IMG/VR virus record: IMGVR_UViG_3300012942_000032
Coordinates: 58,282 to 122,281 of that record
Direction: 5' to 3' (one strand)
Source: a virus
Taxonomy: Duplodnaviria > Heunggongvirae > Uroviricota > Caudoviricetes
Length of the DNA: 64,000 nucleotides
In this document: one piece after another, positions 1 through 64,000 of the stretch
How the letters are laid out: each line of letters begins with the position of its first letter
How positions within the stretch are numbered: the first letter of the stretch is position 1
The notes under the pieces: generated by a model
The model's input: the letters and a program-made list of their open reading frames with translations, nothing else
Database searches by the model: none
What the model was told of the DNA's origin: nothing
Translations under genes and position numbers: made by a program

Positions 1-113
1 CCGCAGCAGCTAGAGCACGAGCAGCAACGGTATGAGCACCAGTAGGGCTATTGAAGTCGTCATAGACAGCATTCAGTTCAGCAAGCAGGGTTTCAGCGGT
101 ATCAGTACTCATA
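1..113 (-). CDS. hypothetical protein, partial (runs off window start)
   Basis: Minus-strand ATG at 111-113 opens a frame (MSTDTAETLLAELNAVYDDF...) that continues past position 1. Confidence 0.35.
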
Positions 114-122
114 ATCAATTCC

Positions 123-389
123 TTAGCAAGTAGACGGTTGCCACCAGGTGATCTCACCATCGGCAGGATTTACATCATCAATATACATTCCAGCGGCACG
201 AGCAATGTTGTAGATGACATCATAGAGATCATCTTGATCATCGTTATCAACACCAAGATTGGGAATCGTAGAGATCAATTCCTCTACCTTCTTAATCTTT
301 TCAAACTTCTGAGAATTCAACTCAGAAATCTCTTTATGAACCTTATTCAGATCAGCAATGATGGAATCACCATTCACAGTAGACATCAT
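123..389 (-). CDS. hypothetical small acidic protein (88 aa)
   Basis: ORF track; part of the co-oriented minus-strand gene chain. Confidence 0.5.
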   Translation of the reverse strand: MMSTVNGDSIIADLNKVHKEISELNSQKFEKIKKVEELISTIPNLGVDNDDQDDLYDVIYNIARAAGMYIDDVNPADGEITWWQPSTC

Positions 390-400
390 GTTTCCTTATT

Positions 401-485
401 TGGTACCCAGGAAGGGACTCGAACCCTCACGCCGAAAGGCGGCAGATTTTAAGTCTGCTGTGGCTACCAATTACACCACCTGGGC
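401..485 (-). tRNA. tRNA-Leu (anticodon TAA)
   Basis: The reverse complement folds as a cloverleaf: acceptor GCCCAGG/CCTGGGT, anticodon stem GCAGA/TCTGC with loop CTTAAAA, long variable arm CGCCTTTCGGCGTG, T-arm GGGTTCGAGTCCC, encoded CCA. Confidence 0.85.
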
Positions 486-645
486 ATATTCAATTAACAG
501 CCGCTGTCGTACCAGTCGGATTCTTCCCATTCATCCTCAGGACCAGAATACTGCCCACTCTGGACTTCGCTCAAAATCCTGTCAAGGGTATCGCCCCTTG
601 CAATCAAAAGATCTGTATCTCGATCTGAAATCGTAATACTCATTA

Positions 646-906
646 TCAACACTCCATCGAAGAAGGAACCCAATGTGTAAAAGAAACACCATCAGGTGAT
701 ACATGAACGTAACACTTCTCACCTAAAGAATTTGAAGCATTATTTGCATAGGTCTCAATATCCCACGCCAAATAAGGCTCTTTCAGATCTTCATAAGTGA
801 AATCTTTCAAGATCATTTCGAGCTCAATCATTTTCTGATCCTTGAGCTCTTGTAGCTCTCTAGTAAAAGCAAGGAGCTTGTTTACTTTAGGCTGAAAAGT
901 GTTCAT
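646..906 (-). CDS. hypothetical protein (86 aa)
   Basis: ORF track; stop abuts the tRNA cluster. Confidence 0.5.
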   Translation of the reverse strand: MNTFQPKVNKLLAFTRELQELKDQKMIELEMILKDFTYEDLKEPYLAWDIETYANNASNSLGEKCYVHVSPDGVSFTHWVPSSMEC

Positions 907-925
907 GATTAAACTCTCAAAGAAT

Positions 926-1000
926 TGGTACCAGGTGCAGGGATCGAACCTGCGACAGCCGACTTGTAAGGTCGGAACTCTACCGCTGAGCTAACCTGGC
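926..1000 (-). tRNA. tRNA-Val (anticodon TAC)
   Basis: The reverse complement gives GCCAGGT acceptor, anticodon stem CCGAC/GTCGG with loop CTTACAA, T-arm GCAGGTTCGATCCCTGC, CCA. Confidence 0.85.
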
Positions 1001-1414
1001 TTAAATCAGTTTATTCTTCTTGGCATTCTGATAAGAAATACCCGTGGAATGAATTTCGCCGTTCTTATAGTGAACCCTGACTGGACGTTCATCTTCAGGA
1101 CAAAATTCTGAGATGTATTCGTCCACACTCACATGCTTATCCTTAGTCTTTCCATGCCAGCACCAAAGAGTAGGAAATTCCGAATGACCGTCATCATCCC
1201 AGGGTTGGCTCCAACGATCTCCACAACAGTCACAATCTTGTCCAGACGCGCAACCATTGAAGTAGATACCAATACGTTCTGCTACAGAAAGAGCATCTTC
1301 CAGATCAATTGCTTCGATCAAAACTTTTTCTGCGACTTCATCATCGTAATGAAAATGACCGCCACTGTTATTTTGATCGAAAATATACCACTTTAATTGT
1401 GCCAATTCATTCAT
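1001..1414 (-). CDS. hypothetical Cys-rich protein (137 aa)
   Basis: ORF track; a CxxC and CDCC cluster suggests metal binding. Confidence 0.55.
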   Translation of the reverse strand: MNELAQLKWYIFDQNNSGGHFHYDDEVAEKVLIEAIDLEDALSVAERIGIYFNGCASGQDCDCCGDRWSQPWDDDGHSEFPTLWCWHGKTKDKHVSVDEYISEFCPEDERPVRVHYKNGEIHSTGISYQNAKKNKLI

Positions 1415-1436
1415 GATGTATTCTCACAGAGAAATT

Positions 1437-1521
1437 TGGTGCGGATGGAGGGACTCGAACCCACACGCCTTGCGGCGCCTGCTTCTAAGGCAGGTGCGGC
1501 TACCAATTACGCCACATCCGC
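1437..1521 (-). tRNA. tRNA-Leu (anticodon TAG)
   Basis: The reverse complement gives GCGGATG/CATCCGC acceptor, anticodon stem CCTGC/GCAGG with loop CTTAGAA, long variable arm, T-arm GGGTTCGAGTCCC, CCA. Confidence 0.85.
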
Positions 1522-1559
1522 TAATGTCTAAACATTGTAACATGAAGTCTGCTAATTGC

Positions 1560-1784
1560 AATTCTATTTATGATTCAATAGCAAACTTTTAGGAATTAGT
1601 GCCGGTGATTGGATTATAAGGACACCGGCGAAACCCCAGTCTATTGCTTAGGCTGCGAGAGCCACCGCGTAGACGTCGTCATTAGCTGCGACATTTTTGG
1701 TTTTTGCTGTTATTTTACATCGGAACGCCCCGATGGATTGTTCAGTCTATATCTACGCCAGAGTCGATATCCGTTAACATCCCC
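1560..1784 (-). ncRNA. ssrA: tmRNA-like coding piece (GGGG acceptor 5' strand, tRNA-like D-analog, tag reading frame)
   Basis: Minus-strand RNA begins GGGGAUGUUAACGGAUAUCGAC (compare E. coli GGGGCUGAUUCUGGAUUCGAC). A PK1-like GGGGCG...GUAAAA...GCAAAAA follows. The resume-like AAUGUC GCA then opens the frame GCA GCU AAU GAC GAC GUC UAC GCG GUG GCU CUC GCA GCC UAA, giving ANDDVYAVALAA-stop, a canonical ...ALAA degradation tag. A CCGGTG...CACCGG hairpin lies downstream. Confidence 0.65.
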
Positions 1785-1818
1785 ATAGGTGCTCGAAGCT
1801 AATTCCGAGCAGCTTGAA

Positions 1819-1895
1819 TTTGGTGGAGATGGCGGGAGTCGAACCCGCGTGTTCCGACGCTTACTTCAACATCTGAGAAATTTCTTTCTCTACAA
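1819..1895 (-). ncRNA. ssrA: tmRNA-like acceptor piece (T-arm, acceptor 3' strand, CCA); 5' boundary approximate
   Basis: Minus-strand GCGUCGGAACAC-GCGGGUUCGACUCCCGC-CAUCUCC-A-CCA resembles the E. coli tmRNA 3' end. Its 3' strand CAUCUCC pairs with GGGGAUG of the coding piece through a G3:U70 wobble. It lies 5' of the coding piece on the same strand. Confidence 0.6.
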
Positions 1896-2493
1896 TCATT
1901 CCTTTATTTACTTCAGCTAAGGAAGTAAATGAATTTTCATACATCAAACGCCTTTCTTTTGCAAAAGAACCTTCATCTAGATTCACTAGACAGCCGCCTT
2001 TACCTGCAATTCCAAAGATATCTATCAATTTTGATTCTAAAGAAAGAGCTTCTAATTCTGTCAAGCCGTCTTTAATTATTTCTACACAAATTTCTTGTCC
2101 GTATTGATTTAGCAATTGACGGATTTTCCTATGCCCGCCATTACGGTTCAAATCATAAGCTCTGTTACCACATCCTTTGCCTACATAAAAAGGCATTTTC
2201 GTTGCGCCGAATGTAGCTAGACAAGAAGTTCTAAAATCTTTTTCTACCGCAATTCTACTATTAGGTTTACAATGTGTATAAACATAATAGATTGGATTTT
2301 CATCCAATGATAATGATTGATAAACTCGACTAATATCAGTATCTATAATAGACATGCAATCTGCGAATTTCCTTCTAAAAGAAGCCCTTTTAGATTCGCC
2401 GGATTTAACATTTCCTAGATACGTCTTAACAATATTAAGAGCTTTCTTGATAGATTCGATATCTTCAGTATCAAATACTACCTTCTTTTTCAT
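1861..2493 (-). CDS. GIY-YIG family homing endonuclease (Seg/I-TevI-like), free-standing
   Basis: The motifs PIYYVYTH ... PFYVGKGCGNRAYDLNRNGGHRK ... ICVEII match the GIY / YIG / Arg / Glu signature. The stop codon lies 1 nt from the tRNA-like T-arm. Confidence 0.75.
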   Translation of the reverse strand: MKKKVVFDTEDIESIKKALNIVKTYLGNVKSGESKRASFRRKFADCMSIIDTDISRVYQSLSLDENPIYYVYTHCKPNSRIAVEKDFRTSCLATFGATKMPFYVGKGCGNRAYDLNRNGGHRKIRQLLNQYGQEICVEIIKDGLTELEALSLESKLIDIFGIAGKGGCLVNLDEGSFAKERRLMYENSFTSLAEVNKGMIVEKEISQMLK

Positions 2494-2680
2494 CTCAATA
2501 TTCTTTCTTGTTCGAAAACCATTTACCTACGAAATTCAAAGTAGGAACTGAAATCAATTTTACAAGTTCCTTGCCGTCTTCTTCGCAGAAGTGCGGCTCC
2601 TCAGATTCTGCAATCGACATTCTCTTTTCGTAGACTCGATCGCACTTCGGACAATGAAAATCATACCATGGCATGTTCTA

Positions 2681-2914
2681 TCAATCTTCCCTTACTACAA
2701 CAGGGCCCACATAGGTAGCCTGAATATAGTAATCAGGAGCAGTGGGAGAAGAACAGTATTTAGTATTCGTTTCTTCTACGTTCTTAAGAGCAAGTTCTTC
2801 AGACAAGAAATCAGTGTTCCAGCTATCAGAACCCCAGCCGCGCTCTGATTCATAAAACGAAACTCTGTACTTGATCTTTTCCATTATGTTGCCTTCTCTG
2901 GATACCAGAACCAT
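2681..2914 (-). CDS. hypothetical protein (77 aa)
   Basis: ORF track. Confidence 0.4.
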   Translation of the reverse strand: MVLVSREGNIMEKIKYRVSFYESERGWGSDSWNTDFLSEELALKNVEETNTKYCSSPTAPDYYIQATYVGPVVVRED

Positions 2915-3123
2915 TGAACATGCGTTATATCAGCATCAAACCTGCGCCAGTGAACCTCGCTTGGTTTAACTGTTATGGGATAAATTTTACTTGAAGTTCC
3001 AAGCTTTGCATAGCCCAGTTTATCAGACAGTTTCTTACTTTTAACGAGCTTTAAGAATTTCTTCAGATCCATCTTTTCTGAAGTATATTCTTGCTCTTTG
3101 AAGAACTTGAAAGCCATTACCAT
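2884..3123 (-). CDS. hypothetical basic protein (79 aa)
   Basis: ORF track. Confidence 0.4.
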   Translation of the reverse strand: MVMAFKFFKEQEYTSEKMDLKKFLKLVKSKKLSDKLGYAKLGTSSKIYPITVKPSEVHWRRFDADITHVQWFWYPEKAT

Positions 3124-3323
3124 TTACCTAATGGGCAGGTAGACTGAGCATATTTTACCTTTGCAGGAAGATAGCATCCACATTCGCCACATTGTTTCAG
3201 GAGTTTACGAAATTTATCACACGTCACACAAATAGACATGCGCCTATTTTGATCTGCCTCTGGAGCATAAACAATGTTGCCAGAGACGGCATCTTTTGCT
3301 AGATCTATAATTCCATACGCCAT
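3117..3323 (-). CDS. hypothetical zinc-ribbon protein (68 aa)
   Basis: CVTC...CGECGC...C cysteine pairs. Confidence 0.45.
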   Translation of the reverse strand: MAYGIIDLAKDAVSGNIVYAPEADQNRRMSICVTCDKFRKLLKQCGECGCYLPAKVKYAQSTCPLGKW

Positions 3324-3332
3324 CAGAAGATC

Positions 3333-3608
3333 TCAAAATAATGAAAATAAACCTTCTAGATTGAAGGTAGAATCTTGTCCATAATGTGATTTGCGCATCG
3401 CCAGACGAATAAGCTTCTGATCATCTGTCAAGAAGGAGAGTGCTTCATGTACTCCAGAGATTCCACACATGGGTTTATCTATGTTTGAAACATAATGATC
3501 ATTTGCAACATTCATCAGTTTATCAATCAAGGCATCTTTATCTTCTTCAGGAGGTGCTTCTTGAGTTTGAGGATTAAATCCCAATTTGTAACGCGACATA
3601 TCTCTCAT
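3333..3608 (-). CDS. hypothetical protein (91 aa)
   Basis: ORF track. Confidence 0.45.
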   Translation of the reverse strand: MRDMSRYKLGFNPQTQEAPPEEDKDALIDKLMNVANDHYVSNIDKPMCGISGVHEALSFLTDDQKLIRLAMRKSHYGQDSTFNLEGLFSLF

Positions 3609-3826
3609 TAAAAATTCTCCCTTAGAAGACGCCCAATATGATATGATTGTGGATTCTTGTAGACGATCCTCTTCTGTTCTGAATTACCACAACAGAAATT
3701 GGTTTGAGCTTCTTTCAGAATAACATCTTCATCTTGCTTCAAAATCTTGATGATTTCTTCTGCAATCGCAATTTGTCTATCAGTTAAAGCCACGCCAAGA
3801 ATCCACCAGACGCATTTCAATATCAC
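3608..3826 (-). CDS. hypothetical protein (72 aa)
   Basis: ORF track. Confidence 0.4.
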   Translation of the reverse strand: MILKCVWWILGVALTDRQIAIAEEIIKILKQDEDVILKEAQTNFCCGNSEQKRIVYKNPQSYHIGRLLRENF

Positions 3827-4130
3827 GACCCTTCTTGATTAGAGTATCTTCATCAAGATAGAAGGCATTGCACGTCATCCAATACTTTCCATTGTCACCC
3901 ATTACAGACATCGAGAAAATTCCCTTCTCGCCTTCTTTGGCAATGGAAGGATCTCGTGTAACAGAAATCTCTACAGGTTTAACTTCATTGGTTTTACTCC
4001 TACACTTAGGAGCACCAAAGACTGTAGGGCGGAACCAGGTTTCTAGGCCGCCCTTGCTAACCACAGAAGATTTTTCAAACTTGTTCTTTTCTAACCATTC
4101 AATGTATGTCATACTGCTAGTCCTCTTCAA
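3780..4130 (-). CDS. hypothetical protein (116 aa)
   Basis: ORF track. Confidence 0.45.
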   Translation of the reverse strand: MKRTSSMTYIEWLEKNKFEKSSVVSKGGLETWFRPTVFGAPKCRSKTNEVKPVEISVTRDPSIAKEGEKGIFSMSVMGDNGKYWMTCNAFYLDEDTLIKKGRDIEMRLVDSWRGFN

Positions 4131-4150
4131 CTAGCAGTATTTAATGGAGG

Positions 4151-5110
4151 TTAGTCTTTCTTAAAAGGTTTCACTCGATCTTCAGAGACAGCCTTCCAGA
4201 AACGCTCGACATATTCCTGGTCGTACATCCCCAGAACCGTGTAATAGTTCTCCCAGGAGAATTCACGGAACCAACCAGATGTGATCGAAGTACATACCTT
4301 CATCAGAGCAGTATTAAATGCTCGCTTACGACCTTCTTCGTCCTTGATATCGAAAGGAATGATTGCACGTTCCAAAGAAAGAACATAACTCTCCTCCAAG
4401 GTTGCCAAAAGCTGCCAAGTCTTCGGCATCTTGAAGAACATATCCTTGGAAGTAAAGACTTCTGCACTGTCAGGCTTGAACTTGTCGTATGCAGGAGTAT
4501 CCAGATGCTTCACTGCTTCATGAATACTGTCATGATCATAGACATAATCAATGTTGTCATCCGAGAAGAAATTCTTCTTAGAGACATTGAGCTTCGGATG
4601 ACTGTAGGTGTAGGTTGCCTTTATGCGTTTCTTGTACCATTTCTTCCAGGACTTAGGAATTTCGCAACCTAGTTTCCTGAGCATATGGATATCAGACATC
4701 GTCTTCAAGAAATGCGGAGAGTTCTTGAGATAACGATGAGACATCTTCAGCATGTAGAGAACATTCAACGAAGGTACCAGGATGGTGAAATCGCCCTTCA
4801 GAATGATCTTTGTCTCGGTGTCTGCATGCACAAGCCCGATGAACTCTTCCGCCATCGAACCTTCCCATGCAAGCTCTGCCTCATAAACAAAGACAGATTT
4901 CTCGTCAGGATCAAAGACCTTGGCGCACATCTTGTCGCCATCTTTCAGAGGTTCTGCTTTCACAATTACCTTTCGATCTGTCAGGCAAGACTTCACGTAG
5001 GTAATGAAATCTTCAGGAGTGCAAACTAGATCGCAATCCAGTTTCTTCCTGTTTACTTCAATTCCATGAGCCCGCAGGGCATCAGATCCCATCAAAACCA
5101 CAGTGTTCAT
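4151..5110 (-). CDS. putative Pol-beta-superfamily nucleotidyltransferase-like protein (319 aa)
   Basis: The N-terminal VVLMGSDALRAHGIEVNRKKLDCDLV fits the hG[GS]x(9-13)DhD motif. A candidate third acidic residue sits in GLVHADTETKIIL. A helical C-terminal domain follows. Confidence 0.5.
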   Translation of the reverse strand: MNTVVLMGSDALRAHGIEVNRKKLDCDLVCTPEDFITYVKSCLTDRKVIVKAEPLKDGDKMCAKVFDPDEKSVFVYEAELAWEGSMAEEFIGLVHADTETKIILKGDFTILVPSLNVLYMLKMSHRYLKNSPHFLKTMSDIHMLRKLGCEIPKSWKKWYKKRIKATYTYSHPKLNVSKKNFFSDDNIDYVYDHDSIHEAVKHLDTPAYDKFKPDSAEVFTSKDMFFKMPKTWQLLATLEESYVLSLERAIIPFDIKDEEGRKRAFNTALMKVCTSITSGWFREFSWENYYTVLGMYDQEYVERFWKAVSEDRVKPFKKD

Positions 5111-5297
5111 GACGATCCTCAGAATTCACACCCAGAATTTTGCCAATAGGGGACATCAGCGTCTCCGTAAAGGCTTTCAAGCTTGATGTTCAGAATTTTC
5201 GCATCTTCAGATTCCATGAAGATGCGCAATTCCTTGATCAGAAGGTTAATGTGATTAACCTTATCGAAGACTTCTTTTTACCTTTTCGTAGTCCATA

Positions 5298-5567
5298 TTA
5301 GCAGTTCTGATCAGATGCGTACCAGAAGTCTTCTACCAGCACATCAGTGTCTGCAGACGAAGACCAACCGTAGTGATTGATGCCAAGTGGATCGTAATTG
5401 ATCTCACCTGGGAGATCTTTCATGTCTCCATCTTTCCAGTCAGTCCTGGAGTTAATCTCATCAACCAGTTCAGCTTTCATTTGATTGATTTTGTTGATCT
5501 TCTCCTTTACATCCAGAAGAAAATCTTTCTGATCCTGTTTCAGATCATTGAATGGGATAGAACTCAT
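5298..5567 (-). CDS. hypothetical acidic protein (89 aa)
   Basis: ORF track. Confidence 0.45.
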   Translation of the reverse strand: MSSIPFNDLKQDQKDFLLDVKEKINKINQMKAELVDEINSRTDWKDGDMKDLPGEINYDPLGINHYGWSSSADTDVLVEDFWYASDQNC

Positions 5568-5660
5568 TCTTCTACTCCGAAGTATTTGTGATCGTTGGCT
5601 GCTTCTGTAGGCCAGGGCATAGGCAGGATTGCCCGCATCAGACGTCCCTTGACACAGATA

Positions 5661-5885
5661 TCAATTTTCCAGACTTTCTGCTTTTCTTCCACGGTGCGCC
5701 TCGATTACTTTGTCCGCATTAGGCCAAGAACCGTCTACTATCGCTTTGTAGTAATCCAGTTCAAAATCCAGACTCTCGTACTGCTCACAGAGTTCGTCCC
5801 AGAATTTCCTTTCTTCAGGATCCTCGATCTTCTTGAGGTGTTCTTCGTATTCATCGAGACGCTGACACACGGTACAATCACACAT
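5661..5885 (-). CDS. hypothetical protein (74 aa)
   Basis: ORF track; CxxC at the N-terminus. Confidence 0.45.
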   Translation of the reverse strand: MCDCTVCQRLDEYEEHLKKIEDPEERKFWDELCEQYESLDFELDYYKAIVDGSWPNADKVIEAHRGRKAESLEN

Positions 5886-6225
5886 CGCATTCTCCAGCTT
5901 CTATGATACTTTCTAGTCTTCTGATTTCAGTGCGAAGATCTTCTACCTCAGATTCCAGACGTCTGATATCAAAACGAACTTCATCTAATTCAGATTCTAT
6001 TTGATCCTTATCTTTCACTGCTTCTCTTAGCGCATCACGAAGTTTGAAGGTACCTACATCTTTGATCGTCTCACAGAGCTCATCCATAGCAGAATTAAAG
6101 ATAGCTTCATTCTCTGGAGTAATCAGAACATGAAGTTTATCCCATGCATCAACAAATGCTTGCTCTACACCAGGACAAGTCTCAGGACAATAACCAAAGA
6201 CTTCTCTTTCCAAATAACGATTCAT
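5878..6225 (-). CDS. hypothetical coiled-coil protein (115 aa)
   Basis: ORF track; repeated DIRRLESEVEDLRTEIRRLESI heptads. Confidence 0.45.
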   Translation of the reverse strand: MNRYLEREVFGYCPETCPGVEQAFVDAWDKLHVLITPENEAIFNSAMDELCETIKDVGTFKLRDALREAVKDKDQIESELDEVRFDIRRLESEVEDLRTEIRRLESIIEAGECDV

Positions 6226-6233
6226 CGGAATTC

Positions 6234-6422
6234 TCAGACCAAAGTCATTTGATGCTCTTGAAATTTCATTTCGTAAGCATCTAACACATCATAATCAAAT
6301 TCGATTTTAAGAACAGCTTTGAGGAATCCTAAACTGTCTGAGACTTTAGAGGTCCACCTTGTGTTACCTTCCTTATCTCTAATCTTAAGCCTATAGAGCT
6401 TGAAAAGATTTTGAGCAGACAT
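6234..6422 (-). CDS. hypothetical protein (62 aa)
   Basis: ORF track. Confidence 0.4.
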   Translation of the reverse strand: MSAQNLFKLYRLKIRDKEGNTRWTSKVSDSLGFLKAVLKIEFDYDVLDAYEMKFQEHQMTLV

Positions 6423-6478
6423 AAGATTCCCCTGACTCTACAATGATATTATTGCAGGTTTCTACAGGTCTGTCAAGA

Positions 6479-7600
6479 TTAATATGTGAATGGTGCCGTT
6501 GGAGGAGTGAAATCAGAAGTATATCTAGATATACCTGATGTAATACGAAATTCGTCTATATACCCGCTAAAGAACTCATTTAGGTTTTCATGACCACCAA
6601 TTTGATTTATATTCCAAGAACTAGAGTCATTTCTAACAGAAACTTGATCAATACCATTTAAATAAAGTCTAATTTCTCCTGAAATTCTACAAAGTGCTAC
6701 ATGAAACCATTCATTTAGAGGATATGAATTAGAGGTAATTCTATCAGAAGCATCATATAATACGACGCAACCGTCTTTTAGATATAATCCATATGTGTTG
6801 TTATAAATGGATAGAGTTTGATACTTTCCAGATTCTCCAATAGTTGTAGAATAAACCCATAATTCTATTGTAAAATCTGAAGGTAAATTAATCGGATCAG
6901 GATATGCTTGAAGATATGAAGAATTAAAAAAGAAACTTCCAGAACCAAATTTCTTATTATTGTGGCTAATTGTTGACCCATTGGTCACATCTGAAAGAAC
7001 CCATGATTCACCATATAAATCAGATAATGAAAATCCATCTATTTTATCAAAATGAAGGAGCGATTTAGTATATGAGAATATAATCTTTACATCTATCAAA
7101 CAATAATCTGTTGTTATAGGAGTGGAAATTTTCAAAGTAAAATTAGAAACTCCTTCGCTTGATATTGCCCCAGAAACAATCAGATTATCATCGTCAATGG
7201 AAAAATTTATTCCAGAATCTTCAGGCCCAGATACAATAGACACAGAGTAAGGTCCAGGAGTACCAGTTATGGATTTGGTGACGTCAACTGAATTTCCTAA
7301 AGGGATTGTCCCTAAATCAAGTAGTGGACCACCATCAACCACAACAGGCATTGCATAAGGAGCTCTACGTGAAGAAATTACATCATCAAGAATATCTCCA
7401 CCTCTGGCAATAATGTCAAAGACAGAATCCATATCAAGATTAGAAAATCTCCAGGTTCCATCAGAAAAGCTCTGAGTAGTTCCACACCATTCAGAGTTAA
7501 AATAAAGATCAATTGTTGTTACAAAAGGAGTACCATTACGGCTAACAATGTTAGGTGAGTCTCCTCCAAGATATCCAGTTCCTGATGGGGGCGAAATCAT
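6479..7600 (-). CDS. LamG-like (concanavalin A-like lectin/glucanase) domain protein; paralog of the plus-strand structural LamG proteins
   Basis: The C-terminal ...EWFHVALCRISGEIRLYLNG...GYIDEFRITSGISRYTSDFTPPTAPFTY is nearly identical in protein sequence to the C-terminus of 15690..16982. Confidence 0.7.
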   Translation of the reverse strand: MISPPSGTGYLGGDSPNIVSRNGTPFVTTIDLYFNSEWCGTTQSFSDGTWRFSNLDMDSVFDIIARGGDILDDVISSRRAPYAMPVVVDGGPLLDLGTIPLGNSVDVTKSITGTPGPYSVSIVSGPEDSGINFSIDDDNLIVSGAISSEGVSNFTLKISTPITTDYCLIDVKIIFSYTKSLLHFDKIDGFSLSDLYGESWVLSDVTNGSTISHNNKKFGSGSFFFNSSYLQAYPDPINLPSDFTIELWVYSTTIGESGKYQTLSIYNNTYGLYLKDGCVVLYDASDRITSNSYPLNEWFHVALCRISGEIRLYLNGIDQVSVRNDSSSWNINQIGGHENLNEFFSGYIDEFRITSGISRYTSDFTPPTAPFTY

Positions 7601-8040
7601 AGTTTAGATGCTGCTCCTACGGCTAAACGATCACATTCTTCATTATACTTATGACCTGCATGACCCTTTACCCAAGTCCATTTAATTCTGTGAGGTCGTG
7701 CAACTCTGATCAGTTCCTTCCAATAATCTGGATTCTTCACATCCTTGAAGTTCTTCTTAATCCAACCTGGCAACCATTCAGAAGCACCTTTCACAACGTA
7801 ATTGGAATCTGTGACTACCTCAACGAAAGCAGGATCAGAACCAATGTACTTGAAAGCTTCAATGACCGCAGTAATTTCCATCTGATTGTTCGTCGCACCC
7901 TTTACACCTCCAGAACCTTGATAGGTATTAAATTCATCATTTTTAGGGACACAGATAAATGCCCAACCACCACGAGCATGAGGTTTACCGTTATCTAGGG
8001 AAGAACCATCAGCATAGAGTGTATAGTGTTTCATGATCAA
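7597..8040 (-). CDS. rnhA: ribonuclease H, type 1 (RnhA-like)
   Basis: Carries the LYADGSS...GGWAF...NNQMEITAVIEA...VVTDSNYVV...WVKGHAGHKYNEECDRLA catalytic D/E/D/D signature. Confidence 0.85.
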   Translation of the reverse strand: MIMKHYTLYADGSSLDNGKPHARGGWAFICVPKNDEFNTYQGSGGVKGATNNQMEITAVIEAFKYIGSDPAFVEVVTDSNYVVKGASEWLPGWIKKNFKDVKNPDYWKELIRVARPHRIKWTWVKGHAGHKYNEECDRLAVGAASKL

Positions 8041-8279
8041 ATTTCTCTATCAGGTGGAGTTGCAACCTTATACATTCCAAGCATCTCCTTAACTTTTTCA
8101 AGTCTCAAAGTAGCCTGAGGAAATGTTCTGATTGATTTTGCATGCTGTTCAACATAAAGACTGATCTCTTCTAGATCTAGAAGAAACTTTGCAGCTTTGA
8201 TATTTCCAACCGACGATTTGGATCTTGTGATGGTGTCCTTTACAAGTCTAATCTTCTTTTCAATATTACTCGGCTGCAT
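8037..8279 (-). CDS. hypothetical protein (80 aa)
   Basis: ORF track. Confidence 0.45.
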   Translation of the reverse strand: MQPSNIEKKIRLVKDTITRSKSSVGNIKAAKFLLDLEEISLYVEQHAKSIRTFPQATLRLEKVKEMLGMYKVATPPDREI

Positions 8280-8442
8280 GATCTTTAAACATTCTATCTA
8301 GTAACAGGTTAAGTCTTTCCATTTCATAAACAGCGAGTTGAAGTAACCAAATACAATCGTCTTTATTCTCAGGAATCATTCCTAAAGGATTTTCCTCATT
8401 TCTTTCACAAAATTTCATATCTTTCTCCTATATGAGCGCACA

Positions 8443-9363
8443 TTATATGCGAGTACGCTTGTTTCTGCTACCCAAGGGATTAATAGTGATTCTACAATTC
8501 TTGACGCCTTTGTCTGAACGATCTGTCTTGTAGACGGCATACAAGGTGGGTTCGTATTCTCCCAAAATCTCGTCCCCATTCTCGTATGTGTGCGCAGACC
8601 CTTGAATTACAAAAGCTTTCTTAGAAAAATTCCAAACAAGCTTCACATCACCCTGAAGGACTAACTGGACATTATCACGTCCATATTCCTGACCATAGTT
8701 CTTACCGTACACCGAAACAACTTTCAATCTTGTATCTTGAAACTCACGGAACAAAGTCGTCCCTGCAACAAGACCTCTGGGATAAAGTTTTTCAATATCA
8801 CGAGCAAAACGATTGATGTGTTCGTTATAAGCCATGAACGTATCTGACAAACCAGACACTCCGCCCCATTGCTGGAAGTGAATAGGCTTAGATCCGTGCT
8901 TATGGGAGATCCAGATACACTCTTCTCCATTACCGTTGATCAGATGAAAATCTGCTTTAGGTGTACCAGGAGTGCTTTCTGCATGGGAGATATGATGTAC
9001 TTGTCCGCACACATAAACAGGAACAAGTCCAGTTGAGAACTCGCATCTATCAGTGTTATGAAGATGTCTGTTAAGGGCATTCAAAGCATCATTTTCACGC
9101 TTCAAACCATTTCCCTTACCTCCAAATTCAGATGTCTTAGCTAAGTCTGAAAGCTTATACTCGTTACCCTCATGATCGTAAAGACGAAACTGTCTAAACT
9201 CATCTTGAGTTGCATCTAAGATACGAAAGCGTCTAGTGAAATGATGAATTAGTACATTGGCACCATTCATTAATTCGAAGGGAGACTGTTCTTTAATCTT
9301 CTTAAGAATTAACTCTCTACGCCATGTGTATTTGCAGATCTCTGCTGGACTTAACGACTTCAT
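8443..9363 (-). CDS. hypothetical protein (306 aa), possibly a PD-(D/E)xK-type nuclease
   Basis: ORF track. The weak motif ADFHLINGNGEECIWISHK resembles D...E.K. No confident family assignment. Confidence 0.5.
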   Translation of the reverse strand: MKSLSPAEICKYTWRRELILKKIKEQSPFELMNGANVLIHHFTRRFRILDATQDEFRQFRLYDHEGNEYKLSDLAKTSEFGGKGNGLKRENDALNALNRHLHNTDRCEFSTGLVPVYVCGQVHHISHAESTPGTPKADFHLINGNGEECIWISHKHGSKPIHFQQWGGVSGLSDTFMAYNEHINRFARDIEKLYPRGLVAGTTLFREFQDTRLKVVSVYGKNYGQEYGRDNVQLVLQGDVKLVWNFSKKAFVIQGSAHTYENGDEILGEYEPTLYAVYKTDRSDKGVKNCRITINPLGSRNKRTRI

Positions 9364-9914
9364 AATCTACTCCATTGATTAACAAGAATTTAGTTCTTTA
9401 GAACAAATGAACTAAACTAATGCTCAGGAGTGATTTGAAGTCACACTTTGGCTATCTACACCAAAGTGTTTGGAAAAGGCGTCAGTCTGCGACCCTCATC
9501 ACATTAGTACACAGAGTGAGTAACTTCTAAACTCAGGACGTGGGAATCGGCAACGCCCTATACTCTGACACTGGTCTCTCGCGAGAATTCCGCCAGAGAG
9601 TTATCCTTGATCTAATGAGAATAACCCTCACACCTGTTGCCGTGCCGCAGAGCAGGTCATACTTTGATCGCATGTCAAACGATCTTTCATTCACTTATAT
9701 CTAGTTGGTCGCGTTGCGCATATACCAACCCGAAAGTCGAGCTTACGTTGCGAGTTACCAACGATTAGACTTTCTCATCTTTTTCATAATGTAAGCAAGG
9801 ATTCACATCCTTGCGGAAGTTAAGGCGTATTGTATGCGATAATTCACACAATGCAAAGAGCAAGTTTCATAACAGAACCAAAGAATGTGAATACTTGCTA
9901 CGCTGCACGCTTGC

Positions 9915-9960
9915 GCAGTAGCAGCACGCGCAACGCACAAAACCGCACGCACACGGGATC
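9915..9960 (+). repeat. GC-rich intergenic repeat family member (AGCAGCAC...AACCGCACG...GGGATC)
   Basis: Shares the AACCGCACG core and a GATC-ending tail with the copies at 18311-18370 and 22321-22370. Confidence 0.6.
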
Positions 9961-10046
9961 TCCACATTGTAAGTGCTTGTTTTTATTATGCGGATTTTGG
10001 GATTTTTGCGTACACAAGCAAACCAAACAGATCCTGCAGTCAGCAG

Positions 10047-10082
10047 AAAGGCGCAAAGTTTCCAATGCGCCTTTCTTTTGTT
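10047..10082 (+). terminator. rho-independent terminator-like hairpin (AAAGGCGCA-loop-TGCGCCTTT followed by CTTTTGTT)
   Basis: A 9-bp GC-rich stem followed by a T-run on the plus strand. Confidence 0.5.
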
Positions 10083-10377
10083 ACTGATTCTTTTCGTCGT
10101 TTGTTTTCTGGAGCAATTCTTCTTCGTGTTTCTGCTCGCCACCTACTCTTGCGGCAGCCAAGATTCGATACCACGAAGTAACATTGACTCCATGAAAGCT
10201 CTTGTCGATCGCACCCTTCATTGCAGCATCTTCTTCGCCACGCATGTGCCTCATCAGAGCATATTCGATCACCATTGTAGTTTCCGGTGAATCGTATCCA
10301 CATTCTTTGAGGGCACGGAGTCCTGCTGCAACATTGATGCGATCGACGTTGTGTCCAGGAATTAGACCAACTCGCAT
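10081..10377 (-). CDS. hypothetical protein (98 aa)
   Basis: ORF track; lies in a region of elevated GC. Confidence 0.45.
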   Translation of the reverse strand: MRVGLIPGHNVDRINVAAGLRALKECGYDSPETTMVIEYALMRHMRGEEDAAMKGAIDKSFHGVNVTSWYRILAAARVGGEQKHEEELLQKTNDEKNQ

Positions 10378-10380
10378 AAT

Positions 10381-10773
10381 CTACTCCTGCACCTTCCAGC
10401 CCCAGGCGATGCAGCCGAAACGAACATCGAGATCTATATCGTCTTTGCCCTTGATGCCCGATTCATCCGTAATGGAAATGAGTTCTTCACCGTCTTGGAT
10501 GTAGTTGAAAACCCAGAGAGGAACCAGCCACTGATTCTCGTCCCAGCGACCAAAGCCCAGCCGCGTCAAAGCCACCGGATCGGCTGCGCGGAGTTCTTCG
10601 ATCGTGATGCGCCTGGACAGTGTTCCGGTTTCCTTGCCCTTCCAGACATCACGAATCTGTTTCCTGGCAAAAGCGTCCGTCCAGGACTCGTAGGCGGCAC
10701 CTTCTGCGGCTTCCGCCAACAAGCAAAGCTGGATGTGTGCCAGGTAGTTCTCGAGAGTGACCTTGTTATCCAT
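10381..10773 (-). CDS. hypothetical protein (about 130 aa; internal start MDNKVTLENYL... preferred)
   Basis: ORF track 10381..10953. The upstream 60 codons are Arg-rich and low-complexity and overlap the next ORF. Confidence 0.45.
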   Translation of the reverse strand: MDNKVTLENYLAHIQLCLLAEAAEGAAYESWTDAFARKQIRDVWKGKETGTLSRRITIEELRAADPVALTRLGFGRWDENQWLVPLWVFNYIQDGEELISITDESGIKGKDDIDLDVRFGCIAWGWKVQE

Positions 10774-10787
10774 TTTCTTTCCTCTGT

Positions 10788-10985
10788 TTATGAAAGATGA
10801 TTCACTCGACGATCTGTCGATTCTTTCCAGTGATAAGCCCGTTCGTTCCTGCCTTGATTGGGCCGCCAAATGTTTTCTGCTTCGTCGAGCTTGGGCTCGT
10901 TTTCGAACCAAAACCACTCGCCATTGCGATCCATTGCCATGTAGTTTGCCCAACTAGGGGCATGTCGCCATTCAGGCTTCATCAT
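10788..10985 (-). CDS. hypothetical protein (65 aa)
   Basis: ORF track. Confidence 0.35.
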   Translation of the reverse strand: MMKPEWRHAPSWANYMAMDRNGEWFWFENEPKLDEAENIWRPNQGRNERAYHWKESTDRRVNHLS

Positions 10986-11130
10986 GATCTTTTACTCCAT
11001 GAAGTTGTCCACCAATGTTGTTTGCAGGAAGCCAGCAGTATCGAGCAAGATCTTTGTTCTTGCTATCATCAACCCAAATACCATCTTCCAGCTTGATTGC
11101 TCTTTTACAGTGCTCACAGATCGTTTTCAT
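10972..11130 (-). CDS. hypothetical zinc-finger-like small protein (MKTICEHCK...)
   Basis: CxxC at the N-terminus; internal ATG of track ORF 10972..11175. Confidence 0.4.
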   Translation of the reverse strand: MKTICEHCKRAIKLEDGIWVDDSKNKDLARYCWLPANNIGGQLHGVKDHDEA

Positions 11131-11140
11131 GATTGTCCCT

Positions 11141-12232
11141 TTAAGCGTACAGCCGAACCATACGCTTCCAATCACCGTTCGGATTGCTTGCGCGCAGGTT
11201 CAACCCTCGAACCAGCTTGCGCAAATTGATGCTGATACTGTTCCTGCTTTCCCTGAGAGCATCGACGACTTCCAACCTTTCCTGCTTCGAGAGATACAAT
11301 CCATCTTCCAGATCCACATTCATGCAGATCTTTTCCATCATTTCCAGTACTTCATCATCCGTGGGATCGATATTGATCATCAGTGCGCGTGTTCGCAGCG
11401 CGCCATCGGGATCGAGCCTGTTGATAGACAGATTGCTAATGAAGATCACTTTACCAGTGAACTCGAAGTGAGATGGCATGAATCCTGCTTCGATATCTTC
11501 TTCTGTGATGGTCTCGGGATCCATCAGATTCTTCGAAGACTTTGTCCATACCAGCTTCCGTACTTTCTTGGTATCGGTTGCTGCTTTGAACAAGTTTCGG
11601 GAATCGAGATCTGCCAGACTGCCATCACTGTCGTCAAACACCAGAATGTCATCTTTGTGCTTGAACATCAGTTTGTAGAGTCCGCTGGGGCTTGAAGTGC
11701 CCGTATTCTTGAAGTAACCCTCACCATCAGACATTCCGAGTTGGGCAAGAGTTTCTTCCACGACATGCGATTTACCAACGCCACCACGACCTGCAACAAA
11801 GCAAGCGTTAGACGCTCCGCACACGGTGAGATTAACCAGAGTCCTGAGATCTTCCAGTTGCTCATCGTAGGGCATTTTGCTTGCGTTGGGATTGATTCGC
11901 TCGACGCCCTCTTCTTGATTGCTTTGCGCAAAATGGGGCGGAGCTTGTGTAGAAGAGCTTTGGCGGGATGCTTGTGCAGGTCTGCTACCTGCAATACCCA
12001 TGTCGAAAAGAATTTGTTGCTTGTTATGGAGCAATTCATTGATATCAGTAACACTACCAATGAAAACAACATCTCGACCCTGTTTACCGAACAAGTGCGA
12101 GAAGTTTCTGCGCAGATGATTCATTACTCTACTTCTGCGCCCTGTGCTCCATTCCGAAACATTCAGCCTTTGTCCTGGTTCCAGTGCTGCTAGTGCATCG
12201 TTGAAAATCTGATCGAAGACATCATTTAACAT
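11141..12232 (-). CDS. P-loop NTPase (Walker A GRGGVGKSH, Walker B ILVFDDSDG)
   Basis: AAGGAG RBS 7 nt upstream of the ATG of MLNDVFDQ. Walker A and B motifs present. Sits in an island of about 50% GC. Confidence 0.65.
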   Translation of the reverse strand: MLNDVFDQIFNDALAALEPGQRLNVSEWSTGRRSRVMNHLRRNFSHLFGKQGRDVVFIGSVTDINELLHNKQQILFDMGIAGSRPAQASRQSSSTQAPPHFAQSNQEEGVERINPNASKMPYDEQLEDLRTLVNLTVCGASNACFVAGRGGVGKSHVVEETLAQLGMSDGEGYFKNTGTSSPSGLYKLMFKHKDDILVFDDSDGSLADLDSRNLFKAATDTKKVRKLVWTKSSKNLMDPETITEEDIEAGFMPSHFEFTGKVIFISNLSINRLDPDGALRTRALMINIDPTDDEVLEMMEKICMNVDLEDGLYLSKQERLEVVDALRESRNSISINLRKLVRGLNLRASNPNGDWKRMVRLYA

Positions 12233-12381
12233 CAACGGCTCCTTATTATGGATTGCGTGCTGGGTCCTGTGTCCCTGCTTGTGCATATATTATTGCATTA
12301 TCAAGTGATGCTGTCAATCAACCTTTCATGGTTTTACCACAGAAATTTCAGTGAACTTGTGATAGTAAATCTGATCTATGA

Positions 12382-12410
12382 TTGACATTCCTGTTTCATG
12401 AATCTATAAT
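12382..12410 (+). promoter_or_regulatory. sigma70 consensus promoter TTGACA-17-TATAAT
   Basis: Exact TTGACA(12382-12387), 17-nt spacer, TATAAT(12405-12410). A 12-bp hairpin plus T-stretch follows at 12424-12465 before the GNAT gene. Confidence 0.6.
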
Positions 12411-12475
12411 CAGCATTTTATTGTTGGTTAGAGCAGATTTTAGCTTCTAACCAACACTTTTCTGCACCTTACAGT

Positions 12476-12877
12476 ATGGAAGATATAATGAATAGTGTTT
12501 ATAGATACAACATCTATAATGTTCCAGACAAAATTCTTGTCCAATGTCTCCAAATGTTTAAGAGTACTATTACTCAAGACTTTGTCCGTTGCAAGAAAAC
12601 AAAACCTAATGATGCCTGGGTATTTCCTTTCGTTTGTTCTGACAATTGGAATAAATGGGAAGTCTATGGTTGGGGTCTGTTGGAATTTGAAGATGATACA
12701 GGAATCATTCAAATCTTTGTAGATGAAGATCATCGTCGTATTGGAGTAGGTAAAGAAATCTTTAAGCAAATGGAAGAATTTACTCTGATTCATGGAAAGA
12801 AGATAGGATATTTTGTTTCTGATAAGGAATCAAAGCATTTCTTTGGATCCATGGTAAATAAAGCATCAAATGTATGA
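12476..12877 (+). CDS. GNAT family N-acetyltransferase (133 aa)
   Basis: Motif A IQIFVDEDHRRIGVGKEIFKQMEEF (Q/R-x-x-G-x-G/A). Confidence 0.7.
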   Translation: MEDIMNSVYRYNIYNVPDKILVQCLQMFKSTITQDFVRCKKTKPNDAWVFPFVCSDNWNKWEVYGWGLLEFEDDTGIIQIFVDEDHRRIGVGKEIFKQMEEFTLIHGKKIGYFVSDKESKHFFGSMVNKASNV

Positions 12878-12886
12878 GTTATTTCA

Positions 12887-14725
12887 ATGGCTGGATTTAA
12901 AACTTCTATTCTAGACAAATCGCCAGTTCTATTTCTGACATTCGATGGAGATTCTTTCGATTCTGCTAGGCGAACTCTGACTGCGGTTCCTGCTCAGATC
13001 ATAGATGAATCTGGTCTAGGAAATAATGCTATCTTTCATGATGATGGTCTGAGTCCAGATTACTTTGGTTATAGAATGGGCATGCCATCAATGGTAGATC
13101 TAGAACCTGCCGATCAATATTCAATGTCATTTGGATATTATGGTGCTCAGCCTTTACATCCATCTATTTGGGCGAAAACATATCTAGAAGTTCCGCATGC
13201 AGATTCCTTCCAATTTCCTAATTATGGAAGTTTTTCTGTAACAGCAATGATCAATAAAGCTTCTAATGAAAATACCTTTAGAAACTATTATTCATCAAAC
13301 TGGAATACGAATACCCTTACCAGACCTATTATCAGAAAAGGTCTGGCTTTCAAATTAGATTACATTGATCCTTGGTCAGGAAATGATTATCTCCAAGTCA
13401 CCTATCCTGCAGGCACTTTGACTTGGAATGTTTACACAGATGGAACATTCTTTGGAAAGAATATGTTTGTTGCATTCTCCTGGAATGTTCAACAGCAACC
13501 TAATGGGATCTATTCTGCTACTGCAACTCTTTGGGTGAATGGAATCGTTGTCGCAACAAAGTCCCATACGTTCTTAGATACCTATCCTGCATCTAATGTT
13601 TCTAGTCCATGGGAGATTGCAGGAACTGCCGCAGCAAGCCCTAATGGTAACAATTATGATGATAGACAGACAAGTTCACTTGTTTTAGATCAAATTGCTG
13701 TCTATCAAGATCCATTGACAGATGACGATATTCTTTTCTTATTCAAGAAGATCAGAAGCTATGAGAATATGGTTATTGCTCATAGACCGTCCCAATTCTG
13801 GACACTTGGAGATCTAGAGTCTCAGACAAGTAATTCTATGGTACCTTTGGTAGGTTCCCTGACCGGAAAATATCTAGGCGGAACTGCTCGTATTCTAAGA
13901 CAGCAGACTGGTCCAACGAATATTGTCAATAGTTCAGGGACCAGATTCCAGGCAGGTGGTGTAGCAGTAGTTCACGATTCAAGTAATGATGCAAATCCAA
14001 TCTTTAATCCATCTGGTGATTATACAATTGAATTTTGGTTTACAGCCGAGAATGGTGATCAGAGTGTAATGATGTCAATGCAGTCTGACAATTATCCATT
14101 TACTGGTATGCTCATTCAAATGAATACAAAACAGGATGTGTATTCTAATGGAATGATTCAGTTTAAGGTAACAGATAGTTATACAGTGAGCACAAGGGAT
14201 CTAAAAGATGATAACATCAATAGATTCCAATTTAATGATGGCTATTGGCACCATTGCGTAGCTATTAGAAGAGGATCTAATATTGAGCTTTGGTTAGATG
14301 GCGTCCTTCATAATACCACATCTGCACCTGTAGGGACAATTGATAATTCTGGTCAGCTTTATTTGATGGGTATGATGCCTGGAGAATTGAATACGACTGG
14401 TTGTATGTCTGAATTTGTTCTTTACAATTATGCTCTTGCACCAGCAATGATCAGAGCTCATTATTCATATGCTCTGGTTTATCGTATTCATGGTCAGGTT
14501 ACCTTGCAGGGCGTTCCTTATCAAGCAAACGTCAGAGTTTATAATCATGAAAGTGGTGAGCTAATTAAGACAATTCAGTCCAATCAATCAGATGGTAATT
14601 ATCTGATTGATCTTTATGATAATTCGTTGATTGATTTGATGGTTTTAAATACACAAGATAGAAATGTGAGATATCGTGCCTATGGTCCGATTACTCCAGC
14701 AGAATATGAGGATCTACCTGCATGA
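12887..14725 (+). CDS. structural-like protein with two LamG-like domains and a C-terminal beta-sandwich (612 aa)
   Basis: LamG_3-type endings LVLDQIAVYQDPLTDDDI and MSEFVLYNYALAPAMI. Confidence 0.7.
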   Translation: MAGFKTSILDKSPVLFLTFDGDSFDSARRTLTAVPAQIIDESGLGNNAIFHDDGLSPDYFGYRMGMPSMVDLEPADQYSMSFGYYGAQPLHPSIWAKTYLEVPHADSFQFPNYGSFSVTAMINKASNENTFRNYYSSNWNTNTLTRPIIRKGLAFKLDYIDPWSGNDYLQVTYPAGTLTWNVYTDGTFFGKNMFVAFSWNVQQQPNGIYSATATLWVNGIVVATKSHTFLDTYPASNVSSPWEIAGTAAASPNGNNYDDRQTSSLVLDQIAVYQDPLTDDDILFLFKKIRSYENMVIAHRPSQFWTLGDLESQTSNSMVPLVGSLTGKYLGGTARILRQQTGPTNIVNSSGTRFQAGGVAVVHDSSNDANPIFNPSGDYTIEFWFTAENGDQSVMMSMQSDNYPFTGMLIQMNTKQDVYSNGMIQFKVTDSYTVSTRDLKDDNINRFQFNDGYWHHCVAIRRGSNIELWLDGVLHNTTSAPVGTIDNSGQLYLMGMMPGELNTTGCMSEFVLYNYALAPAMIRAHYSYALVYRIHGQVTLQGVPYQANVRVYNHESGELIKTIQSNQSDGNYLIDLYDNSLIDLMVLNTQDRNVRYRAYGPITPAEYEDLPA

Positions 14726-15690
14726 CAGCTTTTACTTGGAATACTCCTGCTCCACCTAGTCCCATGAGTGCAAATCTCTTGAGTAACTGGGTGACTTTGT
14801 TTCAAGATGTTGATGCTAGAATGCTTGCAGCTGGGTTTGTTCAGACTGCTGATACTGGCCAATTAGATATATCGACAATTTCATCATTCTTAAGTAACTC
14901 TGGAGATTTCTTCTACGGTTACAAGATGTATGCTTTGAATGATTCCTTGCAAGATACTTTGCCTGTCTATATCAAGGCGGAATTTGGTTCTGGACCAGCT
15001 GGTAATGCTACTTCAAACTCCGCCTACGTCACACCAAAAATTAGATGGTCTTTCGGAGTATCTAATTATCCTATTCTCCCATCAGATGGATCGGGAAATC
15101 TATCAAGCGCTATTGGTACTGGCACACATCCAAGTACCTCCACCAATGGTGGAGGTACTTTTAGTACCTCCACCAATGTGACTTCTTATTGCACCTACAA
15201 TGAAAATCTAGGTTTTTACTCATTGATTTATGGGCCTGGAATGATTGGAGCATTACAAGGTCTGGGAACTTGGTTCATTCAAAGAACAATTGATGAAACA
15301 ACAGGCCTTCCAAATGCAGATGGAGTGTGCATCTATTACATCAATAATACAACAGGTTCTTCGACTACAACCGGGCAAGCAATAAATTCTATTTTCACTA
15401 GCAGTTCTTATACTTCAGGTGTATCAACCTCGTGGGCACAAAGAGTAGGAGGAATAGCAAATACACAAGAAGGAACTACCGTGTATCTTCAGAGAGCATG
15501 GATGTTATCTCCTCGCCAAAGACCTTGTTATGGTTTAGCTACCTACAATAATTCTAATCTCTCTGCTGGCTCACAATTTCCTCTTCAAACTCTAGGTACA
15601 GAAACTAATAATTTCGTCGCCCTTGGCTCTCTTAGTGGATATCCGGACGGAAGTGGTTTAAGCGCCTCCTTTGCTATGCTTTTTGAATAA
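14722..15690 (+). CDS. hypothetical structural-like protein, Ser/Thr/Gly-rich (322 aa)
   Basis: ORF track; translationally coupled (ATGA overlap) with its neighbours. Confidence 0.6.
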   Translation: MTAFTWNTPAPPSPMSANLLSNWVTLFQDVDARMLAAGFVQTADTGQLDISTISSFLSNSGDFFYGYKMYALNDSLQDTLPVYIKAEFGSGPAGNATSNSAYVTPKIRWSFGVSNYPILPSDGSGNLSSAIGTGTHPSTSTNGGGTFSTSTNVTSYCTYNENLGFYSLIYGPGMIGALQGLGTWFIQRTIDETTGLPNADGVCIYYINNTTGSSTTTGQAINSIFTSSSYTSGVSTSWAQRVGGIANTQEGTTVYLQRAWMLSPRQRPCYGLATYNNSNLSAGSQFPLQTLGTETNNFVALGSLSGYPDGSGLSASFAMLFE

Positions 15691-16982
15691 TGACTGACTA
15701 TATCATCTCAAGCCCATCTAATACTTCACTTTCTGGAGTTCTTAGAGACGCAAAATTATCTTTCTCCCTAGAAAATAGAACTTTCTTTAGGGGAAACGGA
15801 TACTTCGCTGGAAAGATTTTAGATTCCAACAATCATCCTCAAGAAGGTGCGACTGTACAGATCTGGCACAGAGCAACGAATAGCCTTGTAGGAACGACTG
15901 TAACAGATGATAATGGTGATTATACCTTTGTCAATGTTCCGGTTGGTGAGATGTTTGATCTGATTGCTATCGATCCAACCGGAAAATGGGAAAGAAAAGT
16001 ATCTTCAAGTAGATACCCTCAATCAGGTTGGTATCCTGATTTGACGATGACGACTAGAGGAAGATATCTTTATGATCTTGGAGAAAAAGTAAACCAAGAC
16101 GCCAGAGGTTTTGGTGGTAATGGTTCTTATGCTTACACAATTGATAATTCCACTGAAGGTTTGATCTGTGATGGATCATCAGGTCACATCACAAGTGATC
16201 CTCTGTCTGTGTCAGGTGAAATAATTGAATATAATGTTACGGTTGGAGATGGATCAGGAAAAACTTTAAGCAAACCAATGTCATTCAAAACGTATGATGA
16301 TCCATATCATAGCTCTGTTGTTAGTTTGATGCATTTTGATGGCCTGTACTCTCCAACTGTTTTTACAGACGAATTGAATAATTCTTGGGTTAGAGGCGGT
16401 ACGCCTGTTATAAGCAATGCCAGTCCTATCTTCGGAGTAGGTAGCTATTATTCTTCGTCTACTTCTGCTAATAGAATCACATGGACGTGCGGTTCTGCTC
16501 CTGTTTTAGGAGACGGAGATTTTACACTTGAATGTTGGTTTATTCCTAAAGTTCTAACTTCTGCTTCCCAATGGCTAGGAATTGTTAATAGGAGAGTATC
16601 GAATACTAATGCATCTTGGTCTCTTTATCAAGATCAGAATAATGCAGGTATCAATTTTGGAATAACATTCACAGGTCAAGTAACTGATCTAACCTATTCT
16701 AAATGGACAACACCTCTTGTCTTGAATACGATATATCATTTGGCGGTATGCAGAGTAGACAATATTATCACACTGTATGTCAATGGTGAAGCAGGAAATA
16801 CAATTGATGTAGGCACATCAGCAGAATATAAATCTACTAATTCTATAGTTCTTGGTGCATTGGACACTTCCGGTGGAGCATCATCTATAAATGGTTACAT
16901 TGATGAAATGAGAATCACGCAAGGTGTTGCAAGGTACACTTCTAATTTTACTCCACCTACTGCTCCATTCACTTTGAACTAA
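15690..16982 (+). CDS. structural-like protein with carboxypeptidase-regulatory-like N-domain and C-terminal LamG domain (430 aa)
   Basis: FAGKILDSNNHPQEGATVQIW...DDNGDYTF is CarboxypepD_reg-like. The C-terminus is GYIDEMRITQGVARYTSNFTPPTAPFTLN. Confidence 0.7.
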   Translation: MTDYIISSPSNTSLSGVLRDAKLSFSLENRTFFRGNGYFAGKILDSNNHPQEGATVQIWHRATNSLVGTTVTDDNGDYTFVNVPVGEMFDLIAIDPTGKWERKVSSSRYPQSGWYPDLTMTTRGRYLYDLGEKVNQDARGFGGNGSYAYTIDNSTEGLICDGSSGHITSDPLSVSGEIIEYNVTVGDGSGKTLSKPMSFKTYDDPYHSSVVSLMHFDGLYSPTVFTDELNNSWVRGGTPVISNASPIFGVGSYYSSSTSANRITWTCGSAPVLGDGDFTLECWFIPKVLTSASQWLGIVNRRVSNTNASWSLYQDQNNAGINFGITFTGQVTDLTYSKWTTPLVLNTIYHLAVCRVDNIITLYVNGEAGNTIDVGTSAEYKSTNSIVLGALDTSGGASSINGYIDEMRITQGVARYTSNFTPPTAPFTLN

Positions 16983-17003
16983 TAGATGATTATTCAGTCA
17001 AAA

Positions 17004-17035
17004 GAATAGGGGCGATCAAGCCCCTATTCTTTTCA
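17004..17035. terminator. bidirectional rho-independent terminator between convergent genes
   Basis: AGAATAGGGGC-gatcaa-GCCCCTATTCT, an 11-bp perfect stem flanked by AAAAG on one side and TTTTC on the other. Confidence 0.75.
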
Positions 17036-17257
17036 GACAGCAGTCAATCCGTAACGATTGCTCTTCACGAACCTTCCATTATCCTTCATCGCTTTGAGCA
17101 GTTCTGCCAAAGCTCCTTCATAGCGATGACGCACTTCAGGATAATCATCGTCGATGACTGCGACCTGATTGTGATTCTTCAGAGCCTTCGAGAATTCGTT
17201 AGCAGCAGCGAATTCCTTACTCTGAAGTTCCATTCGTTTCAGGATATCATCGCTCAT
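17033..17257 (-). CDS. hypothetical protein (74 aa)
   Basis: ORF track. Confidence 0.5.
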   Translation of the reverse strand: MSDDILKRMELQSKEFAAANEFSKALKNHNQVAVIDDDYPEVRHRYEGALAELLKAMKDNGRFVKSNRYGLTAV

Positions 17258-17259
17258 GA

Positions 17260-17544
17260 TCAGTCCTGGTGCCGATGAACGATTTGTTCGATGATGTCAC
17301 CGTACTTGGCATCCTTGGTAATCGGCATCGTGTAACTGCGAGGCACACCATTCGCTTTGGTGCCGCTCTTGATGATGCGACCTTCGACGATCTGCCGACC
17401 GCGTGCCTTGTTGAAGCGATCGCGTTCGTTGCAGACTGCGATGGCATAGGTCACCGTGTCGTCGTTCCAGTTCCGACGATAGCCGATTGTGGCACGTCGA
17501 CCGAAATCCTGACCCAGGTGGGCATACTTGATCTTGTCTTCCAT
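17260..17544 (-). CDS. hypothetical protein (94 aa)
   Basis: ORF track. Confidence 0.5.
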   Translation of the reverse strand: MEDKIKYAHLGQDFGRRATIGYRRNWNDDTVTYAIAVCNERDRFNKARGRQIVEGRIIKSGTKANGVPRSYTMPITKDAKYGDIIEQIVHRHQD

Positions 17545-17545
17545 C

Positions 17546-17710
17546 TCTACTCCTTTGTGGCGGTAACGCCGTTAAGTTGCGCCTTCACCCTTTCGATCAG
17601 CTCAGTTGTGATCTGAACTCCCACAGGGTCTTTGTTAGCCTTCTCCAACAGGCGTTTGTTGGCCAAGGCGTCTACTACATCTTCCAAAAGCTCTTTCAGA
17701 TCTTCGTTCA
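17546..17710 (-). CDS. hypothetical small protein (54 aa, MNEDLKELLEDVVDALANKRLLEK...)
   Basis: Below the ORF-track threshold but exactly fills the gap between flanking minus-strand genes. Confidence 0.4.
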
Positions 17711-17944
17711 TAGCTCATTCGACATATAGTCGCCTTTGTGAACATAGACCTTGATAAGATCATTGCCATAGGCACAGAATTGATCGAATACGAAGCAATT
17801 CTTTTTGGTTCCGTTAGTGAATTTCTTCTCCTGCCAGTAGCCTGGAATTTCTTCCATCATCTTTCCAGCAAGCGAATTACTCACTTCTGCAACCAAAGCA
17901 CCTCCTTCATGACTCCTGATGTACATCATCAATATCCTTCCCAC
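17708..17944 (-). CDS. hypothetical protein (78 aa)
   Basis: ORF track. Confidence 0.45.
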   Translation of the reverse strand: MGRILMMYIRSHEGGALVAEVSNSLAGKMMEEIPGYWQEKKFTNGTKKNCFVFDQFCAYGNDLIKVYVHKGDYMSNEL

Positions 17945-18132
17945 TGTTCATTGCAGTCTTCGCAGTCATAAGCTGCATTCAGATGAATGCCATCAGGAAC
18001 ACATCCTACGCATTTGATGTTGGTACCAGAACATCGGGGACACATCTTGCCCTTACAGACGGTATCCCTTTGGTCTTCTGTGAATGTCCACTCGCTAGGT
18101 CTACTTGGCATTTTCTCTGCACCAGGATTCAA
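17929..18132 (-). CDS. hypothetical zinc-ribbon protein (67 aa)
   Basis: CKGKMCPRC...CVGC...CEDC cysteine pairs. Confidence 0.5.
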   Translation of the reverse strand: MNPGAEKMPSRPSEWTFTEDQRDTVCKGKMCPRCSGTNIKCVGCVPDGIHLNAAYDCEDCNEQWEGY

Positions 18133-18349
18133 ATTCTTCTTGTTGACGATCGTAAATCTCTTTGATCTTGTCGTCGGATGCTTCTAGCCTATATTCAGCG
18201 AGCTTCTGACGACAATCAGAAATTGGGAGGTCGCATGCCCAACAGTGTTCTATCAATTTTTCCGCATCAGAAAGTTTCATGATGGTATCAATCGTTGGCT
18301 GTATTGCGTGCAAGTGTAGCACAACAGCGCAGGGAGTGCAAAACCGCAC
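18101..18349 (-). CDS. hypothetical protein (82 aa)
   Basis: ORF track. Confidence 0.45.
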   Translation of the reverse strand: MRFCTPCAVVLHLHAIQPTIDTIMKLSDAEKLIEHCWACDLPISDCRQKLAEYRLEASDDKIKEIYDRQQEEFESWCRENAK

Positions 18350-18370
18350 GTAGCTGGGAAAATAGTGATC
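18311..18370 (+). repeat. GC-rich intergenic repeat family member (AGCACAACAGCGCAGGGAGTGCAAAACCGCACGTAGCTGGG...GTGATC)
   Basis: Shares the AACCGCACGTAGC core with 22321-22370. Confidence 0.6.
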
Positions 18371-18378
18371 TTTTCACA

Positions 18379-18460
18379 GAAAGCGCGCTGCAAAATCAAT
18401 GACTTACACGGTGGTCAAATCAGCGATTTTTGCAGCGCGCTAACATGCGCTTTCAGTTTT
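18379..18460 (+). terminator. long GC-rich hairpin (AGCGCGCTGCAAAA...TTTTGCAGCGCGCT) with trailing T-run
   Basis: A 14-bp stem nested in an outer GAAAGCGC/GCGCTTTC stem, followed by AGTTTT. Confidence 0.45.
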
Positions 18461-18584
18461 ACCAGAACTTTCCTATGAAATGGATCACCACGCAAATCAG
18501 GCCTACGAACAGGGCGATGCACACCACAGCCCAGATCGCAGTGATCAGTTCAACCAACGTGAAACCCTTCTGGAACTTCTTCAT
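18459..18584 (-). CDS. prepilin-like (type IV pilin N-terminal motif) mini-protein, 41 aa
   Basis: MKKFQKGFTLVELITAIWAVVCIALFVGLICVVIHF carries a canonical G|FTLVEL prepilin cleavage/methylation motif plus a hydrophobic helix. It is the internal start of track ORF 18459..18680. Confidence 0.45.
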   Translation of the reverse strand: MKKFQKGFTLVELITAIWAVVCIALFVGLICVVIHFIGKFW

Positions 18585-18597
18585 TACCTGCTCCTGA

Positions 18598-18810
18598 TTA
18601 CGAAAAACGCCCTTTCGGACGGTTGTCAAGGGAAACCTGATGTTTCTTAGCCTTCCCAAAATTGAAGAATCGACGGCCATCTTCCGTGTAGTACCTGGTT
18701 CCAGTCTTGTCCTTCCTGAACATCATTCCATGGGGAAGACCTTTGTTGCCGAAGGTCACTTCCATCTTCACGTTCAGGATATTGAGGGTGGTACGGAACT
18801 GGCGCGTCAT
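18598..18810 (-). CDS. hypothetical basic protein (70 aa)
   Basis: ORF track; preferred over the overlapping 18647..18877 frame. Confidence 0.4.
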   Translation of the reverse strand: MTRQFRTTLNILNVKMEVTFGNKGLPHGMMFRKDKTGTRYYTEDGRRFFNFGKAKKHQVSLDNRPKGRFS

Positions 18811-19022
18811 GAGATAAAGCTCTCGATGCTGATTTCGACGCCGTCGCTGTTCTTGAACTTCTCACCACGATGAACAATGGTGTAGACTGCGCCCCTGATG
18901 TTCAGGTTCTTGAGAAACCCTTCCAACATCTCACCTGCCGCGTCCGCACCTTCCCTCATGTACTTGGCGACAAAGTTCTGCGAAGTCGCATTCTTGTCGG
19001 GAATCTCGATCGTTATTTTCAT
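18807..19022 (-). CDS. hypothetical protein (71 aa)
   Basis: ORF track. Confidence 0.45.
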   Translation of the reverse strand: MKITIEIPDKNATSQNFVAKYMREGADAAGEMLEGFLKNLNIRGAVYTIVHRGEKFKNSDGVEISIESFIS

Positions 19023-19053
19023 TTCTTGCCCCTGTTAAATCGGAAAGGCTATC

Positions 19054-19302
19054 TTATCGCTCTGGCATCAAATTGATTTGGAGCGATTTCTGTACGAAAC
19101 TCTGATCATCGATCATTTCAACCATTTTCTTAGGATCGCAGTGATCAAGATAATCGTCGAAAGGATCAAGAACACTTCCTGCACATCCATCCCACACGAT
19201 GTTAGGATTGTGTGCAGCAACCCAACCTAAGGCACCTACTATCACCCTCAGTTGGTTCTCGGTCATCCTGACCTCTACGATTTCGTTTCTGATATCACTC
19301 AT
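19054..19302 (-). CDS. hypothetical protein (82 aa; internal start MSDIRNEIVEV...)
   Basis: Track ORF 19054..19542. The N-terminal extension overlaps the neighbouring gene in another frame. Confidence 0.45.
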   Translation of the reverse strand: MSDIRNEIVEVRMTENQLRVIVGALGWVAAHNPNIVWDGCAGSVLDPFDDYLDHCDPKKMVEMIDDQSFVQKSLQINLMPER

Positions 19303-19735
19303 CTTCTTCGGTCTCTTCGCTCGCAGTCCACACGAAGGAAGGCCAGTAGACGATGTAGTCTCGGCCCAGGTTGTCGTAACGTGCCCCTGTGATTCCGAAT
19401 TGAGCAGCCCGCTCGATGATCTTGATGGGATCTTCCCCAGAGATGCCGTAGCAGCGTTCACCGTACATGCACCTGCCGGAATAACCCTCATAGATCGAAA
19501 CATCTTCCGCGTCTCCTTGAAGCGACTCCACCACCTCATCAAAAAGGTTCTTGATGAAATCCTTGTTTTCCTTTTCGTCGCTCCTGGAAATCCGCCTCAG
19601 ACCATGAGTAAGATGGTCGATGCTGTTCTGTATCTCGTCTTTCGACTCTTCCAGCTCTTCAAGAAACTCCACGGCTTGCACCTCGCGTTGTTTTGCCCAT
19701 GCGTTTATAATAACGCAATGCAAGCGTGGAGTCAA
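19295..19735 (-). CDS. hypothetical acidic protein (146 aa)
   Basis: ORF track. Confidence 0.5.
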   Translation of the reverse strand: MTPRLHCVIINAWAKQREVQAVEFLEELEESKDEIQNSIDHLTHGLRRISRSDEKENKDFIKNLFDEVVESLQGDAEDVSIYEGYSGRCMYGERCYGISGEDPIKIIERAAQFGITGARYDNLGRDYIVYWPSFVWTASEETEEDE

Positions 19736-19764
19736 GTGAAGAAGTTAATTATCAGTGATATACG

Positions 19765-19986
19765 TCACTGATTCTTCTGATCGTATTCTTCCACGATTTT
19801 CTTGATCGTTTGCAGGTGCTGACCTTGGGAATAATATAGGTCGCCAGAAGTCTTGAAGACTAGATCACGAGTCTCCAAAGAACGCATCGTTGCGGGAAGA
19901 ACATCAAGTTCAGAGATCGACCTGGGGGTATTGTCGATCTTGCGGAGGGCTTCGATTTGAAGCTCGGTGAGGGGTTTAGCAGCCAT
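19765..19986 (-). CDS. hypothetical protein (73 aa)
   Basis: ORF track. Confidence 0.45.
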   Translation of the reverse strand: MAAKPLTELQIEALRKIDNTPRSISELDVLPATMRSLETRDLVFKTSGDLYYSQGQHLQTIKKIVEEYDQKNQ

Positions 19987-20161
19987 GACACATCTCCAGT
20001 GATAAGATACCCTTCCAAGGAGGGTACGTCCTTCCCCTGTTTTGAGATGTTATTGGTATCGGGGAAACTGGATGCGCTTCTTGATAACGAAGAAGAGGCC
20101 AACCAGGTCAAGAACCAAGACAGCATAAATCGCAATCAGAAGCGCATCCATTGACTTTCTC

Positions 20162-20485
20162 CTACTTGACAGCCTCGAGCAAGGAAGGAGCAACCTTCCA
20201 ATTCATGCCATTCTCTGCCTTGACCTGCACCGTCTTAGCATTGATCTTCTGAACGGTGCCACGAACATGCATCTGCTTCTTGGCAGAATAGAACATGACA
20301 CGATCATTGACCTTGAAGAGCTTGGCGGTCTGGTACTGCAAAGAGTTCCAGCGCTCCTTGATGGCGGCATTGATCTGAGTAAGATCGTCCGTCGTCATAC
20401 TATTGGTGCGATCGAGGATGGTGTTGACAATCTGAGAAGTATTCATGAAACACCTTTGGTTTGGATGAAGGTTGTTGGGCTCCAC
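20162..20485 (-). CDS. hypothetical protein (107 aa)
   Basis: ORF track. Confidence 0.45.
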   Translation of the reverse strand: MEPNNLHPNQRCFMNTSQIVNTILDRTNSMTTDDLTQINAAIKERWNSLQYQTAKLFKVNDRVMFYSAKKQMHVRGTVQKINAKTVQVKAENGMNWKVAPSLLEAVK

Positions 20486-20530
20486 CTATAAGCAAGTGTA
20501 ACGCAAACAAGCGAAGATAAAAAGAAATTT

Positions 20531-20779
20531 CTAAGAGTTATGATCAATCCTTGAGGCGACCATAGCCCTTGCTGTCGCCTCGTCTGCATTGTAAAGCTTG
20601 TCGCAGAAGAAACGATCTTGTCGGCACTTCTCCAGCTTCATGTATGAATAGAAGGCCTGACCCCAACGCAGAGCTGTATTCCTGTGCCTGAACGCATCCA
20701 CGCGACTCTTAGGGAACATGAGCATGATCTGCTCCTTTGATTTCTTCCGTGACACGAACCAGATCTTCCAGAGTGACAT
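20531..20779 (-). CDS. hypothetical protein (82 aa)
   Basis: ORF track. Confidence 0.4.
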   Translation of the reverse strand: MSLWKIWFVSRKKSKEQIMLMFPKSRVDAFRHRNTALRWGQAFYSYMKLEKCRQDRFFCDKLYNADEATARAMVASRIDHNS

Positions 20780-21038
20780 CCAAGAAGAAGACGATACCTC
20801 GATTCCATGTTCTGGTGTACTTGCCCATGAAGTTTTCCAGGGTCAGAGGATCAACCTTCTTCAGATCTTCTGGTGTGATTGCAAACGAATGGACAGTCTT
20901 GCTTTTGAGGATGCTTCCCACCAGATGAACGATATCAGGAAGAGCAATGTCATAGGTGTCAGACACAGGGTAGTGAGCAGCCTTGAAAGAGACGCACATA
21001 TCCTTCAGTTTGGCAACGATGTCATCTTGCAGACTCAT
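20709..21038 (-). CDS. hypothetical protein (about 109 aa, start MSLQDD...)
   Basis: Track ORF 20709..21065, with the internal start preferred. Confidence 0.45.
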   Translation of the reverse strand: MSLQDDIVAKLKDMCVSFKAAHYPVSDTYDIALPDIVHLVGSILKSKTVHSFAITPEDLKKVDPLTLENFMGKYTRTWNRGIVFFLDVTLEDLVRVTEEIKGADHAHVP

Positions 21039-21241
21039 GATCTTCTCCTTACTGTTCCGTACCATTGATTGTCATGAAAACTGATCGAACCTATTAGAGG
21101 ATGACCTTCAGAGTCCTTTCCTTCCCAGTGTGCCTTGACGGGTTCCAGACCTTGATCCCGTAAGAACAGACGAACGTACTGAAGATTATCATCCTTGTAT
21201 TCTATGATTCCATTCTTTTTGACTACACCTAAGAAAGGCAC
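21035..21241 (-). CDS. hypothetical protein (68 aa)
   Basis: ORF track. Confidence 0.45.
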   Translation of the reverse strand: MPFLGVVKKNGIIEYKDDNLQYVRLFLRDQGLEPVKAHWEGKDSEGHPLIGSISFHDNQWYGTVRRRS

Positions 21242-21492
21242 TCGACTCTCCCCAACCTATTCATCAGCCGCGCAGACTTCGGTTCGTGCTTCGCGGTATT
21301 GATGGAACAGATTGTGAAGTCATTCCTGTGGAGCAACCTTCCAAGACGGTTCTCAATGCAATGCACGCAGAGCATTCCAATCTTGGTCGTGACAACAGAT
21401 AACCAAACCTCATCCTTAAGGTAATAGTGTTCGTAGATCTTTCCTGTATCAACTTTGCAATCCAGACACAGGAACTTAGACCTAGATTTCAT
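21229..21492 (-). CDS. hypothetical zinc-finger protein (87 aa)
   Basis: CLDC...CVHC cysteine pairs. Confidence 0.45.
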   Translation of the reverse strand: MKSRSKFLCLDCKVDTGKIYEHYYLKDEVWLSVVTTKIGMLCVHCIENRLGRLLHRNDFTICSINTAKHEPKSARLMNRLGRVECLS

Positions 21493-21625
21493 TTCTTGTC
21501 TTCCTTGCCAGGACAGGGAGCATTCATTGCCTTAGACGTGGCAGAGTTCTTCAGATTGATCAGACCACAGCGTCCACAGAACATGAAAGACATCTTGTGA
21601 GTGATCTTGAACCAGATATGACTTT

Positions 21626-21892
21626 TCATTTGACAATCCTGCTGTTCATGGCAACCATTTCTTGCACCAGAAGAAGATCAAAGTCGTCTGTCGTAGGGGC
21701 AGCCGCAATGACATTGAAACCGTGTTTCGTGAGGTAGTTGGCAGCAGTGACCACCATATCACGTGCCTCATAGTCGAAGGGGATTGTGATGCGATCACCA
21801 GGATGTCTGCATGAATACATCCTGATCCGCGCTCCTCGTTTGGAAGTAGGACCAATCTTCTTTACTTTGATCGCATGAAGATTAGGAAACAT
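21626..21892 (-). CDS. hypothetical protein (88 aa)
   Basis: ORF track. Confidence 0.45.
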   Translation of the reverse strand: MFPNLHAIKVKKIGPTSKRGARIRMYSCRHPGDRITIPFDYEARDMVVTAANYLTKHGFNVIAAAPTTDDFDLLLVQEMVAMNSRIVK

Positions 21893-21903
21893 TCTTTCTC
21901 CCC

Positions 21904-22212
21904 TTATTCTGGAATTTTGATCTTCACAGAATGATCATTGAAGTCGACAGTCATCAGGATGTCCCACTCATCCTCAAACGGAATGATGTAAGGATCTTCA
22001 TCCATCATGACCAACTCAATCACTTTGCAACCAGGTTCCCACTTCCAATTCGGCGCCCAGTGAGCCCAATCAAATTTGATAGCATCCAGGATGCAGCTTC
22101 CAAGACATCTTTCTTCCTTCAGCACCCAGGTATTCTTCTCGGGATAGGATTCTTTGATACAATCCTTGCCGAAAATCCTTTCTATCAGATCTCTACCGTA
22201 CATGGCGTGCAC
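21904..22212 (-). CDS. hypothetical Trp-rich protein (102 aa)
   Basis: ORF track. Confidence 0.45.
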   Translation of the reverse strand: MHAMYGRDLIERIFGKDCIKESYPEKNTWVLKEERCLGSCILDAIKFDWAHWAPNWKWEPGCKVIELVMMDEDPYIIPFEDEWDILMTVDFNDHSVKIKIPE

Positions 22213-22320
22213 CTGCTTGCCTGTTATCCATGCTTTATACTAACATGATCCATTATGGAATAGCAACTGAAGATTTAGACTATCTGTGATATAGATCTTC
22301 TGTTAGAATCTTCAATACTT

Positions 22321-22370
22321 TGCACACTAGCAGCACACAATCCCTGCAGAACCGCACGTAGCAGGATGAT
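22321..22370 (+). repeat. GC-rich intergenic repeat family member (TAGCAGCACACAATCCCTGCAGAACCGCACGTAGCAGGATGATC)
   Basis: See the repeat-family finding. Confidence 0.6.
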
Positions 22371-22465
22371 CGTCTCCAAATGTTTACAAAAGCGCATTAC
22401 AAAACAACGACTTGCGCTGACAATAGTCATGAAAATGCGCGCACAAAATGCACGCGCAGTTCCTG

Positions 22466-22696
22466 TTAATTCGTTTTCAGATCAGCAAGCTTGGCGAGGA
22501 ACTCGATCTCTTGCCTTCCTTGTTTCTTCAACCAGTCCAGAGTGCGACGATGATTGGACGGAATAGCTCTGGCGGCAGGACGACCACGATAGGTATATTT
22601 GTACTCCGCATCTTTCAGAGTACCATCCGCATGATACCATGCCCTGCATTTCTCCCAGGCAAGCATGAAGCTTCCGTCTTGGAAGTTAACCTTCAT
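22466..22696 (-). CDS. hypothetical protein (76 aa)
   Basis: ORF track. Confidence 0.45.
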   Translation of the reverse strand: MKVNFQDGSFMLAWEKCRAWYHADGTLKDAEYKYTYRGRPAARAIPSNHRRTLDWLKKQGRQEIEFLAKLADLKTN

Positions 22697-23010
22697 TAGT
22701 TCCTTCCTCGAGGAGCATTGATCAGGTTGCGCACCTCCTGGATGGCAAGGATATCGACGAGGTAATCCAGATCAATGCTGACGTGCGTCATTTCTACAAC
22801 GTCAACCAAGATCAGAACAGACTTCTCTTCCAGATGAAGCTCTGTGGCGCGCATATCATCCAGAAAGATTTCCAGACGAGCAGCAACCATAGCGGTCAAC
22901 ATCTGTTCAGACGACACGTTTTCCATTATTATTTGCTCCTTGAGGGCAACAAAGACCTCAGGTGAATGATTGCTTCTTCCCTGATAACGAATTCCCTTAC
23001 GGTGAACCAC
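22696..23010 (-). CDS. hypothetical protein (104 aa)
   Basis: ORF track. Confidence 0.4.
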   Translation of the reverse strand: MVHRKGIRYQGRSNHSPEVFVALKEQIIMENVSSEQMLTAMVAARLEIFLDDMRATELHLEEKSVLILVDVVEMTHVSIDLDYLVDILAIQEVRNLINAPRGRN

Positions 23011-23144
23011 TTCTTCGAAAGGAGTCGATCCAGAGAGGAATGAGTGATCAGACCATCCGTCTCCTCCTTGATCTGTTCGATGTCATCCTCGACTTCATCT
23101 TCCGTTACCCTGAAGTGGAGACCCTGAGGAGTGATATTGATCAT
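22929..23144 (-). CDS. hypothetical acidic protein (71 aa)
   Basis: ORF track. Confidence 0.4.
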   Translation of the reverse strand: MINITPQGLHFRVTEDEVEDDIEQIKEETDGLITHSSLDRLLSKKWFTVREFVIREEAIIHLRSLLPSRSK

Positions 23145-23488
23145 TTCAGATCCTCCTCAAGAAGGTTGATGGCCAGGAGTTCCAGAGAACGTTCTTCTTC
23201 AGACCAGAGGTGTGGGAAGCTCGTCACATGGTTGCGAAGTGCCTGGAGATCCTCCTTCTGATAGTCGGTGCCCAGAACATCAATGGCGATCTCCTGAGCC
23301 CTTTCCAGAACCTCGATCTGTGAGTTCACAAGCATCTGGTCGAGGAGTTCCCTGGCAGCATCCATATGAACACTCACTGAATGACTCCGGAAACACGGAA
23401 CCAGAAGATGCAGCTTACCACTGCCCACATGAAAGCAATGAAGCCCCAGCGGTTGAGGAGTCGACGACAGTCCCGATTGAACCGCCAT
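23141..23488 (-). CDS. hypothetical protein (115 aa)
   Basis: ORF track. Confidence 0.45.
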   Translation of the reverse strand: MAVQSGLSSTPQPLGLHCFHVGSGKLHLLVPCFRSHSVSVHMDAARELLDQMLVNSQIEVLERAQEIAIDVLGTDYQKEDLQALRNHVTSFPHLWSEEERSLELLAINLLEEDLK

Positions 23489-23521
23489 TGGAAACGAACA
23501 AAACCAGTGCGACGAATCATG

Positions 23522-23728
23522 TCAGCTGATCCTCTTGATGTAGATGTCCTGATCGTGCCCCACAAGCATCTCCTGCCCTGCTTGCAGATCAGCGATCAGA
23601 TCGACTTCTGATTCCGAGTAGTCAGTCATCTCGAACACCTGCTGGAGCGAGAGACCACAGTCTCGGCGATTGACTGTACCACCAGACCGATCTTCCATCG
23701 TGTAGCGTTTCATAAACAGATACCTCAC
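23522..23728 (-). CDS. hypothetical protein (68 aa)
   Basis: ORF track. Confidence 0.4.
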   Translation of the reverse strand: MRYLFMKRYTMEDRSGGTVNRRDCGLSLQQVFEMTDYSESEVDLIADLQAGQEMLVGHDQDIYIKRIS

Positions 23729-23997
23729 TCGCTGATATCAATCATCAGAGGAACATCTTCTTCCTCAAAGTAATCAGAGACATCGCCCCAGGTAACCTGA
23801 ACAGCAATGTTCTCCACCAGTTCCTGCTTGATCGCTGTCCGATCGTCAACCCTGACACACATCGTCTCCGGCAGTCCATCAACCTTCAGTTCCGCCTGCA
23901 AGAGATCGTAGATGACAGCCAGTTGGGCTTCCGTCAGACGCAGATCATATACCTTGTTCATGTTCGTGCCCCTACTTGTAACGCATCCTGAAGCCAA
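23725..23997 (-). CDS. hypothetical protein (90 aa)
   Basis: ORF track. Confidence 0.45.
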   Translation of the reverse strand: MASGCVTSRGTNMNKVYDLRLTEAQLAVIYDLLQAELKVDGLPETMCVRVDDRTAIKQELVENIAVQVTWGDVSDYFEEEDVPLMIDISE

Positions 23998-24235
23998 GTG
24001 CTTCTACACACTCGGACATAGAAATCGAATCACAAAAGCCCTGGAACCGACCCTCCGCCCTGCTCGCATACCACTTGAACACAACATCGGAAATGTATCC
24101 CTGAGAAACAGCAGCCTGTGTTACCAGCGCCACCTGAATCCCATCCTCGAGCAAGTACGCCTTACCCTTCCCTACATTTTCGATCGTATAGTTCATGTCT
24201 ACCTCAAGAAGCGGATTGCCTACAACGTATCCCAT
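23972..24235 (-). CDS. hypothetical protein (87 aa)
   Basis: ORF track. Confidence 0.45.
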   Translation of the reverse strand: MGYVVGNPLLEVDMNYTIENVGKGKAYLLEDGIQVALVTQAAVSQGYISDVVFKWYASRAEGRFQGFCDSISMSECVEALGFRMRYK

Positions 24236-24835
24236 GCGCTTATACTAGCACACAAGCAAAAGAAAGCAAGTGAAGATTTGAACTATCGTAGAACTCTGTC
24301 TAACTTACTTCGTCTAACTTACTTCTTAGGTACCTTACTCAGTTCAGATCTCCGAACACGAAGAGCTTTCCCATCACAAAAGATCGCCGCCCAACCCGGC
24401 TCCTTAAACTTCATACCCTGAATGACCTCGACCTTCCGCCCCTGATACATCTTCATCACCAACCGTGCCATACCCCATCACCTCCTGTAGTCCTGTGTCA
24501 ACATATGATGCAGTTCCTCCGCAATAGATAACAGAGCAAGCGCATTAGCATCTAACTTTTTCTCAAATGCCTTCTCTTTCATCTTAAACAACTTCTTCCG
24601 CAACACATGAAGCTGACGAACTTTCCGTTCCTGTAAGTCCATAACCACTCCCTCGCCCTAAAAGGTAAAGACATACTAAAAGAACATTCAGAAGAAAGCA
24701 AATAGAATCTAAGAAGTATCGTAGACACAATACTACACAAGCCCAGCACCAATATAGAACCTACGATGTAACGCGCTATAACAGCGCACAAGCAACGCGC
24801 ATCCCAACAGCAATACAGCAGCACACCCTTATACC

Positions 24836-24864
24836 TCCCTGCGCTTGTAGCGCGTTATAAAAGC
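24836..24864 (+). repeat. 29-bp direct repeat copy 1 (TCCCTGCGCTTGTAGCGCGTTATAAAAGC)
   Basis: Repeated at 26256-26284 with one mismatch; contains a GCGC-ttgta-GCGC mini-hairpin. Confidence 0.7.
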
Positions 24865-25229
24865 TCTCCAGTTTCGTCTGCAACTCACTCCGTCTTCACT
24901 ACGCTCGATTCTGCTTCGTCTACAACAATAGAATACGATCATTTATATTGCATTCATTGATAACGATCAAAAGGTCAGAAAGTGATGAAGATGGTCAAAA
25001 TTATATGATCTGTTCTCCTGACGTGCCACTCAAAAGAAAAGGAGCACAAAGGCCCCTAAGGAGTAGGTGTGGTGTGATACTACAAGGAGAGGAGTGAGAA
25101 GCAACAGGACTTAGATCATACACTAAGAGTGGTGTTGTGATCAGACCAAAGGTGCTATGGGTTCAGAAGTGGAACCAATCAGGCGACGATCACCAAGCTC
25201 ACCAAAGCTATCCTTTCTAAGAACCCAGT

Positions 25230-25595
25230 CTAGCCTTCCTCTCCAAACATCAGATCATAGAAGCGTTGCCAGTCACACTCCGCGAAGGTGGTGAGCTTAC
25301 ATTGTTTCATGCAACCAACAGGAGTGAGTACAACGTAGGAGATCAGGTCTGCCATACGTGCGAGCATTTCGTCCTTGTTGTGTACTATCTGATCAGGAGC
25401 ATGCTCGTAGGTAAAGGTGAGGAATCGATCTTGTTCTTCAGGAGAGGTGAAGGTGATAAAGGTCATAGCACCTCTGCCATCGTTGTGTATCTCTGCGACC
25501 TTTTTGTTGTTGCGGGTGAGGTGGTAGCGATAGGCGATCCCATTCCGAGTTTCCATATCGGAGTAGGAGGCGATTGAGTAGCCGTTAGTGATCAT
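25230..25595 (-). CDS. hypothetical protein (121 aa), elevated GC
   Basis: ORF track; translationally coupled (ATGA) to the upstream gene. Confidence 0.5.
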   Translation of the reverse strand: MITNGYSIASYSDMETRNGIAYRYHLTRNNKKVAEIHNDGRGAMTFITFTSPEEQDRFLTFTYEHAPDQIVHNKDEMLARMADLISYVVLTPVGCMKQCKLTTFAECDWQRFYDLMFGEEG

Positions 25596-25789
25596 AGGAC
25601 GAAGGAGAAGATGTGGTTGTCGGAGTTGGTGGGAGTCTGGAGAACATCCCCGAACATTTTGATCAGTAGATCGTTGGAGCAGGAATCGGGATCAGCTTCT
25701 GTTTCGGGAATAGGAGCCTGAGAGGAATTGGAGAGCGCGTGCATGAGGACAGCGATCTGATTGGAGGACAGGCGGATGTTGTAGTTCAT
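25592..25789 (-). CDS. hypothetical small protein (65 aa, start MNYNIRL...)
   Basis: Track ORF 25592..25825; AAGAGG lies upstream of the internal ATG. Confidence 0.4.
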   Translation of the reverse strand: MNYNIRLSSNQIAVLMHALSNSSQAPIPETEADPDSCSNDLLIKMFGDVLQTPTNSDNHIFSFVL

Positions 25790-25803
25790 GTGACCATTAC
25801 CTC

Positions 25804-26023
25804 TTAGGAGTGGAAGGCGTGCCAAGCGCCAGTGATGTAGGAGATGGTACCGACGATCTCCACACCTTCATAAAGATCGTCCTCTGAGAAGGAGCGCATA
25901 GCTCCTGTTTGGATAGCTTTCAAATCTTCAGGAGTGAGGTCTTTGATAGAGGTGACATTGAAACGCTCCAGATACCACTTCACACCGTCTTCGATGTTTT
26001 TGCGTACATCATGCAGGAAAGTC
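25804..26023 (-). CDS. hypothetical small protein (73 aa, start MTFLHDV...)
   Basis: Track ORF 25804..26106; AAGAGG RBS 7 nt upstream of the internal ATG. Confidence 0.45.
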
Positions 26024-26255
26024 ATTCTATTGCCTCTTAGGTGTGCATTGGGAGCATTGCGTCCCTGTATGCACATACTAGCACGCTGCGCACACAGGGC
26101 AAGCATTACATGCGATCTGCATCTATGAAAGTTTAGGAGTAGGTGGTGTGCTGCTATGCGCGGGAGCGTGCTAGTGTACGTGGTGCCTTAGACGCACGCT
26201 GCGCCCGTATAAGCGCGTCCCTGCCGTCCCGTGTGCTAGTGTAGTCCCGTACAGT

Positions 26256-26284
26256 TCCCTGCGCTTGTAGCGCGTTACAAAAGC
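26256..26284 (+). repeat. 29-bp direct repeat copy 2 (TCCCTGCGCTTGTAGCGCGTTACAAAAGC)
   Basis: See copy 1. Confidence 0.7.
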
Positions 26285-26409
26285 CCTTCAGTTCCACTTC
26301 CAAAGAGGAGTAGGAGCACATACGAGGAGGGCAAGGTGGTGCTGAAATAGAGGTGGCAAGAAAGGGAGCATCTCTGCTCCCGATCCTGCTTGCTTGTTGT
26401 GCTGCCGTA

Positions 26410-26913
26410 TTACGCTTCGGCGGACTCGGTCTTCGGAAGCGAACGTGCCGTCTTCAGACCCAGGTTGGCCAGCACCTCGTTCTTGTCGATCTTGCTCACG
26501 TCCCCGATGAAGCGCACGTTGCGGCCGCTCTTCTCGAAGTCTTTCGCGTACAGCTTCCGGATGGTCTGCATCATGCGCACCTTGCGCCCCGCCTTCCACT
26601 CGGTGAGCGTGTCGCCGGCCTGCAGCGCCTGGATGGCCATGTCGAAGACCACGTCGTACTCGGGGTTCTTCGTGCGCTCGGTCTGCTCCGCCGCTTCCTG
26701 CTTGGGAGCTTCCGCTTCCGGCTTGCTGAACGTGACCGTCAAGCTGTTCTCGCCGGCTTCGAACGAGGCACCTTCGAGCTGCTCCAGCGCCTTCTGCGCT
26801 TCGGCGGGATCGACCTTGCTGATCTTGTAGCCGTCGTCGCCGTGCTTGCGCACGCGGTCGAAGGACACGTTGCTGGACTTGAGGTTGGTGCTGATGTCGG
26901 TGGTGGTGTACAT
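26410..26913 (-). CDS. hypothetical protein (167 aa) encoded in a DNA segment of about 62% GC
   Basis: AAGGAG RBS 7 nt upstream. Third-position GC is strongly elevated and unlike the rest of the phage. The overlapping plus-strand ORFs are antisense artefacts. Confidence 0.65.
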   Translation of the reverse strand: MYTTTDISTNLKSSNVSFDRVRKHGDDGYKISKVDPAEAQKALEQLEGASFEAGENSLTVTFSKPEAEAPKQEAAEQTERTKNPEYDVVFDMAIQALQAGDTLTEWKAGRKVRMMQTIRKLYAKDFEKSGRNVRFIGDVSKIDKNEVLANLGLKTARSLPKTESAEA

Positions 26914-26998
26914 GGTGTTATCTCCTTTGCGTGCTAGGGCGGAATTGCCCTTGCTTAGTTGGGGGAAGTTAGCGCGTTGCTCCCTGTCCCTTATGCTT

Positions 26999-27026
26999 AG
27001 TATACGTCTGCGCTTTTGCAGGGCAA
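26999..27026 (-). promoter_or_regulatory. candidate sigma70 promoter (TTGCCC-16-TATACT) for the GC-rich gene
   Basis: Seen on the reverse complement about 80 nt upstream of the ATG at 26913. Confidence 0.4.
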
Positions 27027-27168
27027 GCGTTTTTTTGAACTTTTATAGGCGCGTTCAGCTTGCGTTTAGGAAAGCTTTTGCGTGCGCAGTTTGTAACGAA
27101 CGCGCACGCGCATAACACAAACGCGCTAGGGCTGTCAACGGTTCTCCAAAAAATAATTTTTGCAAGAC

Positions 27169-27197
27169 TTGACACGCCGTTTGCTTTATGCTATGCG
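27169..27197 (+). promoter_or_regulatory. candidate promoter TTGACA-17-TATGCG, preceded by GCAAGACTTGAC
   Basis: Exact -35; weak -10. Confidence 0.35.
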
Positions 27198-27246
27198 CTA
27201 GAAGCCGGGGCAAGGCACTAACACAAAACAGAGGGCAACGCAAGAC

Positions 27247-27275
27247 TTGACGGGAGGGATGCGGCATGCTATACT
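27247..27275 (+). promoter_or_regulatory. strong candidate promoter TTGACG-17-TATACT, preceded by GCAAGACTTGAC
   Basis: Near-consensus -35/-10 with a 17-nt spacer; second copy of the GCAAGACTTGAC box. Confidence 0.55.
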
Positions 27276-27344
27276 AGGCGACCCCCCTGATGGATGTAGA
27301 TCTTGGTCTGAAGCTACAATACCGCCTTAAGGGCCAAGCCATCT

Positions 27345-27530
27345 TTGACTCGCTTCCAATATCACTATGTTCATTCCCAGTATCACTTCTAGAAATATTG
27401 ACTCGCTCCCAATTTACTAGAAAACAGTTACCCGGATCAATACTGGTTTTGACTCGCTCCCAATTTCACTATGTTCATTCCCAATTTACTAGAAGGGGCT
27501 TCGCCTACTCGCAAACAGTTACCCGAGGCT
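27345..27530 (+). repeat. array of three about 50-bp direct repeats, each starting TTGACTCGCTYCC and containing 11-bp CCCAATTTCAC-type sub-repeats (iteron-like)
   Basis: TTGACTCGCT at 27345, 27398 and 27449. Five CCCA(A/G)T(A/T)T(C)AC boxes, some about 20 bp apart. AAACAGTTACCCG(G/A)(A/G) occurs twice. Confidence 0.6.
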
Positions 27531-27565
27531 TTTACAAAATCTGGTATAAAATTTCCAGAATGTAG

Positions 27566-27784
27566 CTACTCCCCAGCTAACCTGATATCAGTTCCCAGCG
27601 GTCCGTATCTACGATTGAGATAAATTTTCAGCTCTACTTTCTTCTCGTCCAAAATCTTAATCGCAGCTACAATATCCTCTGTAGACTTTCCCTTAGTAAA
27701 CTGATGCACACAATCATTAAGCAGATGTCTGAACTTTGATAGTTTCATAACATAATCGTTAGTGATAAGCAAATACAATAACAC
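27566..27784 (-). CDS. hypothetical protein (72 aa)
   Basis: ORF track. Confidence 0.45.
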   Translation of the reverse strand: MLLYLLITNDYVMKLSKFRHLLNDCVHQFTKGKSTEDIVAAIKILDEKKVELKIYLNRRYGPLGTDIRLAGE

Positions 27785-27816
27785 ATATATTATTCAGAGA
27801 TTTAAAATATCTTCTG

Positions 27817-28083
27817 TCATACTATTGTTATTCTCTTTTGAGCATTCTTGGGAAACAGGGCCGCGGACTCAAGTTCATCCATATCAATAAAGGTATCTGC
27901 CTGGACAGGTTTTCCATTGATATGAAGTGCCTGGTTCTTTATCCAACGAGCAAGCTCAGAGTTGGAGGCAACCTGCTTGGGATTTTCTTTTGACCAGAAT
28001 CCAGGGGATCGGAAATTATGAACAGTTCGGAGCCATTGAAGAGCTTTCATCTTGGGTGCCTCCCTGAGGAATAAACAGACCAT
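27817..28083 (-). CDS. hypothetical protein, possible S4-like RNA-binding fold (about 88 aa)
   Basis: ELARWIKNQALHINGKPVQ is a weak S4-domain resemblance. Confidence 0.35.
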   Translation of the reverse strand: MVCLFLREAPKMKALQWLRTVHNFRSPGFWSKENPKQVASNSELARWIKNQALHINGKPVQADTFIDMDELESAALFPKNAQKRITIV

Positions 28084-28243
28084 GGGCATATCTAAAACCT
28101 GCAATGAACGTGCTCAGATGTCTCTGATAATCGTTCCTCAGGTGCAGCTTAGAACCTTCAGAACATTCGAGTTCCTCGATACCAGCTGCACTTAAATTAT
28201 AAAACCTTTCAAAGGCTTCTACAAGTTTATCATAGGCTTCCAT
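28016..28243 (-). CDS. hypothetical protein (75 aa)
   Basis: ORF track. Confidence 0.4.
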   Translation of the reverse strand: MEAYDKLVEAFERFYNLSAAGIEELECSEGSKLHLRNDYQRHLSTFIAGFRYAHGLFIPQGGTQDESSSMAPNCS

Positions 28244-28256
28244 TGTATGAACTCTC

Positions 28257-28487
28257 TTAGATCTTTACAGGAAACTGATCTTGGTTAATTGTGATTGGTT
28301 TATGATTCGGCTCTTGAATCTTATGGAACAAGGTTGGTACAAATGGAGCAAAGATCTTTCCTTCTCTGATTACAATGATTGAGTAGTTCCAATCTTGACC
28401 ATCGAAGATTGCTCCAATATACAGACCATCGTTCTTAGGCTTTGTTGATGTCCAGAATTGCATGATGTTTACACCGTATAGAAACAA
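28257..28487 (-). CDS. hypothetical protein (76 aa)
   Basis: ORF track. Confidence 0.45.
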   Translation of the reverse strand: MFLYGVNIMQFWTSTKPKNDGLYIGAIFDGQDWNYSIIVIREGKIFAPFVPTLFHKIQEPNHKPITINQDQFPVKI

Positions 28488-28654
28488 TTTTCTAAGATAT
28501 AGTTGATCAGAGCATCTCTGGCATCCTGAGCCTCAGAAACATACTTGCCCCAAGACTTGTCTGAACAAAGTTGGTCGTGTCTGGCACTCTGCCTATCTTG
28601 GATCTTATACTCAAAAATCTGAATAAGATCTTCTAATGTAGTTTGACTAAGCAT
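28469..28654 (-). CDS. hypothetical protein (61 aa)
   Basis: ORF track. Confidence 0.4.
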   Translation of the reverse strand: MLSQTTLEDLIQIFEYKIQDRQSARHDQLCSDKSWGKYVSEAQDARDALINYILENCFYTV

Positions 28655-28952
28655 CTTTCCACCTGAGAATCTTGAAAATTGATTTGATCTTTTGAAAGAA
28701 TCCGTTTACAGGAGTTCCATGATCTTTAGAAGAATGAATATCGTCCATCCAGGCATTTCGCGCTTTCAGCGCCCGCTCAATTCTTTCAACTGACCAAGTC
28801 TTGCAGTTTTCAGGAACATCATGATTGCTGTAGACTGTTTTCCAGACAGGGAAATCTCCATGATTCTCAACTTCTAAGAACTTATGGTCATCAAAAATGC
28901 TGAATTGCCTCAGACCATATTTTCCATCTGCAAACTTAACGATCTTAGCCAT
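28647..28952 (-). CDS. hypothetical protein (101 aa); paralog of 29221..29541
   Basis: Shared N-terminus MAKIVKFADGKYGLR / MKLVSFNNGFWGLR. Confidence 0.5.
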   Translation of the reverse strand: MAKIVKFADGKYGLRQFSIFDDHKFLEVENHGDFPVWKTVYSNHDVPENCKTWSVERIERALKARNAWMDDIHSSKDHGTPVNGFFQKIKSIFKILRWKDA

Positions 28953-29202
28953 TTTGGAAGGCCTTACGTGCTTTATCTGCTCTGGATAAAATCGGAGGAA
29001 CTTTGGTACGAATAGATTCGAAAAGTTCGATCAAACCCTTCTCATAAGGTTGCATATAAGACTTTCCCAGATGATCGTAGAATACTTTCAGGAAGCTTTC
29101 GTGTCCGTATCCAACAAGTGCATCTAGGGCTCGCAATTCCTGTTCGTTAAAAGTCATCGTTGCTGAGACTTCAACCTTAGGTTGCTGAGTAATCTGAGCC
29201 AT
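28945..29202 (-). CDS. hypothetical protein (85 aa)
   Basis: ORF track. Confidence 0.45.
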   Translation of the reverse strand: MAQITQQPKVEVSATMTFNEQELRALDALVGYGHESFLKVFYDHLGKSYMQPYEKGLIELFESIRTKVPPILSRADKARKAFQNG

Positions 29203-29220
29203 TTAGCTACAATCCCCTAG

Positions 29221-29541
29221 TTAAGCTGCTTTACCAACGAGTTTCGCCAGACGATTACGAATTTTCTCGCAGAACCCTGGCAGCACAACATCTTGAACTT
29301 TGCCGTATTTGTTCTTCTTACTATCTTCGATATTTTGCTTCGTTTCCTGATATCGCTCAACAGATCTACGAACTGTATCTTCAGGAAACTGGCAATCAGC
29401 AAAATGATAATCACTTCTGGCACGCCAATTAAGTGCACCACTCTTTAGATCTACAAGATCAAGATATTGATAGAGACCTGGAATACAAAGAACATTCCGA
29501 CGAAGTCCCCAGAAACCATTATTGAAGCTGACAAGTTTCAT
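29221..29541 (-). CDS. hypothetical protein (106 aa); paralog of 28647..28952
   Basis: See above. Confidence 0.5.
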   Translation of the reverse strand: MKLVSFNNGFWGLRRNVLCIPGLYQYLDLVDLKSGALNWRARSDYHFADCQFPEDTVRRSVERYQETKQNIEDSKKNKYGKVQDVVLPGFCEKIRNRLAKLVGKAA

Positions 29542-29593
29542 TCTATTTCCTAAAAGAAGGGAGTAGAGAAAACTCTACTCCCTTATGCCGATA

Positions 29594-29836
29594 TTAAAGA
29601 TCGTCCGAATACTCAAGAGTCTCAATTGCGCTCTCAAGAGAGGAACTTACTTCCTGCCAAGCACTTACATTCTCTTGATAGACTTCAATCTCAGCTTCTG
29701 CTTCTTCGATCTTGGTATCAAGCTCTTCCTTCTTGGCGCGCAGATCATCAAGCAGATCCTGGCGGAAAGACTTCGCAATCTTAATTAGACGTCCCATTAT
29801 TATCTCCTGTATTCCTGATATTTGTGACAATGACAA
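29594..29836 (-). CDS. hypothetical coiled-coil protein (80 aa)
   Basis: ORF track. Confidence 0.45.
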   Translation of the reverse strand: MSLSQISGIQEIIMGRLIKIAKSFRQDLLDDLRAKKEELDTKIEEAEAEIEVYQENVSAWQEVSSSLESAIETLEYSDDL

Positions 29837-30042
29837 AGAGGATCAAAAATTGTACCTGTATCTTCCCACCAAGCATCCCTGTTATTGTAACTCCTCATAT
29901 ATTGTTCCTGACATTGGTGGCATGTCAAACAATAACGTCGATATGGATTCCTTTGATCATATCTGAATACTTTACCTTTGAAAGCTACTAAGAATGAAAC
30001 AAGGATTGTAATTCCAATCAGAATCCATATCATGATTATCAC
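29800..30042 (-). CDS. hypothetical membrane/Cys-rich protein (80 aa)
   Basis: N-terminal hydrophobic segment; CLTCHQC...CHC. Confidence 0.45.
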   Translation of the reverse strand: MIIMIWILIGITILVSFLVAFKGKVFRYDQRNPYRRYCLTCHQCQEQYMRSYNNRDAWWEDTGTIFDPLCHCHKYQEYRR

Positions 30043-30881
30043 CAGCTGCTAGAATCCATGCTCGATCCAGTGTCGAAGCTTGACGAACTTCCGAAGTCAA
30101 AGCTACTGCTAGAAGATGAACTATCAGAACCCCAACTCGAATCAGAGCTAGAACTTGAGCTTCCAAAGTCGAATCCAGAAGAGCTACTCGAAGAACTGCT
30201 TCCGTAATCAAAGCTTGAATCTGAACTACTCTTAGAGTATCGTCCAGTTGCTGCACTAATTGCTTCGTCTGCTAGAGCGCCAACAACCATACCCTCTACA
30301 AAATGTGAAGAACTACTTGGTGCTGGGCTAGGAGCAGAATAATAAGGTTGAGGAACAGAAATAGGACGCTGGTAACCTGGGCGTGCTGCAACAAGTCCCG
30401 CTGGGCTGACCGAAGCTGTTGGAGCAGGTGAAGTAACCGTATAAGACTGTTCTTTCTTCTTCTTTCGCTTGAAGAAGTACACCGCAATTACCACAAGAGC
30501 AAGTAGACCAAATCCCACATAAAGACCAGGATGACCAGACTGAACATTCTGATGGTAGACTGGTTCTTGAACCAGTGCATGATGCTCAACGGGTGCAGCA
30601 GGAACTGGATTCACTGCCTGTGCATAATTCACTTTACTATACAATTCGTTATAGATCTGGAGATTTGCAGCATAGCTATGACTGGGATCAATGGTATCAG
30701 CATGTTGAAGAGCAGTCTTTGCTTCTCCAATATGACCGAGCTTACCTTCTACTTGTGCCAAGTAGTACCAACCCTTAGCAGAATTGGGATGCTCTTGAAG
30801 GCCCGCTTGCAAATCATGTTCTGCAGCTACCCAATTCTGTTGCTGAATTTCATTTGTGATTCGTTGCATCGAAACTGGCAT
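30039..30881 (-). CDS. TPR-like N-domain, single TM helix, Ser-rich low-complexity C-terminal protein (280 aa)
   Basis: KGWYYLAQVEGKLGHIGEAKTALQHADTIDPSHSYAANLQ is TPR-like. LYVGFGLLALVVIAVYFF is the TM helix, followed by KRKKKKE and then SSSSSS repeats. Confidence 0.55.
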   Translation of the reverse strand: MPVSMQRITNEIQQQNWVAAEHDLQAGLQEHPNSAKGWYYLAQVEGKLGHIGEAKTALQHADTIDPSHSYAANLQIYNELYSKVNYAQAVNPVPAAPVEHHALVQEPVYHQNVQSGHPGLYVGFGLLALVVIAVYFFKRKKKKEQSYTVTSPAPTASVSPAGLVAARPGYQRPISVPQPYYSAPSPAPSSSSHFVEGMVVGALADEAISAATGRYSKSSSDSSFDYGSSSSSSSSGFDFGSSSSSSDSSWGSDSSSSSSSFDFGSSSSFDTGSSMDSSSW

Positions 30882-30960
30882 AATGTATCCTTCAAAATTG
30901 TTTCTTATGGTTAAATTCTAGCACAGCCTAAGTGGTTTGTCTATATCAAACACAATAGCT

Positions 30961-31188
30961 TTATGGGCTTGGGTAGGCGTCCTCGCCTTTAAGACCGTGA
31001 GCTTCAGCATACCTGATTCTTGATTCTGCGGTGAGTGCAGCAAGAAGAGTTGATTCATCCACAAGCGATGTACTCCAGACAAAAACTCCTCCTCCAATCT
31101 CATCGGAAAAGTATTCTCTTCCACCTACTGAATCCTCTTTAACGAAAAGCGCGCAACCATTGGGAAGATTTGCGATATGTTTCATCAA
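30961..31188 (-). CDS. hypothetical protein (75 aa)
   Basis: ORF track. Confidence 0.45.
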   Translation of the reverse strand: MMKHIANLPNGCALFVKEDSVGGREYFSDEIGGGVFVWSTSLVDESTLLAALTAESRIRYAEAHGLKGEDAYPSP

Positions 31189-31406
31189 TATTTCTCCCTA
31201 AAATTCTTTATGAAAGAATCCGTTATTTCATCTTCATGCTCTTTGTAATAATCAGCAAGCTTACATGCAAGCTCATGATCATCAATGCCAAGAATGGATG
31301 CAATCTTAGATCTAATTTGGGATGCTGATGATCTTGCAATCATTTCTTCAGAAAGAGATCTGATCAAATCACAAGCATAGGTATAAGGATATCTGGTATC
31401 GGTCAT
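31185..31406 (-). CDS. hypothetical protein (73 aa)
   Basis: ORF track. Confidence 0.45.
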   Translation of the reverse strand: MTDTRYPYTYACDLIRSLSEEMIARSSASQIRSKIASILGIDDHELACKLADYYKEHEDEITDSFIKNFREKY

Positions 31407-31460
31407 AAATCACCTAAAAAGAAAGGGGATCGATGGATCCCCTTTCTGGGATGTTTCAGA

Positions 31461-32318
31461 TTACTTCTGTTCAGGAATCTGGTACATCATGTTCGTACCA
31501 CTGCCCAGTTGGGTCTGCGGCAGATGACCATCCCACTTCTCGATCCAGTTCAGCTCAACGACGCCCGGATTGTCGTGCATCGCCTTACCACGCATCGCAA
31601 TAGCCTGAGCTTCGGCGGTTGCGAGCTTGAGCTTCGCCTGGGCCTGACCATCTGCCACTGCAACTTCCTTCTGGGCTTCGGCTTGTGCCTGGGCGACTTC
31701 GTTCTCACGCTGCTGAGCCATCTGGGTGGCCTGGATCTTCGCATTGATCGAGTTCACGACGTTCTGCGGCAGTCGCAGATCTCCGATCCAGTAGACCTTC
31801 TCGATCACGATACCCTTCGAACCCATTTCGTGCTGGACTTCACCTTGTACCTTGGAGATCAGATCTGCCTTACCCTTACCGTAGACAGATTCGATGCCCA
31901 TCGTACTCGCTTCGGTTACCAGAGCATCACGAACCATGTTGCGTAGATAGACATGGGTGATCTCGTCGATGCCCTTCCGATAGGTCTGGAACAGCTTCGT
32001 GACTTTCGTCGGATCGATATGGTAAGTGATGCCCACGTCAGCGTTGACACTCAGACCCTCGACGGTCTGGAATGAAAGCGATTCGTCACCATCGTCACCC
32101 TTCTGCTGCCACGTGTAGGTCTGGGTGAAGGTCGGAAAAGTGTAGAGTTCCTGATTCCACGTCAACCAGTAACGTCCCGGAGGAAGTTCTTGTGTCTGTA
32201 CGCCTTTGTCGCCGCCATACAGATTGAACTTGACACCGACATTACCTGCAGGTACCTTGGAGCAGGCAGCCAGCATCATGATGCAAAGCAGACCTACTAC
32301 CTTCAGTAGATTCTTCAT
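31461..32318 (-). CDS. SPFH/Band-7 (prohibitin/HflKC-like) domain lipoprotein
   Basis: Lipoprotein signal MKNLLKVVGLLCIMMLAAC followed by an SPFH core and a C-terminal coiled coil (AQAQAEAQKEVAVADGQAQAKLKLATAEAQA). The start is taken at the internal ATG of track ORF 31461..32489. Confidence 0.65.
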   Translation of the reverse strand: MKNLLKVVGLLCIMMLAACSKVPAGNVGVKFNLYGGDKGVQTQELPPGRYWLTWNQELYTFPTFTQTYTWQQKGDDGDESLSFQTVEGLSVNADVGITYHIDPTKVTKLFQTYRKGIDEITHVYLRNMVRDALVTEASTMGIESVYGKGKADLISKVQGEVQHEMGSKGIVIEKVYWIGDLRLPQNVVNSINAKIQATQMAQQRENEVAQAQAEAQKEVAVADGQAQAKLKLATAEAQAIAMRGKAMHDNPGVVELNWIEKWDGHLPQTQLGSGTNMMYQIPEQK

Positions 32319-32515
32319 GGATTTTCCTTTTTGGTTGTGTGAAAACGGATGATTTTGTAGAACCAGTAGAACAACATCACGAACGACAATACACCAATTC
32401 CGAACGCAATCCAAGATGTCGTCGAAATCAGAGTAGGTGAAACGCTCATTACCAGGAGTGCATAGAGCACGATCCACAGAAAATTGCAATATGCTTGACG
32501 CTTGAAGAAGTTCAT
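32315..32515 (-). CDS. small two-TM membrane protein (66 aa) upstream of the SPFH gene
   Basis: Hydrophobic segments LWIVLYALLVMSV and IAFGIGVLSFVMLFYWF; overlaps the SPFH start. Confidence 0.5.
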   Translation of the reverse strand: MNFFKRQAYCNFLWIVLYALLVMSVSPTLISTTSWIAFGIGVLSFVMLFYWFYKIIRFHTTKKENP

Positions 32516-32524
32516 GATTTCCCC

Positions 32525-32809
32525 TTAGAAAGGAAGGTCAGTTCGTTTTGGGATCAATTTAGATCTTTGTTCGTAACTGACGATTTTATAGACCTTGCTT
32601 ATGTCAATACCGAAATGTTCAGCTATCTTAGGAGCTTTCCATCCTGCAAACTCTTTCAGAGCTCTTATCTGCAAAATTTGCACGTCGGAAAGTACCTTCT
32701 CCTTTTTAGGCTTTTTAAGTTTCGCAGAAGTCAATTCCTCTGCTCTAACCTTCAAGGCAACTTTTAGAAGTCCTTTGTTTAATTTGAGGCTTGCGTGTAT
32801 GTTCTGCAT
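32525..32809 (-). CDS. HTH-domain DNA-binding protein (94 aa)
   Basis: SDVQILQIRALKEFAGWKAPKIAEHFGIDISKVYKI has a helix-turn-helix character. Confidence 0.45.
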   Translation of the reverse strand: MQNIHASLKLNKGLLKVALKVRAEELTSAKLKKPKKEKVLSDVQILQIRALKEFAGWKAPKIAEHFGIDISKVYKIVSYEQRSKLIPKRTDLPF

Positions 32810-32870
32810 GTTGACTTAACCTGCTGTCGTGGCACAGTTTACAGGAAATCAACAATGTGTCAACAGGTTC

Positions 32871-33158
32871 TTATGATTGCTTACGTGTTTTCAAGATGTC
32901 GTCGATCAAGAAACCCAAAACAGATTGGGCACTGTTTCTTTCTGCAGAATCGAGAAGTGCAATTCCACCATGAACAGGATGAAACACGGTAATTCCGTTT
33001 TCCACTCTTGCCAACTGCCAGCCCATGTTCTTTAAATCTGTGTATGCGCTATGTGCAACTTCAGGAAATGTGACTGACTGCTCTTTCATAAACTTGACCT
33101 CATAATGTTTGTGCAGCTTCCGCCAAGTTAGTTTAATTGTTTGCAATAGGAGAATCAA
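32871..33158 (-). CDS. hypothetical protein (95 aa)
   Basis: ORF track. Confidence 0.45.
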   Translation of the reverse strand: MILLLQTIKLTWRKLHKHYEVKFMKEQSVTFPEVAHSAYTDLKNMGWQLARVENGITVFHPVHGGIALLDSAERNSAQSVLGFLIDDILKTRKQS

Positions 33159-33188
33159 GCACTTTCAATGGTAAATATAACATAATTC

Positions 33189-34400
33189 ATGGTGATTAAT
33201 ATGTTGACACAGACAAGAACTAAAATCTATACAGATCAGACTCCTGGAATTCCGTTAGTTAATTCTAATCCAGGAACTCTTGTTACAATGCTAGATGCCG
33301 TTCTAGTAAACGGTTTCAATTCTAAATCTATTGAAAATTTCGTTCTTTCAAGTGGTGTAGCAACTATCACTTCGACTTCTCATGGATATGTTTCTCTTCA
33401 AGCAGGTACGCCAGATCAATATTTTCCAGTAATTCAGATTGTAGGTCTAGACCCTGCTCTAGATGGTCAATACAGAATTCAGAGTATTCCTGACGCTAAT
33501 ACTATCACTATCAATGTTGATTCCCCTGATAAGACTTTGACAAGTACAGGATCATTTCAATTCGCACCAGCTGGATGGTCTATTGCCTACACAGATAATT
33601 CTCATAAAAGAGTATATCGTCAGATAAACGTTCAGGGTTCCAGATTCTATCTAAGAATCGACGATTCCAAATCTAGAGCTTTGATCACTGTCTATAAAAC
33701 CATGACGGACATAGACACCGGAACATGGCCTGTGCCTGCAACATCTCAATCTGCAGATAATCAACTAGAATGGGGTCATGTTGTATATTCATCTTCTGGT
33801 CCATCCAAATTCTTCAATATCTTTGCAGATGATTTGATTTTCTATTTGTTCATGGAAAATCCAAATGCAAACCAATTTGACACTAACAATTATGTTGCTA
33901 TGGTTTTCGGAGATATTATCACTCTCAATGAGAGTGATAATACCGCTTGTGTCATTTCTGGTGCAGTTACCAAAAACTACACTGGAGAGAACGTATGGAG
34001 ATATTATGGTTTTACTACCAATTCAACTACTGGAAATTATTTGGTAGATGATCCAAATGCTGCTGCATCTACTCCTTTAGCATCAATGGTTCTTTACAAT
34101 ACAGGAAGGCCCATCCTTCCTTTTCAAGATCCGTTCACACAAACCATTACATACACTTCGTTGTATCTCGGAGATACAACGAACAACTCAATTAGGGGCA
34201 TTGTACCTGGCATGTACGATCCTTGGTTTATTACTCCACATAATGGTAATAATTCAGGTTCGTTACCATCGCCAGTGACCAATAGATCAGTCATTCCTTT
34301 GGATGATCAAAATTATGGCATATTGACATATTCTGCAACGACAGATTCAGATAGAGCATTTGGTTCAGCTTTAGTTTTCTCAGGTAGTGATTGGCGATGA
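33189..34400 (+). CDS. virion structural protein (baseplate/tail-fibre module), 403 aa
   Basis: First gene of the plus-strand late operon; ATGA-coupled to the next gene. Confidence 0.6.
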   Translation: MVINMLTQTRTKIYTDQTPGIPLVNSNPGTLVTMLDAVLVNGFNSKSIENFVLSSGVATITSTSHGYVSLQAGTPDQYFPVIQIVGLDPALDGQYRIQSIPDANTITINVDSPDKTLTSTGSFQFAPAGWSIAYTDNSHKRVYRQINVQGSRFYLRIDDSKSRALITVYKTMTDIDTGTWPVPATSQSADNQLEWGHVVYSSSGPSKFFNIFADDLIFYLFMENPNANQFDTNNYVAMVFGDIITLNESDNTACVISGAVTKNYTGENVWRYYGFTTNSTTGNYLVDDPNAAASTPLASMVLYNTGRPILPFQDPFTQTITYTSLYLGDTTNNSIRGIVPGMYDPWFITPHNGNNSGSLPSPVTNRSVIPLDDQNYGILTYSATTDSDRAFGSALVFSGSDWR

Positions 34401-36379
34401 TTATCAATGAATTATTTCAAAGTGGAAATATCAAAATCGCAGGAGAATCGTATCTGCGAGGAACCATCCTGAAAGAACCAAATAGATCGTATAAAGATTT
34501 TGCTGTTTATTTGGTTGACAATTATACACCATCTATTCTTTTGACAAAAAGAATAGATGGTGATGGCACATTTACGATCTATAATCTAAATGCTCAAGTC
34601 GATTACACCTTGTTAGCAAAAGATAGAAAATATCAATTCAATGATATCGTCTATACCAATGTCCAACCTATTCCGTATCAATTAACTTTAGAAAATAATC
34701 TACAAATTTCTGAAGATAGTACCAGAGTAAATGGCTCTATCAAAATTAACAATGGTCTGGGCCCATTTACTCTATCTCAAATTAGTGGTTCTATTCCTGA
34801 CGAATTTGTATATGCTATTGACGACGGGGAGGGGGGGGGACCTGAAATTATAATTCAAGGTTCAGGTAATATTTCACAATCATATGAATCATGGATTAAA
34901 ATTACATCAGCGAATGGGTATTCAAAGGTTATTCCAGTTTATATTGATCCCTTTGGTACCACAGGAAACATCAAGAATTTCACTGGTGAACAATTGAAAT
35001 GTAATTTTCAGAATTCTAGAAATAATATTCTTGCTTCGGCGCCTGTTGCTTACTGGAATTTTAATGATGCTGCTGGTAGCACTTCTATCGCAGATTATGG
35101 ATCAGGTGGTAATCCTCTGGTAATTACGGGATCAAGTGTTGCTCTTCAAACAAACGGATACTATAGTGAAACAGGTCAATCTGTGTTCCTTAATGGGTCA
35201 GCAGGTTATCTTAAACCTGCATCTTCTACAACCTTCCAATATCTAGGTGATATCAGCGTCTTTGCATGCTTCAGTTTGAATAGAATTCCTACTGGTTCGC
35301 AATATATTTCTCTTATGGATTGCTATGCTTCAGGTGAAACTGAAGCAGTAAATGCAACATTAAATATAGAAATTTTCCCTGCCTTTTTGAAAGTATTTCA
35401 CGAAAATGGTGCTGGTGTAGATACAAATATCCAAATTGCATATCAATGGCAAGCAGGTGTTCCGTATCAAATATTCATTTGCCGAGATACAACCTTACTA
35501 AGATATGCTGTCTACATCAATGGAGATTTTCTAGGATATTATTCATATATCAATAATCCTACTGGCGGCACGACCAGCACTTTAGCAGTAGGTTTTACGC
35601 CCGTTTCTGATACCAATGCAAATAATGCTCTTATTACTATTGATGAGCTTGCATATTGGCAACGATATCTTTCTCAAGAAGATATTCAGAACATGGTTGC
35701 TTTCAATGAAAGCAACGTAGATTGGTCAGGAACAACCATTAAATCTAGGCTGAGATTCGATGACGATGTTGTAGGTTCATCATCAATTACAGATGATTAT
35801 TCTAATACATGGACAGTTAATGGAGTAGGTTTTGCAACTGTTTCTGCTGATGGTTATAAAGGAAATTGTCTATATTTTCCTGGTGGTATTGCGGGGAATG
35901 TCTTGTCTTCTACACCTTGGACATCGATAGGAACTCAGGATTGGTGCATTCAATTCTTCATGAAAATGTCTCAGACGACTCAGACTTCTAGAACAATCAT
36001 TGATTTTAGACCTACAAATAGTAATGGATCTTATCCTTGGATAGGTTTCGATAATAGTAATAATTTTGCATTCTATTATCAATCTGCCTATCAAATTACT
36101 ACACCTAATCCAGCTGATGATAAATGGCATCACATTGCATGCACTAAGAATAAAGGAGTAATTCGTTTATTCTTAGATGGAAATTTAGTAGGAGCATATT
36201 TTAATTCTTCTACATGTCCAGATTCTAGCACTGTGCGATTAGGTGTTTCTTCAACTGGTGCAGGTAATACTTTAGCATCAGCTTTTCTGGGATATGTAGA
36301 TGAAATTAGAGTAGATGTGGGAAATGCGATCTACACCAAAAATTTCACACCTTCATTGCCATATGGAGCAGAAATCTGA
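34397..36379 (+). CDS. structural protein with C-terminal LamG-like domain (660 aa)
   Basis: The C-terminus GYVDEIRVDVGNAIYTKNFTPSLPYGAEI is homologous to the other LamG tails. Start taken at the ATG overlapping the upstream stop. Confidence 0.65.
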   Translation: MIINELFQSGNIKIAGESYLRGTILKEPNRSYKDFAVYLVDNYTPSILLTKRIDGDGTFTIYNLNAQVDYTLLAKDRKYQFNDIVYTNVQPIPYQLTLENNLQISEDSTRVNGSIKINNGLGPFTLSQISGSIPDEFVYAIDDGEGGGPEIIIQGSGNISQSYESWIKITSANGYSKVIPVYIDPFGTTGNIKNFTGEQLKCNFQNSRNNILASAPVAYWNFNDAAGSTSIADYGSGGNPLVITGSSVALQTNGYYSETGQSVFLNGSAGYLKPASSTTFQYLGDISVFACFSLNRIPTGSQYISLMDCYASGETEAVNATLNIEIFPAFLKVFHENGAGVDTNIQIAYQWQAGVPYQIFICRDTTLLRYAVYINGDFLGYYSYINNPTGGTTSTLAVGFTPVSDTNANNALITIDELAYWQRYLSQEDIQNMVAFNESNVDWSGTTIKSRLRFDDDVVGSSSITDDYSNTWTVNGVGFATVSADGYKGNCLYFPGGIAGNVLSSTPWTSIGTQDWCIQFFMKMSQTTQTSRTIIDFRPTNSNGSYPWIGFDNSNNFAFYYQSAYQITTPNPADDKWHHIACTKNKGVIRLFLDGNLVGAYFNSSTCPDSSTVRLGVSSTGAGNTLASAFLGYVDEIRVDVGNAIYTKNFTPSLPYGAEI

Positions 36380-36418
36380 TTGTAAATATGAATTAGATTA
36401 ACCAAGGATTCTGAAATA

Positions 36419-38935
36419 GTGAGCGGCTATATTCCACCAATTGGTAATTCAGTCGCTTTCACTTTCAGCGATGATTATCAGGCACCGGTAGGAAATCAAG
36501 TAGTCTTTGATTTCACATTAGTGCCTGTTCTCTTGGGAGAAACATCGCTCTTTGACGGTTCCTCGATTAATGCTTCATTATTGTGCGGTACCTGGGTCTA
36601 TAAAGATGGTAATAAGATCAAATTTGATCTTCAAGACTCATGGGCAAGTATAGACGGAAATAAGATCTCTCTGAAATGGGATTGCCCTTACCTGGTTATT
36701 GACTGTCCAGAGATGTGGCACGATCTTCCGGGTGATGCAATTGATTTTGACTTTGATTTGCTTTATATTGATAGTATTCCTGGCGATCAGATTAACTTCA
36801 ATTTCACTTGCGAAACTAATCAGCCGTCACAAGATATAATTCTTGGTTCTATTCTTGGATATGCAGGGGATTCGTTAACTGCAAAGATTCAAGAAACCTT
36901 CAATATCACATTCTACGAAGGTGCAGAATATATTCCGAATATTGAATTCGTGAATATCTATCTGCCGATGGAATTTGATGAAGGGTCGACTTTATTTGCA
37001 GATTTGTCAGCTTCTCCATACTTCACAGCAAGTGCAAGAGGCGGCGGCGCATTTGCGGCAGATATTACTCCTTCTCTTATTGCGTACTTCACGCCTCAAT
37101 TCCTTGAAGGCGCAGAGGCAGATTTATCTGATATTTGGACTCAAGTTTCATTTGATGTCAATATCGGTGATGGTGCAGATCTTGTTGGGATTCTGAGCAC
37201 AAGACCTAGTGCAGATCTTGAAGCAGATGCCTTTGATGGTGCTTCATCACAATCTTCATTAACTACTGCGGTACTATTCAATCTAAATCCTCTTGATGGA
37301 TCAGAAGCATCATTTGATCTAACAACGATCATCAATGATGGTATGCCATGTCAGGCATTTGAAGGATCAGAAGTTGATTTTGATCTTTATAATGTTCCTG
37401 GCTTTATTCTGCAAGCTCTTGATGGATCAGAAGTTGATTTTGATCTTTCTGCAACATATTCTCTTACCGCAGAAGCAGACGATGGATCGGTGTTTGTTGC
37501 AGATATTACACCTAATCCGAATGTACCTTTTGGAATTCAATTCTATGAAGGTGCAATTGCTTCATGTGACTTAGCAACCACCGTTTCGTTCCAGTTTGAA
37601 TCAGATGAAGGTGCAATTCTAAGCGGTGATGTAACCACACGTCCTGCTCAAAGTTGGTCATTTGAGTTTGATGATGGCGCAATTCTAAGTGGTTCTCTAA
37701 ATGCAGGCGCACAGAACTTCATCTTCTACACATATGATGGAGCTTCTTTTGTTGCAGACTTCACTCCAAACCCATCACCATCAATGGTACTGCAATTCCT
37801 CGATGGTGCTACTGCTTCTGTAACGATTTCTTATGCTGCAAATCTAGGAAACTTTAACTTCTTAGATGGTTCTATTGCAAACATTACATCACTTGGCATA
37901 GATCCTATCATCTATGTCTACGATGGTGCAGAAGTTTCATTTGAACTAGCGACTCAAAATACATTCTCCTTTGGAATGTACGATGGAGGCATTGGTTCAT
38001 TAGATATTGAACTGCATCCTTCACAGGGTCTGGGTCTATTCACAGCATTTGAAGGTGCTACTTTAGAATTCGGCGCTCTAGCTACACTTATCAGCTCACA
38101 TCTATCAGTCGTATTCAGGAATAGTTACGTCACAAGAGCTGATATTGATAGTGGAACTGATTTTGATCTTACAACTGATGCTTGCTGTGGTCTAAGGGAC
38201 AATTCTGGTGCCTATGTTGATATCGGTCTAGCAGAAGCACCTGACTGGCACTATTATGGTTACAAGCAGATCTTTACTGTTGATCTTTCATGCAGACCTA
38301 GATTTGCAGTAAACTTTGCCGAAGGAGGAGAGCTAACTCTCAAGGATTATTCTGCCTATTTCAATTTTGATTTTGCAGATGGATCAGAAGGTAAGCTTGT
38401 TGCATTTGATCAAGATCTTAAGATCAGATTGTGTAAAGGTAACTTCATTCCAGATGGTGACAACATCATTGTGGAATTGACCACTGTAGATACAGAAGAT
38501 TGCGAAGTTAATTTTGCATACGAAGGATCTACTCTAGAAGCAGTTCTAGCAAATTATGTTCAAGAAGCTCCGTCAATGTATGATGGTGCACATTTTGATG
38601 CTGATATTACTGTCGATCATCCTTGGTTCTTCCAATTCTGGGATGGTGCAGCATTAACAATGAAGAACTTCCCAGCAGAGTTACCTGTAAATATGCGCGA
38701 TGGCGCTTCTGCTTCGTTTACGTTTGCATCAGAGGGATGGTATGCGGCAGAAGGTGCTGCTCTTACATGCAGCGGTCTATCTACAGATTACGATGTAGAA
38801 TTCTTAGAAGTAGGCTGTCTAGATAACGAATATATTCCTACAAACGAAAATGGCGATCCTGAGCCAGAATTAGCAAGAACGACTCCTATGGAAATGGATC
38901 CGTTCTATCATGAATTGAAAGCAAGGTGTTACTAA
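36419..38935 (+). CDS. acidic tandem-repeat structural protein (838 aa), GTG start
   Basis: About 20 repeats of a roughly 20-aa unit with a hydrophobic-x-(D/E)-G-(A/S)...(D/E)-hydrophobic pattern. Exact 24-bp DNA repeats sit at 37363 and 37423. Confidence 0.6.
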   Translation: MSGYIPPIGNSVAFTFSDDYQAPVGNQVVFDFTLVPVLLGETSLFDGSSINASLLCGTWVYKDGNKIKFDLQDSWASIDGNKISLKWDCPYLVIDCPEMWHDLPGDAIDFDFDLLYIDSIPGDQINFNFTCETNQPSQDIILGSILGYAGDSLTAKIQETFNITFYEGAEYIPNIEFVNIYLPMEFDEGSTLFADLSASPYFTASARGGGAFAADITPSLIAYFTPQFLEGAEADLSDIWTQVSFDVNIGDGADLVGILSTRPSADLEADAFDGASSQSSLTTAVLFNLNPLDGSEASFDLTTIINDGMPCQAFEGSEVDFDLYNVPGFILQALDGSEVDFDLSATYSLTAEADDGSVFVADITPNPNVPFGIQFYEGAIASCDLATTVSFQFESDEGAILSGDVTTRPAQSWSFEFDDGAILSGSLNAGAQNFIFYTYDGASFVADFTPNPSPSMVLQFLDGATASVTISYAANLGNFNFLDGSIANITSLGIDPIIYVYDGAEVSFELATQNTFSFGMYDGGIGSLDIELHPSQGLGLFTAFEGATLEFGALATLISSHLSVVFRNSYVTRADIDSGTDFDLTTDACCGLRDNSGAYVDIGLAEAPDWHYYGYKQIFTVDLSCRPRFAVNFAEGGELTLKDYSAYFNFDFADGSEGKLVAFDQDLKIRLCKGNFIPDGDNIIVELTTVDTEDCEVNFAYEGSTLEAVLANYVQEAPSMYDGAHFDADITVDHPWFFQFWDGAALTMKNFPAELPVNMRDGASASFTFASEGWYAAEGAALTCSGLSTDYDVEFLEVGCLDNEYIPTNENGDPEPELARTTPMEMDPFYHELKARCY

Positions 38936-40254
38936 TGGCGACATGCCTTCAGAGTATTACGAACATTGTGAATGCTGGACAGATTGATTCTGTCCCTGAG
39001 CTTTCACCTAATACTCTGACACCTATTTCTTTTGGTTCAACTGCCAACCAATTATTTCTCTTAAAACTTCCTATCTTTCAGACCATTAGCTTTCAATTAG
39101 TCTTGGTTCCCGCGGGTTCTGGCACAAATATTTCTGTAACAGCAGAGATCTATGTTCTAAATTCTGATAATTCTGTTACATCACAGGGATCTATTCTGAT
39201 CAGTGATCTAAACAGTGCATTCAATAAAGATCTCCAAGCAGGAACATATTTTCTATGTCTTAGAACTACTGTAGGTTCGTTTACAGGAACGATTTTAGCT
39301 TCATTTACGGGTTATCCTACTACATCATTCTTCACGTTCTTGATGTATGATGGTTCCGTTGCATCTTATCAATTCGATAACACAAGACCTCCTAGACCTT
39401 GTGACGAACCTTTATTCTTTGAATTACTCGATGGTACTTTGCCGCCTGGTATTGCAATGAATGCCCTAGGTAAACTTTCTGGAATTCTCCCTAATCTAGA
39501 TTGCATCGACGATACAAAAGATCTTTCTCCTTCTCAGAATTGGTATCAAGAAGAAATGGATGGGTCATTTACTCCTTGGGGAAAACAATGGAGATTTAAA
39601 GTCAAAGTATATCTCCAAGATTATCCTGATTCATATGATGAAGATTGGTTTTGCATCAGAGTAGTTAATAACTGGTCTTTCGACAGAGATAATTTTCTTT
39701 CTCAGATGCCATTTACTAATGTGAGAACTGTCCAGGTAGTAGAACAACCCAAAACTCTACCTGAAATTTGTTTTGAGCCTTGTGAGATTCAGGCCCCTGA
39801 AGATTTTAACCCAATCCCCTTAAAAGATCAGTGTTCTGCTTGTTCTGATCCCAATGTGGAAACTGATGTTACTCTAATTCAAATACCAAAGCAGGTTGCA
39901 TCTGTTCCTGTAACAGAATTGCCATTGTGGTATGTTGTAAATCAGGGTAAGTTTTTTGCTTCTGAAGAAGTGAATAAATTTATTGGTAATCTAGAAAATT
40001 CATATGCTTTCAAACTTTTGTTAGCTCAAGCAGGTTTAATTGATCCGGTTCAGTCAGAAGAAGATGCTGCTAAAACTGCTGTCAATGTCTCAGAATTCAA
40101 TAATTTTGTTCAAATTTCTGTTTCGTCATTAGTAGATGGACGTAATACAACAGATCTAGATGCAATGATGCTTCAATGGAGAGATGAGCAAAATCAAAAA
40201 TTGCCTATTACTCTATCATCATATGATGGTTCACTAATGACGGTAAAAATCTAA
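38935..40254 (+). CDS. virion structural protein (439 aa)
   Basis: TAATG coupling with the upstream gene. Confidence 0.55.
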   Translation: MATCLQSITNIVNAGQIDSVPELSPNTLTPISFGSTANQLFLLKLPIFQTISFQLVLVPAGSGTNISVTAEIYVLNSDNSVTSQGSILISDLNSAFNKDLQAGTYFLCLRTTVGSFTGTILASFTGYPTTSFFTFLMYDGSVASYQFDNTRPPRPCDEPLFFELLDGTLPPGIAMNALGKLSGILPNLDCIDDTKDLSPSQNWYQEEMDGSFTPWGKQWRFKVKVYLQDYPDSYDEDWFCIRVVNNWSFDRDNFLSQMPFTNVRTVQVVEQPKTLPEICFEPCEIQAPEDFNPIPLKDQCSACSDPNVETDVTLIQIPKQVASVPVTELPLWYVVNQGKFFASEEVNKFIGNLENSYAFKLLLAQAGLIDPVQSEEDAAKTAVNVSEFNNFVQISVSSLVDGRNTTDLDAMMLQWRDEQNQKLPITLSSYDGSLMTVKI

Positions 40255-40481
40255 TGGCTGATCTTCCTACAATTTGTCAACCATGCCCTGAACAACCAGA
40301 AATTCAATTGGTTTCAGAGTTGCCTTCATCTATGTGCCCTTGCCCTGAACCAGCGCCTGATGACAATTCCGCTATTCTTCCTACAATTACAACAATCACT
40401 GTCACCGATGATTGTTTTCAGAGTATGCTCTACAATATGACATCAGTCAAGTTCTGTAATATAGGTCCTAAGGCTTGTTAA
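40254..40481 (+). CDS. small Cys/Pro-rich protein (75 aa) preceding the PAAR gene
   Basis: CQPCPEQPE...CPCPEP motifs; TAATG coupling. Confidence 0.5.
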   Translation: MADLPTICQPCPEQPEIQLVSELPSSMCPCPEPAPDDNSAILPTITTITVTDDCFQSMLYNMTSVKFCNIGPKAC

Positions 40482-40506
40482 ATACAGAGTATTCTAGGAG
40501 AAATAA

Positions 40507-40794
40507 ATGGGATTGCCCGTAGCACGAATCCAAGATATGTGTTCTGGTCATGATTGTCATAGCCCCAGACCTGCTATTCAGGGTTCTGTAAACGTCTTCG
40601 TTAACAAAAGAGGTGTTAATGGGATGGGCGATATGTGGGCTGTTCATTGTTGCGATGACTGTCATCCAGGTAATACTGCTGCAGGTTCTAGTTCTGTTTT
40701 CGTAAACGGAAAAGAAGTAGGTAGAATAGGCGATCAAATTTCATGCGGAAGCGTCATTATGACAGGATCCGCAAACGTATTTGCAGGTGGGTAA
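40507..40794 (+). CDS. PAAR-repeat spike-tip protein (gp5.4-like)
   Basis: Cys/His ligands (CSGHDCHSP, HCCDDCHPG) and beta-strand repeats SSVFVNGK / ANVFAGG typical of PAAR. Confidence 0.75.
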   Translation: MGLPVARIQDMCSGHDCHSPRPAIQGSVNVFVNKRGVNGMGDMWAVHCCDDCHPGNTAAGSSSVFVNGKEVGRIGDQISCGSVIMTGSANVFAGG

Positions 40795-41195
40795 TGGCAA
40801 CAAATGTAAAATCGAGTCCAATCTATAGTGATCTGGATTTATCATTCCAGCCTCATCCTTTGACTGGAGATCTTCCACCTAAAGTAAATGTGGATGCTAT
40901 CAGACGATCTGTAAAAACTCTTTTCTCTTTAGAACCTTTCGATATTCCTTTCGAGCCTAACAAACAAGCAGGCCTAAAAGATCTGCTATTCGAACCAAGT
41001 TCACACCTAACAGAAGTAGCAATCAAAACCAAACTTGAATATATTTTCAAGAAAATAGAAACAAGAGCAAATCTAATCAGTATTGATGTTGAAGCTTCGG
41101 ATGATGACCTAGGTTACAATATTACTGTTACCTACAATATCAAATCCATTATGCAAGCAGATACTTTCAATTTCTATGTCGAGAGAGTTCGATAA
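40794..41195 (+). CDS. 25: baseplate wedge protein gp25-like (GPW/lysozyme-like fold)
   Basis: MATNVKSSPIYSDLD... aligns with the T4 gp25 N-terminus MANINKLYSDIDPE. The length of about 133 aa fits. Start taken at TAATG. Confidence 0.7.
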   Translation: MATNVKSSPIYSDLDLSFQPHPLTGDLPPKVNVDAIRRSVKTLFSLEPFDIPFEPNKQAGLKDLLFEPSSHLTEVAIKTKLEYIFKKIETRANLISIDVEASDDDLGYNITVTYNIKSIMQADTFNFYVERVR

Positions 41196-42998
41196 ATGAA
41201 GAATCTTCCAGTACAAACATTAAACTTCCTTGACATCAAGACAAACTTTACAAGTTTCTTGAAAGGAGATCCTTTCTATAAGGATTTCAATTTTGATGCT
41301 TCTGGCATTTCATCTCTACTTAATATCTTAGCATACAATTCGCATTATATTGGGTTCTATACCAAGATGATGTTAGATGAAAGCTTTGTTGATTCTGCTC
41401 ATACCAGAATTGCAATGCTTTCTCATGCTAAAAGAACTGGATATGTTGTCAAAGGAAATAGAAGTGCTAGAGCTGATATTCAATTAGCTATCTCTATGGA
41501 TCCAGCAGATGAACCCATCAGCGGTATCATTGTAATTCCTAAGGGCTCGTCATTTAAGGCTACAAATTCTACCCAAGATACCAGAGTCTTTCAGGTAATT
41601 GATGATGTGACGGTGTATGATAGATCTGTAGTAGATGGAAAAGTGATCTATACTTCTCCAGTATTCACAATCTACGAAGGATCTGCTGAAACTTGGACAT
41701 TCACTGTAGATAACACCGATACAAATCAGCGATTTGTAATCAAGGATTTTGATATTGATGTTGATACGATCAGAGTCAATGTAAGAGATCATGCAGGAAG
41801 CGATAATCTAACAGAATTCCAGTTAGCTGATGATATTTTTGAGATTGATGGCACCAGCAATGTATTCTTTTTTACTACAAATGAGGATGGTTATTACCAA
41901 ATCTTCTTTGGTAATGGAGTATTTGGTGTAAAACCTGATAACAATAATGTAGTCGAAGCAACCTATGTTTCTACATCAGGCGAAGATGGAAACGGAGCTA
42001 AGGCATTCAGTTATACTCCGCCTGCTGCTGATCCTACAGATGATTACAATATTGGTAACTATTCTGATTTTACCGTAACCACAATTTCAGCATCTTCAGG
42101 TGGAATGGAACCAGAAACTGTAGATTCTTTACGTTTCACAATTCCATATCATACCAGACGTCAGAATAGAATTGTTACAGAAAGCGATTATCAATCTGTG
42201 CTCCTGAGTGAGTTTAGAAATATTGATAGCATTAACGTTTGGGGCGGCGAAAAGAATACTCAGAGACAATATGGTAAGATCTTCATTTCAATCAAACCAA
42301 AATATTCAGATGCTCTAACATCAAGCGCCAGAAATGAAATTGCAACATCAATCATTTCTAAGTATGGTGTTGTAGGAGTAGACCCAATCTTTGTTGATCC
42401 GGAATTCATCAATGTAGATCTTACTGTAAAGGCAAAGATTGATACCAGAAAGACTAATAAATCTCTTGGTGAGATTGAAAAACTGATTTTAGATAGAGTT
42501 TCTGAATTTAATTCTGATAATTTGAATAGATTCAATGAAACTCTATCAGATGTCAATATGCTTGATTATTTGAAAGATGGGGAAGATGAAATTGTTTCCA
42601 TCTATGATACCAAAGTTCTAAGAAAGAGTATGAATATCATTCCAAAATCAACTGCTGCAAATGATTTGATCTTTGGTAACGGAATTAACTTAGGTGTTTC
42701 GTCAAGTACCTTTACATATTCAGGTAATATATGTCAGTTTAAAGATGATCCTTCATTAGCAGATGATCATCTTTATATCTACACGAATAGCTCTAAGCTT
42801 CTAACAAAGGCGTTTGGAACTGTTGATTATGATACTGGAGAAATCACATTCTCACTTCCTGCGGCTGCGGTAATGGTAGGATATGAAAATCAGACATCTG
42901 CGGTAATTGAGTTTACTGTCACACCTCAAACACCTGACATTGATACCTATCTAAATAACATCACACGCATTGCGACAACAAGAGTTATCCTATCGTGA
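41196..42998 (+). CDS. 6: baseplate wedge protein gp6-like
   Basis: The N-terminal LNILAYNSHYIGFY region resembles the T4 gp6 LCDLLAYNTLYIQQF region. It follows gp25 as in cyanomyovirus-type gene order. Confidence 0.65.
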   Translation: MKNLPVQTLNFLDIKTNFTSFLKGDPFYKDFNFDASGISSLLNILAYNSHYIGFYTKMMLDESFVDSAHTRIAMLSHAKRTGYVVKGNRSARADIQLAISMDPADEPISGIIVIPKGSSFKATNSTQDTRVFQVIDDVTVYDRSVVDGKVIYTSPVFTIYEGSAETWTFTVDNTDTNQRFVIKDFDIDVDTIRVNVRDHAGSDNLTEFQLADDIFEIDGTSNVFFFTTNEDGYYQIFFGNGVFGVKPDNNNVVEATYVSTSGEDGNGAKAFSYTPPAADPTDDYNIGNYSDFTVTTISASSGGMEPETVDSLRFTIPYHTRRQNRIVTESDYQSVLLSEFRNIDSINVWGGEKNTQRQYGKIFISIKPKYSDALTSSARNEIATSIISKYGVVGVDPIFVDPEFINVDLTVKAKIDTRKTNKSLGEIEKLILDRVSEFNSDNLNRFNETLSDVNMLDYLKDGEDEIVSIYDTKVLRKSMNIIPKSTAANDLIFGNGINLGVSSSTFTYSGNICQFKDDPSLADDHLYIYTNSSKLLTKAFGTVDYDTGEITFSLPAAAVMVGYENQTSAVIEFTVTPQTPDIDTYLNNITRIATTRVILS

Positions 42999-44548
42999 CA
43001 CAGACAATTCTACCAGTAATCAAAGGTAGATTCCAGAGCTTTGTAAAGGATGATTATCCTAATTTTGCAAAGTTTATGGGGGACTACTTCAAATGGTTGG
43101 AGCAGGATAATAATTTCCTGCAGATTGTCAACGACTGGAGGTCCAATACTGAACCTTCAAACAATGTAGAACCTTATATCACTGCAATTCTAGAAGATGT
43201 AGGTTTTGATATCAACCAAGATATTTCAATTCCTAAATCTACTTTATTGCATTTCATGAAAGATTTCTATCTTGCAAGAGGTAGCACGCAATCATTTGAA
43301 TTCTTATTCAGAGTTCTCTTTGCTGATGATACAATTAAGATCAGATATCCTCGAGAAAATCTTCTTATTCCTTCATATGCAGAATACGGAGAGAAATTCT
43401 ATGTCTATCTGAGTGCGAACAATGTAGGATCTAGAGATTATCTTGCAATTCTTCAAAATCTTACAGAATTATCAGGTACTCTAACAGGTCTTACTTCTAA
43501 GGTTGTTGTATCCGTAGAATCAATCACGCCTATTTTAGGTAACAGCAAGACATATCTAGAAATTGAAATTCTGAAATCTATTGGTGATTTTATTGTTGGA
43601 GAGAATGTTTCTCTAACAGTAGGGGACAATCAGATTGTAGAAGTTATTCAGAATGTTTCATCAGTTGATATTCATGCAGGTGGAAGCGGGTATCAACTAA
43701 ATGATCCTGTCATCGTGAGTCATGCTCAGATTACATCTAACGGATATGTCAGTAAAATCAGCTCAGGTGGTATTGATTCTTTAACGATTACATCTGCAGG
43801 AACAGGTTATACAGTTGGTGATTTGATTCTTGCTAGAAATGTAACAAATCAAGATGGTTCAGGATTCAGTGCTCAAGTATCTGCGGTGGGTAATAATGGT
43901 GAGCTTCAATCTTATATCGTTCTGTGCCCAGGATATGGATATACAATTCTTCCTGAGATTACTGTAAAAAGACAAGAAACAGGAACATTTACAGATGCTA
44001 TCATTGAACCGTTAAGTTCTCAGATTGGTAGCATCCAAAATATCACGTTCTTAGGAGCAAATGTAGATTTTGATGAAACTGCAACCGTAGAAGTTTCATC
44101 AATCACAGGAACGGGCGGATCATTAATCTTAAACTCTGTTTCTACTTTTGGAATTAGTGATTGGGACAATGATAGAGGATTCATAGGTGAGAATTCTACC
44201 ATCATTGACAGTGATAAATATCAGCAATATTCATATGAGATCATTTCATCGATCAGCCCCTCTAGATATTTGACAATTGTAGATGATTTGCTTCATCCAG
44301 TCGGATATGTTAGATCGGCAGTTATTGAAATTGAATCAAGTGTTGTTCTAAATACACCAAAATCAACAAGTTCTGGTTCTATTATCACAGATATTACCTT
44401 CTTGTCTGATTCCCCTGATGATGATTTCATAACTTCAGAAGATGGAATATTGATTATCATCTCTGAGCCAGATTCCGACACTCTGGTAACAGATATCGGC
44501 GACACAATTGTTACAGATCAAGGCGAGGTGATTGAGCTGAGCCACTGA
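42995..44548 (+). CDS. structural protein with Ig-like GYT repeat (517 aa), GTG start
   Basis: Contains ITSAGTGYTVGDLIL and CPGYGYTILPEITV repeat units. Confidence 0.55.
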   Translation: MTQTILPVIKGRFQSFVKDDYPNFAKFMGDYFKWLEQDNNFLQIVNDWRSNTEPSNNVEPYITAILEDVGFDINQDISIPKSTLLHFMKDFYLARGSTQSFEFLFRVLFADDTIKIRYPRENLLIPSYAEYGEKFYVYLSANNVGSRDYLAILQNLTELSGTLTGLTSKVVVSVESITPILGNSKTYLEIEILKSIGDFIVGENVSLTVGDNQIVEVIQNVSSVDIHAGGSGYQLNDPVIVSHAQITSNGYVSKISSGGIDSLTITSAGTGYTVGDLILARNVTNQDGSGFSAQVSAVGNNGELQSYIVLCPGYGYTILPEITVKRQETGTFTDAIIEPLSSQIGSIQNITFLGANVDFDETATVEVSSITGTGGSLILNSVSTFGISDWDNDRGFIGENSTIIDSDKYQQYSYEIISSISPSRYLTIVDDLLHPVGYVRSAVIEIESSVVLNTPKSTSSGSIITDITFLSDSPDDDFITSEDGILIIISEPDSDTLVTDIGDTIVTDQGEVIELSH

Positions 44549-44565
44549 TACCATAAGGTACTCTA

Positions 44566-46101
44566 ATGTCAGACAAGGTTAGTTCAAATATCAAACCGTA
44601 TCTGGTTTCTAGTCTGATTCAGACTCTTAGAAACAATCCTGCTCCAGGTTGGAAAAAGCTTACCCCTTATACTTTAGGTACGCAAGTATCTAATTCTGGT
44701 AAGGTATATGCAGCTATTCAAAATGGTGTCTCTGGAATTACTCCTCCTTCACAAAATTCTGGATTGTTTCTAGATGGAACAGTCCAATGGATCTATGTAG
44801 GTCAGATCAATAATCAATCAGATATTTCGAGTAATATCTACCTTGGAATTGGTGATATTGAAGAATGGGCGGATCCTAATAATCCAGATACTCCTACAAC
44901 TGGATCAGAGTCAGAATCGTTTGTCCTGAACAATCTAATTACTCTTATTAAAGTAACTCCTACCAATGTTCGTCTGGGTTTAAAAATCAATATCTGGACT
45001 GAAAATACTGTTTATTCTCAGTTTGATAGCTCTAAAGATCCTTCAGAATATGATTCTGCTCATCCTTTGTATGTTGTGATTGGATCAGATGTTTATAAGT
45101 GCATCGACAATGCTGAAGGTGCTCCTTCTACTGTAAAACCAACAGGAACATCACTGAATCTAATTCGTTTAGCAGACAAGTATGTCTGGAAGTATATGGG
45201 TTCAGTCTCTTCTTCAGATTCTGTAACTTTCCAGACTACTCAGTACATTCCGGTGGTCTACAAGACGTCTAATGATGGCTCAACTCAATGGGCTGTTCAG
45301 CAGGCTGCACTTGAAGGCTCATTGTCAACCTTTGGCGAGGTATTCTCAAACAATGAAGCTTTTACAACACCTTCTGTATCTATTCAAGGCTCTGGTAGTG
45401 GGGCTATTGCTGCTTTTGATTTGTCACCTTCTGGACTAATCCAGCATCTCTATATTACAAATCCTGGAACAGGTTATGATCAGAACACTTTTGCTATTGT
45501 AAAAGAAACTTCTGCTGCTGGTTCGGGTGCATCTGTAGATGTTCAAATTGCAGATGGTGTTGTTTCTATCAATGGCTCCGTAACTCCAGGCACGAATTAT
45601 GAAGAAGCTTGTCTAGTAATCATTGGTGATGGTTCTGGGGCAGTTGGTCAAGTTACTGTTGCAGGTGGACAGGTGACTAATGTAACGATTACGGATGGTG
45701 GTTCTGGATATACATGGGCAGAAGCATTTATTATTCCAGGTTCCGCCGGTGCAGTATCCCAGGCGATTTTAGCACCTCTGCAGGGACACGGAAGCAATAT
45801 CATCACAGAATTGTGTGCAAATACTCTTCTGATGTCATTTAAGATTACAAATAGTGATACAGATTATATTACTGATGTAGATTACAGACAAATTTCTCTT
45901 CTGAGTTCAATCCAACCTGATCAGAATTCTGTATCAAATGCTAATATGTTCATTGGACCATCACATCCAGAATATAATTCGTCAACCTCACTCAATAAGT
46001 ATAGTATCGGAAGTGGTTATATGCTCTATTTGAACAATGTTCCAGTGATTGAGCATACATACTCACAAGAAGAAACTCTAAAAATTGCGATTGAATTTTA
46101 A
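44566..46101 (+). CDS. structural protein with Ig-like GYT repeats (511 aa)
   Basis: Contains ITNPGTGYDQNTFAIV and VTITDGGSGYTWAEAFII. Confidence 0.55.
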   Translation: MSDKVSSNIKPYLVSSLIQTLRNNPAPGWKKLTPYTLGTQVSNSGKVYAAIQNGVSGITPPSQNSGLFLDGTVQWIYVGQINNQSDISSNIYLGIGDIEEWADPNNPDTPTTGSESESFVLNNLITLIKVTPTNVRLGLKINIWTENTVYSQFDSSKDPSEYDSAHPLYVVIGSDVYKCIDNAEGAPSTVKPTGTSLNLIRLADKYVWKYMGSVSSSDSVTFQTTQYIPVVYKTSNDGSTQWAVQQAALEGSLSTFGEVFSNNEAFTTPSVSIQGSGSGAIAAFDLSPSGLIQHLYITNPGTGYDQNTFAIVKETSAAGSGASVDVQIADGVVSINGSVTPGTNYEEACLVIIGDGSGAVGQVTVAGGQVTNVTITDGGSGYTWAEAFIIPGSAGAVSQAILAPLQGHGSNIITELCANTLLMSFKITNSDTDYITDVDYRQISLLSSIQPDQNSVSNANMFIGPSHPEYNSSTSLNKYSIGSGYMLYLNNVPVIEHTYSQEETLKIAIEF

Positions 46102-46110
46102 GGTGAAATA

Positions 46111-49100
46111 ATGTCCAGATTAGATCTAAATAGATCTCCTTATTTTGATGACTTCGATCCGTCGAAGAATTACATGCGTATCTTGTTTCGCCCTGGACGT
46201 CCAGTTCAAGGACGTGAACTGAACCAGATTCAAAGCACGCTTCAAAATCAAATTGAGCAGTTCGCAAACAACATCTTTAAGAATGGCTCTATCGTAAGTA
46301 ATGCTCGCAGTTCGCTGGTAGCTAAAGCTTACGCTCGTCTGATGGAAAATACCGCAGACACAAATGTCGTGGTTGATATTGAACAATTTGCAGAAGGTAC
46401 TCAACTTAAGGGCGATGTTTCTGGTATTACTGCTACCCTAGTAAAATCTGTGAATGCAGATTCTGTAGCTGGTGATCCTCCGACAATCTACATCGTTTAT
46501 ACTGGGACTGCTATTGATGGAAAAACATCTAGCTTTATTCCAGGTGAAACTGTCAGTGTTTATGATGAAAATAATCTACCAGTTTATAAGGTAACTGTTC
46601 GTTGTCCAAGCTGTCCTGGCTCATCTCTATCAGATACAATTCCACCTACCGGTTCAGGGCAAATCTTCACTGTAGATGAAGGTGTGTTCTATTACGAAGG
46701 AATGTTTGTTCAGTGTGCTCGTCAGGATATCATTGTTCTGAAGTACATGCTGAAGGATTCTGATGGAAACGTAACGAATAGCGTTCCGTGCAAACTAGGT
46801 CTAGATTTTGTTCAAAGCATTGTGACCTATGAAGATGATCCATCTCTTTTAGATCCTGCTCTTGGATATCCAAATAGTACAGCGCCAGGTGCTGATCGCT
46901 ATAAAGCAGACCTAGTACTGACAAAGAGATCATACGATGCCGAGGATGGTGATAATTTCATCCTGCTATGTCGTGTTGGCGATGGAATGACAATTGAGTA
47001 CATGAAGTCGGGCAGTGAATACTCGGCAATCATGGATGAAATTGCAAAGAGAACTTATGAAACTTCTGGTGATTACACTATTACTCCTTTCAAAGTTTCT
47101 TTCTATAATTCACTGAAGTCATCAGACACTGATACACTAGGTTGGTCAACAACTGGTGATGCTGATTCTTTGATTGCTCTTGTTACTCCTGCCACTGCTT
47201 ATGTGAAGGGTTATAGAGTACAAACGATTTCTAACACTCCTGTTCAGTTTAGAAAAGCGAGAGATACAAAGAAGATTGGATCTTTCATTAAGCGTTTCGA
47301 TGAAAGAACTTATGTGATGATGCAACCTAAGGGTTCCGCTGGAATCTGGCCTAATGCTGCGACAGATGTATCTTTGATTGGTTCTAATACTGTTACCATG
47401 TTTGATGGTCCAGTGGTAAGCAACTCTACAAGTGGCAATGCAATTGGTACATTCCAGGTTTCGGACATGGTTCTGGTTTCTGGAGATCCTACTCTTGGAA
47501 CTGCTACCTACAAATATTACATCTACAATCTGAATATCACTGTTGCAGGTAAGAAACTTTCAGATGCACAGAGCTTCGGAAACGCTGGATCTCAATTCGT
47601 TGCTGCCGCAGTAACGGATACTACTTCTGGTCTATTTGAACTTTACAATTCAAATCAAAGTGCTCTGATCTACAAGATTGATCGTGATAATATCAAGACT
47701 CTAAGAGATAACGACAATAATCAGAATGGTTCTATCAGCGTAATTGTTCGTAAGAAACTGACAGGTACTCTGAATAGCACAGGTTCGGTAACCTTTAACT
47801 CTACTACGAATGAATTTTACGAACCATTCGATAATACAATGATCGTCTATACCACGGATGGATCGGGTAATATCCATCCCGTGAACTTGCTTGCGAGCAT
47901 GGTAGATGATGATCCTACTGCTCTAACTCTAAATCTAGGAAGTGCATATCAAGGTCAAAGCGTTACAGTTCTGACAAGCGTCTTAATGACCAATCAGAAA
48001 GAAAAGACAAAGACTCTAACTGCAACTAGCTTCCAAACAAATACTGCTCCTAGCTTCAGTGTAGGCGATATCATTCCTCTAGGGAAGGGAGATGCTTGGG
48101 CTCTAACAAGTGTTCAAGTCATTAACCCTGCAGATGCGAATTTCACTCCTGTAGATGTCACTTCAGAATATTCGTTGAATACTAACATCAATGATTATGG
48201 TTATTTTGAGTCGACAATCACCAGAGTAAAAGCAGGTTCCTTGAGCCCTAACAGTAACTTCAGATTGCTGATTAGCTTTACCTATTTTGATCATTCTGGA
48301 ACTGCTGGTTACTTTACGATCGATTCTTATGCTTCAGCATTAAACGATCCTACAAGTGGTGTAACATACGAAAATCTACCTACCTATGTATCGAGTAATC
48401 AGACTTCATACCCAATTGCGTCTAGTTTTGATTTCCGTCCTTTAATTGTAGGAACCGACGCAATTAGTGCTCTGCCGCCTGCTAATGCAACGACAGCAAT
48501 TTTTGATATTGAATATTATCTGCCACGTACAGATCTTCTTCAGATTAACAAAGATGGTGTCTTGTATGTTAAGGAAGGTATCTCAAGCGAGAGCCCAGTA
48601 CCTCCTACAACTGATAATAATGCGATGGCTCTGTACCAAATTTGGCAGAAGCCTTATGTGTATTCATTGAATGATGTAAGCACCAAGTACATCGAGAACA
48701 AGCGTTACACCATGAGAGATATTGGTGGTCTAGAAAGCAGAATTGCAAATCTAGAATACTACACCTCTCTGACTCTACTTGAGCAGAGTGCAGCAAATAT
48801 GAGTATCAAGGATAGTAGTGGCCTTGATCGATTTAAGAATGGTTTCATTGCTGATAACTTCAGCGATTTCCAAGCTGCTGATCTAACAAACGTAGAATTC
48901 CGCGCCGCCGCCGATAGAACACAACAAGAACTTCGTGCTCAATTCAAGACACGTAACAAGAAGCTTGCTCTGAACATTCAGAAATCATTGAATGTAAAGA
49001 TGATGGGTAATGTTGCGATGCTTCCATTCACCGAAGTAGTGATTGATCAGAATCCTTATGCGACAACGCATCTGAGTATCAATCCATATTTCCAGTATTG

Positions 49101-51906
49101 TCAGCGAGGAACACTTGTTCTGTCACCTAACACTGATACTTGGACTAACGATACTGCTCTACCTAAGGTAACTGTGGATGTCGATACTGGTGTTCAAGCC
49201 TTCCAACAACTTGCGAATGCAACTGGTGTGTTAGGGACTGATTGGGGTTCATGGGTAGATCAGAACAGAACTATTCTGCAATCTTCATCTCAGAGCACTT
49301 CTACGGCAAATAATAATGGCGTAAAAACCACAACTGCTACAACAACCACGACAACTAATCTGGTTGCTACTACTTCGACAAGAACTGGTACTGCGACAAC
49401 CGTTGGTTCAAGAACTGATACCTACGATATCGGTGACGTTGTTAAGGATGTACAGATCATTCCTTACATGAGATCTGTTGTGGTAGAATTCTATGCTACA
49501 AAGATGAAGCCTAATACCATTGTGTATCCATTCTTTGATGGAACCGATGTATCTGCTAATTGCCGTAACACTGGATTCCAACTAACGTCTGCTAATGCTT
49601 CAACAAATGCTCAACTTGTCGCATATGGAAGTCCGTTAATCACTGATGGAAATGGCGAACTTCGTGGTGAATTTAAGATTCCTGATAACACATTCTTCAC
49701 TGGTGAAAAGACCTTTAAGCTGACTGATGATGAAACTAACTCAGGAAATCCTGATTTAGAATCAACTTCTGCAGATACTACATTCTTCTCAGGTGGTCTT
49801 GATGTTACAACTCAAGACACTACCTTGAATGTGATCAGCCCAACGTTCAACAAATCACAAGTTTCTCAAAGCAATACAACGACAACGACAGAAACAAGTC
49901 GTCAAACATCTGTTGTGACTACATTGAACCCTGATCCGATCTCACAGAAGTGTGGAAATATTCCAGAACATACTTCTTCTTTCAGAAAATGTTCGTGTGC
50001 TATTAGCCCATCTTCATGGCAATGTCATGATCCTGTAGCCCAAGGTCTGCAAACGACTTCTGAAATGGTTGTGACCGCAGTAGGTGTATTCTTTAAAGCT
50101 GCCGATCCTATCGGTGATAGCTTGTTCTTACAGATTCGTGATATGGTAAATGGTTATCCTGGTCAGAATATCCTAGCCCAGAAGAACTTTACTTCAAGCG
50201 ATCTTCAGTTATACATTTCTGATGATTCTGCAAAGGAATTTAAGGTAACATTTGATACACCTGTGTACCTAGAAGGAAATAGTCAGTATTGTTTTGTGGT
50301 AGGTGGTTACTCACCTAATACTAGAATTTGGATCTCTACTCTTGGTCAAGAAGTAGTGAACATGCCTGGTACAATTGTTCAAGAATCTCCAACTGGTCAA
50401 TCAAGTTTCCGTTCTTTAAATGGTGATACCTGGAATGCTGAACAGACTCAAGAGATCAAGTACAATCTATATGCGGCTAATTTCACAGAAAACACAATGA
50501 CACTTGTGTTTGAGAATAGCCAAGATATGAACACCTGGCCTCTAGATGATAATCCGTTTGAATTTGAATCTGGAAGCAATCAGATGCGTGTGTATGCACG
50601 TGATCATGGATTTACTGAAAATGATCGTATTAGTATTTCTCTATTTGATGATCAAACGATCTCAATCCAAGCGACGGATTTCCCACCTCAAGTAGGTCAA
50701 ACAATCCATACGATTACAGGTCACGCAATAATCGCGAGTGTAACACCTGATCCTTCATCTGGAGCAAATTACTACAAGATCACTGTCAATCAGTCTTATG
50801 GTTTATTCCTAAATGGTCAACAATACACCGCAGATCCTATGAACAAGACAGTAAGAGACAATTATCTTGTTACTGCAATTGGTTCTGTGAAACCAGCAAG
50901 TTACCAATTGAATGAATGCTTCGGTTACTTCCGTCAAGATGCCTATACGAACAAGTATCCGGGTGGAAGCCTTGCAGGTATTCCTCTAGATCAGATCAAT
51001 ACTCAATTGATTGTAACTGCGGTTGATAGCCAAGACACATTCATCGTTCAACTTTCAAGTGTTGCAAATGTTTCTGGCCGTTACGGTGGAACTGGTGTTG
51101 TTTCATACGATTTCAACGAAAAATATGATGTGTTCAACATTTCAGGTGCCCGTACTGCTTACAGAGCAACAGAAAACTGGACAATGACAGGTATTGGACA
51201 CGGAAAGACTTCTAGCCCATTTGCAAGTTCTAATTATGCTCAGCAACCTGCAATCAGTTTCACAATTGGTGAAGACCGTTACATGGACCAGCCGTTCAAG
51301 ATTGCTTCTGCAAATAACGAGCAAAGAGTTCTTGGTTCTGATGGTAAATCTGTAGCGGTTCAATGCGTATTCAGTTCTGCTGGTAATGCAGTATCGCCTA
51401 TGGTAAACTGCGACACATTTAGCATCACAACAATCAGTAACAGAACAGAATGGATTGATGCAGCATCATACAATGTGGCACCTAATGCTACAGGTAGATT
51501 GATTGCTGAAACTGATGGTTATAGAGGTGTTGAATCATATAAGTACGTTACACGAAACATTTTGCTTCAAAACCCAGCAAATGATTTGTATATCTATTTT
51601 GACGTTTATAAGGATCTAAACGCTGATTTTGATGTATACGTTAAGCGCACTTCGGTTTATGATAACAGAAATGTAGATGATATTCCTTGGTTGTTAGTTG
51701 ATCAACTCGATAAATCACATTCATCAGTTGATTTGACAGATAGAGTTGAATATACAGTTCAATGTTCACAAGCAATCTCGGATTGGTTAGATACAAATGG
51801 TGAACCAGAACCTTTCACAGCTTTCAAGATCAAGCTTGTAGGACGTGCAAAGAATTCAGCTCATCCTGTATTGTTTGCAAATCTACGCGGTATTGCGGTA
51901 ACGTAA
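46111..51906 (+). CDS. giant virion structural protein (1931 aa), probably a fibre/baseplate-associated protein
   Basis: I recall the N-terminal YFDDFDPSKNYMRILFRPGRPVQGRELNQIQ motif from giant structural proteins of marine T4-like phages, but cannot confirm it here. Thr-rich linkers (TTATTTTTTN) suggest a multi-domain fibre. Confidence 0.6.
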   Translation: MSRLDLNRSPYFDDFDPSKNYMRILFRPGRPVQGRELNQIQSTLQNQIEQFANNIFKNGSIVSNARSSLVAKAYARLMENTADTNVVVDIEQFAEGTQLKGDVSGITATLVKSVNADSVAGDPPTIYIVYTGTAIDGKTSSFIPGETVSVYDENNLPVYKVTVRCPSCPGSSLSDTIPPTGSGQIFTVDEGVFYYEGMFVQCARQDIIVLKYMLKDSDGNVTNSVPCKLGLDFVQSIVTYEDDPSLLDPALGYPNSTAPGADRYKADLVLTKRSYDAEDGDNFILLCRVGDGMTIEYMKSGSEYSAIMDEIAKRTYETSGDYTITPFKVSFYNSLKSSDTDTLGWSTTGDADSLIALVTPATAYVKGYRVQTISNTPVQFRKARDTKKIGSFIKRFDERTYVMMQPKGSAGIWPNAATDVSLIGSNTVTMFDGPVVSNSTSGNAIGTFQVSDMVLVSGDPTLGTATYKYYIYNLNITVAGKKLSDAQSFGNAGSQFVAAAVTDTTSGLFELYNSNQSALIYKIDRDNIKTLRDNDNNQNGSISVIVRKKLTGTLNSTGSVTFNSTTNEFYEPFDNTMIVYTTDGSGNIHPVNLLASMVDDDPTALTLNLGSAYQGQSVTVLTSVLMTNQKEKTKTLTATSFQTNTAPSFSVGDIIPLGKGDAWALTSVQVINPADANFTPVDVTSEYSLNTNINDYGYFESTITRVKAGSLSPNSNFRLLISFTYFDHSGTAGYFTIDSYASALNDPTSGVTYENLPTYVSSNQTSYPIASSFDFRPLIVGTDAISALPPANATTAIFDIEYYLPRTDLLQINKDGVLYVKEGISSESPVPPTTDNNAMALYQIWQKPYVYSLNDVSTKYIENKRYTMRDIGGLESRIANLEYYTSLTLLEQSAANMSIKDSSGLDRFKNGFIADNFSDFQAADLTNVEFRAAADRTQQELRAQFKTRNKKLALNIQKSLNVKMMGNVAMLPFTEVVIDQNPYATTHLSINPYFQYCQRGTLVLSPNTDTWTNDTALPKVTVDVDTGVQAFQQLANATGVLGTDWGSWVDQNRTILQSSSQSTSTANNNGVKTTTATTTTTTNLVATTSTRTGTATTVGSRTDTYDIGDVVKDVQIIPYMRSVVVEFYATKMKPNTIVYPFFDGTDVSANCRNTGFQLTSANASTNAQLVAYGSPLITDGNGELRGEFKIPDNTFFTGEKTFKLTDDETNSGNPDLESTSADTTFFSGGLDVTTQDTTLNVISPTFNKSQVSQSNTTTTTETSRQTSVVTTLNPDPISQKCGNIPEHTSSFRKCSCAISPSSWQCHDPVAQGLQTTSEMVVTAVGVFFKAADPIGDSLFLQIRDMVNGYPGQNILAQKNFTSSDLQLYISDDSAKEFKVTFDTPVYLEGNSQYCFVVGGYSPNTRIWISTLGQEVVNMPGTIVQESPTGQSSFRSLNGDTWNAEQTQEIKYNLYAANFTENTMTLVFENSQDMNTWPLDDNPFEFESGSNQMRVYARDHGFTENDRISISLFDDQTISIQATDFPPQVGQTIHTITGHAIIASVTPDPSSGANYYKITVNQSYGLFLNGQQYTADPMNKTVRDNYLVTAIGSVKPASYQLNECFGYFRQDAYTNKYPGGSLAGIPLDQINTQLIVTAVDSQDTFIVQLSSVANVSGRYGGTGVVSYDFNEKYDVFNISGARTAYRATENWTMTGIGHGKTSSPFASSNYAQQPAISFTIGEDRYMDQPFKIASANNEQRVLGSDGKSVAVQCVFSSAGNAVSPMVNCDTFSITTISNRTEWIDAASYNVAPNATGRLIAETDGYRGVESYKYVTRNILLQNPANDLYIYFDVYKDLNADFDVYVKRTSVYDNRNVDDIPWLLVDQLDKSHSSVDLTDRVEYTVQCSQAISDWLDTNGEPEPFTAFKIKLVGRAKNSAHPVLFANLRGIAVT

Positions 51907-52103
51907 TGAAAGAAAAAGTTCGAGATTATCCAGGTCTGGTTAAAGTTGATAGAGCCTTTGTAGTCAATACAAACGATACTGAATACAGAAAAGCTCTTGC
52001 AAGGAACAAACAACAAAAGAAGTTAGAGGGCATGGATGCCCGCTTGACTTCCTTAGAAGGAAAATTGGATCAAATCCTATCACTCTTAGGAGCAGGTAAA
52101 TGA
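51906..52103 (+). CDS. hypothetical small protein (65 aa)
   Basis: ORF track; lies between the giant gene and gp13. Confidence 0.45.
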   Translation: MKEKVRDYPGLVKVDRAFVVNTNDTEYRKALARNKQQKKLEGMDARLTSLEGKLDQILSLLGAGK

Positions 52104-52366
52104 CTTCTACAAACCCTAACTGGGCAGAAATGTCCGACGATTTAAAAATCATCGAAATGATGGCGGACGGTTTTGACCACGTGGATACTAAGATTCAAGC
52201 AATTACTCAGGATATCCAAGATATCAGAGAATCGTTATCTAGTCTAGAGACAATGTTAGGTGATCCTTCTAGATTAAATGATAAGAGTATTGTTGACACT
52301 CTAAATACAATTGTAGAAATGCTTGAAACTACTCAAGCGAATGTGTCAGCTTCTCAACAGAAATAA
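52100..52366 (+). CDS. hypothetical small acidic coiled-coil protein (88 aa)
   Basis: ORF track. Confidence 0.45.
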   Translation: MTSTNPNWAEMSDDLKIIEMMADGFDHVDTKIQAITQDIQDIRESLSSLETMLGDPSRLNDKSIVDTLNTIVEMLETTQANVSASQQK

Positions 52367-52374
52367 GGTAGATT

Positions 52375-53121
52375 ATGGCTGTTACCAGAATTACATCTAG
52401 AGATCAGCTAAAGGACTATGCGCTTAGGGCTCTTGGTGCACCTGTTCTTCAGATCAATGTAGATGACAACCAGCTTGAAGATAGAATTGATGATGCACTG
52501 GATATGTTCTGGGAATATCATGCTGATGGTGCTATCCGCACTTTTGTGAAATACGAACTAACCCAAGATGATTTTGATAGAGAATATCTTCAGTTACCTG
52601 ATGGTATTTTATCTGTTATGAGAGTTCTGTCCGTTGATAATCAGAAAGCTTTGATTAATCTGCAATATCAGATGTTCATTACAGATATCATGAATATCAA
52701 ACAGATCACAACTGGCGGTATTAACGGATATGTTCTGACAAATAGCTATCTGAATATGATTAATGATTTCTTTTCTTATGAAAGAGTCGTTAGTTTTAAC
52801 AAGCATCGAGATCAATTAAGAATTGATACTGATTGGTCAACCTATAATGTAGGCGATATTCTTCTTGTTGAGTGTTATATCATTCAAAATCCAGAAGAAT
52901 ATGGTGAGACCTACAACAATTATTGGTTAAAACAGTATGTGATTGCCCTATTCAAGAAGCAATGGGGTCAGAATTTAATGAAATTCTCAGGTGTCAACTT
53001 ACCTGGTAACATTCAGGTAAATGGCAGAGAGATTTACGAAGAAGCTAAAGATGAAGTCAAGGATCTAGAAGATCGTTTGAGAAACGAATTTCAATATCCT
53101 TGCGATTTTTTTATCGGTTGA
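52375..53121 (+). CDS. 13: neck protein gp13-like
   Basis: ALRALGAPVLQINVDDNQLEDRIDDALDMFWEYHADG aligns with the T4 gp13 [37 protein letters not shown]. Confidence 0.75.
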   Translation: MAVTRITSRDQLKDYALRALGAPVLQINVDDNQLEDRIDDALDMFWEYHADGAIRTFVKYELTQDDFDREYLQLPDGILSVMRVLSVDNQKALINLQYQMFITDIMNIKQITTGGINGYVLTNSYLNMINDFFSYERVVSFNKHRDQLRIDTDWSTYNVGDILLVECYIIQNPEEYGETYNNYWLKQYVIALFKKQWGQNLMKFSGVNLPGNIQVNGREIYEEAKDEVKDLEDRLRNEFQYPCDFFIG

Positions 53122-53136
53122 TGCGAGTAATTCTTA

Positions 53137-53769
53137 ATGGCCACGAATAAGTATTTCAACCGATTAAAGCAAACTTCAGAACAAGATCTTTTTGAAGATA
53201 TGGTAATTGAATCCATCCAACAATCTGGTGTGGATGTTTGGTATATCCCAAGAGAAAATCTAGAAGTTGATCCTATTTTAGGTGAACCTACACAATCTAC
53301 TTTCAGAGAAGCTTTCTTGATTGAAGCATATCTTCCTGAAGGTGGACAAATGGATGGTCAACAAAATCTGATGTCTAAGTTTGGTTTTAGAATGAATCAA
53401 ACTATTGATATGATCATTTCTAAGAGACGTTGGGCTGAAATTGGAACTGGATTTCCTCGTCCACGTGAAGGTGATCTAATCTATATTGGGGATTCTCAGA
53501 ATTCATATTCTTCATTCTTGAACACATTCTTTGAGATCAATCAGGTCTGGTACACAAATCCTGACTGGCAATTTGGTCGTCATTTCACATACAAGATGAT
53601 GTGCGAAGTCTTTACCTACTCTTATGAGAAGTTTCAGACTGGTGTTACGACCATTGATGATATGCAGCTTCCAAATATGGACATTGTAGACATGGCGATC
53701 AATGAAGCCTTAGAGCAACAAAAGCCGTCTGTAGTGATTGACAAAAGCAATCCTTTTGGTGATTTCTAA
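53137..53769 (+). CDS. 14: neck protein gp14-like
   Basis: Position between gp13 and gp15; size compatible. Confidence 0.55.
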   Translation: MATNKYFNRLKQTSEQDLFEDMVIESIQQSGVDVWYIPRENLEVDPILGEPTQSTFREAFLIEAYLPEGGQMDGQQNLMSKFGFRMNQTIDMIISKRRWAEIGTGFPRPREGDLIYIGDSQNSYSSFLNTFFEINQVWYTNPDWQFGRHFTYKMMCEVFTYSYEKFQTGVTTIDDMQLPNMDIVDMAINEALEQQKPSVVIDKSNPFGDF

Positions 53770-54512
53770 TGGTAAGAAATATCTTCTATTATGGCACTAC
53801 AAAAAAGATCATCGTCGGATTTGCATCTTGTTTCGATGATATTCGTTATGTAGATGGTCATGGACAAACTATCTTGGTTCCTATCCATTATTCGCCTAAA
53901 GAAAAATTCATTGAATTGATCCAAGCAAATCCTGATTTTGACAATACGAATTTTGATATTACTCTACCTCAGATGGGTTTTGAGATTACAGATATCAAAT
54001 TTGATTCATCACGACATACAAATCCATTGTCAAAAATTGATGATGTAGATTCTACTTCTGGCGAACAATATATGTTCAACAGAGTACCTTACAATTTTGA
54101 AGTTAGCCTTTACATTGCAGCAAGAAGATTTGAAGATTCCTTGAAGATTGTGGAACAAATTATTCCTTTCTTTACGCCCGAATTAACAATTACGATCAAT
54201 GATAAAGAAGATTATAATCTTCAGACGAATGTTCCTATCATTTTAAATGATGCTCAATTCGACATTGATTATGAAGGTTCGTTCAATACCAAGAGAACCA
54301 TTACTTGGACTTTGAATTTTACAGTGAAAGGATTTTATTACTCAAATCCAAGAGATGCAAAGCGTATTAAGCAATCAATTGTTGAATTGCATAACGAAGA
54401 TTTCGATCGTTATTTCACAAAATATACGGCAACTGTAGATCCATTTGAAGCTACTCCATCTGAACCGCATACTATTGTAGAAACTACTGAAACGGTATTA
54501 AATGATGACTGA
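53769..54512 (+). CDS. 15: tail sheath stabilizer/completion protein gp15-like
   Basis: VPIHYSPKEKF and IVEQIIPFFTPE motifs match T4 gp15 (VPITYASKEHF, IVEQILPYFQP). Confidence 0.75.
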   Translation: MVRNIFYYGTTKKIIVGFASCFDDIRYVDGHGQTILVPIHYSPKEKFIELIQANPDFDNTNFDITLPQMGFEITDIKFDSSRHTNPLSKIDDVDSTSGEQYMFNRVPYNFEVSLYIAARRFEDSLKIVEQIIPFFTPELTITINDKEDYNLQTNVPIILNDAQFDIDYEGSFNTKRTITWTLNFTVKGFYYSNPRDAKRIKQSIVELHNEDFDRYFTKYTATVDPFEATPSEPHTIVETTETVLNDD

Positions 54513-54966
54513 TGCAATCTCAAAATCACTAGGTGTTGCTGAACCTAAGCAATTGATGTCTGCAGAAACAGAAGTCGCACGAGTGACCGATGTAACAAGA
54601 ACCCTTGTTGATGCAAAGAAGGAAAATCAAACTTCTGATTATGAAGATGCAAGAACTAATATCAAGTCTATCATTAAAGACTCTATGTCATTAGTTCCTG
54701 ATCTAGTTAATCTGACCAGAGAAGCATATAGTGATAAGATGTATAAAGCTGCTGCTGAATTCCTTGCTACTTTAGCAGATCTAAATGTTTCTCTAGTAGG
54801 TTTATCGGAAACAAAAGAAGTTTCTTCTTCGCAAAAAATTAAACCTGAAGAATCTAAACCTCAAGAAAAACGTGAAGTTAAGGTCTTCATTGGAACTACA
54901 GAAGAGATGCTAGACCGAGTTTCTTCACAAGAGAAGTTGCCTGTCCAAATTCAAGACAATGTTTAA
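54502..54966 (+). CDS. 16: terminase small subunit gp16-like
   Basis: Acidic protein of about 154 aa immediately upstream of the large terminase, as in T4-like order. Confidence 0.5.
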   Translation: MMTDAISKSLGVAEPKQLMSAETEVARVTDVTRTLVDAKKENQTSDYEDARTNIKSIIKDSMSLVPDLVNLTREAYSDKMYKAAAEFLATLADLNVSLVGLSETKEVSSSQKIKPEESKPQEKREVKVFIGTTEEMLDRVSSQEKLPVQIQDNV

Positions 54967-55431
54967 GGGATGGGTTACTCAATCCCATTAGCTCCCTTGT
55001 GACGATACTAGATCGTTCAGTTATTTGCTTTTCTTCCCAGAAAAGCTCACTAGCGACAGGAGCTCATTTTCTCGTCAGAGTTTCATTACTATCCTGTCTG
55101 TCAGTCTCATGCAATCCCAGTTCGGCTGGCACCTGAAAATTGCATTACCTAACACGTTTCAAACGGTTAGTCTGACACCTTTGTCGGAGATATAATCTCC
55201 CTAGCATATAGATGATGACTAGTAACCTGTCTATATACTACCCGTTTCGGTAAAACCCTAATGGTGCAAGCGGGGTTTCATCTGTTGGCTGCGCTACTCC
55301 GGGTCACTCCGTTAACTTTTGGGCTCGGACGAGTGATGAGTTTCTTAAATATTCTAGTCTTTCAGTCTTTAAACAGGAGCAATGCTAACTTCTAATCATG
55401 CGTTTGCATAGTCTGAGTTAGATAATGTATC

Positions 55432-57012
55432 ATGGAATACGATTTCATTAAAGAGAATAGCTATAATGGCAACGGCAAACTTAAAAAAGCCGGTGTCAGA
55501 ATGGAAATCACTGCAGAAGAACAACAAGAGTTCATTAAATGTAGAGATGACTTTTTCTATTTTCTAGAGACATATTGTAAGATCATTTCTCTGGATGAAG
55601 GTCTAGTAAATTTCAAACTTTATCCATATCAAAAGAAAATGATGAAAATGATGGAGGATAATCGTTTCAATATCTTCCTTCTTCCTCGCCAGATGGGTAA
55701 GACAATCACTGTTGCTGCTTACCTTTGTTGGTGTGCAATTTTCAATAGACGTTTCAATATTGCTATTCTTGCTAATAAAGCTGAACAAGCAAGAGAAATT
55801 ATGTCTCGTCTTCAATTGATGTACGAAGAACTTCCTTGGTTTCTTCAACCTGGCGTCAAGACTTGGAATAAAGGTGACATTTGGTTGGGAAACGGCTCAA
55901 AAGTATTTACCGCAGCAACCACTGGTTCATCTGTTCGTGGTAAGTCGCTGAACATTGTTTACCTTGACGAATTTGCATTCGTAGAAAATGATGTTGAGTT
56001 CTATACTTCTACCTACCCTGTTATTACATCAGGTAAGAAGACTAAAGTAATTATTACCTCCACTCCTAATGGAATGAATCTGTTCTATAAGCTTTGGACA
56101 GATGCAATGGAAGGTAGAAGTGCATACAAACATCTTCAAGTACATTGGTCTGAACATCCCAATCGCGATGAATCCTGGAAACAAGATCAGCTTCGCAATA
56201 TGGATGAGAAGCAATTCAATCAGGAATTTGGTTGTCAATTCTTGGGGTCTACAGACACTTTGATTTCAGGTCATAAGCTTCAACAATTAACCTTTGTAGA
56301 AGCAATTGGCGGTGATGAAAAGTTCTTTAAAATCTATTCTCAACCAGAGAAAGATCGATCTTATGTAATCACCACTGACGTATCAGAAGGTATTGCAAAG
56401 GATTATTCTGTCATCAATGTCTTCGATGTAACTGAAGCTCCTTACAAACAGGCAGCAATCTATAGAAGCAACATTGTTCCCCCATTGCTACTTTCAGAAG
56501 CTCTATTCAGAATTGCGAATATGTATAACTCTGGAGTCGTAATTGTAGAAAATAACAATATGGGTTCTGATGTTTGTAATTCACTCTGGAATGACTATGA
56601 GTATGAAAATATGCTCATTACCAGGAACAAGAACAATGAAAGCTTAATCAGAGAAGGTCGTCAATCTAACGTAGGCATTAGGACCACGAATAAAACAAAG
56701 TTGATTGGATGCTCTTCTTTGAAATCACTGATCGAAAGTAATACATTAGTGATCTATGATTTTGAAACCGTCAAAGAATTAACGACGTTTATCAAAAAAG
56801 GTAAATCATACGAAGCTGAAAAAGGTAAGAATGATGACATTGTCATGTCAATGGTCTTATTTGCATGGTTCGTTCATCAACCATACTTTTCAGAAATGGT
56901 AGATCTAAACGTAAAAGCATTAACCAAGGACAATCTGTACGATGAGTATTCCATCTGTTTAGGCTTTTTTGCAGATGGAACGGAAACAGACAATGATTCA
57001 TTCATATGGTAA
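55432..57012 (+). CDS. 17: terminase large subunit gp17
   Basis: KCRDDFFYFLETYCKI, Walker A-like LPRQMGKTIT, IVYLDEFAF, and the ITSTPNGMNLFYKLW RNase-H-fold nuclease segment all align with T4 gp17. Confidence 0.9.
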   Translation: MEYDFIKENSYNGNGKLKKAGVRMEITAEEQQEFIKCRDDFFYFLETYCKIISLDEGLVNFKLYPYQKKMMKMMEDNRFNIFLLPRQMGKTITVAAYLCWCAIFNRRFNIAILANKAEQAREIMSRLQLMYEELPWFLQPGVKTWNKGDIWLGNGSKVFTAATTGSSVRGKSLNIVYLDEFAFVENDVEFYTSTYPVITSGKKTKVIITSTPNGMNLFYKLWTDAMEGRSAYKHLQVHWSEHPNRDESWKQDQLRNMDEKQFNQEFGCQFLGSTDTLISGHKLQQLTFVEAIGGDEKFFKIYSQPEKDRSYVITTDVSEGIAKDYSVINVFDVTEAPYKQAAIYRSNIVPPLLLSEALFRIANMYNSGVVIVENNNMGSDVCNSLWNDYEYENMLITRNKNNESLIREGRQSNVGIRTTNKTKLIGCSSLKSLIESNTLVIYDFETVKELTTFIKKGKSYEAEKGKNDDIVMSMVLFAWFVHQPYFSEMVDLNVKALTKDNLYDEYSICLGFFADGTETDNDSFIW

Positions 57013-57060
57013 ATATGATAGAATAATTTGAAAGTACGTCCTTGAATTAGGAGAAAATAG

Positions 57061-59031
57061 ATGGCTTCATCTCAAACAAGCCCAGGCGTAGTGGTTCAGG
57101 AAACTGATTTAACCAACTTCGTTGCTAGTGTTGGCACCTCGGGCGGTGCATTTGTAGGCGGTTTTGCATGGGGTCCTGTAGAACAGTACACAACTCTAGC
57201 TAGTGCAACCGACCTAGAAGCTCAATTTGGTAAGCCAGATGACACTAATTATGTCGATTGGTTCTCGGCATCAAACTTCCTTAGCTATACTGGTCAGCTA
57301 ATTCTTGTCCGTGTTGTTGATGAGAATGCGCTGAATTCGTCAGATGACGGTGATGGTATTCTGATTAAGAATGATAATGATTTCCAGATTGTTAGCTCAA
57401 CTGGACCAACTGGTGTGCATTTTGCTGGTAAGTTCCCAGGCACTCTTGGTAACTCACTAGGTGTGTATGCTTGTGATGCTACTGGATTTGATACTTGGCA
57501 GTACAAGGGTTCATTTGACTCTGCTCCAGGCACTTCAGAAGCTGCTGCTGCTGTAGGCGCAAGCAATGACGAACTTCATGTCGTTGTGGTAGATCTTCAT
57601 GGTAAGTTCTCAGGAACTCCAGGTAGTGTTCTAGAATCTTTCGCATACCTTTCAAAAGCAAAGGATGCAAAGGATATCAACAATGCTCCTAACTACTATG
57701 TCAACGTTCTGAATAGATCCTCACAATACATTCGTGCTCTTACGGCACTGAATGGTGAAAGCGGTTCAGCTGGTGGTGCTGTTACTTCAGTGACTGTAAC
57801 AGATGCTGGTTCTGGATACACAGATGCTACGGTTGCTTTTAGTGCTCCTCCTGCAGGTGGCGTTCAAGCAACTGGTACGGTTCAACTAGATGCTGGTGCT
57901 ATTACAGGTGTGACGATTACCAATCCTGGTAAGGGTTACACGGCTGCTCCTACAGTGACGATTACTGGTACAGGCGGAACCGGTGCAACTGCGACAGCCG
58001 CAGTGAGTGCAATTGTTACGACTGTTGATTGGGGAACTGCTCTTATTGTTGCTGGTGTGCCTTCTGCTTACTCAAGCCTGGCTGCTCCTGTTTCCATGCC
58101 GCTGACTGGTGGTGTTGATAGCACTTCAATTGGTTCACAAGAGCTGATCACTGGCTACTCAATGTTCGAGAATGCAGAGCAGGTTGATGTAAGCTTGATC
58201 TTTGTGGGTTCAGCAGGCGGCGATGATGAAATGGACACTGTTGTTCAATTTGTGATTGACAATGTTTGCGAATCCAGAAAGGATTGCATGGTATTCTTCT
58301 CACCAAAGCTAACTGACGTGCTGAATGTGACTCAGAGCGCTGCTGCAACCAATGTTGTTGCAACTCGCAATCTGATTGCTCGTTCTAGCTCATATGCAGT
58401 TATGGATAGTGGATGGAAGCTACAGTATGACGTCTATGCTGACAAGTACCGTTGGATTCCTCTGAATGCCGATATTGCTGGTCTTTGCGCTCGCGTAGAT
58501 ACCACAAATGATGCTTGGTGGAGCCCTGCAGGATACAATCGCGGTCAGATCAAGAATGTTGTATCTCTTGCATTCAATCCGAACAAGACCTCACGAGATG
58601 CAATCTATAAGGTTGGAATTAACCCTGTGGTTACTTTCAATACTGATGGAACTATTCTTTATGGAGATAAGACGCTTCTAGGAAAGAATAGTGCATTCAG
58701 CTTCATCGGAACACGTCGTCTGTTCATCTTGCTTGAGAAGACAATTAGCGGTGCTGCAAAGTATTCACTATTTGAATTCAATGATCAGTACACGCAGGCT
58801 GCTTTTGTGAACATGGTTGAGCCTCAGCTTCGTACAGTGAAGGGTCGCCGCGGTATGGAAGACTACCGTATTGTTTGCGATAGCTCAAATAACACTGATG
58901 CAGTGATCCAGGCAGGTCAGTTTGTTGGATCAATTTTCATCAAGCCTCAATATAGCATCCAATGGGTGCAACTGAACTTCGTAGCAGTACGTCGTGAAGT
59001 GAGCTTCGATGAAGTCGTAGGCGTTGTTTAA
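57061..59031 (+). CDS. 18: tail sheath protein gp18
   Basis: The N-terminal SPGVVVQETDLTNFVASVGTSGGAFVGGFAWGP aligns with the T4 gp18 SPGIELKETTVQS...GKFQWGP. The protein is about 656 aa. It carries an inserted GYT-repeat segment. Confidence 0.9.
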   Translation: MASSQTSPGVVVQETDLTNFVASVGTSGGAFVGGFAWGPVEQYTTLASATDLEAQFGKPDDTNYVDWFSASNFLSYTGQLILVRVVDENALNSSDDGDGILIKNDNDFQIVSSTGPTGVHFAGKFPGTLGNSLGVYACDATGFDTWQYKGSFDSAPGTSEAAAAVGASNDELHVVVVDLHGKFSGTPGSVLESFAYLSKAKDAKDINNAPNYYVNVLNRSSQYIRALTALNGESGSAGGAVTSVTVTDAGSGYTDATVAFSAPPAGGVQATGTVQLDAGAITGVTITNPGKGYTAAPTVTITGTGGTGATATAAVSAIVTTVDWGTALIVAGVPSAYSSLAAPVSMPLTGGVDSTSIGSQELITGYSMFENAEQVDVSLIFVGSAGGDDEMDTVVQFVIDNVCESRKDCMVFFSPKLTDVLNVTQSAAATNVVATRNLIARSSSYAVMDSGWKLQYDVYADKYRWIPLNADIAGLCARVDTTNDAWWSPAGYNRGQIKNVVSLAFNPNKTSRDAIYKVGINPVVTFNTDGTILYGDKTLLGKNSAFSFIGTRRLFILLEKTISGAAKYSLFEFNDQYTQAAFVNMVEPQLRTVKGRRGMEDYRIVCDSSNNTDAVIQAGQFVGSIFIKPQYSIQWVQLNFVAVRREVSFDEVVGVV

Positions 59032-59051
59032 GATAGAAAGAAATAAAAGAA

Positions 59052-59079
59052 GCCCGTCTTGATGGCGGGTTTTCTTTTG
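59052..59079 (+). terminator. rho-independent terminator after the sheath gene
   Basis: GCCCGTC-ttga-TGGCGGG followed by TTTTCTTTT. Confidence 0.6.
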
Positions 59080-59117
59080 ACTAAATAAAAAGAAATTCAA
59101 AGTTGGAGATATCTCAG

Positions 59118-59660
59118 ATGAGTGCTGACATTCATTCGTTTCTTGCAAATTTTCAAGGCGGCGGCGCTCGTCCTAACCGCTACGAAGTAGTTCTTACTTT
59201 CCCTGCTGGTGTTCCTGGTGGTATTTCGGCTTCTATTAAGGCTGGTTTTACTTGTAGAGCTGCATCTATCCCTGCATCAAATATGGGCGTTGTAGATGTT
59301 CCGTATAAGGGACGTCAAGTTAAAGTTCCTGGCGATAAGGTATGGGATGATTGGACTGTCCAAATTCTTATTGATAATGATTTTGCGACTCGCTCAGTAT
59401 TTGAGAAGTGGCATGATCTTATTTTAGGATTTGATAGCAACGTCGCATCCGCTGGTTTCGTTAACCCTGCTAATGCTTATGCTAGAGCTCAGGTTAATGC
59501 ACTTGATCGTTATGATCAGATTATTCAGACTTATGTTGTAGATGGTATGTTCCCGACTCAAGTTGGTGAAATTACTCTAGCATATGATGCTAACGATCAG
59601 ATCATGGAACAACAGGTTACATTTGCAATCAATGGTTGGTCATCAGACGTTACAACCTAA
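59118..59660 (+). CDS. 19: tail tube protein gp19
   Basis: ARPNRYEVVLTF and DDWTVQIL match T4 gp19 ARPNLFQVEISY and DDWTVTVM. ATG at 59118 preferred over the TTG at 59103 used by the track. Confidence 0.85.
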   Translation: MSADIHSFLANFQGGGARPNRYEVVLTFPAGVPGGISASIKAGFTCRAASIPASNMGVVDVPYKGRQVKVPGDKVWDDWTVQILIDNDFATRSVFEKWHDLILGFDSNVASAGFVNPANAYARAQVNALDRYDQIIQTYVVDGMFPTQVGEITLAYDANDQIMEQQVTFAINGWSSDVTT

Positions 59661-59671
59661 GAAGATAACAC

Positions 59672-59717
59672 ACCCGCCTCGCCTCTCTTTGAAGCGCAAA
59701 TAGGCGGGTCTTCTTGA
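59672..59717 (+). terminator. terminator-like hairpin after the tube gene
   Basis: CCCGCCT...AGGCGGG followed by TCTTCTT. Confidence 0.5.
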
Positions 59718-59746
59718 ATAAATAATGGAAAGTCTTAAAGGAATAT

Positions 59747-61360
59747 GTGATGGAGCTTTTCGGCTACGAACTTAAAAAGAAGAAAGTCTCTAATCCGTTA
59801 GAGACATTTCAAATCGACAGAGAAGATATTGCGTCAGATGCAGTAATTGTTTCTGATGGTCCTGTCGATGGCTCTGGAATGTCGGTATTCAGCTATGATG
59901 CTACATCCATTCCTGGCGATGAAATTGAACTTATCTCAACATACAGATCAATTTCCCTTTCTTCTGAAATTGATGAAGCTTTGCAGGAAATCAGAAACGA
60001 AGTATTCATTTTCGATGTTCCCGGCAAGAGGGCATTTGAAATTGACTTCAAAGATGAACCTACGTCACCTTCATCTTCGATCAAAAAGAAGATTACAGAA
60101 GAATTTCATAATCTTTATAATGTAGTGAATTTTGACGAACGTGGGCTATCATATTTTGATGATTGGTATATTGATAGCAAGCTCTATCTTCATAAGATCA
60201 TTGACAGTAAGCAACCTAAGCTAGGTATTCAGAAAGTTGTGGCAATTGATCCTCTGCGAATTCGCAGAGTGAAGTTCATGCCTAAGTCTGATGCTAATGG
60301 TGTCTATGACATCTCCAAAGTTCAAGAATGGTATATCTATTCTAATCACTTTGCCAAGAATATTATGCCTGGAACTATTACTCCTATTGAGTTTGGTTCT
60401 GAAATTGCAGGTCTAAGAATTAAACCTGATGCTATTTGTTATACAGATAGTGGTGTAATTGATAGAGCAACAGGCAAGACAATCGGATATCTAAGAAAGG
60501 CAATCGTTCCTTATAACAATCTGCGAATGATGGAAGATGCAATGTTAATCTTCCGCGTTGTTCGTGCTCCTCAACGTCGTGCGATCTATATTGACGTCGC
60601 GGGTATGCAGAAGAACAAAGCTGAGCAGTACATGAAGGATATGATGTCTCGCTTCAAAAATAAGATGGTTTATGACAGCAAGACAGGTCAACTTGCTGAT
60701 CGTCGCAATGTCATGTCTATGCTTGAAGATTATTGGTTACCACGTCGTGACGGCGGTAAGGGAACTGAAATCGAGACAATTGATGGCCAGAATGCTCAAG
60801 ATATCATGGATGAAGTAGAATATTACAGAGACAAGTTATGGCGCGCTCTAAATGTTCCTCGTTCAAGATTTGGACAAGATGATGCGCCATCTTTCCCATT
60901 TGGTAAGGGTATTGAAATCCAAAGAGACGAATATCGTTTTAGAAAGTTCTTAGATAAGATTAGATCAAGATTCTTGATGTTTATGAAGGATCTTCTGAAG
61001 ACTCAACTTATCTTGAAGAATATTATTACACCTGATGATTGGGATCAGATCAGTAAATCCATTGTTTGGACTTTCACGGAAGATAATGCTTTCGTTGAAT
61101 ACAAAGAGTCAGAAATCTTAAATAATAGGTTAGTAACCTTAAATCAAATTCAACCGTATATTGGAAAGTTCTTTTCCCAAGAATGGATTAAAAAGAACGT
61201 TCTTCGTCAGACAGACCAAGAAATTTCTGATATGCAGACTCAAATGGATAGTGAGCCTCCTTATGATATAGGTCTACCTGGAAGTGAGGACGGTCCACCG
61301 GGTGGTAGCTCAGAACCGATCCAAGATACAGACACAGATACAGGAAGCGATAATGACTAA
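59747..61360 (+). CDS. 20: portal vertex protein gp20
   Basis: YFDDWYIDSKLYLHKIID, LEDYWLPRRDGGKGTEIETIDG, KLWRALNVPRSRF and DEYRFRKFL align with T4 gp20 ([38 protein letters not shown]). Confidence 0.9.
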   Translation: MMELFGYELKKKKVSNPLETFQIDREDIASDAVIVSDGPVDGSGMSVFSYDATSIPGDEIELISTYRSISLSSEIDEALQEIRNEVFIFDVPGKRAFEIDFKDEPTSPSSSIKKKITEEFHNLYNVVNFDERGLSYFDDWYIDSKLYLHKIIDSKQPKLGIQKVVAIDPLRIRRVKFMPKSDANGVYDISKVQEWYIYSNHFAKNIMPGTITPIEFGSEIAGLRIKPDAICYTDSGVIDRATGKTIGYLRKAIVPYNNLRMMEDAMLIFRVVRAPQRRAIYIDVAGMQKNKAEQYMKDMMSRFKNKMVYDSKTGQLADRRNVMSMLEDYWLPRRDGGKGTEIETIDGQNAQDIMDEVEYYRDKLWRALNVPRSRFGQDDAPSFPFGKGIEIQRDEYRFRKFLDKIRSRFLMFMKDLLKTQLILKNIITPDDWDQISKSIVWTFTEDNAFVEYKESEILNNRLVTLNQIQPYIGKFFSQEWIKKNVLRQTDQEISDMQTQMDSEPPYDIGLPGSEDGPPGGSSEPIQDTDTDTGSDND

Positions 61361-61868
61361 AGGTATTGAAGCAATCCGTGAATCAGTTAAAAAGGGTGAT
61401 TCATACCATGCCATCACAGGTCTTTGTGAGGAAATTGCTCAAAGAGTTTCCATGGTAACTCCTATGTCTCTGGTTCAAAGAGATCCTAAGAGAGATAATG
61501 AAGGTGTTGCAATTGCAGATCATGGACATCTTGGTAATGGTCCAGGAAAAGCTTTTCTAGATCCTCTTGAATTTGCTGCTCTTACAATTAAAGAGACTGC
61601 TCGTCAACAATTTGGTTCTGATGATGGAACTTACAAAGATGGTATCCTGACTCTAGAACTTCGTGCTGTTCAGGCTGCCAAGGAATTTGCTGCTTGGCTA
61701 GATGATAGCCCTTTAGTGTATGGTTATCTTCTAGATGTTACTAGAAATGATAAGAATAAAGGTATTGAAAAGAGAGCTCCTGTTCTTAATTTAGATGATA
61801 TTACCAACGATACAAGCATCTTTTATTTCACATTTAGAATTGCTGTAGGGGAGGATCTTTTGGTATGA
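61353..61868 (+). CDS. small prohead-core-region protein between portal and protease (gp67/gp68-position), 171 aa
   Basis: ATG at 61353 within track ORF 61284..61868; positional analogy only. Confidence 0.45.
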   Translation: MTKGIEAIRESVKKGDSYHAITGLCEEIAQRVSMVTPMSLVQRDPKRDNEGVAIADHGHLGNGPGKAFLDPLEFAALTIKETARQQFGSDDGTYKDGILTLELRAVQAAKEFAAWLDDSPLVYGYLLDVTRNDKNKGIEKRAPVLNLDDITNDTSIFYFTFRIAVGEDLLV

Positions 61869-62539
61869 TTATCCTTGTAGAGCAATATGATGAATTTGAT
61901 TGCGAGGTTCTAGAAGAACAAACTTCTGCTGGTAAGAAAGATAAGAAGTATGTGATTCAAGGAATCACAATTCAGTCTAATGTGAAGAATAGAAACGGTC
62001 GCGTCTATCCAGAAGAAATTGTGGATGGAGAAGTAGGACGTTACATTAAGGATGTTCTGAATAAGAATAGAGCTGTGGGTGAGTTAAATCACCCTGCCGC
62101 GGAAAATCCTAAGATCAATTATGAGAGAGCTTCGCATAAATTTGAAACCCTTACTAAGGATGGTTCAAATTGGCATTCTAGAGCGGTAGTAACAAAGAAG
62201 ACTCCTATGGGCTCTATTGTTGCTGGGCTTATGGATGAAGGTGTCCAGATGGGCATCAGTTCTCGTGCAGTAGGTTCTACTAAGAAGCAACATGATGGAA
62301 CAAAAATTGTCCAAAAAGATTTTCATCTGATTACACCAGGAGACATTGTCTCTGATCCATCAGCACCTGATGCATATCTAACAAACCTTATGGAAGATAA
62401 GGAGTGGGTATGGGCTAATGGGCTACTTATTGAAAAAGAAGTAGAAATCAAAGATGAAGTAAATAAATTAGCCAAAACTAAAATGCTGAATGAAGAGAAC
62501 ATGTTGAGATTGTTCAATCACATTCTCTCACAGATCTAA
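61865..62539 (+). CDS. 21: prohead core protease gp21
   Basis: VKNRNGRVYPEEI, GELNHPAAENP, GISSRAVGS and SDPSAPDAYLT match T4 gp21 VVNRNKRLYPKRI, GELNHPPRANV, GVSSRGLGS and WGPSAPDAWVT. Confidence 0.85.
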   Translation: MIILVEQYDEFDCEVLEEQTSAGKKDKKYVIQGITIQSNVKNRNGRVYPEEIVDGEVGRYIKDVLNKNRAVGELNHPAAENPKINYERASHKFETLTKDGSNWHSRAVVTKKTPMGSIVAGLMDEGVQMGISSRAVGSTKKQHDGTKIVQKDFHLITPGDIVSDPSAPDAYLTNLMEDKEWVWANGLLIEKEVEIKDEVNKLAKTKMLNEENMLRLFNHILSQI

Positions 62540-62550
62540 GGAGCAAAGTA

Positions 62551-63303
62551 ATGAAGTTGAATGAAGAAATCACAGGTCTTCTAGGCGAGGAAAATCTTGC
62601 TGAGGAAACTGCTGTGAAGCTCGCAGCACTTGTTGAGAGTCATGTGGCAGCTAAGCTAGAAGAAAAGACAACTGGTCATGCTGCTGAAATTCAGGCTCTG
62701 AATGAAGCTCATGCTGAAGAAATCACGGCTCTACGTACAGAGCTAACTGAACAAGCAAATTCTTATGCAGAATATGTGAAGGAAGAAGTTTCAGAAAAGA
62801 TCAGCGAATATGTTGATGCTGCTGTCTCGAAGTATGTCACAGAAAATGAAGAAAAGTTTGCGAAGCTAGATAAATTTGATCGCATTGAAAAGTCATTTGA
62901 ATTGATTAAAGAAGCATTTGAAAATAATGGTTTTGATGTCAAAGAAGATGCAGTTTCAAGCAAACTACAAGAAGACGTCGATGCTGCTACGGCTGCCTAT
63001 GGTCACCTGTTTGAACAGAATAAGGAACTGAAGGAACTACTGCAAGAAGCACAGATGGAAAATATTTTCAATACCAAGACAATCTCACTTTCTGACACTC
63101 AGAAGGAAAAGGTAAAGGCACTTGCTGAAAGTGTTCAGTTTGAAGGTGTTGATCAGTTCGGAAAGGCCCTAGATTTGATCGTGTCACAGGCAGTCAGTAA
63201 GTCTTCCGAGAATCAAGGTTCACTGAATGAGGATACTCAGGACGTGATTCCTGCTGTAAAGCCAATCTCGGACAAGATGAAAAAGTACATCGATCGTCTG
63301 TGA
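62551..63303 (+). CDS. 22: prohead core scaffold protein gp22
   Basis: Acidic, alanine- and glutamate-rich coiled-coil protein of 250 aa between gp21 and gp23; AAGGAG RBS. Confidence 0.75.
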   Translation: MKLNEEITGLLGEENLAEETAVKLAALVESHVAAKLEEKTTGHAAEIQALNEAHAEEITALRTELTEQANSYAEYVKEEVSEKISEYVDAAVSKYVTENEEKFAKLDKFDRIEKSFELIKEAFENNGFDVKEDAVSSKLQEDVDAATAAYGHLFEQNKELKELLQEAQMENIFNTKTISLSDTQKEKVKALAESVQFEGVDQFGKALDLIVSQAVSKSSENQGSLNEDTQDVIPAVKPISDKMKKYIDRL

Positions 63304-63317
63304 TAAATTAGTTTTTC

Positions 63318-63325
63318 TATAAATA
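63318..63325 (+). promoter_or_regulatory. T4-type late promoter TATAAATA upstream of the major capsid gene
   Basis: Exact TATAAATA about 40 nt upstream of the gp23 ATG. Confidence 0.6.
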
Positions 63326-63366
63326 GAATTGAATAACGAATATTGAGATTTGTTGAGGAGAAAACG

Positions 63367-64000
63367 ATGTCTCTAGAAGTATTAACAGAGAAGTGGGATG
63401 GCGTCCTTAATTCGGACAAGCTGCCTAAAATTGACAGCCAACTGAAGGTAAGAACAACTGCCCAGCTTCTGGAAAACCAGGAGAAGTTTCTTGCTGAGGC
63501 ATCAAACGTTGCCGGCGGAATTGAGAACTTCGACCCTGTTCTGATTAGCTTGGTTCGCCGTCTTGCTCCTAAGCTTATTGCTTATGATGTATGTGGTGTG
63601 CAGACGATGTCAGGTCCGACCGGACTGATCTTCGCTCTACGTGCTCGCTACACAGGACGTAATGGTGCAACTCCTGGAACTGGTTCAGGATCTGATACGC
63701 CTCAGGGTGGTTCAGAAGCTCTGTTCTATGAAGCCAATACTGCTTACTCGGGTGCTGGTTCGCATAGCGGAGACAATCCGTGGGCAGTTGGTTACTCTAC
63801 TGGTACTGGTATGGATCTTGCCGATGGTGAGTCAAATGCCTGGGCTGCAATGGGTGTGACCATCGAGAAGAGCAATGCTGTTGCTAAGACTCGTCAGCTA
63901 CGTGCAGACTACTCGCTAGAACTGGCACAAGACCTTCGTGCAATTCATGGTCTGGATGCTGAAGGTGAGCTGACCAACATTCTGTCGTCAGAAATCATTG
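63367..64000 (+). CDS. 23: major capsid protein gp23, 5' partial (continues beyond window)
   Basis: MSLEVLTEKWDGVLNSDKLPKIDSQLKVRTTAQLLENQEKFLAE...FDPVLISLVRRLAPKLIAYDVCGVQTMSGPTGLIFALRA is the T4 gp23 N-terminal pattern. Not in the ORF track because there is no stop within the window. Confidence 0.85.
   Translation, partial: MSLEVLTEKWDGVLNSDKLPKIDSQLKVRTTAQLLENQEKFLAEASNVAGGIENFDPVLISLVRRLAPKLIAYDVCGVQTMSGPTGLIFALRARYTGRNGATPGTGSGSDTPQGGSEALFYEANTAYSGAGSHSGDNPWAVGYSTGTGMDLADGESNAWAAMGVTIEKSNAVAKTRQLRADYSLELAQDLRAIHGLDAEGELTNILSSEII

Follow-up and report, generated by a model that had tools for sequence, protein, structure and literature searches.

Does a 41-aa open reading frame (ORF) that begins like a type IV prepilin and consists of little more than one helix represent a genuine phage gene and, if so, what might a phage do with such a peptide? 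The question is raised by the minus strand of a 64,000-nucleotide stretch of DNA from a tailed phage (the window), in which the original prediction had described a minimal prepilin-like peptide with nothing following its helix, either interfering with type IV pili or type II secretion or serving as a membrane-anchored peptide. The window gene is a real and conserved phage gene, whose 41-aa product has a basic leader, a long helix with an alpha1-N start and an HFIxKFW end. It belongs to a phage-restricted family of single-helix peptides of 27-55 aa that is defined by HFIxKFW and of which roughly a quarter are prepilin-type.

The position predicted for the ORF proved exact, and the ribosome-binding site (RBS), two assemblies and the homologues all agree on it. 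On the minus strand, window 18459-18584 begins with ATG AAG AAG TTC CAG AAG GGT TTC ACG TTG GTT GAA and ends with TTC TGG TAA, and its translation is MKKFQKG followed by FTLVELITAIWAVVCIALFVGLICVVIHFIGKFW. The gene starts 14 nt past the stop of a preceding 70-aa gene, which lies at 18598-18600, immediately 5′ of the AGGAG of the peptide gene (Table 1); no relatives of the 70-aa protein were found in a search of related loci. The possibility had been raised that the true start is the upstream ATG of a 73-aa ORF, so that the leader would be internal. This longer alternative, from 18680, is disfavoured because it overlaps the 70-aa gene, and homologues in other phages have an in-frame stop directly 5′ of the equivalent Met, which makes the short leader the true N-terminus. 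An identical gene is present in two independent public assemblies (ENA ERZ27256360, a 110,955-bp contig, and Logan SRR6958704), in both of which the 41-aa form was the choice of the gene callers.

The peptide gene is the final member of a run of small genes and is followed by a strong hairpin with a minimum free energy of -38.2 kcal/mol (z = -3.96), as stable as which none of 200 shuffles folded; this structure is likely a transcript end or stabiliser. The smaller hairpin on the other side of the gene is, by its sequence, a possible attenuating terminator. In the region 17929-18349 (minus strand), just downstream of the peptide gene, public gene calls leave approximately 530 nt gene-free, and two plausible small ORFs were noted inside this gap: a Cys-rich, zinc-ribbon-like ORF at 17929-18132 (minus strand; ...CPRCSGTNIKCVGC...CEDCNEQW) and a second one with an internal ATG start (MKLSDAEKLIEHCWACDL...).

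Table 1. Features of the peptide gene and its flanks (window positions).
Feature	Position	Strand	Basis
Coding sequence, 41-aa peptide MKKFQKGFTLVELITAIWAVVCIALFVGLICVVIHFIGKFW plus TAA	18459..18584	-	ORF list, sequence
Class III (prepilin-type) leader M1-G7, MKKFQKG, net charge +3	18564..18584	-	TIGR02532 score
Hydrophobic helix F8-I34	18483..18563	-	Profile versus pilins, AF2, hydropathy
C-terminal motif H35-F-I-G-K39-F-W41, protein end	18462..18482	-	Alignments, IMG/VR scan
Shine-Dalgarno AGGAG, 6 nt 5′ of the peptide ATG (18584)	18591..18595	-	Read from sequence
Strong RNA hairpin, about 10 nt past the peptide stop, then UUUCU	18375..18449	-	Folding versus shuffles
Small GC hairpin plus T-run (putative), overlapping the 3′ end of the 70-aa gene, just before the peptide RBS	18608..18621	-	Consensus scan

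All elements of a prepilin signature are present in the window peptide, namely a short basic leader ending in Gly (-1), Phe at +1 and Glu at +5 (MKKFQKG, then FTLVE), and a cut by prepilin peptidase after G7 is predicted. The start of the helix (F8 to about F26/V27, approximately 19-20 residues) matches alpha1-N of type IV pilins, including T9 (+2) and E12 (+5). The peptide scores 17.0 bits with the NCBIfam prepilin domain TIGR02532 (cut-off 16.3) and 19.6 bits with Pfam N_methyl (PF07963), which is below the GA of 21.2, whereas relatives exceed this GA with 29.3, 24.6 and 22.1 bits; 29.3 bits is the score of an ORF in Aeromonas phage vB_AdhS_TS3 (OP820700.1, 7483-7596, plus strand). For an estimate of chance, the core motif was written as G[FYLIVM][ST][LT][LIVP]E with a hydrophobic tail after it. 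A six-frame translation of the window contains it a single time, against 0.01 expected from block shuffles; with an additional Met and basic leader it appeared in 0 of 300 shuffles, and the chance expectation for a combined DNA pattern of leader and C-terminus was 0.00. AF2, run with the subfamily alignment, returned one continuous helix over residues 10-40 (pLDDT 91), and the mean hydropathy of the helix is 2.7. The mature peptide would be a 34-aa chain that is helix throughout in the AF2 model, with neither an alpha1-C nor a head domain. No polytopic ORF resembling a prepilin peptidase was found in the window, so that any processing would depend on a host enzyme.

A word-indexed protein search with the single peptide returned only the peptide itself, and the orphan status that this suggested was overturned by an exhaustive HMMER search of 1.84 billion representatives, which yielded 47 more sequences, nearly all of 37-46 aa and aligned end to end. 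A profile search then gave about 120 clusters at 90% identity, which disposes of the earlier proviso that the peptide might not be conserved in relatives, and full-length homologues form more than 150 clusters. In an alignment of 80 clusters that are no more than about 40-59% identical to the window peptide, T9 (+2), E12 (+5), H35, K39 and W41 are invariant, and conservation reaches at least 90% at G7 (-1), F36 and I37. The leader, G-1, F+1 and E+5 that had been pointed out at the outset are therefore real and, as judged from the alignments, under purifying selection, which thus acts on the very positions of importance to prepilin peptidase and to the assembly of pilins. Among 121 prepilin-type members, the leader (Gly included) has 6-7 residues in 86, with a mean net charge of +2.3; position +1 is occupied by F in 102 members and by Y in 16, every member has T at +2, and the distance from G-1 to the His is 28 residues (a mature length of 34 aa) in 102. 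Lineages with a decayed motif, carrying Ala at -1 or lacking Glu +5, are also present.

When the subfamily profile (alignment A1) was compared with solved structures in the PDB, it matched MshA (6.6e-5), Geobacter PilA-N (Geopilin domain 1; 1e-4) and PilA (5.7e-4), and these pilin matches are confined to positions 1-27, that is, to the leader and the first 19-20 or so mature residues. By this comparison of profiles, the N-terminal half is truly pilin-like and the remainder is not. The shortest pilin matched among the solved structures was the Geobacter PilA-N chain, with 69 residues as deposited; the mature form of this pilin has about 61 aa.

What follows the pilin-like part is the better conserved end of the peptide. 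The statement that nothing else follows the helix did not hold, because an invariant C-terminal H..K.W (HFIxKFW) follows it. A scan of IMG/VR with a DNA pattern for HFIxKFW plus stop, in which the pilin motif was not required, revealed at least 119 loci. Among the IMG/VR matches listed, a hydrophobic helix directly precedes the motif in 85 of 117 ORFs, many of the others being shorter versions of the same combination of helix and motif, and only 21 of the 85 helix-bearing members (approximately 25%) have a prepilin motif. The codons of HFIxKFW vary freely at synonymous sites (CAC 48 versus CAT 33, AAG 42 versus AAA 39, and all three stops are used), which implies that selection acts on the protein. 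We define the HFIxKFW family as phage-borne proteins of about 27-55 aa that end in H-F-[IV]-x-K-[FY]-W right before the stop and have a single hydrophobic helix directly before this motif. The window peptide fits this definition, being phage-borne and ending in HFIGKFW-TAA after its single helix. The H, K and W of the motif are invariant in alignments A1 and A3, and an aromatic residue (Y, W or F) is usual four positions before the His, where the window peptide shows a minor departure in having Cys.

In the N4-like Stenotrophomonas phage C121, gp12 (MTFRTVFIMWLVWVAIILSVAGAGLYVAWHFISKFW) is a member that lacks the pilin motif, as is an ORF from an uncultured phage of 462 kb, and non-prepilin members carry a plain basic stub as their anchor. 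Across the family, the positive-inside signal is weak, with a mean K+R of 1.6 in the N-flank versus 1.2 in the C-terminal seven residues. As far as form can be read from sequence, the window peptide is not a truncated pilin but a chimera, which starts with a pilin leader and alpha1-N and continues with the helix end and tail that characterise HFIxKFW peptides. Because only 21 of the 85 listed members carry it, the pilin leader is probably an accessory that one subfamily carries, and any effector activity would probably reside in the helix end with its tail.

In Pfam, PHROGs, NCBIfam, PADLOC and the PDB sequences, no model or chain was found to cover the C-terminal motif. A precomputed DUF7248 tag on one member was rejected as a sub-threshold N-terminal match, and the NCBI label of the Burkholderia copies refers to a generic prepilin domain only. 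Literature searches for the motif strings of the family, as well as for PF07963 in phages, found nothing relevant. The HFIxKFW family is thus undescribed in any library or paper searched, and it is because the proteins are so short that a family of hundreds has been missed by word-indexed searches as well as by Pfam, PHROGs and PADLOC.

That the peptide is phage-encoded was borne out by its distribution. In addition to the IMG/VR loci, the prepilin-type pattern was detected in four of 185,579 species genomes (two of Paraburkholderia and two metagenome-assembled), and the one of these matches that was examined, in Paraburkholderia panacisoli, lies inside a lambdoid prophage; on plasmids the pattern was not found. 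Its near-absence from bacterial genomes and its absence from plasmids indicate a phage family and not a host pilus component. All eight contexts that were examined in detail are phage or prophage. The family is spread over many unrelated types of phages (T4-like, T5-like, N4-like, jumbo and lambdoid), where its genes occupy blocks of small genes. In lambdoid prophages of Burkholderia glumae and P. panacisoli, the gene is 1-1.3 kb downstream of a CI-type repressor gene on the same strand and precedes RecT/YqaJ and integrase genes, at the head of the early-left operon. In the T5-like phage TS3, the member ORF lies 7.5 kb from the left end of the genome; this ORF, a clear match, is unannotated in the published genome. 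The gene is found 3.1 kb from the left end in the N4-like phage C121, among tRNA genes and small ORFs in the T4-like Aeromonas phage Ahp1, and in small-ORF blocks on contigs of 82, 353 and 497 kb. By analogy with the model phages T5, N4, T4 and lambda, these loci would be regions of early, host-directed genes. In the contexts examined, family genes were never located in lysis cassettes, and neither pil nor gsp neighbours were found. When the ORFs up to 2.5 kb away from each of 118 family loci were clustered, no partner gene emerged that is common beyond closely related contigs.

The window itself is part of a T4-like myovirus, with genes for a baseplate wedge, a sheath and a large terminase. 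The terminase shares 62% identity with its counterparts in YB07, Mendera and IME-SM1, three T4-like phages of Stenotrophomonas, and a 612-aa structural protein is 44% identical to its counterparts in Xanthomonas phages BUDD/X1 and 39% to that of Acidovorax phage ACP17. A megablast search with 4 kb around the peptide gene found no match among phage genomes. The gene lies inside a block of approximately 15 kb of small minus-strand ORFs (about 17-33 kb). This block (about 17000-33000, minus strand), which separates tail-fibre-like from baseplate genes, has no database matches, is richer in G+C than the flanking structural modules (0.43-0.51 versus 0.36-0.41) and is absent from the corresponding place in Xanthomonas phage X1. 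Several other features of the window were noted. A permuted (two-piece) tmRNA is present at 401-1914 (minus strand), with a match to Rfam RF04321 of 63.7 bits (GA 47) at 1648-1884; its tag peptide is given by ARAGORN as AKTKNVAANDDVYAVALAA, and it adjoins genes for tRNA-Leu(taa), tRNA-Val(tac) and tRNA-Leu(tag). Such permuted forms occur typically in alphaproteobacteria, some betaproteobacteria and cyanobacteria, and this one may hint at the host of the phage. A match to the abiF RNA motif RF03085 (59673-59709, plus strand; 39.4 bits, just over the gathering score of 37) directly follows an ORF at 59103-59660 near the tail sheath gene, and an ORF of 1931 aa (46111-51906, plus strand) belongs to the baseplate/tail-fibre region.

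What, then, might the peptide do? The more cautious suggestion made at the outset, a membrane-anchored peptide, was correct as far as it goes and is too weak as a description. Our preferred reading, which we put forward tentatively, is that it acts in the inner membrane as a decoy of the pilin N-terminus, is cut by the prepilin peptidase of the host, and disturbs type IV pili or type II secretion with superinfection exclusion as the result. The peptide would insert N-in/C-out into the host inner membrane, where a host prepilin peptidase (PilD/GspO type) would remove MKKFQKG and N-methylate Phe8, leaving a 34-residue membrane helix that resembles a pilin without its head. Such a headless pilin could enter the pilin pathway and dock, via E+5 and its N-terminus, on pilins or on the assembly platform; alternatively, pilin-sensing kinases might read it as a full pilin pool, and the prepilin peptidase itself is a further candidate contact. 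The HFIxKFW end would provide a specific contact at the periplasmic face. Type IV pili, or the pseudopili of type II secretion, would be lost or altered soon after infection or in the lysogen, and superinfecting phages that depend on pili would thereby be excluded. For the host of this phage, PilD and pili are assumed by extension from what the hosts of its relatives possess.

A pilin-type interaction is favoured because a Glu buried in the membrane is costly and yet strictly kept, and anchoring alone is hard to credit because G-1, T+2, E+5 and the mature length are fixed while other members anchor by a basic stub. Against the decoy count the approximately 75% of the listed family without the prepilin motif, C121 gp12 included, and the decayed lineages; if all members share one function, prepilin peptidase could not be required for it. 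In addition, the most conserved part of the peptide is its C-terminus, only about 19 mature residues are pilin-like, the Pfam score is below GA and the positive-inside signal is weak.

Several phage-encoded or host peptides offer points of comparison. Prophage copies of FimU (P-FimU) block phages that use the pilus tip, and virulent Pseudomonas phages carry headless, truncated PilA genes of 60 aa with a putative function (Sztanko et al. 2026, PMC12952977). With P-FimU, P-PilA and the truncated PilA, the window peptide shares its phage origin, a canonical T4a prepilin leader with alpha1-N and a proposed role in protection against pilus-dependent phages. P-FimU is a full-size functional minor pilin (PMC12952977), whereas the window peptide has 34 aa when mature and is pilin-like over about 19 residues. 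Unlike the phage-encoded pilin homologues, its family is moreover mostly without the pilin motif. Pseudomonas phage Epa18 gp22 (MKKEKGFTLTEAMIVLAILGILASILVDGKSS...), which likely falls into the truncated-PilA group of PMC12952977, has a charged soluble tail and lacks the HFIxKFW of the window peptide, and its match to the window peptide, like that of its relatives, is limited to query residues 1-27.

Unrelated pilin-like genes are common in phages: they include 59-aa ORFs in Epa18-like Pseudomonas phages, "pilin" genes in Synechococcus phage ACG-2014f, one in Acinetobacter phage Acibel004, and "type IV pilus subunit" genes in the Xanthomonas jumbo phages PhiXhv-12/15/16. An 82-aa truncated type IVa pilin gene with two Cys is also present in Xanthomonas phages X1 (OQ427096.1, 12586-12831) and BUDD (ON758385.1, 76660-76905), the nearest cultured relatives, where it is annotated as hypothetical and lies about 0.8 kb from a homologue of window ORF 12887-14725. 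Its product is of a different family from the window peptide, and its presence implies that pilin mimicry recurs in the clade.

PfsE (PA0721) of the Pseudomonas filamentous phage Pf4 is a 30-aa, N-in peptide that blocks pili by binding PilC, and in this superinfection exclusion protein an aromatic cluster is conserved and the C-terminus must be free (PMC8764522). Both PfsE and the window peptide are tiny phage peptides with a single helix in the inner membrane, a likeness that is architectural only. PfsE has YAWGW (as given in PMC8764522) in place of HFIxKFW, shows no sequence similarity and lacks a prepilin leader; furthermore, its binding to PilC is experimental (PMC8764522), whereas any such contact of the HFIxKFW family would be putative. 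In Caulobacter, the CIP peptide is sensed by PleC, and a 17-residue pilin helix alone cuts susceptibility to PhiCbK by 77% (PMC7196804). The alpha1-N helix of a headless pilin thus suffices there for sensing in the inner membrane and shuts down both pilus function and susceptibility to pilus phage. PilA of P. aeruginosa is reportedly sensed by PilS (Kilmury & Burrows 2016, as cited in PMC6058289). CIP and this PilA differ from the window peptide in being host pilins or synthetic fragments and not the product of a virus-encoded gene. Geobacter PilA-N and the Flp pilins are, like the window peptide, very short and essentially all-helix with a class III signal, yet they are about twice its mature length, belong to host pilus loci and polymerise. 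Flp pilins have a different leader and peptidase. The precedents of P-FimU, PfsE and CIP make the idea of pilus interference a reasonable one.

Other explanations have to be weighed against the decoy. A chance ORF with a chance motif might be suspected from the very short length and the Pfam score below GA; we give this reading practically no weight, and it is refuted by conservation, given full-length homologues in more than 150 clusters, synonymous variation beside amino-acid invariance, an RBS, a position directly after the preceding gene and a shuffle expectation of at most 0.01. The canonical leader, F+1, E+5 and the pilin-like alpha1-N would equally suit a true minor pilin or pseudopilin with a structural role, one built into a host filament by polymerisation. 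This is very improbable, since 34 mature residues fall short of the approximately 50-60 needed to polymerise, alpha1-C and head are absent and even the shortest solved pilin matched (the PilA-N chain) is much longer; such a peptide would disappear into the core of the filament and have no part left to grip the adjacent subunits, and the gene is absent from host pilus loci. Very small, very hydrophobic single helices with an aromatic and basic end are often toxic, and the peptide could on these grounds perturb the bilayer without binding a specific protein, as a holin- or antiholin-like, type-I-toxin-like or depolarising agent of membrane damage or lysis. We consider this improbable in view of the early or immunity-proximal location of the genes, never in lysis cassettes, and of their stable carriage beside the repressor gene in prophages; the invariant H, K and W and the fixed length argue for a specific contact, and no match to a holin family was found in Pfam or PHROGs.

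A stronger competitor, quite possible in our estimation and weighing almost as much as the decoy reading, is a generic HFIxKFW membrane effector that is unrelated to pili, whose transmembrane helix and motif would bind another host target in the inner membrane or facing the periplasm, such as a DNA-entry route, a protease or a sensor. In that case, the class III leader would be just one of several interchangeable N-terminal modules for insertion or anchoring, which perhaps gives peptidase-dependent activation or turnover. Such an effector would agree with the combination of an invariant C-terminal motif and a freely varying N-terminus, with the pilin motif in 21 of the 85 listed members and the existence of decayed intermediates, and with the lack of a conserved neighbour or any pil/gsp link. 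Small early phage membrane proteins, of which T4 Imm and HK97 gp15 are examples, also commonly block DNA entry. What a generic effector leaves unexplained is a 13-residue pilin signature with a buried Glu that has been kept invariant across about 120 diverged clusters, together with the fixed mature length of 34 aa, when a plain basic stub already anchors other members.

In its broadest form, the pilin-pathway reading would make the HFIxKFW peptides new and widespread early micro-proteins of phages that act in the inner membrane on pilin processing or assembly, be it on the peptidase, the platform or a kinase; stated for the whole family, this is doubtful. If it is true, the prepilin-type subfamily would comprise, to our knowledge, the first virus-encoded non-pilin substrates or pseudo-substrates of prepilin peptidase, and a headless pilin of 34 residues would be a general viral off-switch for pili or type II secretion, used by T4-like, T5-like, jumbo and lambdoid phages alike. 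Type IV pili are major phage receptors as well as virulence factors, and the phage pilus blockers known to date (Tip, Aqs1, PfsE and P-FimU) come almost entirely from Pseudomonas. Should the pilus reading hold, the idea of such blockers would extend to many types of phages and hosts, with Aeromonas, Burkholderia and Stenotrophomonas documented among the latter. The family would then supply a natural peptide of 34-40 residues that can be synthesised and tested, and with it a clean test of a pilin N-terminal helix acting alone in the membrane.

Follow-up and report, generated by a model that had tools for sequence, protein, structure and literature searches.

The window analysed here, a 64,000-nt (64-kb) stretch of viral DNA, belongs to a T4-like myovirus, an assignment that the first-pass annotation had made and that is confirmed by baseplate PHROGs in the window and by distant kinship with T4-like phages of Stenotrophomonas, Xanthomonas and Acidovorax. 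The features that bear on our argument all lie on the minus strand:

11141-12286, minus strand: gene for a 381-aa P-loop ATPase (AAA_16), T4 NrdC.10-like
17000-26409, minus strand: hyperplastic array of about 30 small genes, presumed early, one compositional domain
24769-24873, minus strand: intergenic element containing repeat copy 1 (29-mer at 24836-24864)
25000-25057, minus strand: terminator-like hairpin (25057-25040) and then a sigma-70-like GTGGCA-18-TATAAT site (25029-25000), 3' of the 121-aa gene, predicted from consensus only
25230-25595, minus strand: 121-aa orphan gene, called in the identical contig L004
25592-25789, minus strand: 65-aa orphan gene, called in the same contig
25804-26025, minus strand: 73-aa orphan gene, called in the same contig
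26205-26293, minus strand: intergenic element containing repeat copy 2, with an orthologous element in the relative L003
26364-26381, minus strand: intrinsic-terminator-like hairpin GGGAGCAGAGATGCTCCC and then a T-run, about 30 nt past the stop codon of the 167-aa gene
26410-26913, minus strand: 167-aa protein-coding gene, recognised from its ORF and composition, with nine homologs
26922-26950, minus strand: end of the 5'UTR of the 167-aa gene, with a small conserved hairpin and a Shine-Dalgarno sequence
26999-27036, minus strand: promoter of the 167-aa gene, recognised by scan match and conservation

The window has a GC content of 0.414 and its late genes 38-39% GC, so the phage, which had been described as AT-rich, is moderately so (41% GC) and not strongly so. 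The small-gene array has a GC content of 0.477 and a third-position GC (GC3) of 0.573±0.076 (block B, n=29), and its conservation relative to L003 and L006 is only patchy. Composition does not change at the repeats: GC is 0.488 between the two copies and 0.477 over the 2.8 kb beyond copy 1. The true compositional step is a 650-nt intergenic region at 26914-27565, upstream of which the genes have a GC3 of 0.390±0.086 (block A, n=15). The three genes bracketed by the repeats, each with an AAGAGG-type ribosome-binding site, have GC contents of 0.48-0.51 and GC3 values of 0.57-0.68, within the range of their block, and comparison of GC, GC3 and codon usage left the 167-aa gene as the sole true outlier. 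The high-GC island of four genes that had been proposed thus contracts to a single gene, which lies outside the interval that the repeats enclose. The labels early and late that we apply to these blocks follow from gene organisation only. Sigma-70-like sites in the array show no enrichment over shuffles, the T4 late motif TATAAATA is essentially absent, and no shared promoter word is dominant across the array intergenic regions. Megablast of positions 24000-28000 against 50,697 phage records and an Rfam search of 24600-27700 at E ≤ 1 returned nothing, ten local ORFs scanned against Pfam and PHROG yielded sub-threshold noise only, and the neighbouring repeat region at 27276-27570 showed no significant fold on either strand.

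The 167-aa gene is as GC-rich as first described, with a computed GC of 0.625 (62.5%) and a GC3 of 0.905 (z=4.4 relative to its own block and 15.9 relative to late genes). Because GC3 far exceeds GC1 (0.57), GC2 (0.40) and the GC of the flanking non-coding DNA (0.51-0.55; 0.549 in the region designated IG2 and 0.512 in the promoter/UTR), the excess resides at synonymous sites in one frame. An antisense 194-aa ORF at 26353-26937 on the plus strand was rejected as a shadow ORF of this GC3-rich gene, since third-position turnover marks the minus strand as coding. The promoter-like site TTGCCC-16-TATACT noted earlier was recovered by our scan (27026-26999, minus strand) and comprises an A-tract (27036-27030), the -35 hexamer TTGCCC (27026-27021), a 16-nt spacer and the -10 hexamer TATACT (27004-26999); the A-tract and the extended -10 GTATACT are invariant in six lineages, and the -35 is TTGACA, TTGCAA or TTGCCC. 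Downstream lie the hairpin GGGC-AATTCC-GCCC (26950-26937) and the Shine-Dalgarno sequence AAGGAG (26927-26922). The segment GCAATTCCGC is unchanged across all six sequences, and covariation is seen at one pair of the stem (GC/CG/UA), although in a putative stem of four pairs this is weak evidence for the hairpin. The terminator-like hairpin that follows the gene points to a monocistronic unit, and an equivalent hairpin and T-run follow the ortholog in L003, L006, L009 and L001.

Orthologs with 52-72% amino acid identity occur in L003, L006, L008, L009 and L001/L002, and the gene occupies the same position in all six sampled lineages, where each ortholog follows a long non-coding region and heads a small-gene array. 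Two further contigs, L004 and L005, are the same phage as the window at 99.99%, and the nearest distinct relative retains the 167-aa gene at about 72% amino acid identity. GC3 is 0.72-0.905 in all six lineages, in loci of 44-51% GC. Between orthologs 22-39% of same-amino-acid codons differ, and 38 invariant four-fold sites have stayed 85% G or C despite free interchange between these two bases. The 167-aa protein has 9 matches among 5.8 billion proteins, all metagenome-derived and with every long contig phage-like, and a profile search of 1.84 billion representatives contributed nothing beyond the phage ATPase and a single weak multi-repeat match. A GTDB-genome scan covering 185,579 prokaryotic species genomes gave no homolog, nor did the cellular entries of protein databases, tblastn against 50,697 phage records (isolated phages) returned nothing, and no relatives appeared in IMG/VR. 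The recent capture from a high-GC donor that had been suggested finds no support, given the synteny and high GC3 of the gene in six diverged lineages, the outcome of these searches, a C-terminal domain common to the protein and the phage's own ATPase, and a codon pattern that is codon-specific and not simply GC-rich. We conclude that the 167-aa gene is probably a conserved, self-contained and lineage-indigenous gene and not a recent import.

An older acquisition deserves separate consideration, in which a high-GC bacterium or phage would have donated the gene, or just its N-terminal half, to the common ancestor of these phages and the composition of the gene would not yet have drifted to that of the phage. 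Such an event would account for a GC3 far above that of every other gene in the window, for the sharp boundaries at the ends of the coding sequence (GC3 0.905 against flanks of 0.51-0.55) and for the tiny size of the family (9 proteins), and the lower GC3 of the other orthologs (0.72-0.89, against 0.905 in the window copy) could be read as partial drift. Yet in L001, whose ortholog has the lowest GC3, the cause is the use of GGT, CGT, GAA and GAT and not random gain of A and T, and the G/C endings have been kept through extensive synonymous turnover and an amino acid divergence of 30-48%. The regulatory signals of the gene are likewise conserved, the C-terminal domain is paralogous to a domain of the phage's own ATPase, and the searches reached no homolog in any cellular genome or isolated phage, so we regard ancient capture as improbable.

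Synonymous codon usage differs distinctly between the gene classes of this phage. GC3 rises from 0.288±0.039 in late genes (n=21) through block A and block B to the 167-aa gene, and the same direction, early above late, is seen in a 162-kb relative and in Stenotrophomonas phage Mendera (0.72 versus 0.62). The 167-aa family encodes Arg almost only by CGC/CGT, Gly by GGC/GGT and Leu by CTG/CTC, and the window gene has an Nc of 31.9 against 37.6 expected from GC3 alone. Among the codons of the orthologs GAA accounts for 44/85, compared with 7/97 for AAA and 1/33 for CAA (Fisher p=2e-14). This pattern is similar to the sets of optimal codons found in highly expressed genes of GC-rich Proteobacteria. 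The three phage tRNAs examined in the window, tRNA-Leu(UAA), tRNA-Leu(UAG) and tRNA-Val(UAC), read the codons in which late genes are enriched: across late genes, block B and the 167-aa gene the fraction of TTA is 0.17, 0.04 and 0, that of CTA 0.22, 0.03 and 0, and that of GTA 0.33, 0.14 and 0. A very GC-rich host is not normally expected for a phage of 41% GC, which counts against the view that the gene is matched to host codons. Inference of the host from the tmRNA acceptor and T-arm was uninformative, because the 26-mer is present across many phyla.

Codon selection alone is insufficient to explain one further feature of the locus, the GC enrichment of the non-coding flanks of the 167-aa gene (0.51-0.55, compared with 0.32-0.47 in other intergenic regions). 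A regional, non-translational cause might raise GC over approximately 26.0-27.3 kb, whether through GC-biased repair or gene conversion or because the DNA itself is constrained, for instance by GC-rich motifs that bind proteins or by an origin-like region. The confinement of the GC-rich motifs AACGCGCTA and AAGCGCAG to three neighbouring intergenic regions is consistent with this proposal, as is the adjoining repeat-rich non-coding region, inside which the contigs of relatives break. However, the proposal leaves the excess of GC3 over GC1, GC2 and flanks unaccounted for, and the asymmetry between GAA and AAA/CAA is unexpected from a compositional bias; as an explanation for the gene itself we consider it quite unlikely.

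In an AF2 model (pLDDT 72) residues 1-63 of the 167-aa protein form a ferredoxin-like N-terminal domain (alpha-beta-beta-alpha-beta-beta), residues 64-82 a disordered linker and residues 83-157 a C-terminal domain of helices and a beta-hairpin, and the protein has no significant Pfam, PHROG or PDB match. Its C-terminal domain is paralogous to residues 21-102 of the 381-aa ATPase (35% identity over 82 aa, E=8e-15), and the same gene pair is also found in a second phage (P0008 and P0010). The ATPase resembles T4 NrdC.10 (PHROG 1250) in that residues ~120-380 match more than 1,100 T4-like phages, and differs from it in its first ~105 residues, which are lineage-specific and contain the domain in common with the 167-aa protein; the latter, in turn, lacks the ATPase part. 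Our best guess is that the 167-aa protein is a nucleic-acid- or protein-binding regulator with a targeting domain common to the NrdC.10-like ATPase. As with T4 MotA, an early two-domain activator of middle promoters, we have a small two-domain protein with a flexible linker, encoded by a presumed early gene near which a conserved box lies at a fixed distance upstream of a -10-like hexamer. Neither sequence nor fold places the 167-aa protein in MotA_activ or MotCF: there is no sequence match to MotA, and the structural match to the MotA C-terminal domain is not significant (E 0.5-0.95, probability <0.2, TM ~0.2), which leaves the likeness a lead only. One could go further and picture an immediate-early DNA-binding switch, made in bulk from host-optimised codons, that would bind the AACGCGCTA and TAYAAGCGCAGGGA boxes, with the 29-bp repeat as an operator for downstream units and the C-terminal domain as a common DNA- or partner-recognition module, but we hold this picture to be speculative and rather unlikely.

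The near-identical 29-bp direct repeat that had been reported at 24836 and 26256 is borne out by our counts, which cover 64 kb of a ~157-kb genome: the 29-mer TCCCTGCGCTTGTAGCGCGTTAYAAAAGC occurs at exactly two sites allowing ≤3 mismatches (24836-24864 and 26256-26284), the copies are identical at 28/29 positions, and none is expected from 100 shuffles. As described, the two copies bracket the 121-, 65- and 73-aa genes. Their likeness extends to 48 nt at 85% (24826-24873 versus 26246-26293), and an 11-nt core, allowing 1 mismatch, occurs at 4 sites against 0.57 expected, with only the two 29-bp copies intergenic. On the minus strand the copy-2 element consists of a box TACAAGCGC (26269-26261), a 17-nt spacer, a -10-like TACACT (26243-26238) and, 44 nt from the first box, an inverted box GCGCTTATA (26216-26208). 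An orthologous element lies 3' of the L003 ortholog (75% over 77 nt), and looser counterparts occur in L006 and L001, with the common core TAYAAGCGC. Copy 1 has its own inverted partner (arms 24841-24857 and 24769-24787, 53 nt apart) without TACACT, and has no counterpart in the relatives, so that it is specific to this phage. Since copy 1 is nearer to copy 2 than orthologous copies elsewhere are, a recent duplication or conversion seems indicated. Searches of IMG/VR (1 match) and JGI metagenomes (11 matches) with the exact repeat pattern gave unrelated chance matches. Segmental duplication as the source of the 1,420-bp spacing was rejected because the genes that follow copy 2 have no protein paralogs among those that follow copy 1, and a reading of the elements as RNA structures was rejected at z-scores of -1.7 to +1.7. 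As a separate observation, the AACGCGCTA and TAYAAGCGCAGGGA boxes form inverted pairs 44-53 nt apart and occur only in the 167-aa gene's own promoter/UTR and the next two intergenic regions.

None of the three bracketed genes has a Pfam or PHROG family or a homolog in the loci of L003, L006, L001 and L009, and the 121-aa protein has no homolog but itself among 5.8 billion proteins. This orphan status makes it reasonable to ask whether the genes enter and leave as a 1,420-bp unit through recombination between the repeat copies, in the manner of a PeSL-like, mini-circle model. Mini-circles of PeSLs have been shown to exist, and recombination of the T4 type operates on patches of <50 bp (PMC2839356). 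The direct repeats are intergenic, each lies 3' of a terminator-like hairpin, they are closer to each other than copy 2 is to its orthologs, and homology with L003 breaks off ~50 nt beyond copy 2 and is not regained until near 23713. But only two copies exist in 64 kb, and variability runs on past the repeat, since two genes beyond copy 1 (54 aa and 50 aa) are likewise lineage-specific. Copy 2, moreover, carries both of the ancestral flanks, the one with the terminator and the one with TACACT...GCGCTTATA, whereas simple integration at the repeat would be expected to leave the downstream flank after copy 1. Canonical PeSL anatomy is absent as well, and no clean indel at the repeats was observed among the relatives compared, of which the nearest distinct one is at ~72% aa. 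Repeat-mediated shuffling of the three genes is therefore plausible but, in our estimate, doubtful; it concerns the repeats only and is compatible with our preferred account of the 167-aa gene.

We favour, at a probability of roughly 0.6, a reading of the locus as an indigenous, codon-selected and presumably early gene together with a conserved intergenic element that was copied once. The region would be the promoter-proximal part of a long, presumed-early small-gene array, headed by a monocistronic gene with an A-tract and sigma-70-type promoter, a 5'UTR hairpin, a strong ribosome-binding site and its own terminator. The extreme GC3 of this gene would mark the top of a genome-wide codon gradient and would be kept high by synonymous selection for efficient translation from the host tRNA pool, with late genes using A-ending codons served by phage tRNAs instead. 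If GC3 is maintained in this way, the 167-aa gene most likely encodes a very highly expressed immediate-early protein. The 29-bp repeat, on this account, would be the upstream half of an intergenic control element that is conserved in relatives after the terminator of the 167-aa gene, and a second, partial copy would have arisen in this phage 1,420 bp downstream, with the three orphan genes between. Duplication of such a putative control element on either side of a few orphan genes would be a fairly ordinary feature in phages of this kind.

These findings caution that a compositional "island" in a phage need not mean recent horizontal transfer, as a single gene with a GC3 of 0.9 in a 41% GC genome proves to be old, syntenic and apparently held in place by codon selection. 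If our inference about expression is true, the phage would be a sharp natural case of two codon dialects in one genome, with host-matched codons for the first protein made and phage-tRNA codons for late genes. The 167-aa family, uncharacterised and probably very abundant early, would then be a candidate host-takeover or regulatory factor of uncultured T4-like phages, and the 29-bp repeat adds a non-canonical member to the intergenic elements that may shuffle orphan genes.

Among known systems, the repeat is closest to the PeSL (promoter-early stem-loop) and PmSL (promoter-middle stem-loop) elements, and the defining anatomy of the former has been set out by Comeau et al., 2014 (PMC4122927) and Arbiol et al., 2010 (PMC2839356). 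It resembles them as a repeated intergenic regulatory sequence amid the hyperplastic small orphan genes of a T4-like phage, as one that lies 3' of terminator-like hairpins and flanks genes varying between relatives, and in its length of 29-48 nt, which is in the range usable by T4-type recombination. Judged by its sequence features, however, the 29-bp element does not have the canonical PeSL anatomy. It is present in two copies in 64 kb and not in many dispersed ones, a promoter scan finds no sigma-70 -35/N17/-10 inside the repeats (copy 2 has just TACACT 17 nt past AAGCGC), and the hairpins lie 70 and 167 nt upstream of the repeats, not adjacent to them, in intergenic regions of 384 and 587 nt. 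The next start codons (26025 and 24642) do not abut the repeats but are 195-230 nt away, at about 220 and 185 nt from the edges of the extended repeats, and 44-53 nt downstream of each copy lies an inverted box as its partner.

The 167-aa gene itself shares with acquired islands and morons a sharp local GC excess, its own promoter and its own terminator; unlike them it is syntenic in six diverged lineages, has no donor homolog that we could find, has a paralogous domain in the same phage and maintains a codon-specific pattern. A known parallel is the partition of codon usage between early and late genes, which Cowe and Sharp are said to have described for T4 in 1991 and to have tied to phage tRNAs. 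The amplitude here is unusually large for one gene (0.905 versus 0.288), and GC3 is not uniform between the two presumed early blocks (0.39 versus 0.57). Codon differences between early and late genes are documented in phages (PMC5683454), and the present phage resembles them in that its codon classes follow gene organisation, its late codons CTA, TTA and GTA match the phage tRNAs, and its presumed early genes use host-type, G/C-ending codons.

The 167-aa gene (26410-26913, minus strand) is old and indigenous to its phage lineage, and the first-pass annotation, which had set it in a high-GC island bounded by 29-bp direct repeats and suggested recent capture from a high-GC donor, recorded real features in a mistaken frame. 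The reading frame is GC-rich (GC 0.625, GC3 0.905), a promoter-like TTGCCC-16-TATACT site precedes it, and the 29-mer occurs in exactly two copies, at 24836 and 26256, with a single Y difference between them; no further copy was found in the 64-kb window at ≤3 mismatches, and chance alone would produce none. However, the repeats do not bound a high-GC island, as GC between them is 0.488 versus 0.477 in the next 2.8 kb and 0.477 over the whole 17.0-26.4 kb array, in a window of 41.4% GC overall.

GC3 by gene class
Late genes (n=21): 0.288±0.039
Small genes at 27.5-33 kb (n=15): 0.390±0.086
Small minus-strand genes at 17-26.1 kb, the three bracketed by the repeats included (n=29): 0.573±0.076

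Gene-by-gene GC and GC3 values therefore place the compositional step at the 650-nt intergenic region 26914-27565, and the 167-aa gene, which lies outside the interval bounded by the repeats, is the sole compositional outlier (z=4.4 relative to the small genes at 17-26.1 kb). Mosaic composition characterizes the genome outside the initially flagged 24836-27285 segment as well.

GC3-rich genes beyond the array
31461-32489 and 10381-12286, minus strand

Outside the array, a Band_7/SPFH gene has a GC3 of 0.60-0.65, and is GC3-rich in a 162-kb relative as well, while a 190-aa and a 381-aa gene reach 0.52-0.59.

The window is a piece of a T4-like myovirus genome: its large genes on the plus strand have matches in virion PHROGs, baseplate wedge among them, and its 612-aa structural protein shares 43% identity with T4-like phages of Stenotrophomonas, Xanthomonas, Acidovorax and Variovorax (Mendera, IME-SM1, BUDD). 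Megablast with 24000-28000 revealed no DNA-level relatives among 50,697 phage records; contigs L004 and L005 represent the same phage (99.99%), and the largest recorded contig carrying an identical 167-aa protein measures 156,730 bp. The 167-aa family comprises nine members among 5.8 billion proteins, every one metagenomic, and no cellular relatives were found by a profile search of 1.84 billion representatives, nor in IMG/VR, 185,579 species genomes or isolated phages. This distribution argues against recent capture, and so does synteny, as in six orthologous loci (52-72% amino acid identity) the gene keeps a constant position at the head of an array of small co-oriented genes, preceded by a long non-coding stretch and, where the contig is long enough, with virion genes on both sides.

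In each locus the ortholog is the GC-richest gene (GC3 0.72-0.905, versus 44-51% GC for the rest of the loci). Codons for the same amino acid differ at 22-39% of positions from ortholog to ortholog, and the 38 invariant four-fold sites show C<->G third-base swaps yet keep G or C at 85%; this extensive synonymous turnover with retained G/C endings indicates that the GC3 bias is maintained. The bias is codon-specific (GAA 44/85 versus AAA 7/97 and CAA 1/33, p=2e-14), favors CGC/CGT for Arg, GGC/GGT for Gly and CTG/CTC for Leu, and exceeds what GC3 alone predicts (Nc 31.9 versus 37.6); the L001 ortholog has the lowest GC3 because it uses GGT, CGT, GAA and GAT. This codon set would approximate the optimal codons that GC-rich Proteobacteria use in their strongly expressed genes.

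A paralogous domain in the phage's own ATPase also argues for an origin of the gene within the phage lineage. The AF2 model of the 167-aa protein (pLDDT 72) predicts two domains joined by a disordered linker, a ferredoxin-like one at the N-terminus and one of helices plus a beta-hairpin at the C-terminus, and fold searches with this model indicated no specific function. In a profile search, residues 85-159 were matched (E=6e-11) by the N-terminus of the 360-aa protein P0010, encoded with the ortholog P0008 by one 162-kb phage. The window's counterpart of P0010 (66% identity) is the 381-aa gene (11141-12286, minus strand), whose product aligns with the 167-aa protein over 82 residues (35% identity, E=8e-15) and is otherwise a P-loop ATPase (AAA_16). 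NrdC.10-type proteins of >1,100 T4-like phages match only residues ~120-380 of the ATPase; its N-terminal domain of ~100 residues, absent from those homologs, is lineage-specific and is the paralog of the 167-aa C-terminal domain.

The gene is conserved, codon-optimized and autonomous. Aligned upstream regions of the orthologs share an A-tract, a variable -35 (TTGCCC, TTGACA or TTGCAA), a 16-nt spacer, an invariant GTATACT, a 5'UTR whose invariant GCAATTCCGC folds into a small hairpin (one of its pairs covaries), and a ribosome-binding site (AGGAG); a hairpin and T-run follow the stop codon in every lineage with downstream sequence compared. The conserved promoter, UTR and ribosome-binding site, together with the terminator-like hairpin, thus indicate a monocistronic, autonomously controlled gene, which from its organization is probably immediate-early.

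The region's best sigma-70-like site (27247-27275, plus strand; TTGACG-17-TATACT with an upstream TG, 10/12 matches) is directed away from the 167-aa gene, reading into a repeat region and against the direction of the small genes upstream; in relatives, TTGAC(A/G)-N15-19-TGTACT occupies the matching position on the same strand. That non-coding, repeat-rich region (27276-27565), upstream of the 167-aa gene, may act as an array of iterons or protein-binding sites. Its RNA fold is not significant on either strand, Rfam gave no match to it, and its dispersed modules GGGTAACTGTTT, CTAGTAAATTGGGA and ATGAACATAGTGAAATTGGGAGCGAGTCAA (minus strand) occur in L008 too. L003 shares a 60-nt element of the region (27278-27338) at 84% conservation, and contigs L002, L003 and L006 terminate within the counterpart of the region. 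Just upstream of the conserved element, L003 starts (1-50) with ~5 tandem copies of the 10-mer GCAGAGAGAT, either variable tandem repeats of the non-coding region or an assembly-end artefact.

Codon differences between early and late phage genes are on record (PMC5683454). With early and late assigned solely from gene organization, late genes of the window favor CTA (0.22), TTA (0.17), GTA (0.33) and AGA (0.55), codons avoided by the small genes at 17-26.1 kb and by the 167-aa gene. GC3 is likewise higher in early genes of the 162-kb relative (small genes 0.38-0.72, late 0.34-0.43) and of Mendera (0.72 versus 0.62). The tRNAs of the window correspond to codons enriched in late genes and adjoin a tmRNA, for which a lineage search by acceptor/T-arm 26-mer was uninformative.

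tRNAs and tmRNA, minus strand
401-485: tRNA-Leu(UAA)
926-1000: tRNA-Val(UAC)
1437-1521: tRNA-Leu(UAG)
1557-1914: permuted (two-piece) tmRNA, Rfam RF04321, 63.7 bits, tag AKTKNVAANDDVYAVALAA

We found no enrichment of sigma-70-like sites, and the T4 late-promoter motif TATAAATA occurs once in 64 kb versus 2.8 times by chance, so late transcription signals of this lineage must differ from those of T4. The segment 59673-59709 (plus strand), with a late plus-strand gene on either side, matches the Rfam abiF RNA slightly above threshold (39.4 versus a gathering score of 37 bits).

The two repeat copies, alike over 48 nt (85%), lie in separate intergenic regions.

Intergenic regions holding the repeat
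24643-25229: copy 1, with a terminator-like hairpin upstream of it
26026-26409: copy 2, with a terminator-like hairpin upstream of it

Copy 2 is the orthologous element: TAYAAGCGC (minus-strand reading) follows the ortholog's terminator in L003, L006 and L001, with TACACT or TACTAT 16-17 nt past this box in the window, L003 and L001, and an inverted GCGCTTRTA 44 nt past the first box in the window and L003. Copy 1 is found in this phage only, lacks TACACT and has an inverted partner with its own arms (24769-24787 and 24841-24857); it resembles copy 2 (28/29) more closely than any ortholog does and is thus a recent duplication or conversion. As the genes between the copies are orphans and similarity to L003 is lost directly past copy 2, repeat-mediated shuffling of these three genes is plausible, although copy 2 carries both ancestral flanks, the variable segment continues past copy 1, and no relative is close enough to show a clean indel at the repeats. 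Elsewhere in the array, a pair of neighboring small genes (23374-23713, minus strand; MKRYTMEDRSGG... and ...RTGFVRFQWRFNRDC...) has its order reversed in L003 (2470-3068), an instance of gene-order shuffling inside the array.

RNA folding of the repeat elements was not significant, and Rfam gave no matches (24600-27700, E ≤ 1). Unlike the promoter-early stem-loop cassette elements of T4-type phages (PMC4122927, PMC2839356), which combine a sigma-70 -35/N17/-10 promoter with an adjacent stem-loop, abut a Shine-Dalgarno sequence and start codon, and recur in many copies, the repeat has none of these properties and is a duplicated, non-canonical intergenic element around three orphan genes.

What the first reader, a model, noticed from the sequence alone, without database searches (positions are those of the whole stretch)
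27161..27540. Twin promoters feeding an iteron-like direct-repeat array: candidate replication origin or ncRNA locus
Two GCAAGACTTGAC boxes provide TTGACA-17-TATGCG and near-consensus TTGACG-17-TATACT promoters on the plus strand, while all neighbouring genes are on the minus strand. Downstream lies a protein-coding-implausible region of about 190 bp. It holds three direct repeats beginning TTGACTCGCT(T/C)CC and five 11-bp CCCA(A/G)T(A/T)TCAC boxes, some spaced about 20 bp apart (two helical turns). A duplicated AAACAGTTACCCG(G/A) box is also present. T4 origins are promoter-primed, and iteron arrays typify origin or partition sites. Alternatively this is a structured, promoter-driven ncRNA. 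The 91-aa ORF called here by the track is built from the repeats and is probably not real.
Basis: partly seen in the sequence, partly recalled or inferred. Interest (0 to 1): 0.7.

Follow-up and report, generated by a model that had tools for sequence, protein, structure and literature searches.

The report
Conserved promoter-fed noncoding cassette in phage
The repeats and promoters are real, but the "iteron array" is a recent local triplication inside a conserved, non-coding, promoter-fed element that always sits beside an orphan 167-residue protein gene in a small group of uncultured T4-like phages; nothing tested points to a replication origin or a folded RNA, and its function is still unknown.

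Summary
The twin GCAAGACTTGAC boxes, one good extended -10 promoter (27247-27275), the three TTGACTCGCT repeats and the two AAACAGTTACCCG boxes are all present and far beyond chance. The 91-aa ORF is not conserved.

The window is an uncultured T4-like myovirus. Seven related loci carry the same element, always divergent from a homologue of the 167-aa gene at 26410-26913.

Conserved across them:
- plus-strand promoters;
- a near-invariant 21-mer (CCCCCCTGATGGATGTAC...) at or next to the predicted start;
- a roughly 90-nt 5' block ending in the first TCCCAA-N-TCAC box at +71;
- short motifs (AAACAGTTACCCG, TAGCTACTCCCC).

The array itself is not conserved. The window holds a lineage-specific ~52-bp tandem triplication, one relative has a single unit, and others have amplified different units.

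No Rfam match, no excess folding energy and no consensus helix were found. There are no DnaA boxes and no AT-rich stretch near the promoters, and the skew minimum lies at 33-34 kb.

Best reading (about 0.4): an early, C-rich, unstructured non-coding transcript that carries sequence motifs, paired with a possibly nucleic-acid-binding protein. An origin remains possible but is unsupported (about 0.1). Interest is moderate to low.

The parts
27162..27197 (+). Upstream promoter-like site P1: GCAAGAC box, TTGACA (27169-27174), 17-nt spacer, TG-extended TATGCG (27192-27197)
   Evidence: The -10 is weak and the site is not listed by the scan. It is a window-specific duplicate of P2 (D3).
27240..27275 (+). 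Main promoter-like site P2: GCAAGAC box, TTGACG (27247-27252), 17-nt spacer, TG-extended TATACT (27270-27275). Predicted start is near 27279-27283.
   Evidence: 10 of 12 matches, TG present. Equivalent TG-extended promoters sit 6-7 nt (L005, L041) or about 25-32 nt (L007, L008, L010) upstream of the C-run.
27282..27302 (+). Near-invariant core CCCCCCTGATGGATGTA(G/C)
   Evidence: Unique in the window even at 3 mismatches. The 17-mer CCTGATGGATGTACTTT is identical in L005, L007, L008, L011 and L042 (L041 keeps TGATGGATGTACTTT before its contig ends), although the partner proteins are only 52-72% identical to the window's.
27282..27366 (+). Conserved 5' block: core, AGCTACA (27312-27318), CCTTAAGG (27325-27332), first box TCCAATATCACT (27355-27366)
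   Evidence: Alignments A2 and A3. AGCTAC(A/T) sits at +28/+29 in all seven loci. The first box sits at +67 to +71 in L005, L010 and L011 and at about +71 in the window (27355).
27345..27530 (+). Lineage-specific tandem triplication: units 27345-27397, 27398-27448 and 27449-27530, period 53/51 nt.
   Evidence: (D1, D2, D4-D6). Relative to L010, the window carries a 31-nt and a 36-nt duplicated insertion.
27422..27434 (+). AAACAGTTACCCG motif, copy 1
   Evidence: The same motif occurs 1-3 times, always in the same orientation, in L005, L010 and L042.
27495..27525 (+). G-rich insert GGGGCTTCGCCTACTCG (27495-27511) followed by AAACAGTTACCCG copy 2 (27513-27525)
   Evidence: L010 has two homologous copies of the insert plus motif.
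27552..27591 (+). Conserved 3' block TTTCCAGAATGTAGCTACTCCCC...ACCTGATATCAG. It overlaps the last codons of the orphan 72-aa ORF.
   Evidence: TAGCTACTCCCC lies at +177 in L005, +217 in L010 and +279 in the window. The first BLAST of the window against L005 matched 27552-27585.
26410..26913 (-). Partner gene: 167-aa orphan protein, divergently transcribed and present next to the element in every relative
   Evidence: GC3 is 0.90 against about 0.4 for neighbouring genes. The AlphaFold2 model (pLDDT 72) shows an N-terminal alpha-beta-beta-alpha-beta-beta domain and a C-terminal helix/beta-hairpin domain. No Pfam, PHROG, PADLOC or significant NCBIfam match.
26914..27026 (-). Promoter of the partner gene (TTGCCC-16-TATACT, 27026-26999) and its roughly 80-nt leader. 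The leader has a hairpin at 26936-26951 with the loop AAUUCC.
   Evidence: GCGGAATTG is conserved in 7 loci. Stem pair 11-22 changes as GC:3, CG:2, UA:2, and only 1 of 500 shuffles reaches the observed covariation score.
26364..26381 (-). Terminator-like hairpin closing the 167-aa transcription unit
   Evidence: 7-bp stem, 5 GC pairs, T-rich tail.

Best explanation
This is a small accessory cassette in the early, hyper-variable region of an uncultured T4-like phage.

One or two host-type (sigma-70, TG-extended -10) promoters point against the flow of all surrounding genes. They fire into about 300 nt of non-coding DNA. The product would be a C-rich, G-poor RNA (28% C, 16% G) that is thermodynamically unstructured.

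The RNA would begin at or near a near-invariant 21-mer. It would carry short conserved motifs, all in one orientation: TCCCAA-N-TCAC, TTTCCCAGAA, AAACAGTTACCCG and TAGCTACTCCCC.

I infer that these motifs act as sequence-specific, single-strand recognition sites. The most obvious candidate ligand is the divergently encoded 167-aa protein, which is strongly codon-optimised. Its model shows a ferredoxin- or RRM-like domain plus a helix/beta-hairpin domain that could be a winged helix, though no fold search supports either. The pair would then form a regulator-and-decoy, or autoregulatory, module.

The region downstream of the conserved 5' block evolves by tandem amplification. In this phage a ~52-bp unit was triplicated, which produces the iteron-like look.

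Shown: the anatomy, the non-coding status, conservation of the promoters, core and motifs, linkage to the protein gene, and the lineage-specific origin of the array.

Inferred: that the element is transcribed, that the RNA rather than the DNA is the functional form, and that the 167-aa protein is the partner. Because the RNA is untranslated, C-rich and unstructured, its 3' end is probably set by Rho rather than by an intrinsic terminator.
For: - Promoters: for P2. Homologous TG-extended promoters lie upstream of the core in L005, L041, L007, L008 and L010.
- Non-coding status: stop codons in the 91-aa frame in L005 and L010, and frame-independent tblastx similarity.
- Purifying selection on sequence: the core 17- to 21-mer is identical across loci whose partner proteins are 52-72% identical to the window's. 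The 5' block has conserved spacing, with AGCTAC at +28/29 and the first box at +67 to +71.
- Orientation: every copy of every motif lies on the promoter's strand.
- Linkage: all eight loci found through the 167-aa protein carry the element upstream and divergent.
- Partner is a real, constrained protein. It has extreme GC3 and its own promoter, leader hairpin and terminator.
- Its C-terminal domain recurs fused to a P-loop ATPase in the same phage (E = 8e-15).
- The array is a recent triplication. It is unchanged in a second sample of the same phage.
Against: - There are no expression data, so transcription is inferred from consensus matches only. Promoter-like sites in the region overall are no more frequent than in shuffles.
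- In L011 and L042 no TG-extended promoter precedes the core. The only candidate there (TTGACA-17/18-TACTTT) would place the 21-mer in the promoter spacer, which would fit a DNA operator better than an RNA 5' end.
- No RNA structure, no Rfam family and no intrinsic terminator were found.
- No complementary target was found in the 64-kb window.
- Only three full-length copies exist, so covariation tests have little power.
Confidence: 0.4

Rival explanations
1. A DNA-level protein-binding array, possibly a replication origin. The 21-mer and the direct repeats would be double-stranded binding sites for the adjacent, possibly winged-helix-like protein. They would act either as an operator set controlling the divergent promoters or, as iterons of a promoter-activated origin comparable to T4 oriE or an iteron plasmid.
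For: - A gene for a possibly DNA-binding protein lies next to same-orientation direct repeats, as in iteron replicons.
- In L011, L042, L007 and L008 the 21-mer lies between a TTGAC box and a TACTTT hexamer, an operator-like position.
- The same protein domain is fused to a P-loop ATPase elsewhere in the phage.
- The AT-richest 40-mer of the neighbourhood lies about 490 bp downstream of P2.
Against: - Array copy number, spacing and helical phase are not conserved. The window's array is a recent triplication and L010 has one unit.
- There are no DnaA-like boxes, and no AT-rich unwinding stretch lies near the promoter.
- The skew minimum in the window is at 33-34 kb.
- The motifs spread over 300 nt downstream of the promoters rather than overlapping them.
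- The 167-aa protein shows no sequence relation to T4 MotA (hhalign probability 0.8%) and has no significant match in the solved-structure searches. The T4 RepE ORFs are 45-50 aa and sit antisense inside gene 5; their sequences were not compared.
Confidence: 0.2
2. Mostly neutral debris of a hyper-variable region. Duplicated early promoters and slippage repeats of the kind described around PeSL cassettes in T4-type phages, with no function beyond promoter activity.
For: - Different lineages have amplified different units: a 10-nt CTCTGTATCT repeat in L007, a 44-nt unit in L042, a 66-nt unit in L011 and a 52-nt unit here.
- The twin promoter boxes are a window-specific duplication.
- Five relatives' contigs end inside the repeats.
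- PeSL papers describe multiple degraded, mis-spaced promoter copies caused by recombinational slippage (PMC4122927).
- More distant phages that share the neighbouring 77-aa gene lack the cassette entirely.
Against: - The 17- to 21-mer core, the spacing of the 5' block and the 11- to 13-nt motifs are retained across loci whose coding sequences have diverged to 52-72% protein identity. Neutral sequence would not survive that.
- The promoters face no ORF, unlike PeSLs.
Confidence: 0.2
3. A structured non-coding RNA (ribozyme, riboswitch or other folded RNA) transcribed from P2.
For: - One candidate stem has a both-sides change. TTTCCCAGAA/TTCTGGGAAA is a perfect 10-bp pairing in L010. The window's equivalent, TTTACTAGA/TCTGGTATAAA, keeps pairing through an A-U for C-G swap and a G-U pair (sequence reading).
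- A short GGGG/CCUU hairpin in the G-rich insert would need G-U pairs that exist only on the plus strand.
Against: - Folding energy is no better than shuffles in three loci.
- RNAalifold finds only 2 invariant pairs in the seven-sequence core alignment.
- No Rfam match at E up to 1 in the window or E up to 5 in five relatives.
- The transcript has only 16% G.
Confidence: 0.05
4. The 91-aa ORF at 27290-27565 is a real protein-coding gene.
For: An ATG-initiated open frame of 91 codons exists.
Against: - There is no ribosome-binding sequence; CCCCCCTG precedes the ATG.
- The frame stops after 6-15 codons in L005, L007 and L010.
- No family match in four libraries.
- The Logan gene calls on the same phage leave the stretch uncalled.
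Confidence: 0.02

Closest known systems
Bacteriophage T4 oriE (early promoter, antisense primer RNA, 12-nt iterons; PMC3016281)
   Same: T4-like phage. A host-type early promoter fires against the local direction of transcription into a set of same-orientation direct repeats. Small phage-specific ORFs are associated with it.
   Different: - T4 oriE repeats are evenly spaced 12-mers inside gene 5 and recur in syntenic regions of close relatives. Here the spacing is 21, 32, 51 and 21 nt and the array is lineage-specific.
- T4 repEA and repEB are 45-50 aa ORFs, not a 167-aa two-domain protein.
- No replication evidence is available here.
T4 oriF/oriG R-loop origins
   Same: A promoter whose transcript could prime DNA synthesis.
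   Different: - Those origins need a MotA-dependent middle promoter and an A+T-rich unwinding element within a roughly 100-bp minimal origin (PMC3016281).
- Here the promoters are sigma-70 extended -10 types.
- The first 300 nt downstream are 42-49% G+C, and the transcript is C-rich rather than G-rich.
Iteron-type replicons (R6K gamma, lambda ori; from general knowledge also pPS10, F and P1)
   Same: A gene for a possibly DNA-binding protein lies adjacent to direct repeats.
   Different: - No regular spacing of about 22 bp and no conserved repeat number.
- No DnaA boxes or adjacent AT-rich region.
- No detectable homology of the protein to any solved structure, by sequence or by fold.
PeSL promoter-early stem-loop cassettes of T4-type hyperplastic regions (PMC2839356, PMC4122927)
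   Same: - Sigma-70-like early promoters in the variable early region, with duplicated and degraded promoter copies.
- The cassette behaves like an accessory module. The 167-aa gene unit (stem-loop, promoter, leader, ORF, terminator) resembles a PeSL-flanked ORF.
   Different: - The plus-strand promoters have no ORF downstream.
- Their motif is not dispersed through the window (3 hits, 2 of them here).
- They are followed by a conserved non-coding block.
Protein-sequestering small RNAs with repeated motifs (CsrB/RsmZ, CrcZ)
   Same: A 'works like' analogy only: an RNA with repeated short single-strand motifs whose copy number varies between lineages.
   Different: - GGA motifs are not enriched (2 observed, 2.16 expected).
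- The motifs are not presented in hairpin loops.
- No Rfam match.

Membership tests
Iteron-type replication origin | Three or more direct repeats of fixed length at regular, helically phased spacing | tested here: not met
   Box spacings are 21, 32, 51 and 21 nt. Two of the five boxes are shorter variants. The units arise from a 53/51-nt tandem duplication.
Iteron-type replication origin | The array is conserved in related genomes | tested here: not met
   L010 has one unit, L005 two boxes 17 nt apart, L011 one box and L042 none in the 200 nt available.
Iteron-type replication origin | Adjacent AT-rich unwinding region and/or DnaA boxes | tested here: not met
   No TTATCCACA site within one mismatch in 26000-28500. 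The nearest 40-mer of at least 80% AT is at 27771-27810, about 490 bp from P2.
Iteron-type replication origin | A cognate initiator protein binds the repeats, and replication starts here | not testable with these tools
   Needs EMSA or footprinting and marker-frequency or 2D-gel analysis. The window's GC-skew minimum is at 33-34 kb, but skew in T4-like phages follows transcription.
T4 oriF/oriG-type R-loop origin | MotA-box middle promoter plus an A+T-rich unwinding element within a roughly 100-bp minimal origin | tested here: not met
   The promoters are -35/-10 sigma-70 types. A TTTGCTTTA string in P1 abuts the -10 rather than sitting at -30. Downstream G+C is 42-49%.
Any described RNA family (Rfam 15) | Covariance-model match | tested here: not met
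   No hit at E up to 1 in window 25500-29000 and none at E up to 5 in five relatives. The whole-window gathering search finds only tRNAs, a permuted tmRNA and an abiF motif elsewhere.
Structured non-coding RNA (generic) | Folding energy below shuffled controls | tested here: not met
   z = +0.85 (window plus strand), +0.23 (minus strand), -0.42 (L010) and +0.63 (L005 insert).
Structured non-coding RNA (generic) | Helices supported by covariation | tested here: inconclusive
   RNAalifold finds no helix in the seven-sequence core. Only three full-length copies exist. One candidate stem with a compensatory change was seen by eye.
Promoter-driven non-coding transcript | Promoter on the correct strand, conserved in position, with no conserved ORF downstream | tested here: met
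   for the promoters. for the absence of a conserved ORF. Caveat: two relatives (L011, L042) lack the TG-extended promoter.
Promoter-driven non-coding transcript | A detected transcript with defined 5' and 3' ends | not testable with these tools
   No expression data. No intrinsic terminator was found on the plus strand after the element.
CsrB/RsmZ-type sponge RNA | Many GGA motifs, mostly in hairpin loops | tested here: not met
   2 GGA observed against 2.16 expected. The core does contain a single AUGGAUGU, or AAGGAUGU in L010, that resembles a CsrA site.
Type III toxin-antitoxin (ToxIN-like) | Tandem RNA repeats upstream of, and co-directional with, an endoribonuclease toxin gene | tested here: not met
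   The protein gene is divergent, not downstream. The repeat unit is not conserved between relatives. No PADLOC match.
CRISPR or mini-CRISPR array | Identical 24-48-nt repeats separated by unique spacers of similar length | tested here: not met
   The repeats are whole duplicated units with no unique spacers.
PeSL cassette | Stem-loop plus early promoter plus Shine-Dalgarno sequence plus ORF, repeated through the hyperplastic region | tested here: not met
   No ORF follows the plus-strand promoters. The promoter motif is not dispersed. The minus-strand unit of the 167-aa gene has a PeSL-like layout, but its dispersal was not shown.

The most novel reading that the evidence does not exclude
A previously undescribed phage ribonucleoprotein module. 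An abundant early protein (RRM-like domain plus a possible winged-helix domain) recognises an AAUUCC-loop hairpin in its own mRNA leader. A divergently transcribed, unstructured decoy RNA carries repeated recognition motifs. The RNA evolves by tandem amplification and titrates the protein or a host factor during takeover.
Probability: 0.12. Interest if true: 0.7.

Novelty: new member of a known kind. Interest (0 to 1): 0.35.

Why it matters
If the element is transcribed and bound by its partner protein, it would add a new RNA-protein regulatory pair to the early programme of T4-like phages. It would also give a function to two orphan sequences.

It is equally a cautionary case. Direct repeats that look like iterons in one genome turned out to be a recent tandem triplication once relatives were compared.

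As things stand, this is a rare, uncharacterised non-coding element, known from about eight metagenomic contigs, with no experimental handle.

Tried and rejected
Searches for relatives that found nothing:
- Exact-pattern scans of IMG/VR with the repeat, the core and the 3' motif gave only chance or coding matches. L016, the one that looked similar, is coding.
- The core pattern gave nothing in JGI metagenome contigs. GTDB genomes gave one chance hit in Methanosarcina.
- Protein-guided scans of IMG/VR and the metagenome contigs were empty.
- BLAST against 50,697 phage records found nothing by DNA or by protein. BLAST against E. coli genomes also found nothing.

Identifying the partner protein:
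- An exhaustive HMMER search with the 167-aa family found only its own two clusters, the fused paralogue and one repetitive giant protein.
- A MotA relationship was suggested by weak Foldseek hits and rejected by hhalign (probability 0.8%).
- A profile search of the Protein Data Bank sequences gave nothing below E = 0.17.

Functional ideas for the RNA:
- Antisense targets for the putative RNA within the window: none below E = 1.
- A CsrA-sponge idea: GGA is not enriched.
- A resemblance of some motifs to the complement of 5S rRNA, recalled from memory, was dropped. It was not tested against any likely host, and the BLAST against E. coli genomes found nothing.
- A clustering of short palindromes was counted by eye at about the chance level and dropped.

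Gene-level checks:
- I guessed that the 72-aa ORF is homologous to the ORF flanking the element in L005. BLASTP found no alignment.
- The unit start TTGACT...TATGTT was considered as an internal promoter. It was rejected because the spacer is 15 nt and the TTGAC is not conserved in L010 or L005.
Full report
**Context**

The window is a contig of an uncultured T4-like myovirus. It encodes gp6-, gp8- and gp18-like baseplate and tail domains. Its gp6 homologue is 50-55% identical to those of Acidovorax phage ACP17, Xanthomonas phage X1 and the Stenotrophomonas Moby-like phages. Overall G+C is about 40%.

The finding lies in a 650-bp gap between two minus-strand ORFs. One is the 72-aa ORF at 27566-27784. 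The other is a 167-aa ORF at 26410-26913.

**Observation**

- GCAAGACTTGAC occurs exactly at 27162 and 27240.
- The second copy belongs to a good sigma-70-type promoter: TTGACG, 17 nt, TG-extended TATACT, at 27247-27275.
- The first copy has a perfect -35 and a TG extension but a weak -10, TATGCG.
- TTGACTCGCTYCCAAT occurs three times (27345, 27398, 27449) and AAACAGTTACCCG twice (27422, 27513). Neither occurs anywhere else in 64 kb.
- Only three of the five 11-bp boxes fit the stated consensus. The other two lack one base.

The repetition is far beyond chance. 126 of 191 bases lie in repeated 10-mers, against at most 24 in 1000 simulations.

**Relatives**

DNA searches of IMG/VR, JGI metagenome contigs, GTDB genomes and GenBank phages found nothing related. 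The 167-aa protein has eight homologues at 52-72% identity in metagenome assemblies. Their contigs could be fetched.

In every one, the region upstream of the gene and divergent from it carries the same element. tblastx shows that L005, L007, L008 and L010 are syntenic relatives of the window phage. Two more distant phages share only the neighbouring 77-aa gene and lack the cassette.

**What is conserved**

1. Plus-strand TG-extended promoters. They sit 6-7 nt upstream of a C-run in the window, L005 and L041, and about 25-32 nt upstream in L007, L008 and L010.
2. A near-invariant core, CCCCCCTGATGGATGTAC(TTT). The 17-mer is identical in L005, L007, L008, L011 and L042, despite partner proteins that are as little as 52% identical to the window's.
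3. A 5' block of about 90 nt with fixed spacing. AGCTAC(A/T) sits at +28/29, CTTAAGG near +42 and the first TCCCAA-N-TCAC box at +67 to +71.
4. Short motifs further downstream, always in the same orientation: TTTCCCAGAA, AAACAGTTACCCG (1-3 copies per locus) and TAGCTACTCCCC (at +177, +217 and +279).

**What is not conserved**

The array is not conserved. Aligned with L010, the window has two duplicated insertions of 31 and 36 nt. These turn a single ancestral unit into three units of 53, 51 and about 80 nt. The ancestral unit reads TTGACTCGC, box, TATGTTCAT, box/AGAA, then AAACAGTTACCCG.

L005 has two boxes 17 nt apart and L011 has one. Other lineages have amplified quite different units in the same place: a 10-nt repeat in L007, a 44-nt unit in L042 and a 66-nt unit in L011. 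Five of the relatives' contigs end inside this repeat zone. The twin GCAAGACTTGAC promoter boxes are likewise a window-specific duplication. A second sample of the same phage is 5233/5234 identical over this region, with the same array.

**Coding potential**

The 91-aa frame is interrupted after a few codons in L005, L007 and L010. tblastx similarity is the same in all three frames. No protein family matches it.

The flanking 72-aa ORF is itself doubtful.
- It has no homologue among 5.8 billion proteins other than itself.
- It is absent from L010.
- It is unrelated to the ORF at the same place in L005.
- One gene caller left the whole 904 bp between the 77-aa and 167-aa genes uncalled.

**RNA structure**

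Folding energies are indistinguishable from shuffled controls in the window on both strands, in L010 and in the L005 insert. The z-scores are +0.85, +0.23, -0.42 and +0.63. RNAalifold finds no helix in the seven-sequence core alignment. Rfam gives no hit even at permissive thresholds.

The putative transcript is 28% C and 16% G. That leaves little pairing potential. From general knowledge of Rho utilisation sites, it would make an untranslated transcript a good Rho substrate, which would explain the lack of an intrinsic terminator.

By eye, one stem (TTTCCCAGAA/TTCTGGGAAA in L010) is kept in the window through a compensatory change and a G-U pair. With three full-length copies this is anecdotal.

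**Origin hypothesis**

T4 oriE does combine an early promoter, an antisense primer RNA and evenly spaced 12-nt repeats. oriF and oriG combine a MotA-dependent promoter with an AT-rich unwinding element within a roughly 100-bp minimal origin (PMC3016281; T4 annotation).

Here none of the matching features was found.
- The repeats are unevenly spaced, and the array is not conserved.
- No DnaA-like box exists within 2.5 kb.
- The nearest strongly AT-rich stretch is about 490 bp downstream.
- The cumulative skew minimum of the window lies at 33-34 kb, where gene orientation flips.

None of this excludes an origin. T4 origins share no motif, and skew follows transcription. It does remove the specific evidence offered for one.

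**The partner gene**

The 167-aa ORF is a real, constrained protein with 63 invariant positions in nine sequences. Its GC3 is 0.90 in a phage whose neighbouring genes have about 0.4, and its homologues show 0.72-0.89. This points to selection for high expression in a GC-rich host, or to foreign origin. It has its own promoter and terminator.

Its leader carries a hairpin whose loop, AAUUCC, is identical in seven loci (AUUCC in L007) while the stem covaries. Pair 11-22 reads GC, CG or UA, and 1 of 500 shuffles reaches the observed score.

The AlphaFold2 model (pLDDT 72) has two domains joined by a disordered acidic linker. The N-terminal domain is alpha-beta-beta-alpha-beta-beta. The C-terminal domain is helix-helix-beta-hairpin-helix.

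Fold and profile searches give only weak hits.
- For the first domain: ferredoxin-like and RRM-like proteins.
- For the second domain, or for unassigned parts of the model (the tables do not say which query residues are matched): PadR, IscR and Sso10a winged-helix proteins.
A nucleic-acid-binding role is a lead, not a result.

The C-terminal domain recurs at the N-terminus of a 381-aa P-loop ATPase encoded at 11141-12286 (35% identity, E = 8e-15). That ATPase part is related to T4 NrdC.10-type ORFs of unknown function.

**Interpretation**

The data best fit an accessory two-part cassette. One part is a highly expressed orphan protein gene. The other is a divergent, promoter-fed, non-coding and unstructured element whose sequence motifs, rather than any fold, are under selection. 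Its downstream part is prone to tandem amplification.

I favour an RNA-level role, with the motifs as single-strand recognition sites and the neighbouring protein as the likeliest ligand. Three observations point that way:
- every motif lies on the promoter's strand;
- the motifs extend 300 nt downstream of the promoters;
- the core sits at the predicted start in two separate clades.

A DNA-level operator or iteron role is the main rival. Two relatives place the 21-mer inside a promoter spacer, and the partner may be a DNA-binding protein. A largely neutral origin is contradicted by the invariance of the core and motifs. It does explain the array itself.

**Verdict**

- The iteron and origin interpretation is not supported.
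- The non-coding RNA alternative is supported, but the 'structured' part of it is not.
- The function is unknown.
- Novelty is modest: an undescribed non-coding element and orphan protein pair in a rare phage clade.

Noticed in passing
window 1648-1884 (-), with tRNAs at 401-485, 926-1000 and 1437-1521 (-): The phage encodes a permuted (two-piece type) tmRNA. It matches Rfam RF04321 at 63.7 bits against a gathering score of 47. ARAGORN also calls it, with the tag peptide AKTKNVAANDDVYAVALAA. It lies within a cluster of three tRNA genes.
   Followed up: partly
window 59673-59709 (+): A match to the abiF RNA motif (RF03085) just above the gathering score, 39.4 against 37 bits, inside the structural-gene block.
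   Followed up: no
window 26410-26913 (-): The 167-aa orphan gene has GC3 = 0.90 (62% G+C) in a 40% G+C phage. Its homologues show GC3 of 0.72-0.89. It is a self-contained unit with its own promoter, leader and terminator.
   Followed up: yes
window 26936-26951 (mRNA on the minus strand): The leader of the 167-aa mRNA carries a hairpin whose loop is AAUUCC in seven of eight loci (AUUCC in L007), while the stem covaries (GC, CG or UA at one pair). Several relatives have a second covarying hairpin just before the Shine-Dalgarno sequence. It looks like a translational operator.
   Followed up: partly
window 11141-12286 (-): A 381-aa paralogue. Its N-terminal domain is 35% identical (E = 8e-15) to the C-terminal domain of the 167-aa protein. 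It is fused to a P-loop ATPase related to T4 NrdC.10-type ORFs (phrog_1250, function unknown). It lies divergent from the Laminin_G_3 fibre-like genes, and the arrangement is conserved in the L005-type phage (L049).
   Followed up: partly
window 27566-27784 (-): The 72-aa ORF next to the element matches only its own sequence among 5.8 billion proteins. It is absent from L010 and unrelated to the ORF at the same position in L005. One gene caller leaves the whole 904 bp between the 77-aa and 167-aa genes uncalled. It may not be a gene.
   Followed up: partly
L006 1-120, L007 1-60, L008 1-120, L011 1-300, L042 1-200: Five relatives' contigs end inside the variable repeat part of the element. This suggests that assemblies break there because of repeats or population heterogeneity.
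   Followed up: no
L005 5165-5625 (also L041, L007, L011): Some relatives carry an extra 400-500 bp between the 167-aa gene and the core. It holds one or two additional plus-strand TG-extended promoters and a stretch rich in CGCATAG/GACATA, with no excess folding energy (z = +0.63).
   Followed up: partly
window about 24900-27200: A local island of raised G+C (up to 65%) and inverted GC skew relative to the surrounding minus-strand genes. The finding sits at its right-hand edge.
   Followed up: no
window 27771-27810: The AT-richest 40-mer near the locus (85% A+T; only four 40-mer start positions in the whole window reach that level). It lies between the 72-aa ORF and the 77/95-aa gene, about 490 bp downstream of P2.
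   Followed up: no
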